Positions 1-64,000 of a DNA stretch of 64,000 nt are shown piece after piece. The DNA is taken from IMG/VR virus record IMGVR_UViG_3300042934_000594, positions 186,001-250,000 of that record. One strand, written 5' to 3'. The number at the start of each line of letters is the position of its first letter. Position 1 is the first letter of the stretch. The notes below the pieces were generated by a model. That model did no database searches. It was not told the origin of the DNA and worked only from the letters and a program-made list of their open reading frames with translations. Both the position numbers and the translations under genes were made by a program.

Positions 1-1
1 G

Positions 2-409
2 ATCTACGCATACAACGGTTCTCCAGCCGCCGGGGGTGGGATCAACTTCGCCAACTGCTACTACATCGAGATCTCCACTCACCAAGGGCACATCATTGTC
101 GGCACCTCAAAGGCTAACGGTGAGCCTTTCCAATACACGGTGCAGATCAACACCAAGGAAGGGGCGGTGTCCATCACCGACGACATCGGTCACCTGGTCG
201 AGATGGACTCCGGGGATCGGCGCATCCAACTGCTTAACCCCGATGCAACGATGGTCAAGCTGGAACGCAAGGTCCTGTCGTTCAATGCCGATGAGGCCAT
301 CAACTTCACTTGCGGGGGCACGACCTTCTCGATGACGCCAAACTCCGTGTCGTGGAAGACGTCACTGTGGAAAGCCGTCGCTTCAGCAGTGAACTGGGTC
401 AAGGGGTAA
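2..409 (+). CDS. C-terminal part of baseplate central spike protein (phiKZ gp164-like; gp5/VgrG-type beta-helix end); 5' end lies outside the window
   Basis: Frame is open from base 2 (IYAYNGS...EISTHQGHIIVGTSKANGEPFQYTVQINTKEG...). Beta-strand-repeat character; lies directly upstream of a PAAR gene. Confidence 0.7.
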   Translation: MYAYNGSPAAGGGINFANCYYIEISTHQGHIIVGTSKANGEPFQYTVQINTKEGAVSITDDIGHLVEMDSGDRRIQLLNPDATMVKLERKVLSFNADEAINFTCGGTTFSMTPNSVSWKTSLWKAVASAVNWVKG

Positions 410-412
410 TGT

Positions 413-673
413 ATGCCAGGAATCAGTTTGGTGGGGGTGGACACAGCCGGTGGGTTGATCACCGGGCAACTCAATACGCTCATGCAGGTGGACGGCAAGT
501 TTGCATCGGTCGTCGGTGACGTGGTGGCACCTCACCCGGGCCACATTCGCCAAGTGATGCAGCAAGGCGCTCCGTGGTTCACCATTGACGGAATTCCGGT
601 TTGCCATGCCGGGGATCAAGCCTCATGCGGCCACAGTGCCACCGGGCAGGCGTGGTTCGACATCAGTCCATGA
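413..673 (+). CDS. PAAR-domain spike tip protein
   Basis: 86 aa with PAAR-type repeats (VGVDTAGG, VVGDVVAPH, VCHAGDQASCGH) and His/Cys metal ligands; follows the spike gene. Confidence 0.85.
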   Translation: MPGISLVGVDTAGGLITGQLNTLMQVDGKFASVVGDVVAPHPGHIRQVMQQGAPWFTIDGIPVCHAGDQASCGHSATGQAWFDISP

Positions 674-710
674 CAACATACAGCCTCCCCGAAGGGAGGC
701 TGCTATGCCG
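674..710. terminator. Bidirectional hairpin between convergent genes (CATA..GCCTCCC-CGAA-GGGAGGC..TATG family)
   Basis: GC stem; loop reads UUCG on the minus strand; convergent ORF ends on both sides. Confidence 0.7.
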
Positions 711-725
711 CTACAGGGGCGAGGC

Positions 726-1295
726 TTATGAGTTGCTGTTTACCAACTCGTTCAGGATCGGCCAGTCGGTGGCATTGATTTCATGGAAACGCCACTCGGC
801 AACTGTGTGTTTGTCAATGCGGTAACTGGCATGACCACTGTCCACCATGTAGCCCAACATGCGCGGTTCCGGACCTATATTGGTATCCGCACCTGGAATA
901 CGGATCATGAACGCACCCCGGTCTTTCTCTTCGAGGCGATAATCGCGCAAGGCCCAGAAGGTGAGCTTGTCACCAAACTGTTCACGCAGAGCAGGGTAGG
1001 CGACCTTAAATGACAGGATGTCGCTCTTGACGGCCTCCCGCAACGCATGGGTTGCCAGCATGTTCGCGGTCTCGGGTAACAGCAGGTACTTCTCGCAGCG
1101 TCCGCCCGGGTGGTGATCGAAATGGATCTGATCGCTTTCTTCGATGGATCCGTTCTCGGTTAAGTAGTAACCAAGGAACAGCCCCTCGTCATCCCAACGT
1201 TCGTAAAAACGATGTTGGTTGTTATCCGGGTCCAGGACATACAGGCACATACCAGCTTTGAGTGCGTCGCTGATGTAATCTAGGTAATGGCGCAT
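726..1295 (-). CDS. Hypothetical protein
   Basis: 189-aa ORF with a GGAGA RBS, bounded by hairpins. Confidence 0.7.
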   Translation of the reverse strand: MRHYLDYISDALKAGMCLYVLDPDNNQHRFYERWDDEGLFLGYYLTENGSIEESDQIHFDHHPGGRCEKYLLLPETANMLATHALREAVKSDILSFKVAYPALREQFGDKLTFWALRDYRLEEKDRGAFMIRIPGADTNIGPEPRMLGYMVDSGHASYRIDKHTVAEWRFHEINATDWPILNELVNSNS

Positions 1296-1400
1296 GGGGT
1301 GTCTCCTGAGGGGCCCGAGGGAAGTTCAGGCCTTCATACTACTGCCGTGCCCAGTAATCCCTCAGACGGCATAAAGGCGTCCCTAAGGACACCCTCATGG

Positions 1401-2612
1401 TTACACGCCTTCTGCTTCGTAGTGGTTCAAACAGTGACCGATAAACGTCAGGTACACGTTGAGCTCCACCGCCAACCAATGAGTGAAGTTACCCATCGGT
1501 TCAGCCAGTTTCTGCGAGATGGCCCCCAGCATGTGCATCAGCGCATTGCCGGAGTTGTTGGCTTCCTGACCAATTCGTTCGGAACGGTCAGCGATGGTGC
1601 GAATGGCATCATCGACCACGCTCTTCACGGTCTGGAAATCTTTCATGCCGGCTTCACCGGATTCACCGATTTCCAAGATGGCCGAGATCTTCTCCACCAG
1701 AGCGCTCAGTGTCTTGATCGACGGAACATCGATGGTACGCGCCGAACGATCGGCTGTATTCATCTGAAGCTCTGTGAACTTGACCGCAAACGACTGTTGA
1801 ATCAGTTGGCCATACCGCTCAGTGCCGACTTCCTTGCCCAGGTCCGCCACGTGGCCTGGGTGGATGAACAGCAGCGCGTAGTTGCCGGGTAGAACAGCGG
1901 AGTGGTACCAGTGACCATTGTCCTTGACACCGCTCGGTAACTGCCCTGCCGGGGCTTGCACAGTCCCGTGTGGGACTTTCATGTGACGCTCCAGCGACTT
2001 GGCGAAACCCGCCATGGCGCCTTCAGTCACAGCAGAGGTGGTACGGTCCCCGTTATTGCTCAGCAGGTTCACGAATTCACGCGCAGCATCACGCGCGACG
2101 TCCGCCACTGCCTTGGGGTACTTCTCCAGCACGTATTCGCTCAAGGCCCGAATGTCCTCAAGGTTGGAGGTCTCAGCCCCCACGAACTTACCGTCGACGC
2201 AGAGTCGGTTGATCCCCGACACTTCCATCTTGGTGTACGTCACCTTGTTGCCCATCTTGCCCAGGCGCTTGGAGATCGAACGCTGATGGCCGCGAACACG
2301 GCCCAGGCTACCGGTAAACTTGACGTAAAGAGAACCGATCATTTCAAACAACACCTTCAAAGCCGCCTTGGTTGCCTTGGCGACTTTGACGATACCGTCT
2401 TTCAGTGCGCGTAGGGTAATGGCACTGCCTTCTTTGATATCGAAGTCAGGGTCAATACTCTCAAGGCCCACCCTGATAGAACGCAGGGTGTGCCCGTCCG
2501 CTTTATCGCCTTGCCCACTCAGCAGGTCCGCGTAGGCTTCCAGGGCATCGGTCATGCGACCGAAGCTGTCCAGATCGCCATTCACTTGTTGGTAAGCAGC
2601 AAGTTCGTCCAT
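1401..2612 (-). CDS. Internal head / inner-body protein (phiKZ gp163-like paralog family)
   Basis: 403 aa; SIRVGLES motif shared with the neighbouring paralog (SIRIGLEA); similar C-terminal domain; S/A/G-x-E protease site. Confidence 0.7.
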   Translation of the reverse strand: MDELAAYQQVNGDLDSFGRMTDALEAYADLLSGQGDKADGHTLRSIRVGLESIDPDFDIKEGSAITLRALKDGIVKVAKATKAALKVLFEMIGSLYVKFTGSLGRVRGHQRSISKRLGKMGNKVTYTKMEVSGINRLCVDGKFVGAETSNLEDIRALSEYVLEKYPKAVADVARDAAREFVNLLSNNGDRTTSAVTEGAMAGFAKSLERHMKVPHGTVQAPAGQLPSGVKDNGHWYHSAVLPGNYALLFIHPGHVADLGKEVGTERYGQLIQQSFAVKFTELQMNTADRSARTIDVPSIKTLSALVEKISAILEIGESGEAGMKDFQTVKSVVDDAIRTIADRSERIGQEANNSGNALMHMLGAISQKLAEPMGNFTHWLAVELNVYLTFIGHCLNHYEAEGV

Positions 2613-2614
2613 GA

Positions 2615-4864
2615 TTACTCCCCGACGCGCGAGGCGGAACCATTGACGGTTTGACCAGCGCCGCCGGTGGCGCCGTGGTGGTCAGCGAAGCGATCCAGGA
2701 TCGCCACGTAGGCCTTGGCCAGCGATGCCACGTAACCGATCAGGTTGCCCGACGGGGTAGCGTACGCTTTGGACAGACCGTTCATCAACTGCTGACCGTT
2801 AGACGCCCAGGCCACGCCCATGTTGCGGCTGTACCAGTCACGGCCCAGATCTTCGACTTCCTTGGCAAACAGCTCATTGTTGCGCTTGGCATCTTTGAGG
2901 TCTTCCAGGGTCGCGAGCAACGCGGCGCATTCAGCGACCATCTGCTTGAGTACACGAGCATCCGGTACCTTCACACCGTCACCACCGCTTGGCAGCATCT
3001 TGGCGTTGGCCAGACGAGCGAACTCGACCTGGAAGATGTTGCTGAACTGGAACGCCAGCGACTGGCTCTCGTCCAGACCGGCGCGCTCGGCCGATTTGTT
3101 GAGCAGCACGTAGAACAGTGCCATGTTGCCTGGGAACACTTTGGTGCGTGCCACAGCCGAGGACTTGTTGAACTTCGCCGGAATTTCTTCCGCCTTGGCT
3201 TTCTCGGTTGGCATGCCCACGAACTTCAGGTTGTCCGACACCGCATCAGAGATCACCGACATCAGTTGGCCGTCAGCCACATCGTGCCCTTGCAGGAAAC
3301 CCTTGAGGCCGTCCTTGATCGCCTTGACGGTCTTGGTCAGCACTTTCGGGTAATCTTGCACGAAGTACTCGACCGTGTCGTTGACCACACGGATCGGGGC
3401 TGCGGTGTCACCGACGAAGAAGCCACCGATACTCAGACGGTCTGCACCGTTGACCACCATGCGTTTCTCGTTGGTGCTGCGGATGCTGTCGACCTTGGCC
3501 TTGACTTCGTCCAGCTTGGTCACCAGGGCACCGGTATCGTGCATGATGCCGTTCCAGATGTCAGCCAGCCACTCGAGCAGTTTCTTGACGGCCGCGCGAG
3601 CGATTTCCATCATCTGCTTCATCTTGCCTTCGGTGGCGGCGACCGACTTGTTCGAAGCTTCGTGCTGGGTGGTGGCCACAGCGAAGTCTTCGTTGGACGG
3701 CACGCCGTCGAGCAAGAACTGCTCACCGAACGCTTCCAGGCCGATGCGGATCGATTTGGCCAGGGTCGGCGAAACCACGCCGTCCTTGTCGATGGCATGG
3801 GTCAGCAGGGCGTGGTATTGCTCGAGCGCTGTGCTCACCACGTCGATGCGGTCCAGGTCGTCAGCCACTTCATTCATGTGGCGGTTGGCGATCTGCACTT
3901 CCGATTCGCTGTCCGGCATGTCGAACGGCAGTACTTCGCCTTCTTCTTCGTTGGAGGCCGAGGTGGCTTCTTCGGAAGCAGCGCTACCGGCTTCGCCGAC
4001 GGCAGCTTCACCGACGTGGGCTTTGACGGTGGCATCAGACACCGGCTTGGCCGTGCCTTCTGGATCAACCTTGGCCGCTTCGCTCAGCGCGTCTTCAGTC
4101 GACACGGTGGTGGCGTTTTCAGCCGCTTGCTGCTCGTCGCCTTTAGGGGCGGTGAATTCCATCTCGGTCTTTTCAGCCTTGATGGGTTCAGCAGTACCGG
4201 CCAGGACGCGATTGCCTGCGTCGTCCAGGGCGTCTTCGTTGGAACCGCCAGTGACTTCTTTGGCAGCCGTTTCGATCTCGACTTTGACGTTCTTGTCGTT
4301 GATCGGTTTGGCGGTGCCTTCAGGGTCCACTTTGGCCGCTTCAGACAAAGCGTCTTCGTTGGAGGTTTCAGTCACCTCAGCCGCTGCGCCTTCCACAATG
4401 GGTGCGCCGGTGGCGTCTGGTGCAGGCAGGCCTTCACCCACTTGCGGGGCTGCGGCGTTCTCGCCTTCGACAGCGCCTGGGGCGTTAGCAGCCAGAGCAC
4501 CGTCCACCACGCCTGTGCCGGCGTCAGGGCCTTGAGGCACTACGGCAGCGGCGATGGGCTCAACAGGCGACGCACCGGCTTCAGGGGCCACAACAGCGCC
4601 TTCTACCACAGGTGCAGCCGCACCGCCCTCCACTTCACCCGCATTGGCGCCGCCATCAGAACCGGTGGTCAGTGCGTCGTCAGCAGCAGGACCGCCTTCA
4701 GCGTTCTCTGTTGCAGCTGCGGTTACTTCAGGCACGCTGGCTTCTTCGCTCGTACCTGGCACGGCATCTTCAACGGGCTTTTCAGAAGACGTGGCCGACA
4801 CAGCGCCGGATTCAGCGTCTTCGTTACTGACTCGTTCCAGCCAGTTTTTGAGTTTTACAGTCAT
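2615..4864 (-). CDS. Internal head / inner-body protein (phiKZ gp162-like) with long acidic repeat propeptide
   Basis: 749 aa; acidic Ala/Glu-rich N-terminal half with many SxE sites; C-terminal domain paralogous to 1401..2612; highly biased codons. Confidence 0.75.
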   Translation of the reverse strand: MTVKLKNWLERVSNEDAESGAVSATSSEKPVEDAVPGTSEEASVPEVTAAATENAEGGPAADDALTTGSDGGANAGEVEGGAAAPVVEGAVVAPEAGASPVEPIAAAVVPQGPDAGTGVVDGALAANAPGAVEGENAAAPQVGEGLPAPDATGAPIVEGAAAEVTETSNEDALSEAAKVDPEGTAKPINDKNVKVEIETAAKEVTGGSNEDALDDAGNRVLAGTAEPIKAEKTEMEFTAPKGDEQQAAENATTVSTEDALSEAAKVDPEGTAKPVSDATVKAHVGEAAVGEAGSAASEEATSASNEEEGEVLPFDMPDSESEVQIANRHMNEVADDLDRIDVVSTALEQYHALLTHAIDKDGVVSPTLAKSIRIGLEAFGEQFLLDGVPSNEDFAVATTQHEASNKSVAATEGKMKQMMEIARAAVKKLLEWLADIWNGIMHDTGALVTKLDEVKAKVDSIRSTNEKRMVVNGADRLSIGGFFVGDTAAPIRVVNDTVEYFVQDYPKVLTKTVKAIKDGLKGFLQGHDVADGQLMSVISDAVSDNLKFVGMPTEKAKAEEIPAKFNKSSAVARTKVFPGNMALFYVLLNKSAERAGLDESQSLAFQFSNIFQVEFARLANAKMLPSGGDGVKVPDARVLKQMVAECAALLATLEDLKDAKRNNELFAKEVEDLGRDWYSRNMGVAWASNGQQLMNGLSKAYATPSGNLIGYVASLAKAYVAILDRFADHHGATGGAGQTVNGSASRVGE

Positions 4865-4907
4865 CGTGCATTCCTCGGTATTGAAGGGAAAACCTCATAT
4901 GGTAAAG

Positions 4908-5525
4908 TCAGGCAGGTAGCACGCCCTTGTCTTTACACAGCTGTTCCAGGATGCGGAGACGCTGGGTCAATGAGTCAATCGTTGCGTTCTGGGCCACGAC
5001 TTTGGAATAGTCGGTGGTCCGGTTACGGATGGCCGCTTGTCGTGCGACTTCCAAGACTTCGTGTTGCTCCGGGGTAATCACCCCCGTGTAAGGCGCAGAA
5101 GCAATCTGCACCTTGACCGTCACCCCGAGGATATCGCTCAGCACCGAGGCCATGGCCCCTTTAGCAAAGGTCAGATCCAAAGCATCCGGGAGCATGGCCA
5201 TGGACGCCGACATCACAACGTGTGAATACGGCTGCGAGGCCAGGTTTGGGAACGAAGCGATGTAGGAGCTGGGCACGTACAGCGGTGCCAGCGTGGCCGA
5301 CAGCAACGTGACAATGTACTCGCCATTATTACGGTCGCGGGTGTAGTCGGCAGTGGTGAGCTGGTACGGTTCGTAGTACAGCTCGTAAACATTACCACCA
5401 TTGTTCTCGATGTCAGTGAAGCCACGGATAGCCCCTGCTGTATACAGCGTCGCAGGCTCCGTTGTGAACGGTGCCTTGAGGGAATAAATCCCACGGGTCC
5501 CCGGTGGAGGTAATAGTGCACTCAT
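4908..5525 (-). CDS. Conserved phiKZ-like protein (gp161-like)
   Basis: ORF with C-terminal coiled coil; syntenic position; ATG at 5525. Confidence 0.6.
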   Translation of the reverse strand: MSALLPPPGTRGIYSLKAPFTTEPATLYTAGAIRGFTDIENNGGNVYELYYEPYQLTTADYTRDRNNGEYIVTLLSATLAPLYVPSSYIASFPNLASQPYSHVVMSASMAMLPDALDLTFAKGAMASVLSDILGVTVKVQIASAPYTGVITPEQHEVLEVARQAAIRNRTTDYSKVVAQNATIDSLTQRLRILEQLCKDKGVLPA

Positions 5526-5534
5526 GGAACTCAC

Positions 5535-6020
5535 CTACAGATGCAAATGAAGGTTGAACTCACCCAACCAGAAGATACTGTCGTATTGTGTTTTTACGAG
5601 CCAGTTGGGTTTGGTGCTCCCGCCGGCATACGTGCGGCTCGTGCCCTCCACCCAGAAATCTTCCGGGGTGAAGTTCAAGTTAGCCTTAGTAGCCAGGAAC
5701 GCCAACACTTGCTGATCATTGGTGAACGCTGCAATCTGCGTCAGCTCTGCGGCCGTGAAGAACGGGTTGCGCAAATACTGGGCGATGTCAAAGCGATCGT
5801 AGGTGAACTCATAGAACTGATTGGGTTGCCCGTTGCGCACAATGCGCAGGTACGCCCGGTTGGGGTTTAAGCTGTTGCGAAAGCCTTGCAGCTTAGTGAC
5901 CTGGGAGTTGGCACGCGTCAGACCCAGGGAGGGGTACTGCGCCTTGATCAGCGCGTACAGGTTGGTCAGTGGATCAGACCCTCGTGGGTTGGCCGCCAAT
6001 GAGACAGTCAGTCGGTACAT
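5535..6020 (-). CDS. Putative virion structural protein
   Basis: ATG at 6020 with AAAGGA RBS; FTYDRFDI motif typical of jumbo-phage virion proteins. Confidence 0.6.
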   Translation of the reverse strand: MYRLTVSLAANPRGSDPLTNLYALIKAQYPSLGLTRANSQVTKLQGFRNSLNPNRAYLRIVRNGQPNQFYEFTYDRFDIAQYLRNPFFTAAELTQIAAFTNDQQVLAFLATKANLNFTPEDFWVEGTSRTYAGGSTKPNWLVKTQYDSIFWLGEFNLHLHL

Positions 6021-6060
6021 GGCCGGTCCTTTAAAAAGGCTGGGGGTCACCCCCCAGCGG

Positions 6061-7371
6061 TTAGGTCAGCGCTTCAAGCGATGGCTTGCTGAGCACCAGG
6101 TAGTTCACGTTTTGGTAGAACGTACTGATGTACACCAGGCCATCACGTACCACCCGGGCATACCCGGACGGTACAGGCGTGAACCGCGTCATGGTCTCAG
6201 CGATCCGAACCATCGTCAGAAACTTGTTCAAGAACTCCAGCGTCTCCGGACTCATGCGGTTAGCGTCGTCCGAATCGTTGGTCACCAGAAAGTAGTCGGG
6301 AAACTTCTGACTGAACTGCGTCACCCCGCCTCGGTTTTGGGGGTTACCCACCACACCGAACGCCAGGGACTTGTACAGCAGTGTGCCGATCTCGTACTGA
6401 CTGGCAATCCAGTTAGCCGTGTAGCCCGGACCCTTCACCGTCTTCTGCATCTGTGTCAGCACTTTAGCAGGGGAGACGATAGGAGAGTAGATGCCCGCTT
6501 GCAGGGCTTTGTCGGGCACCGAGTAGCTTGTAGACAGTGGGCTAAACAGCCACTCGGTGACCAGAAATAGGTCCGGGAGGATAGTGATCCATTCATCACG
6601 GGTGTGGTTGGAGTTGGCCAGGACGGCGTCAGCAATGGCGTCTTTGAGGATGTCAGGGCTGTTGCCGGCATTGCCGTAGCCGATCACGATCCAGTAGGTG
6701 GGCACCTTAAAGCTGGTGTTGGCCGGGTTCTGGTAATCGTAGCGCAGCGCCTGCACAAACGTGTACGGGTATTCCCCGCGGTGGGCCTGCACTTCAGCCA
6801 GCTTATCGACCACGTTGAACTTTTCCATCAACGCCTTGACTTGCAGGGGGTCTTTGAAGAAGTCGTCCAGTGGGGTAATCGGGAAGATCGTTTCGATCAC
6901 GTACTCGTCGTACTGGGCACCGAAGGCAGCGTCGGACAACCAGATGGTGATCTGGCTGGCTTCGGATGCATCCGTGTACGTCACGTACTCGGGCAGGGTG
7001 ATGTTGTGCACCGGGTCGTTTTGCAACTCCCCGATGGCAAAGTTCGACAACAGGCTGGCGAACTCGGCATTAACCGTTTGCCGCACGACCGCGGCGCTGC
7101 TGCCCAGGTCGCCCGCTTGGGCACGCTGCAACAGGAACTGCCCCAGTTTCAATGCCGTGGTGTAGACCGGCAATGGCACTTCCACCACCGCCCCGTCCCT
7201 TACGCTATGGAAGGAGAAGAGGGAGGCGGCTGGCGTTGAGGCGTCGGAGTAAAACGTCTTGTCTTTGGCGAAGGTCGCAGAGTTGGTGGACAGCTCACCG
7301 AACTTGCTGACCTGGTCGCGGGCGTTGTTGACTAACGCCTTAAAGGCAAAGAAACCTTTCAGGGTGAGCAT
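6061..7371 (-). CDS. Virion structural protein (phiKZ gp157-like)
   Basis: ATG at 7371 with GAGGAA RBS; MLTLKGFF...FGELS N-terminus and synteny. Confidence 0.65.
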   Translation of the reverse strand: MLTLKGFFAFKALVNNARDQVSKFGELSTNSATFAKDKTFYSDASTPAASLFSFHSVRDGAVVEVPLPVYTTALKLGQFLLQRAQAGDLGSSAAVVRQTVNAEFASLLSNFAIGELQNDPVHNITLPEYVTYTDASEASQITIWLSDAAFGAQYDEYVIETIFPITPLDDFFKDPLQVKALMEKFNVVDKLAEVQAHRGEYPYTFVQALRYDYQNPANTSFKVPTYWIVIGYGNAGNSPDILKDAIADAVLANSNHTRDEWITILPDLFLVTEWLFSPLSTSYSVPDKALQAGIYSPIVSPAKVLTQMQKTVKGPGYTANWIASQYEIGTLLYKSLAFGVVGNPQNRGGVTQFSQKFPDYFLVTNDSDDANRMSPETLEFLNKFLTMVRIAETMTRFTPVPSGYARVVRDGLVYISTFYQNVNYLVLSKPSLEALT

Positions 7372-7584
7372 GTAATTATTCCTCTTGTGCCACATGGATG
7401 GTTATCCATCTATAAAATCACCCACACCAACACTGTTATTTATAGAAAGGGCGTGGAGGATCCTGTAAAGTGTAGCACCCTAGGCAAATACCCACCCATG
7501 GGGAATACCTACCAGAACGAGTGAAAGTACCGTGTGACGGCTAAGGTAGGCGTTGTCTCAATGCGGTTTGACTCTGAGGCAATT

Positions 7585-7878
7585 ATGACTCTCTCAAGAT
7601 TCATCCTTAAGGCGTTGGTGCTGTTGTGGCCGTTCCTAAAGGCGGCCGTATTCAAGGAGCGCACGGTCAAAGAAGTAATCCTTGAAAACAAACACCTGAC
7701 CGGGATGTTGTTGTTGTTGTGTTTGTTGACGGGAGCCTTGTTTATGACAACTCTGGCGTTGTCTGATACTAAAGACGCTTACCGCGTAAGCCGTGAGCAA
7801 CTCGCAGAATTGCAGAAGAGCAGTGCGTGCTTGGTGCCAGTTTTTGATAAAGCGAAATTAAACTCGCTCCTGCAATAA
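7585..7878 (+). CDS. Membrane protein, putative i-spanin (or holin-like)
   Basis: Transmembrane segment LTGMLLLLCLLTGALFMTTLAL followed by a short coiled coil and a Cys; directly upstream of a lipoprotein. Confidence 0.5.
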   Translation: MTLSRFILKALVLLWPFLKAAVFKERTVKEVILENKHLTGMLLLLCLLTGALFMTTLALSDTKDAYRVSREQLAELQKSSACLVPVFDKAKLNSLLQ

Positions 7879-7889
7879 AGGTCCTATTT

Positions 7890-8312
7890 ATGAAACCTGT
7901 ATTTCTGCTGGTCTTCCTCGGCTTGACGGGCTGTGTCTTCAACAGTCCGCGTTACAATGAGCAGACCATCTACGTGTCTCCTCAACATACCCCTGAAGCG
8001 CGTCCTGTCAAAAAGCCAGTGCCGGTTAAAAAGGTCAAGGCGCCGCGCAAGCCGGTAGTGAAGAAAAAGCCGACTAAGGCAGCAGTGCCTGTAGCACCCA
8101 CCCCATCGGCCAAGACGTGTCCCAAGTTTGTCTTGCCGGAGAAAAAGCCTGCACCCACCCCACCTGACCTGAACGATACCGCCATCGGTGTGACCGTGCC
8201 TGTTGAAGAGGTCATTGCCAAATACGCCAAGGAACTCAAGCAGCATCTCGAGAACGAACGGGTCGTTTTAGAAGCGGCTCACAAGCGCTACCTCGAGAAC
8301 TGCGCACAGTAA
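7890..8312 (+). CDS. Lipoprotein, putative o-spanin
   Basis: Signal peptide with lipobox LTG-C; Pro/Lys-rich linker; additional Cys residues. Confidence 0.6.
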   Translation: MKPVFLLVFLGLTGCVFNSPRYNEQTIYVSPQHTPEARPVKKPVPVKKVKAPRKPVVKKKPTKAAVPVAPTPSAKTCPKFVLPEKKPAPTPPDLNDTAIGVTVPVEEVIAKYAKELKQHLENERVVLEAAHKRYLENCAQ

Positions 8313-8363
8313 AGATTACCTCGGTGGCCAATGGTTTAGGATACCGTATTTTAGGGGTGTAAC

Positions 8364-9839
8364 GTGTCAGAAGAAACTTCCAATCCAGTGGACGGTCTAG
8401 TCCTTTACACCGACGGCTCCTTTCGCCGCGGTCTCGCCGGCTGGGGCGTACATGGTTACACCTACACCAACGTTGCAATGAAACAAGGGATCGGCCAGAA
8501 ACAAGTCCCGACCAATCAAGGTTATGAAGAAGTCCCGTTGACGGAGTCCGTGACGGTACAGGAGTACTTCGACGGCTTTGGGAGCGTCACGGTCGATCCT
8601 ACCAACAACACCGCAGAACTGATGGGGGTGATCAACGGCTTTAAAATCGCCGAGACCACCGCCGCCAAAGATTTGCTGCTCCTGATGGACAGCGAATACG
8701 TGCGCAAGGGATTGACCTCGCACATTCACAAATGGAAGAAGAACAACTGGACCAAGGCAGACGGAAGTCCGGTGGCCAACAAAGGTTACTGGGAAACACT
8801 GTCAGCGGCTCAATCGGCTTGGCTGGATGCCGGCCGCAAGGTTGAACTGCGCTGGGTCAAAGGTCATAGCGGCAACTTTGGTAACGAAGCGGCCGATACG
8901 AATGCGTTGATGGGTTCCGGGTCGGTGGCTCCCGACTACGTGAACCGTCGGGCGGGTACGGGGTATCACAAGGTCACGGTGGAGTCCAATCCACTGCTGC
9001 TCAAGTCCAGATTGCTCTGGAGCTTCGGGCCAGACCTCCCACCGTCCGATTTGTATTACCACATGTATTCCTTGGGCCGTTTGCACAGCTACGGCCACAA
9101 ACAAGGGATGACACCCAAAGAGAAGATGGCCCTGACGGACCTGGTGGTTGGCCGTCGTATCTCTGAGGCCACGTTTTGTGTGTATAAAGCCGTGGAGCCC
9201 GATACGTTCATCGACGCATTGTGCGCGATGCACGAGAAAGCCTATAAACAGGACATCAATCAGTTAGGTGTTCTTCGATTAGACAACGCGTACCGGCCGG
9301 GGATTTACCCAAAGCTGGAACAACTCGGGTCGCGTAGTCTGGTGCAGTATGAGGATATCCATGCATTGGTGACTCCTCACGATGATCTCATCAGCAAGAC
9401 ATTGACGCCTCCACGTTTGGCGTACGATGCGGTTCAACAGTTCTCGGTCTTGCGCCGGCAGCTGGACAACCACCTTGCTGGCACTTTGGGTGAAGGCACT
9501 CAAGCCATCGATGTAACCGATTCTTTTTATGGAGAGGAAGTTGCAGGCAAGAAAACCAAAACCAAATTGCACAAGACCATCACTAACACCGTGCCCACGA
9601 TGGAAGTACCCGTGTCCATCAAAGGTGTACCCGTAACTCTGAAGGTAGTGCTGGGGATTGATATTCCACAGCGGAATCAGCTGGCAAAACTGGCGGATTT
9701 CGAACCCAAGGTTACAGTGTTGGTTGTTGCCGACGGTCCTGTGTCGTATTCGTTCTCAACGGTGTTTGCGACGAACAATGGAGTGGCCATTTATCAGTCG
9801 CCTTACACCAAATTCGTGCTACCTAAGACTAAAGGCTAA
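8364..9839 (+). CDS. rnh: Ribonuclease H (long phiKZ gp155-type)
   Basis: LYTDGS, TNNTAEL, DSEYV and WVKGHSGNFGNEAAD RNase HI motifs plus a large C-terminal extension. Confidence 0.92.
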   Translation: MSEETSNPVDGLVLYTDGSFRRGLAGWGVHGYTYTNVAMKQGIGQKQVPTNQGYEEVPLTESVTVQEYFDGFGSVTVDPTNNTAELMGVINGFKIAETTAAKDLLLLMDSEYVRKGLTSHIHKWKKNNWTKADGSPVANKGYWETLSAAQSAWLDAGRKVELRWVKGHSGNFGNEAADTNALMGSGSVAPDYVNRRAGTGYHKVTVESNPLLLKSRLLWSFGPDLPPSDLYYHMYSLGRLHSYGHKQGMTPKEKMALTDLVVGRRISEATFCVYKAVEPDTFIDALCAMHEKAYKQDINQLGVLRLDNAYRPGIYPKLEQLGSRSLVQYEDIHALVTPHDDLISKTLTPPRLAYDAVQQFSVLRRQLDNHLAGTLGEGTQAIDVTDSFYGEEVAGKKTKTKLHKTITNTVPTMEVPVSIKGVPVTLKVVLGIDIPQRNQLAKLADFEPKVTVLVVADGPVSYSFSTVFATNNGVAIYQSPYTKFVLPKTKG

Positions 9840-9843
9840 GCTC

Positions 9844-10257
9844 ATGCGTTTCTTACGTACTCTATCAATGAAAGTGGGGTACCCTATTCGAGCGCTCTGG
9901 CTGCTCGCCTGGGGTAAGGCCTCTGATGAGTTCAAAAGGATGTGTCTGTTGTCCTCTCTGCACGCTCAGTTGGTTGGGTGTGATGAAGACAATATCGTTC
10001 TTCTCGATCAAGTCAACAAGCGGCTGGAACTGTGTCGGTTCACTACCAACATGCGGTTGCCGACTCTGTTTGGCCCTGTGATCTGGCGGAATGTCCTGCC
10101 CATCCAGAAGATCGACATGGAACGAAGCGAAGCGTACATCGTTCGTTTGATGAAAAAGATGCCGTGCTGGTTGACCTACGGTACACCGGACCAGACCCAG
10201 GCGGACATCCGTCAGCTGTTCCAGTACTGCCAGCACCAGCGGGTAACGGTGTCGTAA
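9844..10257 (+). CDS. Hypothetical protein (gp154-like position)
   Basis: ATG at 9844 just after the RNase H stop; ends at a hairpin. Confidence 0.6.
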   Translation: MRFLRTLSMKVGYPIRALWLLAWGKASDEFKRMCLLSSLHAQLVGCDEDNIVLLDQVNKRLELCRFTTNMRLPTLFGPVIWRNVLPIQKIDMERSEAYIVRLMKKMPCWLTYGTPDQTQADIRQLFQYCQHQRVTVS

Positions 10258-10297
10258 CGGCATAGGCCCCTCCCTTCGGGGAGGGGCTTTATGTTGT
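10258..10297. terminator. Bidirectional UUCG hairpin
   Basis: CGGCATA-GGCCCCTCCC TTCG GGGAGGGGC-TTTATGTTG between convergent genes. Confidence 0.75.
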
Positions 10298-11166
10298 CAG
10301 ATGGCCATCAATTGCTTTTCGTTGGCTTTCATCGCGACGGTCGCGTCAGTGATCTGGGTCACCGCGACCGCGTACCACTCCACCCACAAGGCTACGTTGC
10401 GCAGCTCATCGGCCACCATCTTGGTGAACTGGGCACTGGCGTTTGCGCCGGCCCCTTCAGAGAGGTGATCAAACAGGCTGGTAGCGATTTTGATCAGCAG
10501 ACCCACCTGCTTCTCCATCTCCTGTGGATTGGCCTTCGCCCAACGGCTGGCATTGATCGTGTTGAGCTGATCGCACACGTTCACGATTTCCAGGTTGTTA
10601 TCAAACACCTCGCCGTACTCACGGGTGCTGGAACGGTTACCGGCCACCAAGTGGTAGGCCATGGCCGCCTTGACCTTCTCCAGCTGCTCCAGGCTGTACT
10701 GCGAACCGTGAGAGAACTCACGACGTTCTTTGACGTCGTTGGGGTTGCTCAGGTAATGGCCGAAGCGTTTCTGAGCCGGGAGGATCACATTGCTCAGCAA
10801 GCCATCCACCAGAGGACTGACGTCGCGCCCCAAGGTGGCCGCGTAATCACCCATTGTGCCTTTAAGGCCAACCGGGATGTGCGCTTCTTTGGTGGACAGT
10901 TCGGTGTACTGCACGGTGGCCAACACCGTGCGCAGCTGACGGCTGTTCAGGGTTTCAGGACGGCTGAAGTCCGCCGTGGTCAGGTAACGGAAAGCTTCAG
11001 TCAGGGCGCTGGAGATCTGTGCGCCTTTGCGGGAGAACCAATCGCCCAGGTTGCCCACGTTGAACGCCTCGACCGAAACCTCGTCACAGACGTTGAGCAG
11101 GTGTTGCAGGGGGTTGACTTCATCCGCCGGTGTTTCGTCTGTAAGGTAACGTGCGGTGATCGACAT
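10297..11166 (-). CDS. Virion (head) protein, phiKZ gp153-like
   Basis: ATG at 11166; VSVE|AF N-terminal head-protease site; located between RNase H and UvsX as in phiKZ. Confidence 0.65.
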   Translation of the reverse strand: MSITARYLTDETPADEVNPLQHLLNVCDEVSVEAFNVGNLGDWFSRKGAQISSALTEAFRYLTTADFSRPETLNSRQLRTVLATVQYTELSTKEAHIPVGLKGTMGDYAATLGRDVSPLVDGLLSNVILPAQKRFGHYLSNPNDVKERREFSHGSQYSLEQLEKVKAAMAYHLVAGNRSSTREYGEVFDNNLEIVNVCDQLNTINASRWAKANPQEMEKQVGLLIKIATSLFDHLSEGAGANASAQFTKMVADELRNVALWVEWYAVAVTQITDATVAMKANEKQLMAI

Positions 11167-11276
11167 GGTAAAAGCCTCTAGATACTGTGCAGGGACAAGA
11201 CATACCATGGATGGAAACAATAATTACAACACTCCCCAATAAGGTGAGTAAAACACCCTTCAATGGAAGTCCACCC

Positions 11277-12719
11277 ATGTTTGAAGCTATTGAACGCCCG
11301 CTTTTCCGCCCAGCGATTAACGTCGGTGGGATGCTGGATATCCCAACTGGTTACTATGAACTCGGCGAACACGGTGAGTCAATTCTAAACGGTGGGGCTT
11401 CGGCCATTACCGGTATTGCCTCGCGCCCGAACAATTTCAAGTCGGCGCTGGCGGTGTACATTGTTGCCATGATCCGCCGGGCTTGCCGTAACTCCTATGG
11501 CCTGATCTACGACACCGAGGGTACGTTCAACCCACAGGTCCGTTTCCAGCAGATCTCACGCCTGGATAACTACCTGTCGGCGATCGATTACGACCATGAC
11601 CCGCAATTCAGTTTCACCGACTTGTCCCGTTACACCGGTGACAAGTTCTTCACAGCGTTCCGTACCGCGGTCAGCGTCAAGCCCAAAGACCACAAGAAGT
11701 ACATGAAGACCACCCCGTTCCTGGACATTGCGGGCAAACCTAAGCCTGCGCTGTACCCAACGTCTGGCATGATCGACTCGTTCAGTAAGTTCCAGATCTC
11801 TGAGGTCATGGCGACCTACGAGAAGAACGACATCGGTCACTCCAAGAACAACACCACGGACATGTCCACCGGTAAAGCCAAGAACCAGATGTTCAACCAG
11901 CTGCCACAACTGTGTGCGCAGACCGGTACGTACCTGGTGATGACGGCTCACGTGGGTGACGTGATCCAGATGGAAATGTACCCCACCGACAAGCGTAACC
12001 TGTCGGGGATGCAGAAGGATACGATCATCAAAGGCGGTTCGGGTGGCTTCTACTCCCTGCCGAACAACGTCTGGGAGATCCGTTCCAACAAGCCTTTGGT
12101 CAACAAAGAGAAGATGCCGATCTACCCGTGGGACAACAAGACGGCGATCGAAGGCGACACCAACATGACGGTGATCGAGGTGCGCAACCAGCGCGGTAAG
12201 GGGGGTATCTCCAACCTGCCGATCTACCTGATCATGACGCAGACCGAAGGCTACCAGCCGACGCTCAGCGAGCTGCACAACTGCCGTGAGAACGAATGGG
12301 GCCTGGGTGGCAACCTGTCGGGTAACTTCTACCTGGAGCTGCGTCCTGACGTCTCCCTGCACCGCACCACGGCTTGGCAGAAACTCACCAACGATCCTCG
12401 CCTGGCGCGTGCCGCAGAGTTCAGCAGTGAGATGCTGCAAATGATCCAGTTCCACCGCAAACTGGACCGTTCGCTGATGTGCACGCCCAAAGAGCTGTAC
12501 GAAGACCTCAAGGCGATGGGCTACGATTGGGACGTGTTGCTCAACACCCGCGGCTACTGGGTCTTCAAAGAAGAGGAGAAGGATCACGAGAAACCGTTCC
12601 TCTCCACCATGGACTTGTTGCGCATGCGCCAATCCTTGTACAAGCCGTACTGGATGAGCAAGGAAGACAAGGCCAAGATCACACCACTGCTACCCAAAGA
12701 AGCCCCCAAGGCTGCGTAA
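11277..12719 (+). CDS. uvsX: UvsX/RecA-like recombinase (phiKZ gp152-like)
   Basis: Degenerate Walker A (SRPNNFKS), YDTEGT, IDSFS and MTAHVG RecA-family motifs; N-terminal LDIPTG...GEHGESILNGG. Confidence 0.85.
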   Translation: MFEAIERPLFRPAINVGGMLDIPTGYYELGEHGESILNGGASAITGIASRPNNFKSALAVYIVAMIRRACRNSYGLIYDTEGTFNPQVRFQQISRLDNYLSAIDYDHDPQFSFTDLSRYTGDKFFTAFRTAVSVKPKDHKKYMKTTPFLDIAGKPKPALYPTSGMIDSFSKFQISEVMATYEKNDIGHSKNNTTDMSTGKAKNQMFNQLPQLCAQTGTYLVMTAHVGDVIQMEMYPTDKRNLSGMQKDTIIKGGSGGFYSLPNNVWEIRSNKPLVNKEKMPIYPWDNKTAIEGDTNMTVIEVRNQRGKGGISNLPIYLIMTQTEGYQPTLSELHNCRENEWGLGGNLSGNFYLELRPDVSLHRTTAWQKLTNDPRLARAAEFSSEMLQMIQFHRKLDRSLMCTPKELYEDLKAMGYDWDVLLNTRGYWVFKEEEKDHEKPFLSTMDLLRMRQSLYKPYWMSKEDKAKITPLLPKEAPKAA

Positions 12720-12734
12720 CCCTGTACCGAGCGT

Positions 12735-12769
12735 GGTGGTCCTTCGGGGCCACCTCGTTTGTTTATTTC
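12735..12769 (+). terminator. Rho-independent terminator after uvsX
   Basis: GGTGGTCC TTCG GGGCCACC followed by a T-rich tract. Confidence 0.7.
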
Positions 12770-12782
12770 GTTAAGGGCTTTC

Positions 12783-12932
12783 ATGAACAACCCCTATGGC
12801 TTTCAACCCAATTGCCCCATCTTTACCAAGGCGCGCTCCTACGGCTTCAAGGGGAGCCGTTCGCAGTGGAATGAGCTGGTAGGATTGATTCAGGCCAAGA
12901 AACCCCCACAGAACCCTCCCAGGAGCTTGTAA
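12783..12932 (+). CDS. 49-aa microprotein, absent from the ORF track (MNNPYGFQPNCPIFTKARSYGFKGSRSQWNELVGLIQAKKPPQNPPRSL)
   Basis: AAGGG RBS; stop overlaps the next start (TAATG); carries the motif repeated in the thymidylate kinase tail. Confidence 0.7.
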   Translation: MNNPYGFQPNCPIFTKARSYGFKGSRSQWNELVGLIQAKKPPQNPPRSL

Positions 12933-13150
12933 TGGCATTCCCACCTAACTTTCAACTGACGCACCAGTACAGCGGTGAGATTATCTGCTACTCCCGCCTG
13001 TACACCGAAAAGCAACTGCGTAAAACGCTGGGGATTGCCAAGGAGGATTGGAGCCGGCAACTGGGTCGTAATCTGCCGGAGGCCGACACCGTGGTGGATG
13101 GCCAGTCCCTGTGGACGGACACAACGCTTAAAGCCCACAATGTCCTGTGA
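12932..13150 (+). CDS. Hypothetical protein
   Basis: AGGAG RBS; translationally coupled at both ends. Confidence 0.65.
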   Translation: MAFPPNFQLTHQYSGEIICYSRLYTEKQLRKTLGIAKEDWSRQLGRNLPEADTVVDGQSLWTDTTLKAHNVL

Positions 13151-13500
13151 AGATCTACACCTTCCAGATGGCAAAACGGCATGCCCTGGACCGTGCGGGC
13201 ATTCTGTGGTTTGACACCACGGTTAAGTCTGGACCGTGCATACAGGTCAAGCCCACGTGGGCCATGGTGCTTGGACACAAGAACGGTACTATATCAGATG
13301 AAGAATATACTGAACGTTACAATGAAATGCTCGAGCGCTCGTATGCCACTGACCCTAGGTTCTGGGAAGAGTTGTGTGCGCAAGAACTTATAGCGCTCGG
13401 TTGTTATTGTCGCAAAGGTGCATTCTGTCATCGCCACCTGCTGGTGGAGTTCTTGCGCCGTATCACCACTGTCGAACTACTGGGGGAATTTGACCAGTAG
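13147..13500 (+). CDS. DUF488-like protein
   Basis: PTW...EYTERY...LGCYC....FCHRHLL signature. Confidence 0.65.
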   Translation: MKIYTFQMAKRHALDRAGILWFDTTVKSGPCIQVKPTWAMVLGHKNGTISDEEYTERYNEMLERSYATDPRFWEELCAQELIALGCYCRKGAFCHRHLLVEFLRRITTVELLGEFDQ

Positions 13501-13582
13501 CATAAGAACCACACCCACTGCTGTATTTTCGATTGGGGCGTCCAATGTCACCGTTCTTTCTTTCTCTTTTTGGAGTTGTACC

Positions 13583-13942
13583 ATGCCACACCGTGATGCA
13601 CCGGCCGATCTGCGGCCCCAAGTGTTCTACCTGATCCGTGCGTTTGATGTAGAGCTGGCCGAGGACTTTGTCCGTCGCTGCCCTGAGGTACATGACCTCA
13701 CTAGCTTGAACGCGTTTTTCCACCGCATCCTGACGCAGTATCAAGACAACACCGCCAATATGCGCGCTCTGCTCGCTGACGACGTTGACCTTAATACCTG
13801 GTTGCGCATGTTCAAAGAAAACGTGTTGCCCTATCTGCGCAATCACCGTTTCCCACCGTGCACTGACCGGACTGCTTCGCCGTTCTATCAGCTGCTGGAT
13901 GGCTGCTCCTCGGGTCTCTCGAGTGAACCTGCCTTCGCATAA
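13583..13942 (+). CDS. Hypothetical protein
   Basis: ATG at 13583 with GGAG RBS. Confidence 0.65.
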   Translation: MPHRDAPADLRPQVFYLIRAFDVELAEDFVRRCPEVHDLTSLNAFFHRILTQYQDNTANMRALLADDVDLNTWLRMFKENVLPYLRNHRFPPCTDRTASPFYQLLDGCSSGLSSEPAFA

Positions 13943-14036
13943 GGACCCGTTTCTTGGACCTTTACAGCCCATAGTGGACCGGGGAACCGGTCCTCTATGC
14001 CACCATCGTATGTCCTTACTTTGACGGAGCCTGGAA

Positions 14037-14702
14037 ATGTCCCGCGCCCTTGCTGAAAAAGAACTGCTGTATTTTATCGATCGGTTCGCCCCTGGCTCCC
14101 CCAACAAAGCCATGTACCAACGCTTAATGGGCGAGATGTCCGATACCCAATTTGCCGAGTGGTGTGACAAGCTCGCCTCCGGTGCGGAGACGTTGGCCTT
14201 GTACATCCCTAACCTCAACGAACACAAGTTGAGCATGGAGCGTAACTTCGAGATCGCCGAGGAACTCGATTATGACTTCTTCCATCACCTGCACCTGACG
14301 GATCCTCACACCGGACAGATCACCCGCACGGAGGCCAAGCATTTGGTCTTGCTGCTACCGTTCCGACGTCAAGCGCAGATGCTCTACAAAAAGATGTCGA
14401 TCCCTGAGACCAACCAGTCGGTCGATGATCGTTCAGGTCAGGCTACAGGTGCCTCCAAAGGCTCCCGTCTGTCGTACCCTGAACTTCAGGTAAATGCGGC
14501 TAAGGGATTGGACTCCGCGGTGCTGGAGCTGATCAAGTTCCGTGGCGGTGACGAGAAAGCGTACAACGCCATGAACCGGTCGATTCTGGAAACCGGTGAA
14601 GCGTCACTGGAAGCGATCGCTGCAACCACCCCCTCCAAAGTCAAGGCGTCGTCCACGTTGGCCACGTTCCTGACGTCGATGCATTTGAAGAACAACCTTT
14701 AA
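14037..14702 (+). CDS. Virion RNA polymerase beta subunit, C-terminal part (phiKZ gp149-like)
   Basis: RRQAQML..K.S...DDRSGQATGASKGSRLSYPE...ELIKFRGGD resembles the RpoB C-terminal QP..G.a..GG.rfgemE/.El...ksdD region. Confidence 0.8.
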   Translation: MSRALAEKELLYFIDRFAPGSPNKAMYQRLMGEMSDTQFAEWCDKLASGAETLALYIPNLNEHKLSMERNFEIAEELDYDFFHHLHLTDPHTGQITRTEAKHLVLLLPFRRQAQMLYKKMSIPETNQSVDDRSGQATGASKGSRLSYPELQVNAAKGLDSAVLELIKFRGGDEKAYNAMNRSILETGEASLEAIAATTPSKVKASSTLATFLTSMHLKNNL

Positions 14703-14714
14703 GGATTCGCCCGT

Positions 14715-15230
14715 ATGGCTGCTGCCCTGACCCCCATTACCGAACTCTCCACTTACGACGCCACAGTGCGCTGCCTCACTGAGGCGCTGTACGAAGAAGC
14801 CCCAATTCGTGAAGCGGGTGATGTGGGTAAGTTCTATGACTTCTTTCTGGAAGCCAAGCTGGCAATACGCCCGTACTTCGTTGACGTGGAAAGCCTGCGT
14901 CAGTTGGTCTGGGACAAAGTGCGCACCCAAGACACTTTGTTGGACATGATCATGAAGATGTCCTCCAGTTTCCAGATGCGTGTCCAGATGACCACGCAGT
15001 GCAACTGGGAATCTTTGGTGGCCATACTGGCGGGGACCATGGGTGATCGCACCGTCGCCGATTCCTCGATCAGCGATAAAGACTTTCGCGAGAAAGCCAG
15101 CACCAGTGAAGAGCTTAAGTTGATCTTCCAGCAAGACCCCTGGTTGGTCTTTGTGTTCTTTCTGTGCAACAACTTCAATATCCTCAACCCCATGAAGGTG
15201 AGAAGCGATGCTGCGAAAAATTCTAACTGA
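14715..15230 (+). CDS. Hypothetical protein
   Basis: AAGGA RBS; same operon as the RNAP subunit. Confidence 0.65.
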   Translation: MAAALTPITELSTYDATVRCLTEALYEEAPIREAGDVGKFYDFFLEAKLAIRPYFVDVESLRQLVWDKVRTQDTLLDMIMKMSSSFQMRVQMTTQCNWESLVAILAGTMGDRTVADSSISDKDFREKASTSEELKLIFQQDPWLVFVFFLCNNFNILNPMKVRSDAAKNSN

Positions 15231-15918
15231 CGTCGACAGCCTACTCGACACACGCATCGGGGTGTTGTCCACGCTGTACCCTGCGGCGGCCTCGACGCTG
15301 GTGGCAAGCAAGGCGTACTGGCTGCGTGAGCACACCGACTGGTCTGTCTTGACGGATGGGAAGGTCAGCAACGAGCAGTTCGCACAAGCCTGGGCTAAAC
15401 GCACCAAGCGTTCAGCGTGTGAGTCGTCTGTGATGAATGGCTTTCACCCGGTGTTCATCAAGATCCTCACCGACGTGGCCGCCGCAGGCATGTCGGGGAT
15501 GTCAGACTTTGACGTGGGGTTTGAAGTGAACCTGCACCCTTACGACTTCACGTTCGATGAACTGGAGTTGTTCACGGTGTTGATTCGCAAACAGGTGGGT
15601 CAAGACGTACCGATCACGTTCTGTAGCATCCCGCTGGAAGACCTGACGCCGGAGCTGATGCTCAAGGAGTATTCGGCGTGCATCAGCTTTAACTTCCATG
15701 AGTGGATCAAGCTGCATGCCCCGACCTTGGCCAACATCGAAGCCCGTGGGTTTAACTACGTGGCCCCGAAGTTGTTCGAGACCGACCCGCGGTCGATGAC
15801 GGTGGATCAGAAAGAGGACGAACTCACGCGCTGGCGACTGTACTACTTACACGCTATGGACTTTGCGTTCATTGATGTGAAGTACTTCAGCATGTTTCGC
15901 CTGGACGTCATGAGCTAA
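15208..15918 (+). CDS. Conserved protein with HAD-like N-terminal motif (phiKZ gp147-like)
   Basis: ILTDVDSLLDTR N-terminus. Confidence 0.6.
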   Translation: MLRKILTDVDSLLDTRIGVLSTLYPAAASTLVASKAYWLREHTDWSVLTDGKVSNEQFAQAWAKRTKRSACESSVMNGFHPVFIKILTDVAAAGMSGMSDFDVGFEVNLHPYDFTFDELELFTVLIRKQVGQDVPITFCSIPLEDLTPELMLKEYSACISFNFHEWIKLHAPTLANIEARGFNYVAPKLFETDPRSMTVDQKEDELTRWRLYYLHAMDFAFIDVKYFSMFRLDVMS

Positions 15919-15963
15919 ACCTAGACGCTCCCTACGGGGGGCGTTTATGCCGTCTCGACTCGA

Positions 15964-15998
15964 TTCCAATTAATTTGAAACCTATATGACTCAGGTGT
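15964..15998 (+). promoter_or_regulatory. Putative early (vRNAP) promoter
   Basis: TTCCAATTAATTTGAAACCTATATGACTCAGGTGT; near-identical copies at 42405-42439 and 47457-47491; resembles the phiKZ early TATATTAC. Confidence 0.7.
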
Positions 15999-16057
15999 GA
16001 AAAGACAATTGAGTCTTAACCAAACCTTGTGCAATACCACGTTCTAAGGAGAACACC

Positions 16058-16459
16058 ATGTCCCATACTTTCCAATTCAACCCTTTCAAACAACAAGCAG
16101 CTGGCCGTGGCGAATCCGCTGGCGCCGCTGGTTCCGAGAAAGTCACCCCGATCAATCCTGAAGCCGAGGCTACCATGAACAACACTCAAGACGTACCGAA
16201 CGACGACACCGTGAAAAACGAAGAAGCCGCCCCTGAAACCAAGAACAAGTGGTGGGCCATCGCCAGTGCAGCGGCGGTCGGTACCCTGGCGGTTGTGGCC
16301 ATCGGTGGTGTGACCTTCATCGCCGCCCGTGCACTGCGCGGCAGCGACAGCGCCGTTGTAGCCGCCACAGGCGAAGCCGCTGGTTCAGTGGCTGAAGCCA
16401 TCGTGGAAGGCGCCAGCGAGATCGCCAACGAAGCAGCAGCAGCGTTCTTCAAGCGCTAA
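16058..16459 (+). CDS. Early single-pass membrane protein
   Basis: AAGGAG RBS; one hydrophobic segment; follows a promoter and ends at hairpins. Confidence 0.75.
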   Translation: MSHTFQFNPFKQQAAGRGESAGAAGSEKVTPINPEAEATMNNTQDVPNDDTVKNEEAAPETKNKWWAIASAAAVGTLAVVAIGGVTFIAARALRGSDSAVVAATGEAAGSVAEAIVEGASEIANEAAAAFFKR

Positions 16460-16554
16460 GAAATACCCACTACGGCTATGCTGTAGTGGGATTAGTTGCG
16501 GGGGCTTCGGCCCCTGTACCTCTAACTTTTTTCTTATCCAGTAGAGCCTTTATC

Positions 16555-16833
16555 ATGCCTAAAATCGTCGTCATTCAAACCCCCTCGGAAAAACTGTACG
16601 CCACTGAAGCCGATGCTCAGCAAGCGATCGCCTTTCTGGAAACGCTCAAGGACGTTTCTGTTAACGGTCAACTACCGCGTCAGGTGTTTGCCGACGGCGC
16701 GGGGTTTCGCATTTTGAGCCAGAGTCGACCGGACGTCCCTATTCCAGTGGACGCCTTAGAAGCACGCCGGCTGGCAGGCAGCCTTCCTGCCATCTTTGAC
16801 CACCAGCGCTTTGCCATTGTGGAGGATCAGTGA
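16555..16833 (+). CDS. Hypothetical protein
   Basis: ATG at 16555; coupled to the next ORF. Confidence 0.6.
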   Translation: MPKIVVIQTPSEKLYATEADAQQAIAFLETLKDVSVNGQLPRQVFADGAGFRILSQSRPDVPIPVDALEARRLAGSLPAIFDHQRFAIVEDQ

Positions 16834-17195
16834 TGATCAACCAAACCGTGGTGATCACCGCCCCAACGCTTGCCATGGCGCAGCGACTGCACGGCCGGGC
16901 GGGAATGTTCAATATTGCCGCTACCGAACCTGCCGCCCACCCACACGGTGAGGGTGCAACCTTTCTGATACTGCCCTACGGGTTGCCTCCTTCTGAGGAC
17001 GGTGACCGCTATGACCAGGCCTGCATGGAATACGTGGCCTGGTTGATCCAGGTTAACGCCAGCGACAGCCCGGTGAACTGTCAATGGGTATGCCTGACTT
17101 ACGGCCTCATGCCCGACACGCAGCAGCATGTGCTGCAAACCAGTTACTCCTACCTTGACCACCCCATCCCTAAAGGAGCCCCTTATGGCCGATAA
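16833..17195 (+). CDS. Hypothetical protein
   Basis: GGAGGA RBS; overlapping start/stop. Confidence 0.6.
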   Translation: MINQTVVITAPTLAMAQRLHGRAGMFNIAATEPAAHPHGEGATFLILPYGLPPSEDGDRYDQACMEYVAWLIQVNASDSPVNCQWVCLTYGLMPDTQQHVLQTSYSYLDHPIPKGAPYGR

Positions 17196-17400
17196 ACCTC
17201 GCCAACCCGATCAACACCCTATCCTGAACGCACCTATCCCCGGCGAGTACAAAATCGACCCGACCTTTATGGGGGACCTGAACAAGGGCTTCCCGCTGGG
17301 GACGCAGTTCTCACCGAATGCCGAATCGGTCTTACCCAAGACCAATGTCCAGGCCCGACTGTTTGAAGACTTCTTGCGCAAAGTGCGCGAGCGTAAGTGA
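17185..17400 (+). CDS. Hypothetical protein
   Basis: ATG at 17185 with AAGGAG RBS; ends at a hairpin. Confidence 0.65.
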   Translation: MADKPRQPDQHPILNAPIPGEYKIDPTFMGDLNKGFPLGTQFSPNAESVLPKTNVQARLFEDFLRKVRERK

Positions 17401-17442
17401 CGACATAGCGCCCCTCCTACGGGAGGGGCGTTTGCGGCTTCT

Positions 17443-17976
17443 TTATTTGTCTTCGGCGTCTTCCAACGCCCGCTTGGCTTCGATCACCGGCGCCATGCGC
17501 GCCATGAACTCCTGAGCCGTTTCAGCGATCACCCCGACTTCTTCCTCACCGTCGACGAAGTCGTGTTCACCCAAGCGCGCTGGGTCGACCCGCGGAATGT
17601 TGGTGACCACCTCGAACTCAGCGTCGCGGACGTTGTCGTCCTGACCCACGGTTGGGACTGCGCCACCGTCGGCACCGCGCATGAACGGGTTCTTGTTCTC
17701 TTGCAGCTTGACGTAGTGCGTCATGGCATCAGCCACTTGAGCGGCGGAGTCAGAGTTCTTGGTGTCGACCTTCACGCGCTGGGTAGCGATGTTGGTGTCA
17801 TCCAGACCCTTGGCGATCTTGAGCATCAGTTCTACCGAGTCTTTATCGGTAGGCACCACACCACCCTGCATCTGGGCCAGCATCAACTGCTTACGAATAC
17901 CCTGGGTGAAGTTGGTGTTGTCTTCAAACTCCATGGCCTTTACATCAGGATCAAAGTGTACGGGCATCGTGGACAT
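17443..17976 (-). CDS. Conserved hypothetical protein
   Basis: ATG at 17976 with GAGGG RBS; biased codon usage. Confidence 0.7.
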   Translation of the reverse strand: MSTMPVHFDPDVKAMEFEDNTNFTQGIRKQLMLAQMQGGVVPTDKDSVELMLKIAKGLDDTNIATQRVKVDTKNSDSAAQVADAMTHYVKLQENKNPFMRGADGGAVPTVGQDDNVRDAEFEVVTNIPRVDPARLGEHDFVDGEEEVGVIAETAQEFMARMAPVIEAKRALEDAEDK

Positions 17977-18055
17977 GGTAATTCCCTCTGTCAAAAACTA
18001 CTGTTCTACCGAACGTTATAATTACTCAAAGTAAACGGAGACCTATATCATCGTT

Positions 18056-18583
18056 ATGGTCAAACATCTATTAGGGATTATGTCTGGACACCGGCAGAAG
18101 GCGCGATTTAAGCAGTACCGCTATGCCGCCCAGGCGTTGAGTGATCCCCTGCTCACTGCTGAGGTACTCCCGGGTTTACTGTGCCAGTTCTGGCGACAGT
18201 TAGACCTTAATGATATCCTGCACCTGGACGCTAAGCGAGTCATGAACGTCCATGTCAACTTGGCTCACCGCAACTTGCCGGAGTTGGTGACCTTCTTCAC
18301 CGAGTACAACGACGCCATTGCTCAGGAGCAAGACGTCGACACGATGATGAAGAACTGCTTCAACGATAACCAATCGGTCAACCTGGACTTGTACCTGGCT
18401 GACAGCAACGGTTTTCCCATTGACCTTAAAGGCCACTTAGTGCGCCTGCAAGGCAAACTGCTGCAACACTGCGATCTGCTGAACCTTCAGACGACGCAGT
18501 ATTACCAACGGCAAGCTGAGCGGGTTTACCGCGACGTTGTCAAACTCAGTACGGTCCTGGTGTCCGTCATCACAGAGGAGTAA
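18056..18583 (+). CDS. Hypothetical protein
   Basis: 175-aa ORF after a promoter-like ACCTATATCA. Confidence 0.65.
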   Translation: MVKHLLGIMSGHRQKARFKQYRYAAQALSDPLLTAEVLPGLLCQFWRQLDLNDILHLDAKRVMNVHVNLAHRNLPELVTFFTEYNDAIAQEQDVDTMMKNCFNDNQSVNLDLYLADSNGFPIDLKGHLVRLQGKLLQHCDLLNLQTTQYYQRQAERVYRDVVKLSTVLVSVITEE

Positions 18584-18663
18584 CGCACATGGCGTTCAGA
18601 ACCCCGTAGTGGGGGGTGTGTCACACACCCTAACCCACTTAATCACCGTAGGTGAACCGCATC

Positions 18664-19422
18664 ATGGATACAGTAAAAGAGCTTCTAAGTGATCCGCAGA
18701 AAGGGATCAAGCGCAGTCAAGGCGTACTGTGCTACATGTTTCGGCACGTGTTGATCTGGCAGAAATTCAACCAGTTCGCGTGGAACAAACGGCTGAACCA
18801 GTACTTCGAAAAACCGCACAACCGTAAGAACCCTGACAAAGGTAATCTGAACAAAGCGTTGTGCCAGGATGATCTGACCTGGGGTTCGTTTAAGAAAGCC
18901 ATTGACTTTCTGAATCCGATCTCAGCGACTCTGACCATTGAGCTGTTGTGGCAGAGTGGCAAGCGTTCTTCGTACTCGATCAAAATAGATCCGGCGGAGG
19001 ACGAATCCGATCCTGCTTTGAATACCTTTGATATTGGGATCAGTGACGTATTCACCGACCTTAAGCAGCCGACCAACCATTTGGCCCGACTGTTTCGCCG
19101 CATCGTCAGTGAAGAGAACATTGACCTGACTCGCTGGAACGCCATGTTTGAAGCCCACGTCACTCGACCCGAGTCTGGTATCGAGAACAACCGTCGGGCT
19201 CAGAACGCGGCCATCAGCGCCTTGCAACGCAGTGTCTTGGATCCTCGCATGACATGGAACGTCTTCCGTAAAGGCTTACTGGTGTTAAATCCAGTGGAAG
19301 AACGTTACGTGTTGACCATGCGCTGGACGAATGACCCCAACGTTGGTTTCCGTTCGGTGTCTGAACACCCAGTAACTATCCGAGACCCTTTCGCGCCTGG
19401 GAAGCTCCATGACAAACAATGA
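18664..19422 (+). CDS. Conserved protein with an internally duplicated domain
   Basis: Two repeats of L..LFR....W...TW..F.K....LNP...W. Confidence 0.7.
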   Translation: MDTVKELLSDPQKGIKRSQGVLCYMFRHVLIWQKFNQFAWNKRLNQYFEKPHNRKNPDKGNLNKALCQDDLTWGSFKKAIDFLNPISATLTIELLWQSGKRSSYSIKIDPAEDESDPALNTFDIGISDVFTDLKQPTNHLARLFRRIVSEENIDLTRWNAMFEAHVTRPESGIENNRRAQNAAISALQRSVLDPRMTWNVFRKGLLVLNPVEERYVLTMRWTNDPNVGFRSVSEHPVTIRDPFAPGKLHDKQ

Positions 19423-19828
19423 CTCTGATGCGACCGTGCTTGAGATCGGTTCGGCTGGGACTTCCCAGTACCGGGCTATCTTTGACTTCTACGCAGTGGG
19501 GGATTACCAGTCCCCCACAGGCATTCGGTACAGCACCCATGCTGGCTATTACTATTACCTACTTTCAGGCAATAAGGCCGGCCGGTTGTTGGCAGCTCAG
19601 ACTCAGGAGGAACTGAACCGTCGTCGTAAAGCCAACCCGTGGATGCACCGTGAAGGGTTGGAGGAACTGTTGTATGAAAACCTGGTGCACAACACCGCCA
19701 GCAAACCCCTGCTACGAGCTGGGATCCCAAAAGGCACTCGTGTGACCTGGACGGAACCTGGAAGAAAGCTCAATGCTGCGGAGAAGCGCTGGCTTAAGGT
19801 CGTGCAACGTTACATCGACGAAGCGTAA
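19409..19828 (+). CDS. Hypothetical protein (weak NADAR-like resemblance)
   Basis: GIRYSTHAGYYYYL segment; overlaps the upstream stop. Confidence 0.55.
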   Translation: MTNNDSDATVLEIGSAGTSQYRAIFDFYAVGDYQSPTGIRYSTHAGYYYYLLSGNKAGRLLAAQTQEELNRRRKANPWMHREGLEELLYENLVHNTASKPLLRAGIPKGTRVTWTEPGRKLNAAEKRWLKVVQRYIDEA

Positions 19829-19906
19829 CGTGGTGCTGCCCCTGCGGGGGCAGCGCTATTACGCCCCCATCCTATAGGTTCTTTTTTTGTTTGCGTGGAG
19901 TCCGAC

Positions 19907-20935
19907 ATGGTCAAATTAGCCACCCCCGCCTTTAATGGCAACCCTACCGACAAGCTGGCCGCCGTTGATGTATACGGCGCCGTTGATCCGGCCACTAAAA
20001 ACGCCCTGACCTCACAGGTATCCTCCTTCGGTTCCAGCCTCAGTGAGACCTTAGGCGGGGTGTACAACAAGGTCGCCTCCATTGGCACTAAGCTTTTGGG
20101 GGACAAGAGTATCAACCTGGACCAAGCCAAGGACCGTATCCAACGGGCCATGGGGGGTTCACGCAATGACATCCTCGCCCTGGCCACCTCGGTGCAAGGG
20201 GGCATCGTCAGTGAGCTGACCGGTCTGGACCCCAATACCAACTACGTGCGCAAAGCCAGTGAGTTGGCCAACAGCGTGGTATTGATCACCACTCAAGGTA
20301 AACAACTGCTCAACCGTCAGGGTTATAACCAGGCCGGCGCCTTGATGAACTTCGTCGGGCAGCTGACGGGTAACCCGGTGTTTAAAGCGTTGGACCTGGG
20401 TGCAGAGACCGCCATGCTCAAGGGCGTGTTGACGGAAGTGTCCAAATGGGGCATTCCTAGCCTGGTCGATGACCTGATTCGGGAGAACACCGCACGGACA
20501 GGGTCCTCTAAGGGCTCCTACCACGCTGTGAGCCGCGCAAGCGGTACGATCGCTATGACGGCCGACATCTCGGTGATCAAGCAGCTGATCGCCTCTGTGG
20601 GCGTTACAGCCCTCACTGCCGGTACACCCAACTTCGCACAACTGTTCTTGAGTCGTTATGATTTCAAGGTGGGCACCACGGCGGACCAATACCCGGCACT
20701 GCTGGCGGAGCTGGTGGGGGTGATGAATTCCTTAAAGCCTGACTGGTTCTATGTGATCCGCAACGGTGAGCGGATCGTGAACTTGGCAGTGATCACCACG
20801 GCCAGTGAGAATGCCAAGACGCTGTTCTTGAGCAACGATGAATACGCCGGTCCCAGCATGTACGCCCCTCAGTACAAACCCAGCACGACCCTGTCGTTGA
20901 TCAAAGGCCTGTACCCCAAGATCGGCATTCTCTAG
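19907..20935 (+). CDS. Virion structural protein (phiKZ gp174-like)
   Basis: KLATPAF.G.P.DKLAAVDVY N-terminus; convergent with the protease gene as in phiKZ. Confidence 0.65.
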   Translation: MVKLATPAFNGNPTDKLAAVDVYGAVDPATKNALTSQVSSFGSSLSETLGGVYNKVASIGTKLLGDKSINLDQAKDRIQRAMGGSRNDILALATSVQGGIVSELTGLDPNTNYVRKASELANSVVLITTQGKQLLNRQGYNQAGALMNFVGQLTGNPVFKALDLGAETAMLKGVLTEVSKWGIPSLVDDLIRENTARTGSSKGSYHAVSRASGTIAMTADISVIKQLIASVGVTALTAGTPNFAQLFLSRYDFKVGTTADQYPALLAELVGVMNSLKPDWFYVIRNGERIVNLAVITTASENAKTLFLSNDEYAGPSMYAPQYKPSTTLSLIKGLYPKIGIL

Positions 20936-20976
20936 GCAACATAAAGCCCCTCCCGAAGGAGGGGCAATATGCCGTC
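20936..20976. terminator. Bidirectional hairpin
   Basis: CATA..GCCCCTCC CGAA GGAGGGGC..TATGCCG between convergent genes. Confidence 0.7.
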
Positions 20977-20977
20977 C

Positions 20978-21772
20978 TTACCAGTTACGCAAGAAGGCCG
21001 GGGCTTTCTGTACGTCACGTGCTGGGTGTTTGCTCCAACCCAGTGCGTTGATCAGGTCATTGGCATCCAGACCCCCGTGTTCCAGCCCGAGCGAACGCAT
21101 GCGCTTTTGCTCATCAGCCAGTGACCACAGCATGGTCGGAGTGATCTCGATCGCCCGATCCGTGAAATCTTCCAACGACGGCGAGTTGTACTTGTTCGCC
21201 CCCAAGATCCCACCTTCACCCACGTAGTCCCAAGTCACGATTTCACGGGTGTACTTGATGCCACGGGTGATGTCATCCATGGTCACCGAGCGCACCGAGA
21301 AGTACGTGTTCTCGTGTGGGTTTTCGAACGAGTCTTTGACCACGTGGCCGTAAGGACCACACGGACGGATCTCAGCCATCACGTAGACACACGGACGGCC
21401 CTTTTCATCGCGCTGGTTTTCCAACAGGTAGACCCGGCGGATGTGCGCACAGCGACGGTCGTCGTCGATCTTGCGAATCCGTGCCAGGTACTGCTGGTCG
21501 TTCATGGGCTTGCCATCAGGCATGAACGGTTCAGGGTGCTTGTACTCAGCGTAGACCACGCCTTTAAGCATCCGGCGTACCAACACGCTGTTTTCCTTGA
21601 ACATGCTCAGACCTGACGCCAAGTCGTAGTGCATACCCATGGAGTTGTCGGTGCCGTAGGCCCCGACGATCTGCGTGTAGTAGCCATCTTTGTCCGGTGT
21701 CAGGATACCCTGCTTACCGGTGCCTTTGAGCATCGAACAACTGATGCTCGTGCGGTTGGTTTGTGGGAGCAT
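20978..21772 (-). CDS. Prohead (head maturation) protease, phiKZ gp175-like
   Basis: EYKHPEP (His), YFSVRS (Ser) and TWDYV (Asp) motifs of T4 gp21/phiKZ gp175 type; C-terminal SLE/GLE autocleavage sites. Confidence 0.85.
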   Translation of the reverse strand: MLPQTNRTSISCSMLKGTGKQGILTPDKDGYYTQIVGAYGTDNSMGMHYDLASGLSMFKENSVLVRRMLKGVVYAEYKHPEPFMPDGKPMNDQQYLARIRKIDDDRRCAHIRRVYLLENQRDEKGRPCVYVMAEIRPCGPYGHVVKDSFENPHENTYFSVRSVTMDDITRGIKYTREIVTWDYVGEGGILGANKYNSPSLEDFTDRAIEITPTMLWSLADEQKRMRSLGLEHGGLDANDLINALGWSKHPARDVQKAPAFLRNW

Positions 21773-21782
21773 GCTCCACCTC

Positions 21783-22502
21783 TTAAGTCCGTAGAAGTTC
21801 TTCGATCCGCTCCACCCGCTCACTGGGGTTCACAAGGGCGGAGGTAATGCTGTCGCTGAAGTACGAACCGATCAACTTACTGGTGGTGTCAGAGGTGTTC
21901 CAAATCACACTTCGGAAAGGCACCACGGCCGGGGGCCGTTCATCGACGTCACTGTAATCTTGCAGCACGTGCTTGTATAACTGCGTGAAGTCGTCAGCGT
22001 TACGACCCATCGTGGAAATGATCAACTCCGGCACGGCTCGGTTGCCCAAGTTAATGCCGGCGTACTCTTCAGCGGTTTCAAACAACTTAAGCATGTCGAA
22101 GTAGTTAAACGACCACGGCATGTTACCCTTGGCGACGTGCTCATCGTAGATGTAGTACGTCAAGGTGTCATTCTTAACCAGATCGATCCCGTAGAACACC
22201 CGGTCACCCGGGAAGAAGCTGAACTCGATGTAGGCCGTATTGCGGATGGTGACACGTTCGGTAGAGCTTGGGGTGATGCGGATCATCGCCGCCGTTTCAG
22301 ACACGGTGTAGAACTGGTCATTGACGATCAAGGAGAAGAACGCGAGGATGTACACCTCGGTGCCAATGCTCGCCAAGTGACGGGTGGTGTAGCGTTCAGG
22401 GATCTGAATGCGTACGTGAGCATCTGTGACGATGCTCCCGTCGTCCTGCTCAAACAGGTGTTTGTGTACGGCGGCCGGATCACGCTTGAGCTGACCGGCC
22501 AT
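21783..22502 (-). CDS. phiKZ gp176-like virion protein (RNAP-associated, beta'-C-terminal-like)
   Basis: ELIISTMGR...SDTTSKLIGSYFSDSITSALVNPSERVERIEELLR C-terminus; synteny. Confidence 0.65.
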   Translation of the reverse strand: MAGQLKRDPAAVHKHLFEQDDGSIVTDAHVRIQIPERYTTRHLASIGTEVYILAFFSLIVNDQFYTVSETAAMIRITPSSTERVTIRNTAYIEFSFFPGDRVFYGIDLVKNDTLTYYIYDEHVAKGNMPWSFNYFDMLKLFETAEEYAGINLGNRAVPELIISTMGRNADDFTQLYKHVLQDYSDVDERPPAVVPFRSVIWNTSDTTSKLIGSYFSDSITSALVNPSERVERIEELLRT

Positions 22503-22514
22503 CGTTACCTCCGC

Positions 22515-24305
22515 TTACTTACCGATGCGCGACCGCAGGATTTTCATCTTGATGTCATCGCCCTTGTCTTCTTCGCTGGGCACTTCAACCGGTTCAGCCG
22601 CTTGCGCCACTTCCCCGTCCGCAGGTGCACCCAGACCGCTTTCAACGTTGTCCAGTGCTTGCACAGCGTCAGCGTTTTCCACGGTCACTTCCGTTTGCTC
22701 GCTGCCGGCTTCTGCTTCACCCGTCTCGGCTGCCTGAGCGGCGGCCAAGGCGGCGGTGTCTTCCAGCTCTTGCGTCTCATTGGAGATGACGCCTTCGCCT
22801 TCCACCGGAACCGACTGCGATTGACCGTTGTCGACCGCATTGCCCAGTGCTGGGTTGATGAACGGTACGAACGGCACGGCCTGGATTTGTGCAGCCAACC
22901 AATCGCCCCCAATGGCCACCAGCGCCACAGCGGCCAGCGCCCGGTTGTCGTCGCCCCCGTGGATCTTGCTGGCCTTGTCCATTTCCATCAAGAACTCTTG
23001 ATAGATCGGGTTAGGGAAGTACGCCTCACATACCAGCTTGGTGACCACGGCGTAGATGTTGTCGAACATCGCATCCGGACACTGTTGCAGGCTGTTACGC
23101 AGACTTTGCATCAGCTCGTTGATCTGAATCTGTGGCAGGATACTCGCCACGTCCTTATTAGGGGACGACATGACGTTGAGCAGTGTCTTGCGACGATTGC
23201 GCACAGCGTCATCGGCTTGGGCCTGGCAGATCAGCGGGTAGACCTGCAACCACTTCTTGAGGAACACATCGGCGTGTTGCGCGAAGTCTTCCACACGGGT
23301 CACGGACGGATTGAGGATCGCCCCGCCCAGCAGCACTTGCACATCGTTGCCTTGCTCGATCCAGGCACCGTACAGATCGCCGTTAGCAACGACCTCTACC
23401 GTACGACGACCAATGGGGTCGTTACCGTCAGACCGCAGCACCAGCACGTTGCGTTGCAGCTGAGCCACACGGCGGCCGTAGGCACCGAGCAGGGCAGCAC
23501 CGAACAGCTCGTGCAGGTGCATCATGGCGTTGGCCCATTCTTCCAACTCCACCGATTCACCGGTGACGTCCGCTGGGTTCTGCGCCATGTGACCGACCAA
23601 GCAGTAGGCCAACAGCAACTCGTCCACCGAGAACGGCAGACGGTGGCGTTGCAGCATGCTCAGCGACAGGGCGTCCAATGCACGCACACTGAACAACTGT
23701 TGCCAGACCGAGGCGATGGTCTCAGCACCGACTTTCAGTAGCCACTCGGTGACCTGAGGCGGGTCCAGGTGTGGGTTGTTGTTGGCCACCATCTCGATGA
23801 CCTGCTCAGCCGAAGCCTGCGGCAGGATGAACGAGCGGTAGGACGGGCGCTGTTGCACGGTGGTGTAACGGCTTTGCAGGTGGTTCACCAGACGCGGTTC
23901 GTCATGCACCGGGTCGTAGTTGAACACGCTGATTTCGATCTTCGGCTTGACCACATCACGCTGACGTTCATCGAACGCTGCGCAGTAGGCCAACACCGCA
24001 GGACGAATGACGTTGCGCGAGTTGTGCAGGATCGCATTCAACCCGTTGGCCATCAGACCGGAAAGACGGTCCACGACATCGCCGTCTTCAGGCGTTGGTT
24101 CAGCGTTGGCTTCTTCGAAGTCTTCCTGGGCCACCTGCATGACTTGCTCAGTCAGAGGGCGTTGATCGCCCTCCACTGGGTTGGCGTACAGGCCCGCCAT
24201 GGTGGCGAGTGGGAAGGACGGTTCTTTAACCGCCAGCACCATGCCAGACTCAGTCAGGGTTTGAGCCAGAGGAGCCACAGCGGCCAGGGTAGTTTGTTGG
24301 TACAT
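22515..24305 (-). CDS. Virion protein, phiKZ gp177-like
   Basis: ATG at 24305 with AAGGAG RBS; acidic C-terminal tail with an ISNE site; synteny. Confidence 0.65.
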   Translation of the reverse strand: MYQQTTLAAVAPLAQTLTESGMVLAVKEPSFPLATMAGLYANPVEGDQRPLTEQVMQVAQEDFEEANAEPTPEDGDVVDRLSGLMANGLNAILHNSRNVIRPAVLAYCAAFDERQRDVVKPKIEISVFNYDPVHDEPRLVNHLQSRYTTVQQRPSYRSFILPQASAEQVIEMVANNNPHLDPPQVTEWLLKVGAETIASVWQQLFSVRALDALSLSMLQRHRLPFSVDELLLAYCLVGHMAQNPADVTGESVELEEWANAMMHLHELFGAALLGAYGRRVAQLQRNVLVLRSDGNDPIGRRTVEVVANGDLYGAWIEQGNDVQVLLGGAILNPSVTRVEDFAQHADVFLKKWLQVYPLICQAQADDAVRNRRKTLLNVMSSPNKDVASILPQIQINELMQSLRNSLQQCPDAMFDNIYAVVTKLVCEAYFPNPIYQEFLMEMDKASKIHGGDDNRALAAVALVAIGGDWLAAQIQAVPFVPFINPALGNAVDNGQSQSVPVEGEGVISNETQELEDTAALAAAQAAETGEAEAGSEQTEVTVENADAVQALDNVESGLGAPADGEVAQAAEPVEVPSEEDKGDDIKMKILRSRIGK

Positions 24306-24315
24306 GAGTGGCTCC

Positions 24316-24519
24316 TTAGACGCCGAGTTTCTTGGCCACACGCGCCAGCAGCGCAGTCTGGATGTCTTGTGTGGTCAACAGCTGACCACCGACTTCGTTC
24401 GAAGCCCCGTCACCACCCAGGCATTGCTGGATGGCAGCGGCGCCCAGTTCCGCTGCGGCGGTCAGGACCTGAAGGGTCTGCGCGTGAGCGGCGTTAGGGC
24501 TAAGACTTTGCTTTTGCAT
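24316..24519 (-). CDS. Small protein overlapping the RNAP beta 3' end
   Basis: GAGGAA RBS 7 nt before ATG 24519; fills the gap between the gp178-like and gp177-like genes. Confidence 0.6.
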   Translation of the reverse strand: MQKQSLSPNAAHAQTLQVLTAAAELGAAAIQQCLGGDGASNEVGGQLLTTQDIQTALLARVAKKLGV

Positions 24520-27500
24520 TTGCGGTTCCTCGGTAAACAGCTGGGACATGTTGAGACAGGAGCCACAACAGGATGTTGGTGGTGCCTGACAATTTAGGTG
24601 CGTTGACCATTCGAGCCTCGACCGACGTGTTGCCGAACTTGGCGTCTAGCGCAATACCCGACTCAGTGGCGTTGGTTCCCGAGAACACCCGGGAGATCAC
24701 CGTCTTCATCTGGTTGCCCATTACGGCTTTGTCGCCGACGCCCATGGCGACGTCGTGGTCAATGTAGATGCGAATGGCCACGGTGTCTGGATCCAAGGCC
24801 TTACCGCTGACGCGGAAGCTGGTGTCCACTTCACCGGTGAATGCCGGTTTGCCTTGAGCACGGGAGCTGGTCTTGCGTTCCTTGTCCGATTGCGCTGCAA
24901 TCGCTTGCAGGTTTTCAGACATGTCCTCAAAATCGCCGTGGTAGAACACTTCGATCTTGGCCACATCCCCAACGACTTTTGCCCGTGGGGTGGACTGGGA
25001 CAGGCGGCGCAAGGTGTCCAATGCCGCGCCCCCAAAGAGCACGTTATTGGCCGTCTCAGGGTCTTCAATCGTACATAGAATTGTTTCCAAGTCTACGTGA
25101 TCGCCAACCTGCACCAAGCCATGCACCGTTTGGTCAAACCGAACCTGGATGGTTTTGACTTCGGTGGTCTGGGTATTGAGCTTCTTCGCCATGCTTTCAG
25201 AGATGGCCGAACCGTCTTCAAATGTTTCGATATCGTCGATCATGGCCACAAAGCCCATGACCCCAGCCTTGACGATCACCTTCCCTGGACTCATGCGATC
25301 GGGGGTGAAGAACTTGCGGTTGTAGGCCAGTGTGTCCCCATGACGAATACGGTCACCGGCTTTAAGGTCGGTGATGACATCGTGTGGGTACGTGGTCCCT
25401 GCTGCATTCCCGTGAACCTTACCCAAGGCCACCCGCGTTTCAGACCCGTCGGCATAGCGCACGGTGACCGCGTGCTTGTTGACCGAGATCACCTCACCGT
25501 CTTGCTCTGCGCACGTCGCAAAGGTGGCGGTGGTGCGTTGGGCGATAATCTGCTCATACCCGGTGCGCAGTGGGGTGGCGGTATAGCCGTCTGCTGAGAC
25601 GCCCTGAGCCTGCTGGATCGCAATGAAGTTGATACGCTTCATGTCGTCGTGGTCAGCACACGGGGCGTTCAAGGCCGAGGCGGAGAACAGTTTGGCAGCA
25701 CCGTCACGCTCTTTGTCAAACGGACGGGTGAAACCGCGCATGTTCTTCAAGTTCGCATCAGGCGCTGCGTAGGCAATCACCCCCACGTCACCCGAGTCCA
25801 CGGTGGATTCAGACACCACCCCCTTATCGGATTCGTGGAAGATACGCGTGCGCTCCACCATCGACTGCCCACCCCGACCGCCATCACCCCGGAACGTCAT
25901 GCGTTCCTGTTCACGCAGGTTCTGGAACGGGTTGGACTCCTCGGTCATACCGGCCGATGGATCCTGCACGATCTTCATCCACACCGCGTGCGGGTTGAGC
26001 TCAACGGCATGGTCCCCGGATGCCGAACGGTTGTTAAAGCTTTTCACCGAACGGGAGAGTTCACCGTAGACCATCCCCGCAAAACGCTCGTAACCCCGGT
26101 AGCGCATGAACGCACCGTCCACTTCCTCAGGACTGTAGTCGGTCATCAACAACTCAACCGCACGCAACACCAGAGGACCGAACTCGGTCGGCTCACCCAT
26201 CTCTTCGAGCATGCCGCGGGTGATCGGGTCCATCCACGCTTTAAACAGCGCGTCGATCTCACGCAAATAACGCACGCCTAGGTCGTTGTCTTCCAAGATA
26301 CGGAAGTAGACGTCCTTGCGGTCAAAGTCCCACACCGAGTACTGCTTCAAGGTGCGGTGATAACGGTTCAAGCCGTTGAGCACCAGCGTGGCCCGGTAGT
26401 CCAACTTGGAGAACACCAACACCTCATCCTGGAAGGTCAGTGCATAGTCATCGGCCCCCATCTGGATGCGCTCGCCACGGCGATGGCGCGAGACTTCACA
26501 ACCCAGTCGACGGATCAACTCCGTCAGGCCTGAGGCGTAACCCAAGACCAGACCGACTGGCAACACCTTGTTGGCCACGGTCATCTCAGCCGCTTCCACC
26601 GGTGCCCCGTTGGTGTCAATCCCCAAGATATCGGGCAACGTGCCCAATACTTCCAACCCTTCGTCGGTGTGCAGGTACAGCGCGTTGTTGGTGTCCATCA
26701 GCACCAGTTGCTTACCGTTGTGCGCGATCGCTACTTGGGTGGGTGTTTCGATGGTGTGCACGTCCAACTTCAGGGCCGTGTCAAAGAACTCCGCCCGGCG
26801 CTTGTGGTCCAGGAAGAACACGTACTCACCGGCTTGGAAGGACACGAAGCGCTTGGCCAGCAACGTATAGAAGCGGGGCAATTGCAACGACATGTCAAAC
26901 ACACTGGAGAACCGCACGTCACTGATCGTGGCGTCCTGAGGGTCCAGACCCCGACGGGTGATGTTCTTGCTGATGAAGTTGTCAAAGTCGTTAACCGCAC
27001 GACCCGAACGGTCCACGAAGGTTTTGTTGTAGTAAGAGGTCAAGGCGACTCGCGTCGGGTTGATCTTACGGATGGGTTGGTCAGCGCGCTGAAGGCCGTA
27101 CTTGTAGGTCACCCCGTTAGAGACAAAGCGTCCATCGTCATCGAGCACCGGTAGGCGAAAGCGCAGGGTCGATTGACGCCCGCGCAATGGCTTGACCGTT
27201 ACCGTGTGGATCTGGTAATGGTTCATCGCATCGCGAACGGTTTCGATCTGATAGTCCTTGACGGCTACCCCTTGCTGCTGGATCGCTGCCAAGGTGACGT
27301 TGAGCACGTCCTTGGCCATCAGTTTACGGATGTACTTGGTCTGGATGGCCTTAAGGTTCGACGAGAGCATGGACTTGTCGAAGATCGTGTCGGCATCGGG
27401 GAACTTGACTTCTTCAGGCAGCGTCAGGTCACCGTCCTGGTACGTCATGGCCTCTTCAAGCGTGCCCCCCGTCCCGTACGGGTTGGGCAGGGTCTTGTAC

Positions 27501-28894
27501 GTCTCAGCGTCGTCAATGGCACGCTGATAAGCTCGAGGGGTGATCAATTGCAGTTCCGAGAGTTCCCAGGCCTTTTCGATCACACCGCCTGTGAGCAGGT
27601 CGCTGGTCGTGGGCTTTTGCATGTCCACTTCTTCATCGAGCCCCGCCTGACTCAGCTCCTCGGTGGGCAGCACGCGGTGTTCTTCCTCCTCATCGTCTTC
27701 AACGAGTGAGGTGTCCATGACAAACTCGTCCTGGGTAGTCGGTGGTGCCATGGTGTCGCCAAAGTCAACCCCCAGACCAAAGTCCAGTTCGTCGTCCTCG
27801 GTGAGCTCCTCGTCCTTGGCCGAGTCTTCCTTCTCGTCCTCCGCCGGTTCGGCTGCCACCGGTGGGGCCACAGGCTTCTTGTCGTCCTTGCCCAGTGCCT
27901 TTTCAATCTGACCGGCATTGGGCTTGAGTTCAATGGCGCCTTCGGCGTCAGCGGTTTTACCGTCCAGTTGAACAGAACCGTTGATCAGGTCAGCCAGACT
28001 GTGCAGGAGGACCACAAAGCGACGTTGCAGCTGATCCCCAGCGACGCCCTGGGCTCGGTCGCTAATCGCCTGCTTGTGGGCTCGTAGCTCCTTAGGGGTC
28101 ATCTTGCTGGTGTCGGTGGTGTCTTCAGTCAGGTCTTTACGCCAATCGTTGATCTGGCCCAGGTTCCAGACGAAGAAATAGCTGCGTGCTTTGAACACGA
28201 AGTTGATCTTGTCCAGCGCCTCTTCGGGCACAGTGGCCAACAACGAGTCAGCCCGGTTGTTACCCAACCACTGATACAGGTCAAACGCACTGAGCATGGC
28301 CGGGGTGCTGAACACCTCCATGTTCTTTTGCGTGGCGCCTGCCTGCATCTGCACGAACTGCCCCAGGGTCGGCAGGCGTTCTGGCATGTGGAAGTTGATG
28401 TACTGGTTCCAGCCGAACCGCTCGTGGGTTTTAACCACGTTGTCCCAGAAGGTCTTTTGATTATTGAACCAACGGAAGTACGTCGCCTTGTACGACGGGA
28501 TGTACCGGTACAGCGAGTTGAGCAGGTTGTAGTTGACCACCAGCGTGTTCTGCTGGTTGAGCACCAGGGCGTCGTCTTTACGCAGGGGCTTGAACAACCG
28601 GTTCTTACGACGGAACTCGTTCTCCAGGATATCGGGGTTGAGGACCGTGCGCTTTGGGGCGCCTTCCGTGGAGTCCAGGCGGCTGACGTGCTCGATGAAC
28701 ACCTTACCCTTGATTGCCGTCAGGTACGGGTCCTGTGGACTTGGACCCAGGATGGCCTGACCGTCTTCGAAGAACTGGTACACCGAACCCATCGGCAAAT
28801 ACAAGTGCTTGATCGGAATCATGCGCGGGGCCAGTAACTGACTGACCTGGCGCACACCGACCAACCTGTAGTAGGGGGCTTGTTTTAAACGCAT
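24500..28894 (-). CDS. Virion RNA polymerase beta subunit, N-terminal/main part (phiKZ gp178-like)
   Basis: 1464 aa; ESTVDSGDVG, DHDDMKR...IQQAQ, TFEDGSAISE and GDKAVMGNQMKTVIS RpoB motifs. Confidence 0.92.
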   Translation of the reverse strand: MRLKQAPYYRLVGVRQVSQLLAPRMIPIKHLYLPMGSVYQFFEDGQAILGPSPQDPYLTAIKGKVFIEHVSRLDSTEGAPKRTVLNPDILENEFRRKNRLFKPLRKDDALVLNQQNTLVVNYNLLNSLYRYIPSYKATYFRWFNNQKTFWDNVVKTHERFGWNQYINFHMPERLPTLGQFVQMQAGATQKNMEVFSTPAMLSAFDLYQWLGNNRADSLLATVPEEALDKINFVFKARSYFFVWNLGQINDWRKDLTEDTTDTSKMTPKELRAHKQAISDRAQGVAGDQLQRRFVVLLHSLADLINGSVQLDGKTADAEGAIELKPNAGQIEKALGKDDKKPVAPPVAAEPAEDEKEDSAKDEELTEDDELDFGLGVDFGDTMAPPTTQDEFVMDTSLVEDDEEEEHRVLPTEELSQAGLDEEVDMQKPTTSDLLTGGVIEKAWELSELQLITPRAYQRAIDDAETYKTLPNPYGTGGTLEEAMTYQDGDLTLPEEVKFPDADTIFDKSMLSSNLKAIQTKYIRKLMAKDVLNVTLAAIQQQGVAVKDYQIETVRDAMNHYQIHTVTVKPLRGRQSTLRFRLPVLDDDGRFVSNGVTYKYGLQRADQPIRKINPTRVALTSYYNKTFVDRSGRAVNDFDNFISKNITRRGLDPQDATISDVRFSSVFDMSLQLPRFYTLLAKRFVSFQAGEYVFFLDHKRRAEFFDTALKLDVHTIETPTQVAIAHNGKQLVLMDTNNALYLHTDEGLEVLGTLPDILGIDTNGAPVEAAEMTVANKVLPVGLVLGYASGLTELIRRLGCEVSRHRRGERIQMGADDYALTFQDEVLVFSKLDYRATLVLNGLNRYHRTLKQYSVWDFDRKDVYFRILEDNDLGVRYLREIDALFKAWMDPITRGMLEEMGEPTEFGPLVLRAVELLMTDYSPEEVDGAFMRYRGYERFAGMVYGELSRSVKSFNNRSASGDHAVELNPHAVWMKIVQDPSAGMTEESNPFQNLREQERMTFRGDGGRGGQSMVERTRIFHESDKGVVSESTVDSGDVGVIAYAAPDANLKNMRGFTRPFDKERDGAAKLFSASALNAPCADHDDMKRINFIAIQQAQGVSADGYTATPLRTGYEQIIAQRTTATFATCAEQDGEVISVNKHAVTVRYADGSETRVALGKVHGNAAGTTYPHDVITDLKAGDRIRHGDTLAYNRKFFTPDRMSPGKVIVKAGVMGFVAMIDDIETFEDGSAISESMAKKLNTQTTEVKTIQVRFDQTVHGLVQVGDHVDLETILCTIEDPETANNVLFGGAALDTLRRLSQSTPRAKVVGDVAKIEVFYHGDFEDMSENLQAIAAQSDKERKTSSRAQGKPAFTGEVDTSFRVSGKALDPDTVAIRIYIDHDVAMGVGDKAVMGNQMKTVISRVFSGTNATESGIALDAKFGNTSVEARMVNAPKLSGTTNILLWLLSQHVPAVYRGTANAKAKS

Positions 28895-28896
28895 GG

Positions 28897-30555
28897 TTAA
28901 CTTTCCTTGAATCCGGTCATGTAGCGCAGGGTCAAGTCAAGCGGTTGGATTGCCACACTGAAGGACAGTCCACCGGCAGCCTGGATATACGCAGCGCGGG
29001 TTGTGAAGTGGTGATCGGTTTCAGCGATCGCCTCTTTGGAGTACAGCGAGTTGACCGACACGGTGTCTCCGTCAAAGTCCGCACCCAAAGGCGCCAGACG
29101 GGCGGGGGAGATACTGGTGGAGTCATGGTACTGCATGACCTGACCTTGGGCCAACGTGGGGTACTCGTAGGCTTCAGGCAGGTCAGCGTCGACCTCCCAG
29201 TTTGACCCCAATTGCTTGAGGTGCAAGCCTGCCACGGTGGTCTTGACGTATTGCTTGGAGGGGATCGAGGAGTTGTAGTTCTCCACAGGGTAGCGGGTGA
29301 CGAACGCTGAGTTATCCGACCACATCGGCAGGCCGACAATGTAGATCAACTCCACGTAGGTCAATGGGCGCACCAAGTTGCGATCAAAGTCTGGTGGGAA
29401 GTCTTCCATGTCACGAAACACCCGGAAGGCATCGGCACTGACATACACCAGACCCAGGTAGTGTCCGGCGATCTCAATCGGCCGCCCCCGTTTTTCCAGC
29501 ACGGAGAGTTCGTTAACGACCTTCTCCATGCCTTCCTCAGTACCCCACCGGTCCATGTCCTGGTTGGAGATCTCCACCCATTCAAGCTTCAGGGTTTCCT
29601 TGTTGATCAATTCCACCCGGTTGGCGGTGGTGTCAAACACCTGACCGATGGGGTGGGTGCGCAGGTGATAGATGGTCTTGGGCAAGACCGACTTGGCAGC
29701 CTGGTACACCCCGATCACCGTGTCGTTGAACTTGGGCCGGTTAGGGGCATCCAGGTCCGCGGTGGTGGTGTCGAGTGAGGAGATCACGTTACGGGTACCG
29801 TTGAAGATCCGGCGACCCGCCCAGCGGTCTTGAATAAAACCGCGCTTGCCAGAGATCAGGTTCTCGATGTAATCGTACAGCCCTGCGAACTGAAGCATTA
29901 AGTTGTAGCGAGTCCGGTCGTACGTTGACAGGTCGTCGCGTGGGTTGATGCGCTCTGGGAAGTTACGCACCAACATCAACACCCGTTGGTAAAACTCGTT
30001 GATCTCAGGCAGCGACGGGCGGCCATCGGATTCCACCTCGGCATCCCGCAGACCCGCCGGCATCACCAACAGGGTGGACAGTTCAGCGTTGTCACGGTAT
30101 TGCTCGATCAACTGCAAGCGCACGGTGCGCACCGAGGACTCGGTCTTGCCGAAACGGATCTGCTTCCAGTGTTTGACAAAGAAGTCAAACCCAGTTTTGC
30201 CATCCAGTTCGTTGGCGGGGGTGAAGTCTCCCTTCTCCTCGTCAAACAGTGCGTACGAGGTGCCCTGCATGATCTCGCCGTAAAGGCCCCGCAGTTTGAG
30301 CAGGGTACGAAAGATCACCGGATGGAACACGGTGACTTTCAGGTCGATGTAGCCAAAGCGTTGATCACGCAAGGGGTCTCCGACGCGACCAAAGATCACG
30401 GTGGAGAACAGGCCGGCGTCGTGGAAGTTCCCGCCAGGGCCATCAAAGATGTCCAAACTGGTCACGGGCTGCAACAACTTCAGCTGGGGGGCACTGGGCA
30501 CCAACAGCGAGATGTTGAGGGGGAGTAGCGCCTTTTTCACGATTGAGACCCTCAT
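28897..30555 (-). CDS. Virion RNA polymerase beta' subunit, catalytic part (phiKZ gp180-like)
   Basis: GLFSTVIFG, FGYIDL, GKRGFIQ, TRYP and catalytic GADFDGD motifs. Confidence 0.93.
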   Translation of the reverse strand: MRVSIVKKALLPLNISLLVPSAPQLKLLQPVTSLDIFDGPGGNFHDAGLFSTVIFGRVGDPLRDQRFGYIDLKVTVFHPVIFRTLLKLRGLYGEIMQGTSYALFDEEKGDFTPANELDGKTGFDFFVKHWKQIRFGKTESSVRTVRLQLIEQYRDNAELSTLLVMPAGLRDAEVESDGRPSLPEINEFYQRVLMLVRNFPERINPRDDLSTYDRTRYNLMLQFAGLYDYIENLISGKRGFIQDRWAGRRIFNGTRNVISSLDTTTADLDAPNRPKFNDTVIGVYQAAKSVLPKTIYHLRTHPIGQVFDTTANRVELINKETLKLEWVEISNQDMDRWGTEEGMEKVVNELSVLEKRGRPIEIAGHYLGLVYVSADAFRVFRDMEDFPPDFDRNLVRPLTYVELIYIVGLPMWSDNSAFVTRYPVENYNSSIPSKQYVKTTVAGLHLKQLGSNWEVDADLPEAYEYPTLAQGQVMQYHDSTSISPARLAPLGADFDGDTVSVNSLYSKEAIAETDHHFTTRAAYIQAAGGLSFSVAIQPLDLTLRYMTGFKES

Positions 30556-30598
30556 CGCGTAGAACGATATGATTGATTAAAGATGCCGGAGCATAGCC

Positions 30599-33500
30599 AT
30601 GGCTACCAAGAAAACAAAACCCACCAACAAGCCGATGAAACTCGAGCCGTTGGATCTGGGGAACCTCGACGATTTTCTCGACGACAACCCCAACCCTGAA
30701 ATCAAAAAGGGTGGGGCGCTGCGAGACCTGCGCCTTGGGTTTAAGAAAGGCTTTCTGGAACAAACAAAAGTCAAGACCCTGATGCGCAGCTTCCTGCGCA
30801 CCGGTATTCCTGATGGGTACTCCCGTGCGTTTGGCGCTATTGACGACGCCAAGCGTACGGCAGACCAGATCTACCAGGATGTGAAGCAGACCAACGCGGC
30901 TGACTTCGACTTGATTGCTGAGAAAGCCGAATCGCTGTTGCCAAAGCTCAAAGGCCGGCTCAACGATAAGCACTATCAGAAAATCGCTGACTCGATTGCC
31001 AGTAAGCGTGAAGACTTCAAGTACCTGGCTCGCCAACCACGCAATGCCGCCGAACGGGCGCGCATGCAACAGATGGCACAGCGTCAAGCGGATGAACAGA
31101 AGATTCAGGCTGAACTGTTCTCCGAATCGGAATCCAACGCCGACGCTCGCTTCCAAGCCGAGCGTGCTGAACGGGGGATCCGCGATAAAGTTTCCTCAGC
31201 GCGCTTTAACAGCATTGCGCAGAACATGGGCATTATTGCCGATGCGGCGTCGTCTGAAAAAGCTTACCGTGATCAAATTGGTTATACCCTACAACGTAAA
31301 GGCGTCGAGTTACAATTCCGCTCGTACTTTGCGTTGCGCGATTTGGTCAAGTACGCCGAGACCTCTTTGCAGGTCAATAAGGAAGCGTACGAAGCGATCG
31401 TTCGTAACACCGGCTTGCCTGATCACCTGAAATCCACCAGCGCTGAAATGGTGAACTTCACCGGTAAGCGTGCCGCCGCCAAGTATGCCGTCGACAAGCT
31501 GCCTGATTTCCTCGCGCAGTTCATGCCACAGATTCAGGCCAACTTGACTGGCATGGCCCGTCAAGGGATGTCGAGCCTGGGCATGGCGATGGGTGCTGGC
31601 GATGGCATGGACTTGGGGCAACTCAAGAACAAGAAGTGGGAACTGCTGGGTCAGGGCTTGGGTGCTTTGGGTGGCAACTATGCTAAATCCAAAGTCATGC
31701 CGTTTGTGTCTCGCAAGACCAAACCGCATTTGGAGCGCCTGTCCAACAAGTACTTGGGTGGTGGCCATGACCTGGCCAACTACTACATGAACAACGCGTC
31801 CTCCTCGCTTCAGGACTGGACCCAGGACTATGAAAACTCCGTGGGTGGTAAGGGCATTTTGCAGGACTTCCTGCGCATGGTCGTGCCACAGTACAGCCTG
31901 AACAATCAGCTCAAAGAGGGCGGTTATCACACCATTGATAAGCAGGCCGCCTTTAACCAGTTGACGCAGCGTTCGATCACCGAGATCATCCCGGGGTATC
32001 TGTCGCGTTTACTGCAAGAAGTACGCATGATCCGCACCGGCAGTGATGACGTTGAACGGGAAACCTTCGACATCACCAAGGGTAAGTTCACGGGGATGAA
32101 AAACGCCCTGAAGAACCAACAAGACCGCATCATCACCACGCAGCAACGCACTGCGGTCTCAGGGGCGCTGAACGATGCGCTGAGCAAGTTTGACGAGCAA
32201 GGTGAACTCTCCCCTGAAGCGCGTGCTGCGTTGTCTGAGCGCATTCTGCGGGACTCGGCCACCAATGGTCGGTTTGACCCAGGGCAGTACGCCAACGCCG
32301 CTGGCTACCGTCATGACACCGCACAAACCACCACCGACGAGCTGCGTAAGTTCTTCGCGAACAAGTTTGAGTTGGACGCCAATGGCAAGACGGTTCGCAA
32401 CGCTGCTAACAACGGTAAGCTGAACCAGTACTCCGACGCCTTCTTGAATGTGCGTAACGTCACCGGGGATCCACGCACTGAGATCAAACGTTTGTTTGGC
32501 AGCGGTAACCATGAAATGCTGCGCGAGTTGGGGTTGGTAATCAACGAGAACGGCATGGACCGGATCAACTACGACAAAGTGTGGGAATTGTACCGCACGG
32601 ACGTTCCTGGCGGCCCTGGAGGTGGTGGTCCAGGTGGCGGTGGACCGGGCGGTCCTGGCGGAGGTCCCGGTGGACCCGGTAACGGCCCTGGTGGACCTGG
32701 GGGTCCGGGCGATGTGTTTGACCCGAACAACCCTCCGCCACCTGGCTCGAACACCATTCGGATTCTGCGTGACAAAGTCAAGCAGGCCGAGGACGCTGCG
32801 AAGCGACGCTTGGGAGGTCTTCGTGACCAAGCCGCTGACCGTGGGTTTGACCGTGCTTACCTGGGCGGTTTGGCTGCTAAGGTCAAAGGGAAGATGCCGG
32901 CCTTTAATACAGACGCGGTGTTGGATCGGATTCGCAGCATTAAAATGCCGGATGTGGACCGTACCAAGCTGCTTGCCATGATTGGTGGGTTGCAGTTACC
33001 CAACATGCCGCCTGTGAACAAGCAGATGCTCACGCAGATGCTGTCCTCGGTGCGCATGCCGACCGTCGATCGTCAAGCCCTGTTGGCGATGCTGCCTGAT
33101 GCCGGTCAAGCCAAACTGCAATTTGCGGGGATGACCAACCGCTTTACCCCACGTCAACCGTTGGCGTTGCCACACCTGGACGCCTTGCGTGAACGCGGTG
33201 GGGCGATGATGCCGTCGGGCTTGCCAAGCTTTAACATGCCAGGCCTGCCGGGCTTCCAGATGCCAACCTTCAACCTACAGGGCTTGCCAAGCAAAGCCTC
33301 GTTGGGCGAACACCTGAGCAAGTTGGGTGACCGTCTGCCGAAGGTGGACTTGGACATGATCCGTGACACTGCCAGCCGCTTGCCGAAACTGGACAAGAAA
33401 GAACTGGCGGTCTACGGCGCTTTGGGTCGAGCCAAAGGTCAGGAAGTCATCAAGAAGTTGCTGGGTGCCGGTGAGCAAGGCATGGCCTGCATTAAAGGCC

Positions 33501-36500
33501 TGTTGGAATCGGGAATGGTAACCGGGGAGTCGATGTACCAAGTCGCCACCGATCCTAAGTTGGTGGACGACGTGACGTCCCAAGCCATCGCCCTGGGCAG
33601 CTCGCTGCGCAGTCAGGCGCAGAACGCATTGGGTTCTGACCCGGTGAGTAAACTGCAACTCAAACTGGCTGAAGGCAAGGACGTGGTGGTCGGTAAAGCG
33701 GGGGCTGCGGCAGAGGTGGTCAATGACCTCTATGTCAAGGGCACCAACGAGCTGGCTATCCGTGCTGCGGATCTTGAGGCCGGTAACCTGATCGACGCTA
33801 CCTCTAAACAGGTGATCACCAAACTCGAAGACATTAAAGGCACTGTCATTGACAAGGCTGGGAATGTGCGAGTGACCGCGGCGCAGTTGGGTCGAGGTCT
33901 GGTGGACGCTTACGGTGAAGTCAAAGCCTTGGTACCGTTCAAAGGGGCCATGGCGTGGGCGGGCAAGCAGTACGCGGCAGCAGCGGGGGCTTACTGGACA
34001 TGGTTGGCCGGTAACTTCCAAGGCAAGAACGCGCTGATGGGTACCCAGGGTGTGCAGGATCTGTACCTACCGGGTCGTAAAGAACCGGTACTGCTGGCAC
34101 GTGACATTGAAGCCGGCCTGTACATCAACCAGGAAACCAATCGGCCGATCGAGTCGTTGGATGACATCACAGGTCCTGTGGTCGATCAGAACGCTCAGGT
34201 GGTGCTGACCAGTGCCGACATTGAGAAGGGCCTCTACACCGCTCAAGGCGGTAAGGTCAAACTCAGTCGCTTTAAGATCCTCTCAGGGGTGATCAAAGCA
34301 GGTCTGTCGCCGGCCACGACCTTGATCAAGGCTCAGCTCTGGCTGGCCAAGAAGGTCGCCACCATTGCTATCAAGTCGGTCATGGTGTTGGATGCGTACC
34401 TGCCGGGCGTTAAAGAGCCGCTACTGCGTTCGAGTGTGCTTAAGAACGGTGGTTACTTCTACGCTGACGGCCGCCCGATCCGTTCGTTCGACGACCTGCG
34501 TGATGGGGTCTTTGATGAGCGGGGTAATGAATTGGTCTCCGCCGAGGAGATCCCTCACCTGATCAACCGCGATGGCTCCAAGCACACCGCCGCCAAGCGT
34601 CGCAGCTTGGTGCGCAAGTGGGGCAAGAAGATCCTGACTGCGCCGTTTAAGGCAGTCGGTCGCGGTTACATGAAACTCACCAAGGGTTATTACAACTGGC
34701 TGGGGAGTAAGTTCAGCGGGGGACGTAAAGGTAAAGCGGGTCAGCCGTTGTCACCTGAACTGCAAGCGATCATTGCCAAGCGCGGTGGTAAGGGAACCGA
34801 CCCTATCGGCACCCCAACCGATGCCTTGCTCGCTAACATTGCTCAAACCCTGGACCGTCGTTTGCCTAAGGAAGCGCCAACTGAAGGCAGCTGGCAACAA
34901 CAGCTGGCTGAACGTGAAGCGCTGGAAGCCCAGGCACGGGCGAAGAAAGCCGCCAAGGATCCTCGCGACCCGAAAGGGAAGAAGGAGAAAGGGTTGCTGG
35001 AACGCCTGGCCGCGAAACTGGGTGCCGGGAAGGCGGCGGGTGAGGAAGAGGAAGGCGGTGGTATCGGGGACATCAACATCGGAGAAGGTGAGGAGAAGGA
35101 TAAGCCTCGCAGTCGTCGAGACCGTGCCCGTGATCGCCTGCGTCGTCGTAAAGAAGCCAAGTATGGGCGGTTCCGTAAGGGCATCCTGCGTGGCGGGCGT
35201 GCGGTGATGAACTCAGGGGTGGGTCGTGCCGCAGGGTCCTTGGGCATGAATGCTGCACGCCTAGGTGCCACGGCGCTGCTCGGTGAGGGCGCTGTAGCCG
35301 CATTGGGTACCGGTGCGTCCATGCTCGGTGGGGGTCTGGCATCGGCCGGTGGTGCATTGGCTACCGGAGCAACGGCAATCGCTGGGATTCTCTCAGCGCC
35401 AGTGGTCTTGGGGGTTTTGGGTGTGGCTGCCGTCGGGGCGGGTGCGTACTGGCTCTACAGCCGCGACCGCGACTCGTCAGGGGACTTCCGTGAGTTCCGT
35501 CTGGATCAGTACGGGATCGGTAACGATTCCACCAGCCGGGCATTGAAGATCCTCAACCTGGAAGCCGCATTGGAAGCCAGCGCCTCGAAAGGGGCTGAAC
35601 CACAGTTGAACATCTCGGCTGAGAATGCGTCGAAGCTGGTTGATATCGTCGGACTGGACATGAACGATCCGCAGAAACTGGCGGAGTTCGGTAAGTGGGT
35701 CGACCTGCGATTCAAACCGGTGTTCTTCACCTACCTGCGTGCCATGAAAACCATGGGCTTGAACTGCAAGGTCAACGAGCTGGATGATAAGCTCTTGCCT
35801 GAACAGAAAGCCGGCTTCTTGGAACTGGTGCGCATGTCCACGGGTGCGGACTCGCCATACGCGTTCACCGCGTCCCCGTTTGCCGATGGGGACCCACTGA
35901 CCGTTACCGCCGAACAGGTCACCAAGCATTACGAGGAGCTCAAGGCGAAGTTTGCCAAAGACGCCCCAAGTAAGGACACCACCAAAACCGCAGAGACTGA
36001 GAAGTCCACTGGAGCTGCTGCTGTGGCAGCAGGTGCTGCGGCAGTGGGGGCTACCGGGGCAGTTAACGCTGCTGCGGCTGCTTCAGGTGTACCTGCCCCA
36101 AGCAACGTCATTCCGTTTGTCGCTAAAGGCACTGGCCCCTCGACTGGGGTCATGGGTAAGCTGACGGCTGGGACGGCCTCAGTCACGGCATTCACAGGCA
36201 ACAAGGTCTCGGCCTTGCAAGCCATCCGCATGCGTGCGTACGGCCTCTTCGGATTGTCGGTCTCGCGGGTGTCGGCGTTGATGTCGATTGAGGAAATCGT
36301 CTTTGCGGGGGTGCAAACCTCCACAGGCGGTTTGTCGGAGTTCACCGGGGATCAGGAAACGTTCCTGGATGACGCTGCGACGGCACTGGGCTTTAACATC
36401 GCAGACCCTGCTTCTCAAGAGCGGGTGGATTTCATCAACTGGGTGCAGTACCGTTTCATGCCCGTGGTGTTGACCTACTGTTCAGCGGTGAAGAACCAGG

Positions 36501-38209
36501 ACGCGTCGATTCAAATGGCGCGGGTGGAACAAGGAATGTCTGCCATCGGTAAGGTGGGTGTAGCCAATGCGTTGATTGCCGCGACCAGCGACTACAATGA
36601 CGACAAGGTGTCGGTCTGGAAGGTGCCTAGCATTCTTCTGCCGACTGCGCCTGAGCAGGTGATGTTGGACCTGGCCAAGGCTGACTTGAAGGCATTGCAG
36701 GATGAAGCCGACAAGGTCAAACTCAATACCCCAACCCAATCGGGCGCTGCGCAAAACGCGGCGGCTAATGGTGGGAGTGCGGCCATGGTCGCAGGGGCTG
36801 AGATGGCCGGCAGTAAGTCGGGGGCTGAGTCAGGGGGCTTCCTGAACGGGGTGAACAACTTCGTAGCCGGTGTTGAGGACTCGATCTCCAATGCAGCGTC
36901 CAAGGTAGGGGATTCTATCTCCAGTGCTGCCTCGGGTGCCAAGAACACCGTTAAAGGGTGGTTGGGGATGGACGACAACAAGCCGTCGACACCAGGAGGC
37001 ACCATTGGCGGTGCGGGTAACGTTACGGCGATGGCCAAGGGTAATGGCGGTAGCTGGGAGAGTGTGCCGATGCCAACGGCCAAGACGCGGGCAGGTTGTA
37101 TGCCTTCGTTCTTGAAGATCCAGGACCTGTCGGGGATGGACGCTAACCTGTTGGCCACGTTCGCCTCGATTGAGTCGAACTTCAACTGGGAAGTTAAAGC
37201 CTCGACGTCGTCCGCCACAGGTTGGTTCCAGTTCATCAACGCGACCTGGGACTACATCTTGAAGTTAGCCGGTGGTAAATACGGTTGCCCTCAGGATGAC
37301 GGTGCACGCTCCTTGCGTAAAGACCCACGGATCAACGGTTTGATGGGGGCCGAGTACATTAAGCTCAGTTACGAGACGCTGTCCAAAGGCTTAGGCCGGG
37401 CTCCAACGGACACCGACTTGTACATGGCGCACTTCCTCGGTCCAGGCACAGCGGTGAAGTTCCTGAAAATGGACAAAAACACCGATGCTGTGAACGCCTT
37501 CCCGCAACAGGCAGGTGCCAACAAATCGATCTTCTTCAAGAAGGGTGGTTCGCACAACACCTGTGGAGAGGTCTACGCCATCATGGACGCCAAGGTGGCC
37601 AAGCACCGCGGTGCAGGCGGGACATCGGTGACCAAGCAAGTCTTGCCCGGTGACACCGATCCGGTAGCAGCTGCTGAAGCGCAAGCTAAGGCCACTGCCG
37701 CCAGTGCAGCAGATGGGATTCAGCAGACCCCTGGTTTGCCGAACGCTGCCAACGATCCGTCTGCCGCAGCACCAAACCTCAGCCAAGCCACCAACGCTAC
37801 GGTCAACCCGTTGAATGCCCAAGCCGCTACCGGCACTGCCGGCACGCAAGGCACCTCGGGGGCGCCTAACGCACCGGTGGGTTCAGGTCAGGACGATCCC
37901 ACCCTGCAAGCGTCGCAGAACGCTCAGATGCAACAAGCTCAAGCGCAAGACAAAACGCGCGCGGCGCAAGTCCAAGACCAGCAAGCTGCAAGCAAGTCGG
38001 CCATGGACATTCAAAGCAAGCAGCTTGATGAGCTTGTGGAGATGAAAGGGTATCTGAAGACGATTGCTGACAACATGGGACTGCTCAAACCTTCGGGGAC
38101 GAGTCAGGTTGCACCCGCGTCGTCTGGCAATGCTATAGACAACTCTGCACCGCAGCGTACTGATCGCAGTGTCGGCCAAGGCCGTCCACCGCTTCAGATG
38201 ACTCGCTAA
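30599..38209 (+). CDS. Giant tail (tape-measure-like) protein with C-terminal lytic transglycosylase (phiKZ gp181-like)
   Basis: 2536 aa; ASIESNF...SSATGWFQFINATW...YMAHFLGPG SLT motifs; hydrophobic Gly/Ala segment; divergent from the RNAP genes as in phiKZ. Confidence 0.9.
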   Translation: MATKKTKPTNKPMKLEPLDLGNLDDFLDDNPNPEIKKGGALRDLRLGFKKGFLEQTKVKTLMRSFLRTGIPDGYSRAFGAIDDAKRTADQIYQDVKQTNAADFDLIAEKAESLLPKLKGRLNDKHYQKIADSIASKREDFKYLARQPRNAAERARMQQMAQRQADEQKIQAELFSESESNADARFQAERAERGIRDKVSSARFNSIAQNMGIIADAASSEKAYRDQIGYTLQRKGVELQFRSYFALRDLVKYAETSLQVNKEAYEAIVRNTGLPDHLKSTSAEMVNFTGKRAAAKYAVDKLPDFLAQFMPQIQANLTGMARQGMSSLGMAMGAGDGMDLGQLKNKKWELLGQGLGALGGNYAKSKVMPFVSRKTKPHLERLSNKYLGGGHDLANYYMNNASSSLQDWTQDYENSVGGKGILQDFLRMVVPQYSLNNQLKEGGYHTIDKQAAFNQLTQRSITEIIPGYLSRLLQEVRMIRTGSDDVERETFDITKGKFTGMKNALKNQQDRIITTQQRTAVSGALNDALSKFDEQGELSPEARAALSERILRDSATNGRFDPGQYANAAGYRHDTAQTTTDELRKFFANKFELDANGKTVRNAANNGKLNQYSDAFLNVRNVTGDPRTEIKRLFGSGNHEMLRELGLVINENGMDRINYDKVWELYRTDVPGGPGGGGPGGGGPGGPGGGPGGPGNGPGGPGGPGDVFDPNNPPPPGSNTIRILRDKVKQAEDAAKRRLGGLRDQAADRGFDRAYLGGLAAKVKGKMPAFNTDAVLDRIRSIKMPDVDRTKLLAMIGGLQLPNMPPVNKQMLTQMLSSVRMPTVDRQALLAMLPDAGQAKLQFAGMTNRFTPRQPLALPHLDALRERGGAMMPSGLPSFNMPGLPGFQMPTFNLQGLPSKASLGEHLSKLGDRLPKVDLDMIRDTASRLPKLDKKELAVYGALGRAKGQEVIKKLLGAGEQGMACIKGLLESGMVTGESMYQVATDPKLVDDVTSQAIALGSSLRSQAQNALGSDPVSKLQLKLAEGKDVVVGKAGAAAEVVNDLYVKGTNELAIRAADLEAGNLIDATSKQVITKLEDIKGTVIDKAGNVRVTAAQLGRGLVDAYGEVKALVPFKGAMAWAGKQYAAAAGAYWTWLAGNFQGKNALMGTQGVQDLYLPGRKEPVLLARDIEAGLYINQETNRPIESLDDITGPVVDQNAQVVLTSADIEKGLYTAQGGKVKLSRFKILSGVIKAGLSPATTLIKAQLWLAKKVATIAIKSVMVLDAYLPGVKEPLLRSSVLKNGGYFYADGRPIRSFDDLRDGVFDERGNELVSAEEIPHLINRDGSKHTAAKRRSLVRKWGKKILTAPFKAVGRGYMKLTKGYYNWLGSKFSGGRKGKAGQPLSPELQAIIAKRGGKGTDPIGTPTDALLANIAQTLDRRLPKEAPTEGSWQQQLAEREALEAQARAKKAAKDPRDPKGKKEKGLLERLAAKLGAGKAAGEEEEGGGIGDINIGEGEEKDKPRSRRDRARDRLRRRKEAKYGRFRKGILRGGRAVMNSGVGRAAGSLGMNAARLGATALLGEGAVAALGTGASMLGGGLASAGGALATGATAIAGILSAPVVLGVLGVAAVGAGAYWLYSRDRDSSGDFREFRLDQYGIGNDSTSRALKILNLEAALEASASKGAEPQLNISAENASKLVDIVGLDMNDPQKLAEFGKWVDLRFKPVFFTYLRAMKTMGLNCKVNELDDKLLPEQKAGFLELVRMSTGADSPYAFTASPFADGDPLTVTAEQVTKHYEELKAKFAKDAPSKDTTKTAETEKSTGAAAVAAGAAAVGATGAVNAAAAASGVPAPSNVIPFVAKGTGPSTGVMGKLTAGTASVTAFTGNKVSALQAIRMRAYGLFGLSVSRVSALMSIEEIVFAGVQTSTGGLSEFTGDQETFLDDAATALGFNIADPASQERVDFINWVQYRFMPVVLTYCSAVKNQDASIQMARVEQGMSAIGKVGVANALIAATSDYNDDKVSVWKVPSILLPTAPEQVMLDLAKADLKALQDEADKVKLNTPTQSGAAQNAAANGGSAAMVAGAEMAGSKSGAESGGFLNGVNNFVAGVEDSISNAASKVGDSISSAASGAKNTVKGWLGMDDNKPSTPGGTIGGAGNVTAMAKGNGGSWESVPMPTAKTRAGCMPSFLKIQDLSGMDANLLATFASIESNFNWEVKASTSSATGWFQFINATWDYILKLAGGKYGCPQDDGARSLRKDPRINGLMGAEYIKLSYETLSKGLGRAPTDTDLYMAHFLGPGTAVKFLKMDKNTDAVNAFPQQAGANKSIFFKKGGSHNTCGEVYAIMDAKVAKHRGAGGTSVTKQVLPGDTDPVAAAEAQAKATAASAADGIQQTPGLPNAANDPSAAAPNLSQATNATVNPLNAQAATGTAGTQGTSGAPNAPVGSGQDDPTLQASQNAQMQQAQAQDKTRAAQVQDQQAASKSAMDIQSKQLDELVEMKGYLKTIADNMGLLKPSGTSQVAPASSGNAIDNSAPQRTDRSVGQGRPPLQMTR

Positions 38210-38217
38210 CTGGCACC

Positions 38218-38248
38218 GGAGTCCCCTTCGTGGGGACTCCTTTATTTT
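38218..38248 (+). terminator. Rho-independent terminator
   Basis: GGAGTCCCC TTCGT GGGGACTCC TTTATTTT. Confidence 0.75.
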
Positions 38249-38260
38249 CGGGAACTCACT

Positions 38261-40243
38261 ATGGCTACAATCGATCGGGGTCCGATCTGGCTACGGCATG
38301 CGTTTCTGACTCCGACCTCGGAAGACCAGACGCAGTACGGGTCTGAAACCAAACGTCGTTTCGCAACCTCCGCCGCCTTTAAGTTCACCAACACCACGTT
38401 GGGGGGCAACTGGTGTATTAACAACCCACCACAATTTACCCGTTGGGCTGACATTCGCCAACCGGGTCGTGGACGGGATGAATCCAAGGACAGTCGCAAG
38501 TGGGGGATGGGGCGTTACTACTCCGAGGCGATTGATGATCCACGGCAGATGGTGACGATGTCCTTCGGGGTACCGCGCTTCTCCAACTGGTCCAGCTTCT
38601 TTGTTAACTTCTACGACCGTAACTCGGCACTGCTCGCTAACACCGGCCGGGTGAACGATCTGTGGTACAACCTGGGCAACGTCGGGGGCTTTATTGTCTC
38701 CCTGCCGATCCAGCCGATTATCATGGGGGTGATGGGCGTCAGTCGGGTGCTGTCGTTCTTGGGCAAGTCCTCACCCAGCAAATGGATGTACTTTAAACCG
38801 TCGATGCACGTGTACTGGTCCACGGTCAACACCATTGCCAACGAAATGGCGATCAACATGGGACTGATCCCTAAGGTGCTGCCTGAAGCGCAGCGTCCTC
38901 TGGAGGATCCGGGTCAGCGCGTGACGTTGGACGACATCAAGCGTTTCCATGAAATCATCCCAGACATCTTCCGGGCTGAGGGCGGGGTGGACGTCATGTC
39001 GCTCGCCGGTAAGACGCAGCGCATGTCCGACGCCTCTCAGCGCAACTTGCAGGCCATGGCCGATAAGGCCGCAACGCTCGCCGACCTTAAGGCCAGCATT
39101 GAGAAGTACCAGCAAGAAGCGGTGACTGACCCCAACCCGGGGTACTCGGCCAGGCAGTACATGGAGGAGTACATCAAGAACGCCGACACGGTCACCGACG
39201 GTGGGCCTTCCACGGAAAGCTTCTCCAGTTGGAGCGAACTCACCAAGGTCTCGGACTTTATCATTGCGGCGCAGCGCGACGCCATGCAGTTCGTTTCCTT
39301 CCGGGTCAAGCACAATGGGTCCCTGTCCGAATCCTGGAGCAGCACCACCAAAGCTTCTGAGGTGGCGCAGCAGATCAACACCAAAGTCTCGGCAGGCCGG
39401 TCGGTGTCGTTTAACACGATGAACGGTGGGATCGTTCCTGGGATGTCCGATGTTCTGGACAAAGTGCAGTCTTACGCAGCCGGTGCGTTGGACTCGGTGA
39501 ACCTGGGCGGTCTGGCGGTCCTGACGGGTACGGCGTTTATTGACGTGCCTGAGATGTGGGAGTCGGCATCAGCCACCCTGCCTTCGGCCAGCTACACCGT
39601 TACCCTGGACAGCCCGTACGGCAACAAGATCTCTCGGTTCATGAACCTTATGATCCCGATCGCCATGTTGCTTGCAGGAGGGCTACCGTTGTCGGCAGGT
39701 CGGTCGGCTTACACCTCGCCATTCCTGTGCCAGATCTACCACCAAGGGCGTGTACAGCGGCAACTGGGGATCATCGATGAGATCACCCTGACCCGCGGTA
39801 CTGGCAATGTGGGTTGGAACGCTGAACATGATATGCTCGGCGCTGAACTCACCTTCAACGTCAAGGATCTGTCTAGCATCATGCACATGGGTGTCAAAGG
39901 CGGATACGCCTCGGCATCTTGGCTGGGTACAGCGACCCGTGCTGCGGCTGCTACCGTGGGAGAGGCGGTAGGGGGTAGCACCGGTCTGAACACCGCTGTC
40001 GCGCTGACTGATCCATCCGTGTACGACGAATCGAGTCTGTTCAATGATTACATTGCCACGATCACGTCGTTGTCCTTGGCTGACGCCTTCTACGCTGGGA
40101 AGCGCTTGAATGTCAACCTGACCCGTTCCGTGCAAGCTTTCAAATCCTGGCGCAGTCCTTCGAACCTACTGAGTTGGGGCTTGGACGGCGGGACCGCACG
40201 GTTCATCTCGGCATTTGCCAACACCACTGACCGTCTTGAATAG
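38261..40243 (+). CDS. Baseplate/tail structural protein (phiKZ gp182-like)
   Basis: KFTNTTLGGN..INNPPQFT..AD, GMGRYYSEAIDD and YTSPF motifs; follows the gp181-like gene. Confidence 0.75.
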   Translation: MATIDRGPIWLRHAFLTPTSEDQTQYGSETKRRFATSAAFKFTNTTLGGNWCINNPPQFTRWADIRQPGRGRDESKDSRKWGMGRYYSEAIDDPRQMVTMSFGVPRFSNWSSFFVNFYDRNSALLANTGRVNDLWYNLGNVGGFIVSLPIQPIIMGVMGVSRVLSFLGKSSPSKWMYFKPSMHVYWSTVNTIANEMAINMGLIPKVLPEAQRPLEDPGQRVTLDDIKRFHEIIPDIFRAEGGVDVMSLAGKTQRMSDASQRNLQAMADKAATLADLKASIEKYQQEAVTDPNPGYSARQYMEEYIKNADTVTDGGPSTESFSSWSELTKVSDFIIAAQRDAMQFVSFRVKHNGSLSESWSSTTKASEVAQQINTKVSAGRSVSFNTMNGGIVPGMSDVLDKVQSYAAGALDSVNLGGLAVLTGTAFIDVPEMWESASATLPSASYTVTLDSPYGNKISRFMNLMIPIAMLLAGGLPLSAGRSAYTSPFLCQIYHQGRVQRQLGIIDEITLTRGTGNVGWNAEHDMLGAELTFNVKDLSSIMHMGVKGGYASASWLGTATRAAAATVGEAVGGSTGLNTAVALTDPSVYDESSLFNDYIATITSLSLADAFYAGKRLNVNLTRSVQAFKSWRSPSNLLSWGLDGGTARFISAFANTTDRLE

Positions 40244-40253
40244 GTGCATCACT

Positions 40254-40508
40254 ATGCAGTTCAAACAACGCCTCAAAGCTTTCCTCGTGCGCACCCTGCT
40301 GGGGGTGCTCGTGGGTCGCCAAAACACGCCACGTCTGCTGGCGTACGTTGAAGATGCCCAAGCCATTGGCAAGGGTAACATCATCATCAAACGCGCTCAC
40401 GTGCACAAATCCATCAAGGAAACCGTGGGTTCGGACTTGAGCAAAAGTGAGTTGAACTTGGCCGTAGAACTGGCGGTGCAATTGGACCGTTTGATCTACC
40501 AAAAATAA
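40254..40508 (+). CDS. Small hypothetical protein
   Basis: ATG at 40254; LNLAVELAVQ C-terminal helix. Confidence 0.6.
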   Translation: MQFKQRLKAFLVRTLLGVLVGRQNTPRLLAYVEDAQAIGKGNIIIKRAHVHKSIKETVGSDLSKSELNLAVELAVQLDRLIYQK

Positions 40509-40574
40509 CTGCTCGGAATAAGGTATAGGTCTTAGGATCTGTACCTTATTTTTGTCCGCCCGGAGGTTAGGGAC

Positions 40575-40895
40575 TTGGATATCGAACTGACAGCACGCGA
40601 ACCGGTACAGTTGCCCAAGCGTGTGAAGCTCACTGAGGTGCAGGTGGTGGACGTGGTCACTGAAAGCGGTCGCTCATTGTTGACCGAACTGACAGTGGTC
40701 GAATCTAAGAAGGCTGTGCACAAGGACGACCCACGCACGGCATTGTTTCTTCGCGCGCAGACGGATGACAATGGTCCTTTTACGCGTACTTACGCTATGA
40801 TCTTGATGGACCGGAAGAAAGGGACAATTGAATTGAGCATTGCCCCAGATTACTTCCATCAGTCCATGATCGCAAAGTTGCACATCAATTCATAG
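40575..40895 (+). CDS. Hypothetical protein
   Basis: GGAGG RBS, TTG start. Confidence 0.6.
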   Translation: MDIELTAREPVQLPKRVKLTEVQVVDVVTESGRSLLTELTVVESKKAVHKDDPRTALFLRAQTDDNGPFTRTYAMILMDRKKGTIELSIAPDYFHQSMIAKLHINS

Positions 40896-40922
40896 CTACC
40901 CTGACTTGGTCCTGAGGCATGT

Positions 40923-41288
40923 ATGGAAGTCAATCTCCCGTTCTTTGAAGGCGCCCGTGTGGCGATGCCCGATAACATCATCGACGCTGTTTCCTTAAAG
41001 GAGGCAGTCAACGGTGAGGGGCTGTCCCTTAAAGAGCTGTTGTTGGATAAAAAGGATTACGGTTTCTACCACGAGAAGAACCACATTCGTCCGCAAGACA
41101 ACGTACAGGCGTATTCGCTGTACGGCAAGGTACCCGCTGACCGTCGGGCCAAGCATTCGTTAATGGCCTACATCCACTTTGACTTAAAAACCCGCATGAT
41201 CACACTCAACAACGTCAACCCCCTGCTAGCGCGAGGACGACTGTTGTTGCGTTTGGACCTGCGTCGTCGTGAGGCTCTTTCCGCATGA
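40923..41288 (+). CDS. Hypothetical protein
   Basis: GAGG RBS; ATGA overlap with the next ORF. Confidence 0.65.
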   Translation: MEVNLPFFEGARVAMPDNIIDAVSLKEAVNGEGLSLKELLLDKKDYGFYHEKNHIRPQDNVQAYSLYGKVPADRRAKHSLMAYIHFDLKTRMITLNNVNPLLARGRLLLRLDLRRREALSA

Positions 41289-41638
41289 TACATGAACAAC
41301 CCATCTTGACCAGTTTTAAGGACTTTGATTTGCTGGCTGCTGCTGGCCGTACGGACCTGTTGGCTGCCGAGGGCAAGAACATTATCACCGGCCTTGGGTG
41401 GGGTGGGTTGTTCTTAAACGGCGTGCCTCACCCGGAAGATGCCAAGACCACCGTCCAGCCGTCGGTGGTGCCTGATCACGACCCAGACCTGGCCGTCATT
41501 GAAGTTGAACACCTGACCATCACCGTGAGCATGCGGTCTGGACGCTGCACGGTGGAGGATGCCCTTAACCGCCCTACTGACCAGGCCCCCTTTGGGATCT
41601 TGCGCCTGCGTCTGCCTGATCGAGGAATGCCCCTGTGA
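41285..41638 (+). CDS. Hypothetical protein
   Basis: Coupled at both ends. Confidence 0.65.
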   Translation: MIHEQPILTSFKDFDLLAAAGRTDLLAAEGKNIITGLGWGGLFLNGVPHPEDAKTTVQPSVVPDHDPDLAVIEVEHLTITVSMRSGRCTVEDALNRPTDQAPFGILRLRLPDRGMPL

Positions 41639-42117
41639 CCCGCGTACTGAGTCAATACTTTGCCCGCTTGCAAATCTCCCAGGAGGCGTCTGTTGAAGGC
41701 GCCCCATTGGGCGACCCTGGTGACAGTGTCGAGTTGTCGTTGCCACCTTTGAACGAACACTCCAAGAACCTGAGCATCGTGGCCTCTGGGGCCAATGAGA
41801 CCACAGGTGCCCATCATCGCTACGACATCGCCAACTTCGATGCCAGTACCAACCCGGCCTACCGCGACTCTGACACCGCTAACCTGCTGACGATTCTGTT
41901 CCAGCAAGGGCCCGTACCGGACGTCGGCATCAACGGCGTCACCCCAGAAGCGGTACTGGTGTGTCTGCTGCATCTGTTTGAAGGGTATCAGACCAGTAAG
42001 TTTGCCTGCCCTGAGAACGAGGAGGCCATCAAAGGTTTCCAGGCCTCGCTCGATGCCATTCGCTCACGCACAGCGTCGCGGATTGAACGAGGCGTTGAAG
42101 GTACTCATCAAGCGTAA
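41635..42117 (+). CDS. tad1: Tad1-like anti-Thoeris/anti-CBASS nucleotide sponge with N-terminal extension
   Basis: GAHHRYDI, LFQQGP...GINGVT.E, YQTSKFACPENEEA and R..SRIERGVEGTH match the Tad1 pattern (GAxHxY, FQxG, FQ..F..rEN..A, R...RI.R.V.GT). Confidence 0.82.
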   Translation: MTRVLSQYFARLQISQEASVEGAPLGDPGDSVELSLPPLNEHSKNLSIVASGANETTGAHHRYDIANFDASTNPAYRDSDTANLLTILFQQGPVPDVGINGVTPEAVLVCLLHLFEGYQTSKFACPENEEAIKGFQASLDAIRSRTASRIERGVEGTHQA

Positions 42118-42128
42118 GAGGTGACGGG

Positions 42129-42347
42129 ATGACTGGTAACTACGAATTGATTCAACACTGGTTGGGTACTGAGGCCGCTCATCGATTGGCCAATGCCAAC
42201 CCTGATGCCGCCGCAGAGCGCTTTGCGCCCAGTTCAGTGGTCAGTGGTAACCCACGGTTGTTCTGTCGCCCTGACGGGGCTCAGCGCACTGTGGTGGAAT
42301 TGCTTGAAGTTCTGCAAGCCCGCACCTGTGACTGTAAGCTGCATTAA
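42129..42347 (+). CDS. Hypothetical protein
   Basis: GAGGTG RBS. Confidence 0.6.
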   Translation: MTGNYELIQHWLGTEAAHRLANANPDAAAERFAPSSVVSGNPRLFCRPDGAQRTVVELLEVLQARTCDCKLH

Positions 42348-42404
42348 CTCGTAGACCTATATCACCCTTGTGTAAGCGCAGTCTTCGGACTGCGTTTATG
42401 CCCA

Positions 42405-42439
42405 TTCCAACAAATCTGAAAGCTATATCACTCAGGTGT
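42405..42439 (+). promoter_or_regulatory. Putative early promoter
   Basis: TTCCAACAAATCTGAAAGCTATATCACTCAGGTGT. Confidence 0.65.
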
Positions 42440-42581
42440 ATCAGAGCAATCTGATTCAGGAAATACCCAGCAGCTAAACCCTGTGAGGAATAGCCGGCGA
42501 TGAGCCTGACTATATCACCTACCCTATCTAACCTTCAGACAGTTAGGTCGGCGACCCCAGAATCAAGAACTGTGGTGATCT

Positions 42582-43379
42582 ATGCACGTCCCTGAACCGG
42601 CAACACCTTTAACCCCGAATAAGATCGACCCCATTGTGGTGGATGACAGCACTCGACACATGCGAAGGTTTCGCTGGGTTGAAGTGAACCTGCCTGACCT
42701 GGTCGACGATTTGGTGGGTGAGGCCCTGGAGAATTCCACCTACGGTTACACCCGGCAACAAGCTGAAGCGGCGATCCACGAATGGTTCGACGCCCACCAG
42801 GTTCCCCATGAAGGACTCGTCCCGGACCTGGAAGCACTCTGCATCGAGTCCTTACACACCGAGTTATCCATACGCAAGCGTTACACTGACGCGGCGTCCC
42901 CACCTGAAACAAGTGAGACTCTCATGGCTGACAAAGATAAAGCAAAAGTGGTTGAATTGAAATCCCGCGAATTCATCGAAAAGCACAGCCTGGCTGAAAA
43001 GGTGCTGCTGGCCGACAACAACATCGTGACCCTGCCGGAAGACTACCGTGCGGCGATCCTGGCTTCCGAGCAAGGCATCACCGTCGAGGAAGTCAAGAAG
43101 CAGCAGAAGATCGAGCAGCGCGTTGACCAGTCCCTGCTGGCAGCCACCACCCTGCTGTCCGGTGAACTGGCCAAGAGCAAGTTCGTCGCTGACCCTGAAG
43201 CTCGCGAAGTGGCCTTCAGCTACGAAGTCGGCCCACACGCCAAAGCCTCCGGCGTCTTCACCCGCAATGACGACGGCACCGTCGCCATCGTCAATGCCGT
43301 AGAACACCGTTTCCAGACGGCCGAGATGAACCGCGTCTACGGTCACCTGAACGACCTGTTCGCCAACGTCAACTCGTAA
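42582..43379 (+). CDS. Hypothetical protein; probable internal in-frame start at 42924
   Basis: Open frame of 265 aa; codon bias becomes much stronger from ATG 42924. Confidence 0.6.
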   Translation: MHVPEPATPLTPNKIDPIVVDDSTRHMRRFRWVEVNLPDLVDDLVGEALENSTYGYTRQQAEAAIHEWFDAHQVPHEGLVPDLEALCIESLHTELSIRKRYTDAASPPETSETLMADKDKAKVVELKSREFIEKHSLAEKVLLADNNIVTLPEDYRAAILASEQGITVEEVKKQQKIEQRVDQSLLAATTLLSGELAKSKFVADPEAREVAFSYEVGPHAKASGVFTRNDDGTVAIVNAVEHRFQTAEMNRVYGHLNDLFANVNS

Positions 43380-43442
43380 CACCCCCGGTGCCCCTGCTTC
43401 GGCAGGGGTTACCATCCACCTTTTCTTTTTCGAGATTGCACA

Positions 43443-44846
43443 ATGACTGAAGCAACCCCAGCTGTTGAACGCGGCGTATTGATCGTCCTGGAAGGTCAGG
43501 AATACGTAGGCAAATCCACCCAGCGCGATTTGCTTGCTGAGCGCCTGCGCGCATTGGGCCATGACGTGGTGGTAACCCGTGAGATCGGCGGTACGCCCTA
43601 CGCTGAAAAGATTCGCACCCTGGTCCTGAACACCGACCGCGACGGCGAGCATGTTTCTCCGCTGACCGAAATGCTGTTGGCCTACGCCGCCCGTTCACAA
43701 CACTTGGAGCAAGTCATTGCACCAGCCCTGGAAGCCGGTAAGATCGTTCTGACCGATCGCTTCGTAGCCTCCACGTTCTGCTACCAGGTCTGGCCGTACA
43801 TCGACGGCAACATGCAGCATGGTCTGTTGAACATGTTCATGGGCCTGAACGGTTCGGTTCTGTCGGGCATCATCACCGAAGAACCTCTGGTGTTGATCCA
43901 GACGCTGAACGATGAAGACTGGCAAGCACGCCGTCGTGCCAACAACAAGCCTGACATCATCGAAAGCCGTGAAGTGGAATTCCATGCCAAGGTTGCCGCC
44001 GCGTATGCGCAGCATGCCGGTGCCCCGAACCACCACCTGGTCGATGGCGGTCGTGAAATCCAAGTGATCAACGACGAACTGTTCCAGCTCGTGACTGATT
44101 ACCTGGCCGCCACCAAGATCGTGCGCAAGCAAGCCGCTGAAGCGCGTGCGGCGCAAGCCGAACTGACCGAAGCTGGGATCAGCGACATGCCGCCTGAATT
44201 GGCGGCTCTGATGAACCAGATTCAGATGGCCCAACCCGGTGACGTCCATCCCGGTGTGAAGTCCTATGAGGAAGCGCAAGCAGAAGGCTTCCCGGGCACT
44301 GAAGCGGAATGGGTGACTTACGTCAGCGCCATGCAACAGAACGCTCTGCACGGTGAGCCTGGCAATGGCACCTTCGACCCTGAAGCTGAGCGTCTGATCA
44401 CTGACTACGCCGAAGCCAAGAACCTGGGCTTTGATGGTACGGAAGAAGAATGGCAGGCGTACCTGGCTGAGCAGGGCATCAACTCCACCTTTGCTGTACC
44501 GGTGCAGCAGAAGACCATCCAGGAAAACATCGACGCGTACTACGACCTGGCACAACGCTACGACGCCGACCCTTCGCAACTGACTGAGGGGGAGCGCAAG
44601 TCGGTCGAAGAGTTCCGCGCCAAAGCTAAAGCCACCATGGCTGAAGTGACGCAGGTGGCTTCCACCATCGACAACGTCTCGGCAGTGTTTGCCCCGACCT
44701 TGGCTGAGCTGGGTATGGGTGTGGACGACCTGTCGTACGAAACCGCACAAAGCAAAGGCTTTGACGGCACGCGTGAAGAGTGGGATGAGATGCTGAACAA
44801 ATACGTTCCAGCGGACCTGAACCCTAACGCCGCCGCGGCGCAGTAA
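43443..44846 (+). CDS. tmk: Thymidylate kinase with long acidic repeat-containing C-terminal extension
   Basis: LEGQEYVGKST P-loop, TREIGGT, LLAYAARSQH and LTDRF..ST..YQ motifs. Confidence 0.92.
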   Translation: MTEATPAVERGVLIVLEGQEYVGKSTQRDLLAERLRALGHDVVVTREIGGTPYAEKIRTLVLNTDRDGEHVSPLTEMLLAYAARSQHLEQVIAPALEAGKIVLTDRFVASTFCYQVWPYIDGNMQHGLLNMFMGLNGSVLSGIITEEPLVLIQTLNDEDWQARRRANNKPDIIESREVEFHAKVAAAYAQHAGAPNHHLVDGGREIQVINDELFQLVTDYLAATKIVRKQAAEARAAQAELTEAGISDMPPELAALMNQIQMAQPGDVHPGVKSYEEAQAEGFPGTEAEWVTYVSAMQQNALHGEPGNGTFDPEAERLITDYAEAKNLGFDGTEEEWQAYLAEQGINSTFAVPVQQKTIQENIDAYYDLAQRYDADPSQLTEGERKSVEEFRAKAKATMAEVTQVASTIDNVSAVFAPTLAELGMGVDDLSYETAQSKGFDGTREEWDEMLNKYVPADLNPNAAAAQ

Positions 44847-44847
44847 C

Positions 44848-44884
44848 AGCATAACGCCCTCCCTTCGGGGAGGGCTTATGTCGG
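44848..44884 (+). terminator. UUCG hairpin of the CATA/TATG family
   Basis: GCATAA-CGCCCTCCC TTCG GGGAGGGC-TTATGT. Confidence 0.7.
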
Positions 44885-44978
44885 CGTACATTGAAAAGAT
44901 TTTGAGACCTAAATAATCCGTAGGAGAGCCGCGTGACTATAGGCATCTTAACCCCCATATCCGTCTAGGAGCTTCCCT

Positions 44979-45473
44979 GTGAAACGTTTTGCATTCTTGG
45001 CTACATTGCTGTTGGCTGGTGTTGTTCACGCTCAGGAGCCTTACCAGGCCTTCCTGGACCGTCCTCTCTTTATGTCGGCCTGGCTCCCGGATTCGATTCC
45101 CTGTGTGTTTGACGCCGCCCACAACGTCAACACCTGTATGGCACCGGACGTACCTTTGAAAGTCACCGTGCGCTTGACCACGCTCGATGGCAAAGAACAA
45201 ACCGAGATGTCCTGGCCTACGCTGAACAAGATCCGCTGCCCGAAAAACACCTGTGAAGGGGTGGACGGTTTGGCCGCAGGTTCACTGAGCGATCATCCTG
45301 AGGCTGGCGACAGTGTGTGGATCGTCACCCAGAATTACTACCTTGCCTCCCAGCAGGGCAAAGTGGTGGCGTGGCGTCACGGTAAAGGACCCATGGCAGA
45401 ACAATACCTGGAACCCTTGATCTATAGCGAAACTCCTCGCTTGAAACCCACAGCCTCCTTAACGAGTAACTAA
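44979..45473 (+). CDS. Secreted/periplasmic Cys-containing protein
   Basis: AGGAG RBS; signal peptide ending VHA|Q; four Cys. Confidence 0.7.
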   Translation: MKRFAFLATLLLAGVVHAQEPYQAFLDRPLFMSAWLPDSIPCVFDAAHNVNTCMAPDVPLKVTVRLTTLDGKEQTEMSWPTLNKIRCPKNTCEGVDGLAAGSLSDHPEAGDSVWIVTQNYYLASQQGKVVAWRHGKGPMAEQYLEPLIYSETPRLKPTASLTSN

Positions 45474-45474
45474 C

Positions 45475-45789
45475 ATGCCTTTCTTCTGGTTGGTGGTCTC
45501 TCTACTGATGTGCTTCATTGCTCAGTGCTATTGGCGCAGCCGCTTCCGGTTAGACGGTGGTTGGCGTAATGCGTTTGTGAACAGTCACTGGAAGATCGCT
45601 GAGTGGGGTGTGCCGCAGATCCTGTGTTCCGCGCTGGTGGTCACGTTGCCGATTCTGATCGCCTCCTGGTACGACATCATGACCGTCGCGGTGGCGTACA
45701 TGGGGATCCTGTTTTTCTACATGGCCGGGATGGTGATGACGTACGACACTTTCCTCAAAGAGTTCTACGCCCGCCACCCGATGGAGTGA
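45475..45789 (+). CDS. Membrane protein (three hydrophobic segments)
   Basis: Hydrophobicity pattern; adjacent to the upstream stop. Confidence 0.65.
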   Translation: MPFFWLVVSLLMCFIAQCYWRSRFRLDGGWRNAFVNSHWKIAEWGVPQILCSALVVTLPILIASWYDIMTVAVAYMGILFFYMAGMVMTYDTFLKEFYARHPME

Positions 45790-45791
45790 GC

Positions 45792-46076
45792 ATGGATTCG
45801 CACATTCGTGACCGTTATCGCAAGATGGGGTGTAAGTGGCAATTAGGACAGTGGCCTGTAATGAGCTACTCCCTGCCCTTTATCACCCTGGCGTTTCATG
45901 GACGACCACCCAGAGCCACGGTATTCAATGACCTGCACAACCTGGGTTACGCGCCGTATGGCCCGCTGGTTACCAGCTGCTATGGCTTGAACGTCGATGA
46001 CAACTATTTCTACGAGCTGACCTTCAAGGAAATAGAAGGGCACGCGGATATTGTCCGCATGTCACGTTTTGAGTAA
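45792..46076 (+). CDS. Hypothetical protein
   Basis: ATG at 45792 with GGAG RBS; ends at a hairpin. Confidence 0.6.
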   Translation: MDSHIRDRYRKMGCKWQLGQWPVMSYSLPFITLAFHGRPPRATVFNDLHNLGYAPYGPLVTSCYGLNVDDNYFYELTFKEIEGHADIVRMSRFE

Positions 46077-46125
46077 CGACATTACGGCCTCCCTTCGGGG
46101 AGGCCCTATGTTGTCTTTCTTTTTG

Positions 46126-46160
46126 ATTGCAAATAATTTGAGACCTATATCCCTAGGTTG
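46126..46160 (+). promoter_or_regulatory. Putative early promoter
   Basis: ATTGCAAATAATTTGAGACCTATATCCCTAGGTTG. Confidence 0.55.
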
Positions 46161-46207
46161 AAGGATGACAATGTCGTTGGCCTTCGTACCCTTTTGGAGT
46201 GACAACA

Positions 46208-46455
46208 TGAAACATCTAACTCGCACAACTGACCTGATCGATTCCGTCTTTGGTTTGTTCACAGGGGTAACTCTCTTGGAACAGATCGGTGACGATCACG
46301 TTGAAACGTGCTGGGAGTTATCGAACAACCCTACCTTTGAAGAAACCAATTGGGGTGATGCCCACGAGCAGTACTTGCAAGAGCATCGCAACCAACTGGA
46401 AGAAGAGCTGGTGGAACAACGTCGGGCTTCTTCGCTTAACCGCTTTAACTATTAA
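46208..46455 (+). CDS. Small acidic early protein
   Basis: GGAG RBS before an ATG at about 46208 (MKHLTRTTDL...); own promoter and terminator. Confidence 0.6.
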
Positions 46456-46461
46456 ACCCAG

Positions 46462-46503
46462 ACGGCAGTCCTCAGGGGCTGCCGCACTGACTCTTTCTTT
46501 TTT
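46462..46503 (+). terminator. Rho-independent terminator
   Basis: CGGCAGTCC TCAG GGGCTGCCG followed by a T tract. Confidence 0.7.
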
Positions 46504-46550
46504 GGTAGTGGCACAATGCCACAGGAAAAAATACTGACGTTAACTGATAT

Positions 46551-47070
46551 TATGCGAAGTCCGTAGTGGGACGCTGCACGGTGTTAATCCTTGGGTGCTG
46601 GCGCTACCGAGTTGATCAACACCAACCTTGGCGATGTACCCGGTTTGCCATGACGGGGGAGTCGCAAGTTGTGTTTTATGCACAGCCTACAGCACACAGG
46701 TGAAACTGATCGGGGGTTTGCCCGTGTGCTGTGGGATGGGTATCGAACCCTAGACCTATTGAACAAGGAAAACCCCGTATGGGTGTTCTGGCCGCTGCGC
46801 TTACTTTACAGGTGATGGTTAGGCTTCTAGCCATGGATCTGCCTGCTACCGTTCCCCCTGATGCACACTACGTTGATGCTATCGCCTGGCGACACGACTC
46901 GCCTGTGCCGTACCTCAATAGCGTACCCGCGGTTGTTAAGCGGATCAGTACGCGTGTCGGTGTGTATCACCCTCTGGTCCCTCCGTCTGTGCAGGATGGA
47001 GTGGGAGGTTGCGCCTTGCTGCACACGCCTAGGGTGCGTGGCTAGCAGATAGGGCACGACAACCTTACCA
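46551..47070 (+). ncRNA. Candidate large structured non-coding RNA (~515 nt), class unknown
   Basis: No credible ORF; more than 10 nested helices whose irregular pairs are G-U on the + strand; begins at a TATG late-promoter-like motif. Confidence 0.6.
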
Positions 47071-47079
47071 GGAGCGGGT

Positions 47080-47370
47080 ATGCGAATCTTAATCCTCGGT
47101 GGTGGTGCGTCATTGGGCCTGGCTTTGCGCGATGCTCTCCTGGACACAGCGAGACTCTACAAAGACCTGGCGGTGACATTAGCACCATGCATTGAATGCG
47201 ATTGGACCTTTGTCGAGGGCGTATCGGACACTGGGTTATTGACGACTTATAAGCGAACAGCTAAAGCTCGTTGTGGGCGCCAGTATAAGGCACTGGTTGG
47301 CCCCCAGACCCAGGGATCGAGATCCCACACTACTGAAGGTCCTGCGTCGACCTCAAAAAACCGTACTTAG
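47080..47370 (+). CDS. Hypothetical protein
   Basis: AGGAG RBS; followed by a hairpin at 47380-47405. Confidence 0.5.
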   Translation: MRILILGGGASLGLALRDALLDTARLYKDLAVTLAPCIECDWTFVEGVSDTGLLTTYKRTAKARCGRQYKALVGPQTQGSRSHTTEGPASTSKNRT

Positions 47371-47456
47371 AGTACGGCGTCAGAGCCCTCGATGGAGGGC
47401 TCTGTCTATGCCCTCTTGCGGTTAAGGGATACCCTGTTTTATGCCGTCTGGGTCCA

Positions 47457-47491
47457 TTGCAAAGAGTTTAAAACCTATATGACTCAGGTGT
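47457..47491 (+). promoter_or_regulatory. Putative early promoter
   Basis: TTGCAAAGAGTTTAAAACCTATATGACTCAGGTGT; the core AAACCTATATGACTCAGGTGT is identical to the copy at 15978-15998. Confidence 0.7.
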
Positions 47492-47537
47492 AGAAGTTCT
47501 ACAATTTGTATCCCATACCAGGTCCTAAGGAGGACAT

Positions 47538-48044
47538 ATGACTGCTTTGAAACTTCGCCGCCGCGGACACTATTACATCCAGGGTATCGGCTTGATTACG
47601 GTTCCTGCATTAATCAGCCGTAACGAGGAACAAGCCCGCTGGTACTTAAACAGCCGCTTGGACGTAGAACAACATAGCTATTCAGATTCCGCTCATGGCG
47701 GTGCACTGGGTAGCTTGCGAAAGGTGGTGCGTGAGTATGTAGAACTCATCGATCACCCCATGCAAAAGCTTAGGTTCGTCAGAACCAAAGAATCGGATAC
47801 CAAGGCCTTCCCTTTACAGATGGCTGGGGTGTGTTACCGCCGTAGTGGCCGGTACGAATACTTCGTGGTTTCCAACCCGCTCGGCAGCCCTGAACGGGTA
47901 CCGGTAAACAATGATTGGGATGCCGCCCTGGCACATGCCAAAGCGTTACGTCAAGACTTTGTCTGGGCGTACATGGACAAGTACCGCTTTGACATGAAAA
48001 ACCTGTACAAACAACTCGGACTGCGAGGACCTCAACATGTTTGA
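47538..48044 (+). CDS. Early protein, possible AP2-like DNA-binding domains
   Basis: AAGGAGG RBS; SYSDSAHGG..GSL and AGVCY...WDAALAHAKALR segments. Confidence 0.6.
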   Translation: MTALKLRRRGHYYIQGIGLITVPALISRNEEQARWYLNSRLDVEQHSYSDSAHGGALGSLRKVVREYVELIDHPMQKLRFVRTKESDTKAFPLQMAGVCYRRSGRYEYFVVSNPLGSPERVPVNNDWDAALAHAKALRQDFVWAYMDKYRFDMKNLYKQLGLRGPQHV

Positions 48045-48522
48045 CAACCTGAACACCCAGAAGATCGACGCCACCGTCGCCGCTGGTGAAGTGATTGCGG
48101 TATTGAAGAAAGAAGACCTGGCCAGCAACATCCCAGGGCAGATCGGGGATTGGACCATCCGTGTGGTGACCTCCTCCAACACCGAACTGCGCACCGTGGT
48201 GGCGGTACCGTCCAATGGACGTACCCGCACGCTGTACAACGCCGGTCGCATACTGTGGCTGCGCAACATGGGCTTTAGTGAGGAAAGAGCCAATCGCTAC
48301 TTCCACGCCAGTGCCCAGGTCGCTCACCGCTGGGAAGACGACGTCGCTCGCTTTGTCCTGGACAACTGGGACATGTCGGACGACACCTACGACGCTATCC
48401 GGGCCGCCACCAGTCCTCGTCAGCGGGCTGAGGAACTGGGTGTTACTGTCACCCTGACGCGTCCCCGTTTAAATGCTGCGATGCAAATCCTGGCTAACGT
48501 CACTGAACCCACCCACCATTGA
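48037..48522 (+). CDS. Hypothetical protein
   Basis: GAGGA RBS; overlaps the upstream ORF. Confidence 0.7.
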   Translation: MFDNLNTQKIDATVAAGEVIAVLKKEDLASNIPGQIGDWTIRVVTSSNTELRTVVAVPSNGRTRTLYNAGRILWLRNMGFSEERANRYFHASAQVAHRWEDDVARFVLDNWDMSDDTYDAIRAATSPRQRAEELGVTVTLTRPRLNAAMQILANVTEPTHH

Positions 48523-48555
48523 TCCATCCACCCCCGTACCGTTAAGGAAAATGTC

Positions 48556-49974
48556 ATGGCCCGTAAGACTCCAGCCGTAGAACCAGTTGAAACTGTGACA
48601 ACTGGTGCCAGCAAATTGCGTAAGTACCAGACCGAATACGAGGAAGCTCAGCGTAACGGCTTTACCGAAGACTACGCCAAGTTCGCCAGTCGCCACACCA
48701 GTAAGCTGCGGGCACAAGCCAAAGACCAACGCCTGGTCGATGACTTCAATGCGCGCAATCAGCAGCGCGCTCAGCCAGCGAAGAAGGCTCAGCCTAAACC
48801 GTTGACGCATTCGGCGCTGAACGCCAAGATCATTGACGACCTGAACTTGCTCAAGAGCAATCCTGACCAGGTCTGGACCTATATCCTCAACACGTTCTCA
48901 GACGTGGTGGGGTCGGTGAACGGCATGACCATCAAGGACATCGTCGACTCACTGCCGGCGGTTGAAGACCCTGCGCTGATGCAACAGCCAACCGATGCAC
49001 CGATCAAACAGGACTTCACGCCTGAGGAGCTGGCGAAGTTGGTTGGTGTTTCAGGTTCTGGTCAATTGACCCCAGAACAACTCAAAGAAGCCGTACACCT
49101 GGCGTTCCAGGAAATCGCGGCTCGGCGTCGGGATCGGGTGCGCACCCGCAAGGAAGAGGCGGCAGCACAAGAAAACCTTAACCGCGAGAAGGCTGAGGAG
49201 GAGCGCTTTCAAGCGCGCCACAAACGTCATCCGCTGGTCGAAGGGTTGGAGGTGGCCTTCCTTCAGAACTACACCCCAAGCCTTCAGGACCCGACTTACG
49301 GTTTTGTTCTGCGTACCTTCAAACGCAATGCTCAGCAATACCCACTGTACTACCGCCTGTACGACACACGCAACATGACACGGGGGTACAGGAGTCGGCA
49401 CGAGGAAGAATTGATTGGACGGGGCGCTGAAGCACGGGGTCGTAACCCGCTGTACAACGCCGGTTTACCGACTGGGCGTGACGAGAGCTTTATCGCTCAG
49501 CAGGTGCAAGCGTTGGCGCAGTCACTCTTCGGTGACGACGATTGGGTGTTCCGTGGGATCCAGGTCCACGAGACATTCGAAATGCCAGACGTCCATACCC
49601 GGCAACTCTTCCCACTGCATGACTTTGGTCGGTTCACTGGCCAAATCATCATCGACAAGTACACCCGCCTTAACGTCGGTGCCTCAGCCGAGTCCAGCGG
49701 TTACTACCCCGTAGGTGGTTTCAGCATCGTCCTGCCATTCGACGGCAAGATGCGGCACTACCGCATTCAGGCAACACTGGAGTCGGTGCTCCCCGCTGAC
49801 GTCCCGCTGGGTGAAGGTGACGCACGTTACGTGGCTAAGCGCCTTGCTGAACTGTTGGCGGCAACCGATTCCAGTCTGATCGGTGTGGCCCACGTTCTCT
49901 ACCAAGCTTCACCCACCGGCAACGAAGAACGCGGGATGGTCACTCCCGCCATTGACATCGACATTACCGTCTAA
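48556..49974 (+). CDS. Hypothetical protein (472 aa)
   Basis: AAGGA RBS; long ORF with phage-like codon usage. Confidence 0.8.
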   Translation: MARKTPAVEPVETVTTGASKLRKYQTEYEEAQRNGFTEDYAKFASRHTSKLRAQAKDQRLVDDFNARNQQRAQPAKKAQPKPLTHSALNAKIIDDLNLLKSNPDQVWTYILNTFSDVVGSVNGMTIKDIVDSLPAVEDPALMQQPTDAPIKQDFTPEELAKLVGVSGSGQLTPEQLKEAVHLAFQEIAARRRDRVRTRKEEAAAQENLNREKAEEERFQARHKRHPLVEGLEVAFLQNYTPSLQDPTYGFVLRTFKRNAQQYPLYYRLYDTRNMTRGYRSRHEEELIGRGAEARGRNPLYNAGLPTGRDESFIAQQVQALAQSLFGDDDWVFRGIQVHETFEMPDVHTRQLFPLHDFGRFTGQIIIDKYTRLNVGASAESSGYYPVGGFSIVLPFDGKMRHYRIQATLESVLPADVPLGEGDARYVAKRLAELLAATDSSLIGVAHVLYQASPTGNEERGMVTPAIDIDITV

Positions 49975-50043
49975 CCCCAACCGGGGGTAAGCAGCGGATG
50001 CTTGCCCCCTTCCTATCTATATAGGTCAAACAGGAAGAACACC

Positions 50044-50505
50044 ATGGCCGTACATAACCACTCCCTGGACCCAGGATCGCATCCACCTCGGATCGACCCG
50101 AAACATCAGGTGTTGCTTCACCGTGTGAAGACGTATGAAGACATGCGCGCCGGTTTTGCAGCAGCGATGCAGCAGTTTGCAACTAACACTGCGCCCGTGA
50201 CACTGTGTATGAACGACCCCATTCAAGCGCTGATGATTTTCGCTTTAAGTGGCGATAAGACGCGCTACGCGTTCAAACACTGGGCTGTACATCTGCACAA
50301 AGTGACGAAAGGTAAAGTTTCGTTCGTGGGAGCGCGGGAGTTACTCGCCCAATCGATCGGCTACGACTGTTACCTCTCCGCTAAGCAGAGTGAGGTGGAC
50401 TACACCTACAGCAACGCCCGTGGACCGAGCTGCCTGAATGAGCGGTTCTTCCTGAGCGAGGCTGCGCGAAACTGGTTCGCTCGTACTGATGTAAAGATCC
50501 ATTAA
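50044..50505 (+). CDS. Hypothetical protein
   Basis: ATG at 50044 with AGGAAG RBS. Confidence 0.65.
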   Translation: MAVHNHSLDPGSHPPRIDPKHQVLLHRVKTYEDMRAGFAAAMQQFATNTAPVTLCMNDPIQALMIFALSGDKTRYAFKHWAVHLHKVTKGKVSFVGARELLAQSIGYDCYLSAKQSEVDYTYSNARGPSCLNERFFLSEAARNWFARTDVKIH

Positions 50506-50562
50506 AATGTCATAGGGGGCACTGTTGCCCTTTATGCCGTCACCTCACATTCTGGAATCACC

Positions 50563-50925
50563 ATGACTCACACCGAAGAGAAGTCACCCCGTTGGGCACG
50601 CATCCCTCTGCGCAACCTGCGACTGGGCGACACGTTCACCGATCGACAAGCCGGTCAGGAGTTCACCGTGGTCAGCGAACGTTGCACCACGCCAGACATC
50701 GTGGTCGAGAACGGTAAGCTGCGTGCTGGGGACCGCCTGATCTGCGACGTCTTGATTCTGTCGTATGACCTGGACAACCATCAGAGCCGTGCAGAGCTCA
50801 GCCTGCTGACCCGTGAGCTGACGGTTTTCAACCACGACGGCAGTTCCACCCAACAACCTTATCCAGAAACGGCTCTGACGCGTTTTGCGAGCACCGAGTG
50901 GCTTAAGCTCTGGGATGTTACTTGA
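50563..50925 (+). CDS. Hypothetical protein
   Basis: ORF bounded by hairpins. Confidence 0.65.
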   Translation: MTHTEEKSPRWARIPLRNLRLGDTFTDRQAGQEFTVVSERCTTPDIVVENGKLRAGDRLICDVLILSYDLDNHQSRAELSLLTRELTVFNHDGSSTQQPYPETALTRFASTEWLKLWDVT

Positions 50926-51033
50926 TTGAACGAAGTCGGCGTAGAGGGGCTTATAGGCCCCTCTGTGACCGCCTTTTTCTTTTTGTTCGAATAGTATGTA
51001 CGCTACACCTTTTCTAAGTTTGAGGAACTCTGT

Positions 51034-51468
51034 ATGAGCAACTTGTGGATCGATTGCGAATTTAACTCAGGGGGTGGTGACCTGATCTCGTTGGCACTGG
51101 TCAATGAGGACGGCAGTCGGGAGTTTTACGAGGTCGTTGAATGCAAACAACCCATCGATCCATGGGTCGCTGAACACGTGATGCCTTTCCTGGAGAAGGA
51201 GGCGTTGAGTCACGATGAGTTCCAGGCGCGGTTGCAAAAGTTCCTCAAACAGTTTCCTGGCATTAGCGTCTATGCCAACCATCCGGCTGACTTTAAGTAC
51301 TTCATGCAGGCCGTCGAGTTCACCCAGGGTAAGTGGATGATGATCCAGCCCTTGACGATGATCCTGGATGATGACATCTCCGGTAAAGGCTCCAAGGTCC
51401 CCCACAATGCTTTGCACGACGCCCGCGCCAGTCGTGATAGCTGGATGAAGAATAACGGCTACTTATAG
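51034..51468 (+). CDS. DEDDh 3'-5' exo(ribo)nuclease (Rv2179c-like)
   Basis: WIDCEF...LISLALV...WVAEHVMP...D...HNALHDARA. Confidence 0.85.
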   Translation: MSNLWIDCEFNSGGGDLISLALVNEDGSREFYEVVECKQPIDPWVAEHVMPFLEKEALSHDEFQARLQKFLKQFPGISVYANHPADFKYFMQAVEFTQGKWMMIQPLTMILDDDISGKGSKVPHNALHDARASRDSWMKNNGYL

Positions 51469-51487
51469 CCATCCAGGATTTACCATC

Positions 51488-52192
51488 ATGCACCATCCCC
51501 GAAAAGAACATGCCTTAGAGGTGATTCTCCGACGCCCTCTACGAAAGAGTCGCGCGGAAACCATTTTGCGGATGCTCATGGCATCCAGCTACCCGCACGC
51601 TACCCTGGCAAACCTAACCCTTGAACTGAGCCGCATGGGCGGTGTCGAGAAGGGTGAGCTGGAGCGTGTGTCTGAAGAGCTGCGCGACATGGAGCGCAGT
51701 TTTGACATGATGGACTTTATCCGCTGTGTGGAAATCAAGCGCAACCAAGAACGGGTCACCGTGGTGGTCAAGCGTCTGAAGATCACGCCGTCGATGCAGA
51801 CCATCAAAGACACGCAGTTGCACCATGAGCCGTTAACGTCTTCAAACATTGATGTCGGGGAAGGCTTGGTGTTGGCCGATACCGAAGCGATGGCGAAGAC
51901 GCTGTTGGATGCGTTTCACCGGACTCAGGTCAAGCAGCCCGCCGTGGGCCGTGCGATCGAACAGTCGCTGTGGGTGCAGCGCCGCAAAGACCCAGATTCC
52001 AGCGCAGTGTCACCCGAAGGGGCCTGTAACAAGTTTATTGACCTGAAGATTGATTTCTCCCAGGCCGGTACCTTGATTAAAGCGTCTTTGGACAAGGACA
52101 AGTTTCACCTGATCCTGACCCAAGATACGATTCTCCTGTTGGATCAAGAGACGCGTCTGTGGTTGGTCGAAGCCGAAGCACCTGCGCCGTAA
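51488..52192 (+). CDS. Hypothetical protein
   Basis: 234-aa ORF ending at a hairpin. Confidence 0.7.
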   Translation: MHHPRKEHALEVILRRPLRKSRAETILRMLMASSYPHATLANLTLELSRMGGVEKGELERVSEELRDMERSFDMMDFIRCVEIKRNQERVTVVVKRLKITPSMQTIKDTQLHHEPLTSSNIDVGEGLVLADTEAMAKTLLDAFHRTQVKQPAVGRAIEQSLWVQRRKDPDSSAVSPEGACNKFIDLKIDFSQAGTLIKASLDKDKFHLILTQDTILLLDQETRLWLVEAEAPAP

Positions 52193-52232
52193 CGGCATAG
52201 ACGCCTCCCACTGGGGAGGCGCTTATGTTGTC
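52192..52232. terminator. Bidirectional hairpin of the CATA/TATG family
   Basis: CGGCATA-GACGCCTCCC ACTG GGGAGGCG-CTTATGTTG between convergent genes. Confidence 0.7.
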
Positions 52233-54008
52233 TCAGTGCTTCACCAGGTTACCGGCTTGGCCAACGTGGTAAAACCCCTTGCCGTTGGTGCTGCTGATCC
52301 AACGCCCGTACTCCAAGAAGTTCAGGAAATTGGCCCCCTCCATTCGCACCGCCGTGTTGCCGGAGGGGTAGTACCAGACCTGATCCGGTAACACCAAGGC
52401 TGCACGCTTGCGGTCTGGGTTACTGGCAGCATTAAGCTCTGCCACCGAATCGTACACCGGCAAACTCACCAGGCTCAACACCCCCATCACTGACTGCACG
52501 ATGGGCCCGTCCTTGTGCACCGCCACTGGCAATTGCTGAGGGTGGTTAGCATTGTCACTGAAGTAAGCCTGGGCGTAAGCCTGCACTTTGGCGTACGCTT
52601 GTTGCCAGGTCAGGCTTGCGTATTCGTCACGGGCAAACTGACGGATCACGTAAGCATGGTTCAGCACACCCTTGACCTTGTTGGCGTTGTCCACCGTGAA
52701 CTTGATGCCGTAGTTGTACGGCGTAGTAAACCGGTGTTCAATGACGTCTCCGTGGCGCAATTCAAAGCCGCGCACGCTGCCGGTCAACCAAGTGTACGTG
52801 GTTTGCACCCCGTTAAATTGGAAGTTACCCAGCAAGATCCCATTGCGGTACACCCCACCCATAAAGGTCGGGGGTTGAGCGATGGTGGTTTTAAGGGACC
52901 CATCCCACGCCCGTTTGAACGTGGTGTGTTTGTCCCCCAGCTGCTGCCCCGTCGCATTGAGGTGGAACAGAAACTCCCCCTTAATGATGGTGTACTTGTA
53001 CTTCCCTGTCACCAGCGTACCGTCTTTCATGACCACCAGGAAGTTGATCTGGTTCTCCCCCTCGGTGGCCAAAGGGATCGCCGGGATGTTACCTGGGGTG
53101 TAGGTCGGGTATTCAGTGACCACCACTTTGGATTCAGACGGGCCGGCGTAGATGTCCTCACTGTCCAACATGCCGTTGTACAGAGGATGGTCCCCGTACG
53201 TACGGCGCAGGAAACCTACGTTGACCGGCGAGCGGTCAAAGTTACCCGTGAAGAACGAACCGAAATTCACCATGACCCGGTTAGCGGTGGCGTAGAAGCC
53301 GGCACCGGCTGGGGTGGTGACCTGTTTGATGTCGGTCTGCACATTTGTGCCGTGGTCCGTGATGAAGATCAGGCCGTTACCCTGTTCCCGGTACGTCACC
53401 AAATCTGTGATCGCCGCTGGAGTGATCAACTCAGGGTTGTTGGGGGCGTAGGCGGTGGAGTACATCACCACACAGCAGTAAGCATCCAATTCACTGAACG
53501 TACAGCCCAGGACGCCGCCTGGGTAATCGGTCAGGTCCTTGTACACGCCGGTGAAACCCATCAGCGCTAACAGCCCCTGCATAGAGGTGTTAAACCCATC
53601 AGCCCCGGTAGACTTCACCGCGTAGCTTGCGGTGATCGGGTTGTCTCCCAGAAACAGCACTTTCTTATTGCCAGCCGCGACCTTGGCTGCGTTGGCACAA
53701 AAGTGAATGGCGTTCCACAGGTACTTGTAACCCCCGGGGAGCTGGCTGAAGCTGGTGAAGTTCGTCCACGTGGAGTTATAGAACTTAGGGAAGCCGCCGT
53801 CGTACACCACATTACCCTTACCGTCCTGGGTCACGGCGATGAAAGGGTTGGGGGGTGTTAAGGTGTCGTAGGCGATGTACTCCGACAGTGCCGGAGGAAT
53901 GTCATTGACACTGTAGGCCACCCGTTCGACCTGGGGGTCGAACGTCCAGGTGGTGTCCGCGCGATCAGGGTAGAACTGTGGCGCAAGACCCGGGTTGATG
54001 ATGGACAT
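52233..54008 (-). CDS. Putative virion structural (fibre/decoration) protein
   Basis: 591 aa; GNVVYDGGFPKFYN motif seen in jumbo-phage virion proteins; aromatic beta-rich composition. Confidence 0.6.
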   Translation of the reverse strand: MSIINPGLAPQFYPDRADTTWTFDPQVERVAYSVNDIPPALSEYIAYDTLTPPNPFIAVTQDGKGNVVYDGGFPKFYNSTWTNFTSFSQLPGGYKYLWNAIHFCANAAKVAAGNKKVLFLGDNPITASYAVKSTGADGFNTSMQGLLALMGFTGVYKDLTDYPGGVLGCTFSELDAYCCVVMYSTAYAPNNPELITPAAITDLVTYREQGNGLIFITDHGTNVQTDIKQVTTPAGAGFYATANRVMVNFGSFFTGNFDRSPVNVGFLRRTYGDHPLYNGMLDSEDIYAGPSESKVVVTEYPTYTPGNIPAIPLATEGENQINFLVVMKDGTLVTGKYKYTIIKGEFLFHLNATGQQLGDKHTTFKRAWDGSLKTTIAQPPTFMGGVYRNGILLGNFQFNGVQTTYTWLTGSVRGFELRHGDVIEHRFTTPYNYGIKFTVDNANKVKGVLNHAYVIRQFARDEYASLTWQQAYAKVQAYAQAYFSDNANHPQQLPVAVHKDGPIVQSVMGVLSLVSLPVYDSVAELNAASNPDRKRAALVLPDQVWYYPSGNTAVRMEGANFLNFLEYGRWISSTNGKGFYHVGQAGNLVKH

Positions 54009-54016
54009 GGTTCACC

Positions 54017-54370
54017 TTACGCGGCTTTGAGTTTGGTCGGTGCGTCACAGCGCACAAACACGGTCAGCGGAGCGCTGTGATAATTCTGCACGATAACGGA
54101 CCCGTCATCCTTCAACCCCACCGTGATCAACATCTCAGAGTTGATAAAGTACCCATTGGTGGGAGACGTCGTATCAGTGTCCAGCACCGTGGCCACGATG
54201 CGTGCAGACAAGGGATCGAACTTGGCCAAGTCTACCCCCAGGGTGGCCAGGTTGTACGTCTTGGTGGCGCCTGAGGGCAGCGTGATCTTTTCGCTGATCA
54301 CCGGCTTGACGCGGGCTTTGATGGCAGAGAAATAGTTGGCCACCGCTGTAAGTAAACGAGATTGCGACAT
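54017..54370 (-). CDS. Small virion structural protein paired with the 591-aa protein
   Basis: VLDTDTTSPTNGYFINSE motif; co-oriented with the neighbour. Confidence 0.6.
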   Translation of the reverse strand: MSQSRLLTAVANYFSAIKARVKPVISEKITLPSGATKTYNLATLGVDLAKFDPLSARIVATVLDTDTTSPTNGYFINSEMLITVGLKDDGSVIVQNYHSAPLTVFVRCDAPTKLKAA

Positions 54371-54390
54371 GTGGAGTACTCTTAAAGGGA

Positions 54391-56511
54391 TTACCAGTTA
54401 CTCAGGTATGCCGGTACGGACACACGAGGTGCACACACCACCTGAGGCATGAAGTCTTCTTGACTGATCATGATGTCAGTGCCGTCAAACAGCGCCTGAA
54501 CGTGTCGGTGCATCAGACGGTTCTCATCCAGCTCCTGCTCGTCATCGAACGCTTCCACCGCCACCCCTTCAGCAAAGGGTGACTTGATCCCCATGATGGC
54601 TTCCACCATTTCCTGCGACCAGGCCAGGATGTCCGCTGAACGGGTCGAGATGTTCGGCCGGTCACCGGTGTCCAAGCGTACCTTCCACACCACGGTCTGG
54701 GTAGTCGCCCCGATCCGGTGGATACGGGAAATGGCCTGCTCATTGATGTATGCCCGGAAGGGATCGTTGAGCATGATCATGTTGTCCGCCATCACCAGCG
54801 GTACCGCGGTGGACAGTGAGTTGAAGGTGGCAAGCAGCGGGTTGATGTGCACGTCCGATTCAAACCGAGCCACGGTGTTGGCCAACTCGTTGTTGGTCTT
54901 ACCGTAGACCGTCAGTGGATTGAGTCCCACTGTGGAACAGTGCCGGTCCATCGCTTCCAGCGCTTCTACAAAGCTGGTGAACACCACCGTCTTCTTGGTG
55001 GTCGAGTCGCAGACCCCCACAAAGTCAACATGAGGTACCATCGCTACGTGGCATTCAATCCGAGCCCGCCCCAGGACACGCCCTAAGCACTCGCCCTGGA
55101 TCTTAAGCGACACGTACTTGATGATGGTCTTGGTCTCCTTAAACCGTTCCACCATCTCCCGGGGGAGTGTGGGTTGGAAGACCTTCTTCTCGTACACGTT
55201 GCAAAAGCGGATCTCTTCCCCGATGTACCGAGGGTCCGCAGTACGGACCACGATGTTCAGCACCCGCAAGTATTCACTGAACCCTTTACGGGCTGCTGTG
55301 CTTTTGAGGCTGGCTTCGTGAACACTCAAACACTGTTTCCAGAAAGCTTCGTCCTCCTTACGGCATCCCTCGTAGTAACGGGACCGCTCCAGGATGAACT
55401 TTTGCATCAATCCCTTGATGGACTCCAAGGTGAAGGCGTCCCCATTGGGGATGGTCACCGGCAGGATCTTCATGATCGGATCAGCCAGCTTGAGCTCGGA
55501 CTTCTCGACCTTGTAGGAGATCAACCCCATGCGGTGCTTGAGAATGTCCAAGCCTTTATTCGCACTGGAGCCGTAGATCTTCTTGAAGCGCATCTCAGCA
55601 TCAGCATTAAAGCGGGGATCAATGCTGCGTAGCATCGGGATGCATTCCGAACCCAAGGCTTTGATCGGTGTGCCCGAGGCCCACAGGGTGTCCTGCGAGT
55701 CCACCATCCGGTCAACCTCCAGGAAGTTCTGGGTGCGCTGACTGGTCAGTTCATTGAGGAAATGGGATTCGTCGAGAATCACCATCACCGACTTGCCTTC
55801 CTTGCGCAGCATCTCCGCAATGTGCTGGATCTTGCCGAGGGATTCAAAGTGCACGATCAAGTACTTCTCACCGCGGTACTCGTGTCCTTGGGCCTCGATC
55901 CAGTAGGTCGGGGTTTCCTTGAACAGCTTGAGCATGCCGTCCTTTTCCCAGACCCGCTCGGTGGCGTTCAAGGGACAGGCCACCAGCACGTGATCCACGT
56001 CCAGGCACTCTGCCACCGCACAGCAGGTAAAGGTCTTACCCGAACCTGCCGCAGCAGCCAGTAGATAACCGCGCAGCCCGTAGGCGGTCACCAGGGTGCT
56101 GTAGGTCTCCAGGAAGCGCTGTTGGAACGGCAGCGGTGTGTACTTAAGCCGTGACAGGTTCTTAAGGTTCAGCCGCTCTGGAGCGTCTGCATCGGGCTTG
56201 GTGTTCTTAAGCCAGGTGTGCTCTTCCAGCGCATCACGCAGGTTGGTCAATACCCGCGTGGAAGTGAACCGTGATCGCTTGGTGGACACCAGGGTGTCCA
56301 GGATGTAGACGATCTCTGGGGCAAAGAAGGGGTTGAAGCTGAAACTGTTCTTACCGAAGTCTGAGAACATCCACTCATTGACTTTGGATGTCTTCCAAAT
56401 GCGCAGGATGTCGCGCTGCATGATGTCACCGGGAATACCGCTGACTTCGATCAGGCGGTCAGTCGCGGTAACCTTGATTGTTCCTATTAGCCGCCGAAAG
56501 CCACCTAACAT
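54391..56511 (-). CDS. SF2 (SNF2/DEAD-like) helicase, phiKZ gp203-like
   Basis: AAGSGKT, ILDESH, SGTP and EQAISRIHRIG motifs. Confidence 0.9.
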   Translation of the reverse strand: MLGGFRRLIGTIKVTATDRLIEVSGIPGDIMQRDILRIWKTSKVNEWMFSDFGKNSFSFNPFFAPEIVYILDTLVSTKRSRFTSTRVLTNLRDALEEHTWLKNTKPDADAPERLNLKNLSRLKYTPLPFQQRFLETYSTLVTAYGLRGYLLAAAAGSGKTFTCCAVAECLDVDHVLVACPLNATERVWEKDGMLKLFKETPTYWIEAQGHEYRGEKYLIVHFESLGKIQHIAEMLRKEGKSVMVILDESHFLNELTSQRTQNFLEVDRMVDSQDTLWASGTPIKALGSECIPMLRSIDPRFNADAEMRFKKIYGSSANKGLDILKHRMGLISYKVEKSELKLADPIMKILPVTIPNGDAFTLESIKGLMQKFILERSRYYEGCRKEDEAFWKQCLSVHEASLKSTAARKGFSEYLRVLNIVVRTADPRYIGEEIRFCNVYEKKVFQPTLPREMVERFKETKTIIKYVSLKIQGECLGRVLGRARIECHVAMVPHVDFVGVCDSTTKKTVVFTSFVEALEAMDRHCSTVGLNPLTVYGKTNNELANTVARFESDVHINPLLATFNSLSTAVPLVMADNMIMLNDPFRAYINEQAISRIHRIGATTQTVVWKVRLDTGDRPNISTRSADILAWSQEMVEAIMGIKSPFAEGVAVEAFDDEQELDENRLMHRHVQALFDGTDIMISQEDFMPQVVCAPRVSVPAYLSNW

Positions 56512-56777
56512 GTTACACCTCAAAATGCTAAAGAAATCGGACCTATAGGATCTGATTGTAAAGGCTTTAGAGTTTATATCATGCTTAGGAGGAAACTACT
56601 GAGGGACTTTTACTGACTCGATTAGTAGTATGTTCTTTCACCCCGAATCCCCTGAGTAGTGAGCTCGTTTTGACTCTGTCAAACTTGCACATTAAAGGGG
56701 GGTTTGGGGGGTTTCTTAAACCAGCGAGAGGTGAGTGTAACGAACCTCTCTACGTATATACCCGAAGGGGAATACAC

Positions 56778-57188
56778 ATGAGTCTTGTAGACATACAGGT
56801 TGAGGGACATCAAGTGAGTCTCGAGGAAGAGACGATCAGGGAGATCATAGAGGCTAAGGGACCTAACGGTGAGTGGGACATCTACCACCTGGACAAGGTC
56901 ATCCTTCAATACCAGAACGCTCAGACCGAGACTGAGCGTGAACAGTTCCTGTATGAGATCAAAACCCGCACCGACAATGTCATCCGTACCCAATCAGGCT
57001 CTCCTACCGGCAGCATCGAAAGTGCTGTGCATTCAGCCGTGGAGCAAGTGCTTCGAGTGATTGACGGCAATGGGGACGACCGACCGGGGTATAACCTGAT
57101 TCCACGCGAATACGTCGGTCAACCCGAGCCCCAGTACGACATCGCCGGGGCATTGAGCGATGCCTACTTCACGATGATCAACACCTAA
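56778..57188 (+). CDS. Hypothetical protein, paralog family member 1 (C-terminus ...YFTMINT)
   Basis: ATG at 56778; shared C-terminal domain. Confidence 0.7.
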   Translation: MSLVDIQVEGHQVSLEEETIREIIEAKGPNGEWDIYHLDKVILQYQNAQTETEREQFLYEIKTRTDNVIRTQSGSPTGSIESAVHSAVEQVLRVIDGNGDDRPGYNLIPREYVGQPEPQYDIAGALSDAYFTMINT

Positions 57189-57197
57189 GGAGTTGTT

Positions 57198-57443
57198 ATG
57201 GCAGTAGCGCCCGATGTCACCCAACTGGTAGCGGCGTTAGACCCCGATCATCGCAGTAAGCTTGAGGCGTTTCTGACCGATTCCCGCTCAGGCTACTTAA
57301 AGCGGTTGGCCAGTGGTATGGATCACAAACAACTCAGTAGCCGTAAACTGTGGCGCGACTTGAATGATCGTGCCCAAGCGATGGTTACTGAGAACCTTCT
57401 CATGCTCCAACAACAGTGGTTAAAAGGCTATGGTTATCTCTGA
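57198..57443 (+). CDS. Hypothetical protein
   Basis: AAGGAG RBS. Confidence 0.65.
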   Translation: MAVAPDVTQLVAALDPDHRSKLEAFLTDSRSGYLKRLASGMDHKQLSSRKLWRDLNDRAQAMVTENLLMLQQQWLKGYGYL

Positions 57444-58140
57444 CAAGGCTGCGGTGGTGTCCGACGCCAAGCAACTGCATACCCTCATGCACCAACAGCA
57501 TGAGTACTACATGTCGGCGCCGGACAGTGAAACGTTTGAGTCGGTTGATGAGTTCATCGCCAACTGGAAAGACTACGACATCGACCTCAATCACATCGTA
57601 CGCTGGGACTTTAGCGTTCAGGACAGTGAGTACCCGGAAGAGACCAGAGACTACGGCCCTAAAGGCTGTACCTACGCCAACATCGTGTGGGTGATGCCTC
57701 GCAAGGGGTATTTGTTTGGCAACATCATCAAGGACGTCAAGGTCCACGAGACGCCGCGCTTGCTGGCGTTCCTACAGAAGCACTGGGGCTACATGCAGAA
57801 ACAGTGGGCGCCGGTGCCTGACGTGATCTACGACCCGGTCACCAGTGCACGCGGCGTGTTCCTGGACGCCGTCACCCGCATCACGGACTTTCAAACCACG
57901 CCAGTGTTTGACACCGACAAAGAGGTGACCTACACCGCCCAATCGGTGGACGAGCTGATTCACGCACGGGTCCATCAGACCGCGGTAGATATCTTGTCGC
58001 TGGTCGATACGGGCGTGGCGGGTGTCAACGAGGGCTACCACCTGATTCCGGTGGGGGACCTCAAAGCTGACGACCTCAACCACGTCAATGACCTCGCTGG
58101 GGAATTGGCAACCTGCTATTTCGACATGATCAATACCTAG
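57430..58140 (+). CDS. Two-domain hypothetical protein, paralog family member 2 (...YFDMINT)
   Basis: Aromatic-rich N-terminal domain (HEYY, RWDF, PRKG) fused to the shared C-terminal domain. Confidence 0.75.
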   Translation: MVISDKAAVVSDAKQLHTLMHQQHEYYMSAPDSETFESVDEFIANWKDYDIDLNHIVRWDFSVQDSEYPEETRDYGPKGCTYANIVWVMPRKGYLFGNIIKDVKVHETPRLLAFLQKHWGYMQKQWAPVPDVIYDPVTSARGVFLDAVTRITDFQTTPVFDTDKEVTYTAQSVDELIHARVHQTAVDILSLVDTGVAGVNEGYHLIPVGDLKADDLNHVNDLAGELATCYFDMINT

Positions 58141-58149
58141 GGGGTTACC

Positions 58150-58476
58150 GTGGGCGATCTACTGCAAGTCCAAGCACGGGGGCAAACTCACACCATCAAC
58201 TCCGTCGAAATCGGGTCACCGGAACTTGACACCGGGGGCTATAAAAACTACATCTGGAGTTACAACAGCAAGCACGGGCAGGGTGACGGCACTATCCGAG
58301 CCGTGTTTCTGGTATCGCCGGACAAAGAAGCCGCGGACAAGCTTCTGGTCCACACCCTGGAGAAACGCACCGCCAAGCACTGCATTGCCGGCTATGAAGG
58401 AGGCACCTGGTACGCCCGTAAAGAAGGTCCTTCCTTCTACGACGACGAGCCGGTCCTCAACGTCTGCTGGACGTAA
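58150..58476 (+). CDS. Hypothetical protein
   Basis: GTG start with GGGG RBS. Confidence 0.65.
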   Translation: MGDLLQVQARGQTHTINSVEIGSPELDTGGYKNYIWSYNSKHGQGDGTIRAVFLVSPDKEAADKLLVHTLEKRTAKHCIAGYEGGTWYARKEGPSFYDDEPVLNVCWT

Positions 58477-58481
58477 GGGCC

Positions 58482-58916
58482 ATGGACCCTCGCCTGGTAA
58501 TGGCCATCGCGGTGGACGACAGTGACCTGGACCACGAGGAAGCCAAGTTCCACTTTCGGGTCTACGGTGGGACCTGCTACCCCCATCGGGATACCTTAGC
58601 GGGTATCCCGCCCTGGGAAGTCAGCAGCACGGGTGAGGTAAAAGCGCATCCAGGTGGGCATTACCTGTTGCGCACGATCTGTCACGTGGTACAGAAGGTC
58701 CTGGATGAACACCCTCGCCAGTTCACCAAGGAGCAAGCACTGCTCTTTACCCATCAAGTCACGGCGCCCTTGTATTTCGAACAGAACCACCCGGACCTGG
58801 CGAACTACATCGCTACCATGGCCCTGCGTATTTGTTTACTGCTGCCCACTAAGGTATGGCGTATTCAACTACTGACCGTCCGTAAACGCATGCTGTACGT
58901 GCTACTTAACGACTAG
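58482..58916 (+). CDS. Hypothetical protein
   Basis: Tightly packed in the operon. Confidence 0.65.
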   Translation: MDPRLVMAIAVDDSDLDHEEAKFHFRVYGGTCYPHRDTLAGIPPWEVSSTGEVKAHPGGHYLLRTICHVVQKVLDEHPRQFTKEQALLFTHQVTAPLYFEQNHPDLANYIATMALRICLLLPTKVWRIQLLTVRKRMLYVLLND

Positions 58917-58924
58917 GAACTGCA

Positions 58925-59251
58925 ATGACCAATTCTCGCACCCTCCACGACATCCTTCCAGCGGACCTCATCAAGGTCAACGCACTGCTGCAAGGCGTTA
59001 ACCAGGAAGAGCTGGTGGAAAAAGCCCAGGCGGTTACCAAGCGCCTGACGCGCAAGTTCAGCAAGGACACTGCCGTGGCCCCCGCTGAGATCGTCCAGAC
59101 TACTGTAGTCGCCATGCTCAAGGTTCTGGACGGCACCGGCGGCCACCCGGGTTACATCGTCCTGGATCGGGAAAACCGTTTGAACGAGCCGCAGGCTAAC
59201 GATTTGAGCGGTAAGTTGGTCGAGACGTACTTTGACTTGATTAACGATTAA
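58925..59251 (+). CDS. Hypothetical protein, paralog family member 3 (...YFDLIND)
   Basis: VLDG..GHPGYIV...NDLSGKL..TYF. Confidence 0.7.
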   Translation: MTNSRTLHDILPADLIKVNALLQGVNQEELVEKAQAVTKRLTRKFSKDTAVAPAEIVQTTVVAMLKVLDGTGGHPGYIVLDRENRLNEPQANDLSGKLVETYFDLIND

Positions 59252-59258
59252 TCATGTT

Positions 59259-59414
59259 ATGTACAGGTGTATTGTAGTTGACACCTAGGAGGTGATCCAG
59301 CCTGCTGTTGTTACCCCGGGGTTATTTGCACTCGCTGTGAAGCGACTTCGTAGCCCCAACGACTGCCTGTACGACCCCCGTCACCCCCTCCCCTTACCGG
59401 GAGGGGTTTTATTT
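59259..59414 (+). ncRNA. Candidate structured small RNA/leader with a 16-nt complement of the 16S rRNA 3' end
   Basis: AGGAGGTGATCCAGCC at 59287-59302; nested hairpin capped by a GUGA tetraloop; intrinsic terminator at 59385-59414; TATG at the 5' end. Confidence 0.65.
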
Positions 59415-59436
59415 CGTTTACCCCACTGAGGTTTTT

Positions 59437-60081
59437 ATGGAAGACAATTTCTGCATACAGCACGTGCCCGACTCTGAATGGCAAGCGAACCGTCAATGGT
59501 TGTTGACCACCCCCGAAGGAAAAACCATGCGGGTGAATGTAGGGCCTGAACGGCGCCCTACTGACGTGCGTGTGCATGCCAACCCGATCGTGCCCGACGG
59601 TAACGTTCACCATGGCATCCCGGCCATGCTCACCAGCAGCGGCAGTATGTTGGAACTGCGCCATCCCGAGCATCCTGAATTCAGCCACGGTGTAGCGGGC
59701 ATGAACATCTGGTTCAAGTACGACGCCCTGGTGAAGGCCACGGAGCAGGGCATATTTAACCTGATGCCCATGATCCCCTTCACGCATCGCATGATGATGT
59801 TGGACGGACTGACTTGGCGACAAGCTGAGCACTTTACCGACGAGACCAGCTATGACCCCGTTGCGGTCTGTGCGTTTCTGTTCATCCCGTACAAATCCTG
59901 CGAAGGGCAATTGCATTTCCCCAAAGCGTTGCAAAGCGACAAATCACGCGCCCTTACTGTGACGATCGATGAGGAGCTGCGCCAGATCATCGACGACGAA
60001 CGGGTGCAGATGTACCCCATCAACCCCGATCAACTCAAGCACATGACGGTCAACGTGGATCAAGCGGTGAGGGTTCTCTGA
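59437..60081 (+). CDS. Hypothetical protein
   Basis: GAGG RBS; TGATG overlap with the next ORF. Confidence 0.7.
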   Translation: MEDNFCIQHVPDSEWQANRQWLLTTPEGKTMRVNVGPERRPTDVRVHANPIVPDGNVHHGIPAMLTSSGSMLELRHPEHPEFSHGVAGMNIWFKYDALVKATEQGIFNLMPMIPFTHRMMMLDGLTWRQAEHFTDETSYDPVAVCAFLFIPYKSCEGQLHFPKALQSDKSRALTVTIDEELRQIIDDERVQMYPINPDQLKHMTVNVDQAVRVL

Positions 60082-60389
60082 TGGCTGACGCTGAAAAGAA
60101 ACCTTGGGTGTGTCCCGAGGACGGTCAGTGGACCCAGGATGACGTTGCCGAACAACACATCGAGGACCTGGAACAAATCCGTACCGGGGCCATGCTTCAA
60201 ATCGCTCGGATCGCTGCCGGCGAGAGCCTGAACAGTGAGTCGGCGCTGGCCATTGTCACCGACGCCATGTGTAAAGTGGTAGAAGTCTACGACAACCACC
60301 AGGTCATGGTGTACACCGGGGAACCAGACCGCACCACCATGATGCCACTTGGGATGACCCAGCGGTATTACGACCGGATCAACACGTAA
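60081..60389 (+). CDS. Hypothetical protein, divergent paralog family member 4 (...YYDRINT)
   Basis: Shared C-terminal end; followed by a UUCG hairpin. Confidence 0.65.
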   Translation: MADAEKKPWVCPEDGQWTQDDVAEQHIEDLEQIRTGAMLQIARIAAGESLNSESALAIVTDAMCKVVEVYDNHQVMVYTGEPDRTTMMPLGMTQRYYDRINT

Positions 60390-60450
60390 CAATAGTCCCT
60401 CCCTTCGGGGAGGGGTTATGCCCGAAATCTTACGCACCAGAGGTATCACT

Positions 60451-60903
60451 ATGTCCCTACCAGGCAGCATTATCCGCATCAACCTGCACGATACGGATAA
60501 GCAGACTGAATGCTTCCACCCAGGCTGCCAGGCAGCCGGTACGTATCGCTTCACCGCAGAGTCGGACTCAGCAGGGGACGAATTTGAGTACTACTGCGAT
60601 GTGCATATCCAACCCATTCAACAGTCGCTCCAGCAAGCAGATCGCTCGGGCTTTTGTGAGTGGTGCAAACGTCATGTGACGCTACTGAGTCCACGGCGGG
60701 ATTTTGAAGAAGGGGCCCATGGACAGGTGTATCAAGTATGCCAAGGGTGCATCCACAAACAAAACAGTGCCATCGACGCTGAGAATGCCCAACTGCGTGA
60801 AGACGAAGGCGCCTTCGAACCGTTTGACGATTCAGAAGACGACTTGATCCTGGATCCAGATGAGTTTGACGATGACGACGATGGTGAACCCCCGATCATC
60901 TAG
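60451..60903 (+). CDS. Cys-rich putative zinc-binding protein with acidic tail
   Basis: CxxxxC, CxxH, CxxC and CxxC; Asp/Glu-rich C-terminus; GAGG RBS. Confidence 0.65.
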   Translation: MSLPGSIIRINLHDTDKQTECFHPGCQAAGTYRFTAESDSAGDEFEYYCDVHIQPIQQSLQQADRSGFCEWCKRHVTLLSPRRDFEEGAHGQVYQVCQGCIHKQNSAIDAENAQLREDEGAFEPFDDSEDDLILDPDEFDDDDDGEPPII

Positions 60904-60912
60904 GAGTCACCC

Positions 60913-61287
60913 ATGCACATCACCCAATCGATCATTGCAGCCATCGCCTTGGAACGGCAGCTGCAATTGACCGGGCTGGAACTCAAAGCCACCATGCAAA
61001 CCGGTGAGCCTGCTTTCCTGTGGCATTCGGTGGATGGCTTGAACTACAAGTGCTATCGCTTGTCGCTTGAGCCCACGGACACCAATCTGTACCTGGCGCT
61101 CAAGGCGCAACCTGGCCTGGGAGCGCAACAGCGCCCGATCATTGCCAACCACTGGCTGTACTGCGAGTGTGCAGGCGTGATCCAACAATCGCACTTCACG
61201 TTGAAGGACGATGACGTGGTCTACCTGGACGACGAACAACACTTTACCATGCGACTGTCGGTTGTGGCAGTCATCACACCCAACTGA
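60913..61287 (+). CDS. Hypothetical protein
   Basis: AGGAG RBS. Confidence 0.65.
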   Translation: MHITQSIIAAIALERQLQLTGLELKATMQTGEPAFLWHSVDGLNYKCYRLSLEPTDTNLYLALKAQPGLGAQQRPIIANHWLYCECAGVIQQSHFTLKDDDVVYLDDEQHFTMRLSVVAVITPN

Positions 61288-61296
61288 GGAGTAACC

Positions 61297-61944
61297 ATGA
61301 AGCTGTATATCGCAGGTGTTGGTAGTCGTGACACACCGGCGGACATATTGCTATTGATGATCCGAATGGGGCGTACCCTGACGGACCAGGGGTATTCCCT
61401 GAGCAGTGGGGATGCGATTGGGGCAGACCGGGCGTTCTATTACGGAGCGAGCCTGTCGCCCCGATTCGCAGAAGTGGGTTGTCGGATCTACCTACACAAA
61501 GACAATTTCCAGGGTCGCTTTAATGACCCTGTGAATGGTTTTCTGGTGGCCCCACAGTTTACGGAAACCTGGGAAAAGGCTAAGGAACTCGCCTCGCTTG
61601 CCCGAGGCGGGTTTTATAACCTCACCCCTGGGGGCATCGCACTGCACACCCGCAATGTGTTCCAGATTTACGGGCACACCCTCAAAGCCAAAGTCAAGGC
61701 CGTGTACTACTGGGCCAAGCCTAAAGGCAAGAGTGAGAAGGTTGAGGGCGGCACCAACACCGCCTTGCAGATCGCTATTCGTGGGAACATCCCGCAGCGC
61801 ATCAACCTGTACTACCCCGAAATGCAAGAGCGGGCTCTGGCTTTCTTGGCCAAGTTCGAATCCAAAGAACCTTACCCTGAGAACATGCTGGAAGCCAATC
61901 CCTGGATTGTTGACGAGCGTGCTCCATTGCCAAAGGCGGCCTAA
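61297..61944 (+). CDS. SLOG-superfamily (DprA/Smf-like) protein
   Basis: IAGVGSRDTP, LSSGDAIGAD, LHTRNVFQI.G and GGTNTA motifs. Confidence 0.8.
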   Translation: MKLYIAGVGSRDTPADILLLMIRMGRTLTDQGYSLSSGDAIGADRAFYYGASLSPRFAEVGCRIYLHKDNFQGRFNDPVNGFLVAPQFTETWEKAKELASLARGGFYNLTPGGIALHTRNVFQIYGHTLKAKVKAVYYWAKPKGKSEKVEGGTNTALQIAIRGNIPQRINLYYPEMQERALAFLAKFESKEPYPENMLEANPWIVDERAPLPKAA

Positions 61945-62358
61945 GTGAACACCACACAAACCCTGAACTACCCGGCATACAACTGGATCGTGGCCAACAG
62001 CCTGGAAGAGGCGCAGCGCATCGCCAATGCGCTTAAGCTGGTGTACACGGTCCCTGTAGAGGAAATCCTCCCAGAGAGCGTTGAGGCCACTGAGGAGGCA
62101 CGCATGGCGGCCGTGCGTGAGTGGTCAGAAGCCAACAAAGCGGTACCGACGATTGTCTCGGTGACCGACATGTCTACGTTCACCCGTGAGACCCTGGGGG
62201 AACTGAGCAAGGCCATGTTTGGTCTGCACACCACGTTCCTCGTCACGATCGGTGCGATCCAAACGGCAGGCAACCCTGAGGAGTTCTTCCTCTTGCGTAA
62301 CCGCAAACATGGCAGTGGTCCGTACAACGTCAACGACCCCAATATCCCCATCGGCTAG
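61945..62358 (+). CDS. Hypothetical protein
   Basis: Abuts the upstream stop. Confidence 0.6.
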   Translation: MNTTQTLNYPAYNWIVANSLEEAQRIANALKLVYTVPVEEILPESVEATEEARMAAVREWSEANKAVPTIVSVTDMSTFTRETLGELSKAMFGLHTTFLVTIGAIQTAGNPEEFFLLRNRKHGSGPYNVNDPNIPIG

Positions 62359-62370
62359 GAGCGTCACGCC

Positions 62371-62742
62371 ATGAAAACCCTCACAGCCTACTGGCAGGGT
62401 CTTAAGCGCTGGTACCGCGATCACAAACATCAGGCGTACATCACCCAAGCAGAAAAGACCACCATCAAGGAAATGAAAGTGATCTGCGCTTACTTCGAGA
62501 TCCCTCTGGCCCGCACGCACACCTGGGAAATCTACCAGTGGCCTTACAAACCCCTGGTGCGTGAGCCTGACGGGTGGGAAGAACTGGAGGCCATTATCCG
62601 GGTCAAGGAGTCACCTGCCCGTCGGACCAGGCTGTATCAATTCATGGTTAAGTTCCATGACATCACCCCGGTCATGCACCGTCGGTTGCGGTGCAGTGAG
62701 CATTACCACGATTTCATGGACTGGTTTAACGAAGAGCGATAA
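62371..62742 (+). CDS. Hypothetical protein
   Basis: AGGAG RBS. Confidence 0.65.
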   Translation: MKTLTAYWQGLKRWYRDHKHQAYITQAEKTTIKEMKVICAYFEIPLARTHTWEIYQWPYKPLVREPDGWEELEAIIRVKESPARRTRLYQFMVKFHDITPVMHRRLRCSEHYHDFMDWFNEER

Positions 62743-62807
62743 CGGTTAAATAAAAAACCTACAGGCTCAATGGTAGGAGCCAATTACTTTTCCCTTGGGG
62801 TGTTGTT

Positions 62808-63563
62808 GTGAGTGTATTAGTAGACCGTAGTATCCGTAAGTTGTGCAACAAGCCGGACCTGTATGTCCGGGCTGGCAGCGCCCTGAAGTGGGAACCCTTA
62901 CATCGGCAAGACATGACCGTGCGTCAACGGGAAATCCACCGCCACTTGAGTTCACGGGCCAACCGTGAGTTGCCGAACCTGGAGGAGATCGCTGACGGTT
63001 TGTCCCATCGCCTACCCACGGCGCAAGAAGACGCCGCCTTCATCCCGATGATCGAACCGTACCACCCCAATAAAGTGCGGGTTGATGAGCAGGGTCTTAA
63101 GATCGCCTCTTACGGGCAGTCGTCGATGGGCTACGACATTCGTTGTGCCCCGGAGTTCAAACTCTTCCGTGGGGTAGACGGTGAACCCATCGATTACAAG
63201 AACATCCGTGAGGAGCAGTTCGAAACGTTCCACCAGGACCAGATCATCCTGCCACCCAACAGTTTTGTGTTGAGTCGGTCAATGGAGCGGGTCCAGATCC
63301 CACTCGACGTGCTGGTACTCTGCATTGGTAAATCCACGCCGGCCCGTGCCGCGATCAGTTGCCTGTGCACCCCACTGGAACCTGGCTGGGGTGGTTACGT
63401 CACCCTGGAATTCGCCAACACCAGCAACCAGCCTGTAATCTTGTACGCTGGCGAAGGGGCAGTGCAGCTGGTCTTCCTCAAAGGGGACGGCGAGTGCGAG
63501 AACCCCTACGGCGACGGCAAGTACCAAGGTCAGGGGGCCAGCATCATTTTACCGCGTGTCTGA
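62808..63563 (+). CDS. dcd: dCTP deaminase with N-terminal insertion
   Basis: SYGQSSMGYDIR, IGKSTPAR, TPLEPGWGGYVTLEF and GKYQGQ. Confidence 0.92.
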   Translation: MSVLVDRSIRKLCNKPDLYVRAGSALKWEPLHRQDMTVRQREIHRHLSSRANRELPNLEEIADGLSHRLPTAQEDAAFIPMIEPYHPNKVRVDEQGLKIASYGQSSMGYDIRCAPEFKLFRGVDGEPIDYKNIREEQFETFHQDQIILPPNSFVLSRSMERVQIPLDVLVLCIGKSTPARAAISCLCTPLEPGWGGYVTLEFANTSNQPVILYAGEGAVQLVFLKGDGECENPYGDGKYQGQGASIILPRV

Positions 63564-63579
63564 CACAGGAGCGTTATCC

Positions 63580-63879
63580 ATGAGCCTTGAGAAGCCTGAG
63601 TTACCCAAGTACCGTCACATTGAAACGGGTGAAGAAATCAACGCACTGCGCATCGCCGGCATTGTGTGGACGGGTCCGGCATTGGGGACCGCTGACGAGT
63701 CTCCGACTTCATACCAGATCAACTTCGACCAGTTCAGTGCCCATGGCCCTGTGCAGGTGGACCAAGCCTGGTACGACGCACACAACCCCAAACCGGGTGA
63801 CTTCTACGCCCGCCGTGAAGACGGTACGGTCTTCAAGGTCAACGCCAGTGAGTTCGTTACTCAGTACGAACGCCTTTAG
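63580..63879 (+). CDS. Small phage protein, possible Acb4-type nucleotide-sponge fold
   Basis: LPKY...ALRI...V...W...HNP.PGDFY...EDG......EF...YE pattern; AGGAG RBS. Confidence 0.5.
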   Translation: MSLEKPELPKYRHIETGEEINALRIAGIVWTGPALGTADESPTSYQINFDQFSAHGPVQVDQAWYDAHNPKPGDFYARREDGTVFKVNASEFVTQYERL

Positions 63880-63893
63880 CCACCGGAGCCTCC

Positions 63894-64000
63894 ATGGCCG
63901 TTACCAAACCTGCCGTACCCAACTACCGCCACATCAAGACGGGTCGGCGTTTCCACGTCAAGCGCATTGCCAATATCAGTTGGCCACGTCTGGGGTTCGA
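63894..64000 (+). CDS. Paralog of 63580..63879, truncated by the window edge
   Basis: PNYRHIKTG...KRIANISW aligns with PKYRHIETG...LRIAGIVW; GGAG RBS. Confidence 0.6.
   Translation, partial: MAVTKPAVPNYRHIKTGRRFHVKRIANISWPRLGF

What the first reader, a model, noticed from the sequence alone, without database searches (positions are those of the whole stretch)
41635..42117. Tad1-like immune-signal sponge with an N-terminal extension carrying head-protease sites: possibly virion-delivered
Established: Tad1 proteins sequester gcADPR (Thoeris) and some CBASS cyclic nucleotides, and phiKZ-type head protease cleaves after S/A/G-x-E. Seen: a clear Tad1 core is preceded by ~35 extra residues containing ISQE|ASVE|G and DSVE, the same kind of motif found at the N-termini of head proteins in this window (VSNE|D, VSVE|A). 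The usual D-R-L before FQ reads HLF-EGYQ here. Inference: the sponge is packaged, matured and injected with the DNA to pre-empt signalling, and may have altered ligand preference.
Basis: partly seen in the sequence, partly recalled or inferred. Interest (0 to 1): 0.62.

Follow-up and report, generated by a model that had tools for sequence, protein, structure and literature searches.

The report
Packaged Tad1 immune-signal sponge, phiKZ-type

Summary
Window 41635-42117 (+) encodes a 160-aa protein with a Tad1 core (residues ~31-160). Ahead of it lie about 30 extra residues carrying three S-x-E motifs (SQE17, SVE21, SVE33).

It is the syntenic, clade-level ortholog of phiKZ gp184. The best solved-structure hit is 8Y6V chain I (E 1e-24). 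The gene order gp175 protease, virion RNAP, gp181, gp182, small ORFs, this gene, thymidylate kinase is kept.

The literature already reports that phiKZ gp184 is Tad1, is a minor capsid protein cleaved by the head protease, and is injected.

New details:
- The extension is minimal. It is a predicted helix (residues 2-16) ending in S-x-E, and it resembles the N-termini of five of this phage's six confident internal head proteins.
- It lacks the long acidic and beta-rich segment of phiKZ gp184.
- The gcADPR/cyclic-dinucleotide pocket residues are kept (Y118, N128, R145, R149).
- The cyclic-trinucleotide and hexamer residues (R90, T97, W103 equivalents) are missing here and in all 13 jumbo-phage or fusion relatives examined.
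- 'HLFEGYQ' is a clade trait shared with phiKZ, not a peculiarity of this gene.

Packaging, cleavage and ligand binding were not tested here.

The parts
41635..42117 (+). Tad1-like gene (160 aa), ortholog of phiKZ gp184
   Evidence: ORF. PDB phmmer gives gp184 at E 1.1e-24 and Tad1 at 1.2e-9. PHROG 23843, 2428 and 22140 match. Fold shown.
41622..41626 (+). Shine-Dalgarno-like GAGGA, 8 nt before the GTG start; the start overlaps the upstream stop (GTGA at 41635-41638)
   Evidence: Sequence. The same arrangement, with ATGA and GGAGG, is found in relatives L041 and L042.
41635..41685 (+). Residues 1-17: predicted amphipathic helix ending in S-Q-E; proposed capsid-targeting propeptide with the most likely protease site after E17
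   Evidence: AF2 predicts a helix at 2-16 and disorder at 18-25. The site is conserved at P1 16-17 in P0005-7 and at P1 13-16 in phiKZ-, Phabio- and 201phi2-1-like relatives. It resembles the N-termini of this phage's PF12699 internal head proteins.
41689..41697 (+). Second S-V-E motif (residues 19-21), in the disordered linker
   Evidence: Not conserved in P0005-7.
41725..41733 (+). Third S-V-E motif (residues 31-33). It aligns with the canonical Tad1 N-terminus (M-R-E) and lies in the first predicted strand, so it is probably less accessible.
   Evidence: Alignment A2. Strand at 32-34 and pLDDT about 89.
41725..42114 (+). Tad1 core (residues 31-160). The gcADPR/CDN pocket residues Y118, N128, R145 and R149 are kept. 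The cyclic-trinucleotide-site equivalents are P126 and K133.
   Evidence: Mapping to CbTad1 through the HMMER alignment, residue roles from bioRxiv 10.1101/2023.11.15.567273, and the column table.
20978..21823 (-). Head maturation protease, homolog of phiKZ gp175
   Evidence: 50% identity over 272 aa to the KTN4 'putative head protease', E 2e-96. Same gene order as phiKZ.
2615..4864 (-). Internal head protein (PF12699) whose N-terminus (L-K-N-W-L-E-R-V-S-N-E|D) is of the same kind as that of the Tad1-like protein
30599..38209 (+). gp181-like giant virion protein (synteny anchor)
   Evidence: Position and size match KTN4_221. No Pfam hit.
38261..40243 (+). gp182-like virion structural protein (synteny anchor)
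   Evidence: PHROG 3181 at E 1.7e-217. 64% identity to Pseudomonas phages BRkr and PA1C.
43443..44846 (+). Thymidylate kinase with a C-terminal extension (downstream synteny anchor)
   Evidence: PF02223 at E 3.9e-27. Same position in KTN4, Phabio, PA1C, L041 and L042.

Best explanation
The gene encodes a Tad1-family sponge for immune signal nucleotides and is the ortholog of phiKZ gp184.

Proposed mechanism:
1. The protein is made late in infection.
2. A short N-terminal propeptide directs it into the prohead. This propeptide is a helix at residues 2-16, of the same type as on this phage's internal head proteins.
3. The gp175-like head protease removes the propeptide after an S-x-E motif, most likely after E17 (or E21).
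4. This leaves a mature protein of about 140 aa, the size of a canonical Tad1.
5. The mature protein is ejected with the DNA at the next infection.
6. In the cytoplasm a dimer sequesters gcADPR (Thoeris) and probably cyclic dinucleotides (CBASS) before any phage gene is expressed.

Shown here: family, fold, pocket residues, orthology, presence of the protease, the motifs and their conservation.

Inferred from the phiKZ ortholog and from sequence: packaging, cleavage, injection and ligand binding.
For: Family and fold.

Pocket residues: the equivalents of CbTad1 F82, N92, R109 and R113 are kept in all 35 aligned relatives, with position 82 aromatic (F or Y) and the other three invariant.

Homodimer model: ipSAE 0.91 against a best control of 0.00. 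The runs agree in at least 96% of their contacts and the partner pLDDT is at least 89. The mark was reached by 20 of 30 proteins solved as pairs and 1 of 23 solved as single chains. The counts hold only roughly because my own alignment was used, and the pass may be from memory of solved Tad1 dimers.

Orthology to phiKZ gp184:
- Best PDB hit.
- Conserved gene order from the protease to thymidylate kinase.
- Jumbo-phage clade supported 100/99.

Published biology of phiKZ gp184: Tad1, minor capsid protein, cleaved by gp175, injected.

Protease: a homolog at 50% identity lies in the window.

Propeptide:
- An S/G-x-E site at P1 13-17 occurs in 9 of 11 jumbo-clade proteins.
- Five of the six confident PF12699 internal head proteins of this genome begin with the same kind of motif.
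- Helix followed by a disordered linker in the model.

Start codon: supported by three homologs and by translational coupling.
Against: - No experimental data exist for this phage, which is an IMG/VR contig.
- The protein lacks the roughly 70-aa acidic and beta-rich segment of phiKZ gp184. By the literature the N-terminal part of gp184 is what sits in the capsid, and I infer it is this segment. The mode of incorporation may therefore differ or be lost.
- The propeptide pattern was written after seeing the sequences, so it is post hoc.
- The helix has low confidence (pLDDT about 57).
- S-x-E is a short motif. Three in 35 residues occurs in about 1.4% of ORFs by chance.
- I could not read the exact verified cleavage positions in phiKZ gp184, because Thomas et al. 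2012 and Li et al. 2024 are not held.
Confidence: 0.7

Rival explanations
1. It is a cytoplasmic Tad1 sponge expressed from the injected genome and is not packaged. The N-terminal 30 residues are a leftover of the longer gp184-type extension, or an oligomerisation or stability element, and the S-x-E motifs are coincidental.
For: The segment of phiKZ gp184 that I infer to be the capsid-bound part (beta-rich, about residues 60-108) is absent. The short motif has a moderate chance expectation. Sites 2 and 3 are not conserved in close relatives.
Against: The first site and the preceding aromatic motif are conserved across a deep split of the jumbo clade. They match this phage's own internal head proteins. 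The canonical non-packaged Tad1s in the survey have no such extension. A decaying remnant would not be expected to keep a helix plus a site.
Confidence: 0.2
2. It is mainly a structural minor capsid protein (a vertex-complex component like phiKZ gp184), and the Tad1 fold has lost sponge activity.
For: phiKZ gp184 is modelled in the vertex-binding complex.
Against: The modelled part of gp184 is described as mainly beta-strands and shorter than the cleavage product. Foldseek with the Tad1-core model did not hit 8Y6V chain I despite about 42% sequence identity. This suggests that the Tad1 core is not the ordered capsid-bound part. The ligand-pocket residues are kept throughout the family. phiKZ orf184 is non-essential.
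Confidence: 0.05
3. The annotated start is wrong. Translation begins downstream at a TTG or GTG codon (residue 12, 25, 34, 36, 39 or 49), giving a plain Tad1 without an extension.
For: GTG is a rarer start codon, and several in-frame TTG/GTG codons exist.
Against: Three homologs have ATG at the equivalent position, with the same stop-start overlap and an SD box. Amino-acid conservation begins right after that start.
Confidence: 0.05

Closest known systems
phiKZ gp184 (Tad1; PDB 8Y6V chain I)
   Same: About 42% identity over the Tad1 core. Same genomic position between the gp182 homolog and thymidylate kinase. Same clade. An N-terminal aromatic motif followed by S-x-E near residue 15. 'LFEGYQ' in helix 1. 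The gcADPR/CDN pocket is kept and the CTN and hexamer residues are absent. A gp175-type protease is encoded nearby.
   Different: The extension, counted from the phmmer match that starts at residue 44, is 43 aa against 112 aa. The acidic linker, the helix and the beta-rich segment of gp184 (about residues 20-108) are missing. In this protein the propeptide directly abuts the core, so a stable capsid-bound N-terminal fragment is unlikely.
Canonical Tad1 (CbTad1 7UAV/7UAW, CmTad1 8KBB, SBSphiJ7 Tad1)
   Same: Same fold, a beta-sheet plus two long helices. Same gcADPR/CDN pocket residues. A dimer is predicted.
   Different: - The window protein has an N-terminal extension.
- The R/K90 and T97 equivalents are P126 and K133.
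- The hexamer-interface tryptophan equivalent is A141.

Binding of cyclic trinucleotides at the trimer-of-dimers interface is therefore unlikely. Canonical Tad1s in the survey sit on 10-80 kb contigs and carry no packaging signal.
phiKZ-type internal head proteins (PF12699; phiKZ gp93/95/97)
   Same: The same kind of N-terminal propeptide ending in S-x-E in this genome. In phiKZ these proteins are processed by gp175 and injected.
   Different: No homology beyond the first 20 or so residues. The cargo is a Tad1 domain rather than the helical IP fold.
T4 capsid targeting sequence on internal proteins (IPI*, an injected anti-restriction protein)
   Same: It works alike, from my own knowledge and not tested here. 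A short N-terminal signal directs a small anti-defence protein into the prohead, the head protease removes it after a glutamate, and the protein is injected.
   Different: A different phage lineage and protease family member. No sequence relationship was tested.

Membership tests
Tad1 (Thoeris anti-defence 1) | Significant sequence similarity to experimentally characterised Tad1 proteins | tested here: met
   phmmer against the PDB gives CmTad1 8KBB at E 1.2e-9 and CbTad1 7UAV at E 5.7e-3. PHROG 2428 matches at E 1.5e-26.
Tad1 (Thoeris anti-defence 1) | Fold: N-terminal antiparallel beta-sheet followed by two long C-terminal helices | tested here: met
   AF2 model with pLDDT 85, strands at 47-51, 62-66 and 84-89 and helices at 104-119 and 126-152. 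The only Foldseek hits are Tad1 structures, at probability 1.0 and TM 0.73-0.78.
Tad1 (Thoeris anti-defence 1) | gcADPR/cyclic-dinucleotide pocket residues (CbTad1 F82, N92, R109, R113) | tested here: met
   The equivalents are Y118, N128, R145 and R149. The last three are invariant in all 35 aligned relatives.
Tad1 (Thoeris anti-defence 1) | Cyclic-trinucleotide pocket residues (CbTad1 R90, T97) and hexamer interface (CmTad1 W103) | tested here: not met
   The equivalents are P126, K133 and A141. They are also absent in all 13 jumbo or fusion relatives, phiKZ-type included. The source paper reports that a minority (6%) of Tad1 homologs have CTN-site substitutions, so this feature does not exclude membership.
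Tad1 (Thoeris anti-defence 1) | Dimer with the ligand pocket at the dimer interface | tested here: inconclusive
   Homodimer model with ipSAE 0.91 against a best control of 0.00. The mark was reached by 20 of 30 solved pairs and 1 of 23 single chains, and the counts hold only roughly because my own alignment was used. Run agreement is at least 96% and pLDDT at least 89. The pass may reflect memory of solved Tad1 dimers.
Tad1 (Thoeris anti-defence 1) | Binds gcADPR and rescues phage from Thoeris | not testable with these tools
   Needs ITC or native gels and plaque assays.
phiKZ gp184-type packaged Tad1 | Orthology: same clade and conserved gene neighbourhood | tested here: met
   Tree clade supported 100/99. 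The gene order protease, vRNAP, gp181, gp182, this gene, TMK is kept.
phiKZ gp184-type packaged Tad1 | N-terminal extension with S/A/G-x-E head-protease motifs | tested here: met
   SQE17, SVE21 and SVE33. A conserved site at P1 13-17 occurs in 9 of 11 clade members.
phiKZ gp184-type packaged Tad1 | Cognate gp175-family head protease encoded by the phage | tested here: met
   Window 20978-21823 (-), 50% identity, E 2e-96.
phiKZ gp184-type packaged Tad1 | Long N-terminal region (acidic linker plus beta-rich segment) that stays bound in the vertex complex | tested here: not met
   Absent here: the extension is 43 aa against 112 aa. The upstream ORF is not a split-off copy of it.
phiKZ gp184-type packaged Tad1 | Found in virions, cleaved, and injected | not testable with these tools
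   Shown only for phiKZ in the literature.

The most novel reading that the evidence does not exclude
The short-extension subfamily (this protein and P0005-P0007) shows that a propeptide of about 17-21 residues, of the internal-head-protein type, is enough to load a foreign cargo into a phiKZ-like capsid as a free, fully released internal protein, with no capsid-bound remnant. This would be a portable capsid-targeting tag for Chimalliviridae, analogous to the T4 CTS. In addition, the whole jumbo-phage Tad1 clade would be a dimeric sponge for gcADPR and cyclic dinucleotides only, having given up cyclic-trinucleotide binding.
Probability: 0.35. Interest if true: 0.5.

Novelty: new member of a known kind. 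Interest (0 to 1): 0.3.

Why it matters
A pre-made, injected sponge acts before the host can signal. This is a distinct counter-defence strategy, and it is already documented for phiKZ.

This locus adds three things:
- The trait is conserved in an uncultured lineage.
- It exists in a stripped-down form. That form points to the minimal packaging signal, which could be useful for loading cargo into jumbo-phage heads.
- It supports a testable prediction that jumbo-phage Tad1s have a narrower ligand range, with no cyclic trinucleotides.

It does not open a new class of system.

Tried and rejected
- **Pfam and NCBIfam.** No family matched the target. Pfam Peptidase_S77 does not detect the protease, which was found instead by direct comparison with KTN4 gp175.
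- **Split gene.** I tested whether the upstream ORF 41285-41638 is the missing N-terminal part of gp184. There is no similarity.
- **Megablast to known phages.** Megablast of the locus against phage records found no match, so there is no near-identical cultured phage.
- **Sequencing runs.** No environment or host information and no read-level check were obtained, and read laying was not used.
- **Papers not held.** Thomas et al. 2012 and Li et al. 2024 (Nature) are not held. The exact gp184 cleavage positions and the ligand data for phiKZ Tad1 could not be read. The 2023 preprint of Li et al. does not mention gp184.
- It was rerun reading the stored protein from file.
- **Big protein search.** The search of protein representatives was not used, because the family was settled by the cheaper searches.

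Full report
**What is there**

Window 41635-42117 (+) is an open frame of 160 codons. Its GTG start overlaps the TGA of the upstream ORF (GTGA) and follows a GAGGA box by 8 nt.

The window is bases 186001-250000 of a 269,430-bp IMG/VR virus record estimated to be 90% complete. No near-identical cultured phage is on record. The neighbouring gp182-like structural protein is 64% identical to those of Pseudomonas jumbo phages BRkr, PA1C and PS119XW.

**The Tad1 core is real**

Pfam and NCBIfam give nothing. PHROGs gives three unnamed families (E 1.7e-28 to 2.2e-24).

phmmer against the PDB gives:
- phiKZ gp184 (8Y6V chain I) at E 1.1e-24, query residues 44-159 against 113-228;
- CmTad1 (8KBB) at E 1.2e-9;
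- CbTad1 (7UAV) at about 6e-3.

An AlphaFold2 model built on a 35-sequence alignment has mean pLDDT 85.4. In Foldseek its only significant hits are Tad1 crystal structures, at probability 1.0 and target TM 0.73-0.78.

**The extension and its motifs are real**

In the 35-sequence alignment, canonical Tad1 N-termini (M-R-E-L-T) align with residues 31-35 of this protein, so about 30 residues are extra. [SAG]-x-E motifs end at residues 17, 21 and 33.

In this genome the motif occurs at 0.012 per position. Only 4 of 288 ORFs have three in their first 35 residues.

The model shows a helix at 2-16 (low confidence), a disordered stretch at 18-25, and a confident core from about residue 31. The third motif lies in the first strand of that core. 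Sites 17 and 21 are therefore the accessible ones.

**The start codon is right**

Three relatives of 156-157 aa (51-55% identity) come from metagenome contigs with the same gene order. They start with ATG at the equivalent position (the window protein is one residue longer there), with an ATGA stop-start overlap and a GGAGG box. They also share the N-terminal L-S/G-K/Q-Y-Y/F motif followed by S/G-N-E at residues 14-17.

**It is the ortholog of phiKZ gp184**

The phiKZ-type phage KTN4 has this order: head protease, two head proteins, a small hypothetical ORF, two virion RNAP subunits, gp181, gp182, one small ORF, the gp184 homolog, then thymidylate kinase a few genes later.

The window has the same order:
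- protease at 20978-21823 (-), 50% identity, E 2e-96;
- virion RNAP subunits at 24500-30555 (-);
- a 2536-aa gp181-like protein;
- a 660-aa gp182-like protein;
- three small ORFs;
- the target;
- thymidylate kinase.

A maximum-likelihood tree of the core puts the target with its three close relatives (97/95). That group is sister to the phiKZ/Phabio/201phi2-1-type group (97/95), inside one jumbo-phage clade (100/99).

**What is already known about gp184**

[quoted passage not shown] The paper states that it has verified head-protease cleavage sites and that large parts are not resolved (PMC11297242).
- Co-fractionation proteomics validated gp184 as an injected protein (PMC10449902).
- A transposon study names orf184 as tad1 and finds it non-essential. 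It summarises that the N-terminus is wedged in the capsid and that the C-terminus is freed by the head protease and injected (PMC12676376).
- A 2026 review says that Tad1 is injected by phiKZ and blocks CBASS and Thoeris (PMC13282480).

My Tad1-core model did not hit 8Y6V chain I in Foldseek despite about 42% sequence identity. This fits the view that the ordered, capsid-bound piece of gp184 is not the Tad1 domain, but the evidence is indirect.

**What differs here**

phiKZ-type relatives carry extensions of 81-112 residues. These consist of an N-terminal aromatic motif with S/G-L-E near residue 14-16, an acidic linker, in some a helix and a beta-rich stretch, and a second S/G-x-E site 5 to 13 residues before the core. 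The target and its three close relatives have only about 40 residues, and the N-terminal motif with its site sits almost directly on the core. The upstream ORF is not a detached copy of the missing part.

Within this genome the target's N-terminus resembles those of the internal head proteins (PF12699), a family that is processed and injected in phiKZ. A pattern describing 'hydrophobic, aromatic, then S-x-E within the first 30 residues' matched 13 of 1037 raw ORFs. Of those 13:
- four are PF12699 proteins;
- one is the target;
- the other eight were not examined further, and most are short or lie on the opposite strand to longer ORFs.

A fifth of the six confident PF12699 genes shows the motif from an internal ATG. 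The pattern was written after seeing the sequences, so this is supportive rather than a blind test.

**Ligand sites**

The HMMER alignment to CbTad1 has chain numbering one higher than native numbering. Residue roles come from the Li et al. preprint.

| CbTad1 or CmTad1 residue | Role | Window equivalent |
|---|---|---|
| F82 | gcADPR/CDN pocket | Y118 |
| N92 | gcADPR/CDN pocket | N128 |
| R109 | gcADPR/CDN pocket | R145 |
| R113 | gcADPR/CDN pocket | R149 |
| R90 | cyclic-trinucleotide pocket | P126 |
| T97 | cyclic-trinucleotide pocket | K133 |
| W103 (CmTad1) | hexamer interface | A141 |

Across the 35 sequences, N, R and R are invariant. The K/R-T-W triad is present in 16 of 22 non-jumbo sequences and in none of the 13 jumbo or fusion sequences, the phiKZ type included.

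So an altered ligand range is plausible (no cyclic trinucleotides, perhaps a dimer rather than a hexamer), but it is a trait of the clade.

A homodimer of residues 22-160 is predicted with ipSAE 0.91 against a best control of 0.00. The mark was reached by 20 of 30 proteins solved as pairs and 1 of 23 solved as single chains, though the counts hold only roughly because my own alignment was used. The runs agree in at least 96% of contacts and pLDDT is at least 89. This may reflect memory of solved Tad1 dimers.

**Mechanism proposed**

1. Late synthesis.
2. Targeting to the prohead by the N-terminal helix.
3. Removal of 17 (or 21) residues by the gp175-like protease.
4. Ejection of a roughly 140-aa Tad1 with the DNA.
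5. Immediate sequestration of gcADPR and cyclic dinucleotides.

Family, fold, pocket, orthology, protease and motif conservation are shown here. Packaging, cleavage, injection and binding are inferred.

**Verdict**

This is a new member of a known kind, with a minimal propeptide variant and a clade-wide loss of the trinucleotide site as modest additions.

Noticed in passing
L010:5230-6357 (IMGVR_UViG_3300047320_000285, 253.7-kb contig): A 376-aa protein whose N-terminal part matches the phiKZ major capsid protein family (PF25620, profile 143-243, E 4e-25) and whose C-terminus is a Tad1 core. This looks like a capsid-protein fragment fused to the sponge, another apparent route to putting Tad1 in a head.
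   Followed up: partly
L003:2347-3363 (Burkholderia phage FLC9 gp131); L006:5374-6360 and L007: A cyclophilin-type peptidyl-prolyl isomerase (PF00160, E 2.5e-44) fused to a C-terminal Tad1 core in a 322-kb jumbo phage and in two metagenomic contigs. In the tree these fusions group outside the phiKZ-type clade.
   Followed up: partly
G000 118037-124435 (L043) and window 2615-4864 (-): Five of the six confident PF12699 internal head proteins of this phage begin with a short aromatic motif followed by S/G-x-E at residue 13-20. These are likely propeptides for the gp175-like protease.
   Followed up: partly
window 43443-44846 (+): A thymidylate kinase (PF02223, residues 16-211) with a C-terminal extension of about 230 aa. 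The extension contains three similar acidic repeats (G-F-P/D-G-T-E/R-x-E-W). The relatives in L041 and L042 are shorter (385-393 aa).
   Followed up: no
window 40575-41638 (+): Three small ORFs (106, 121 and 117 aa) between the gp182-like gene and the Tad1 gene have no PHROG match and no Pfam match above the curated cut-off. ORFs of similar size occupy the same positions in L041 and L042. phiKZ has a single small ORF here.
   Followed up: partly
window 41476-41973 (-): A 165-aa antisense ORF overlaps the Tad1 gene and is slightly longer than it. A naive longest-ORF caller picks it instead of the real gene.
   Followed up: yes
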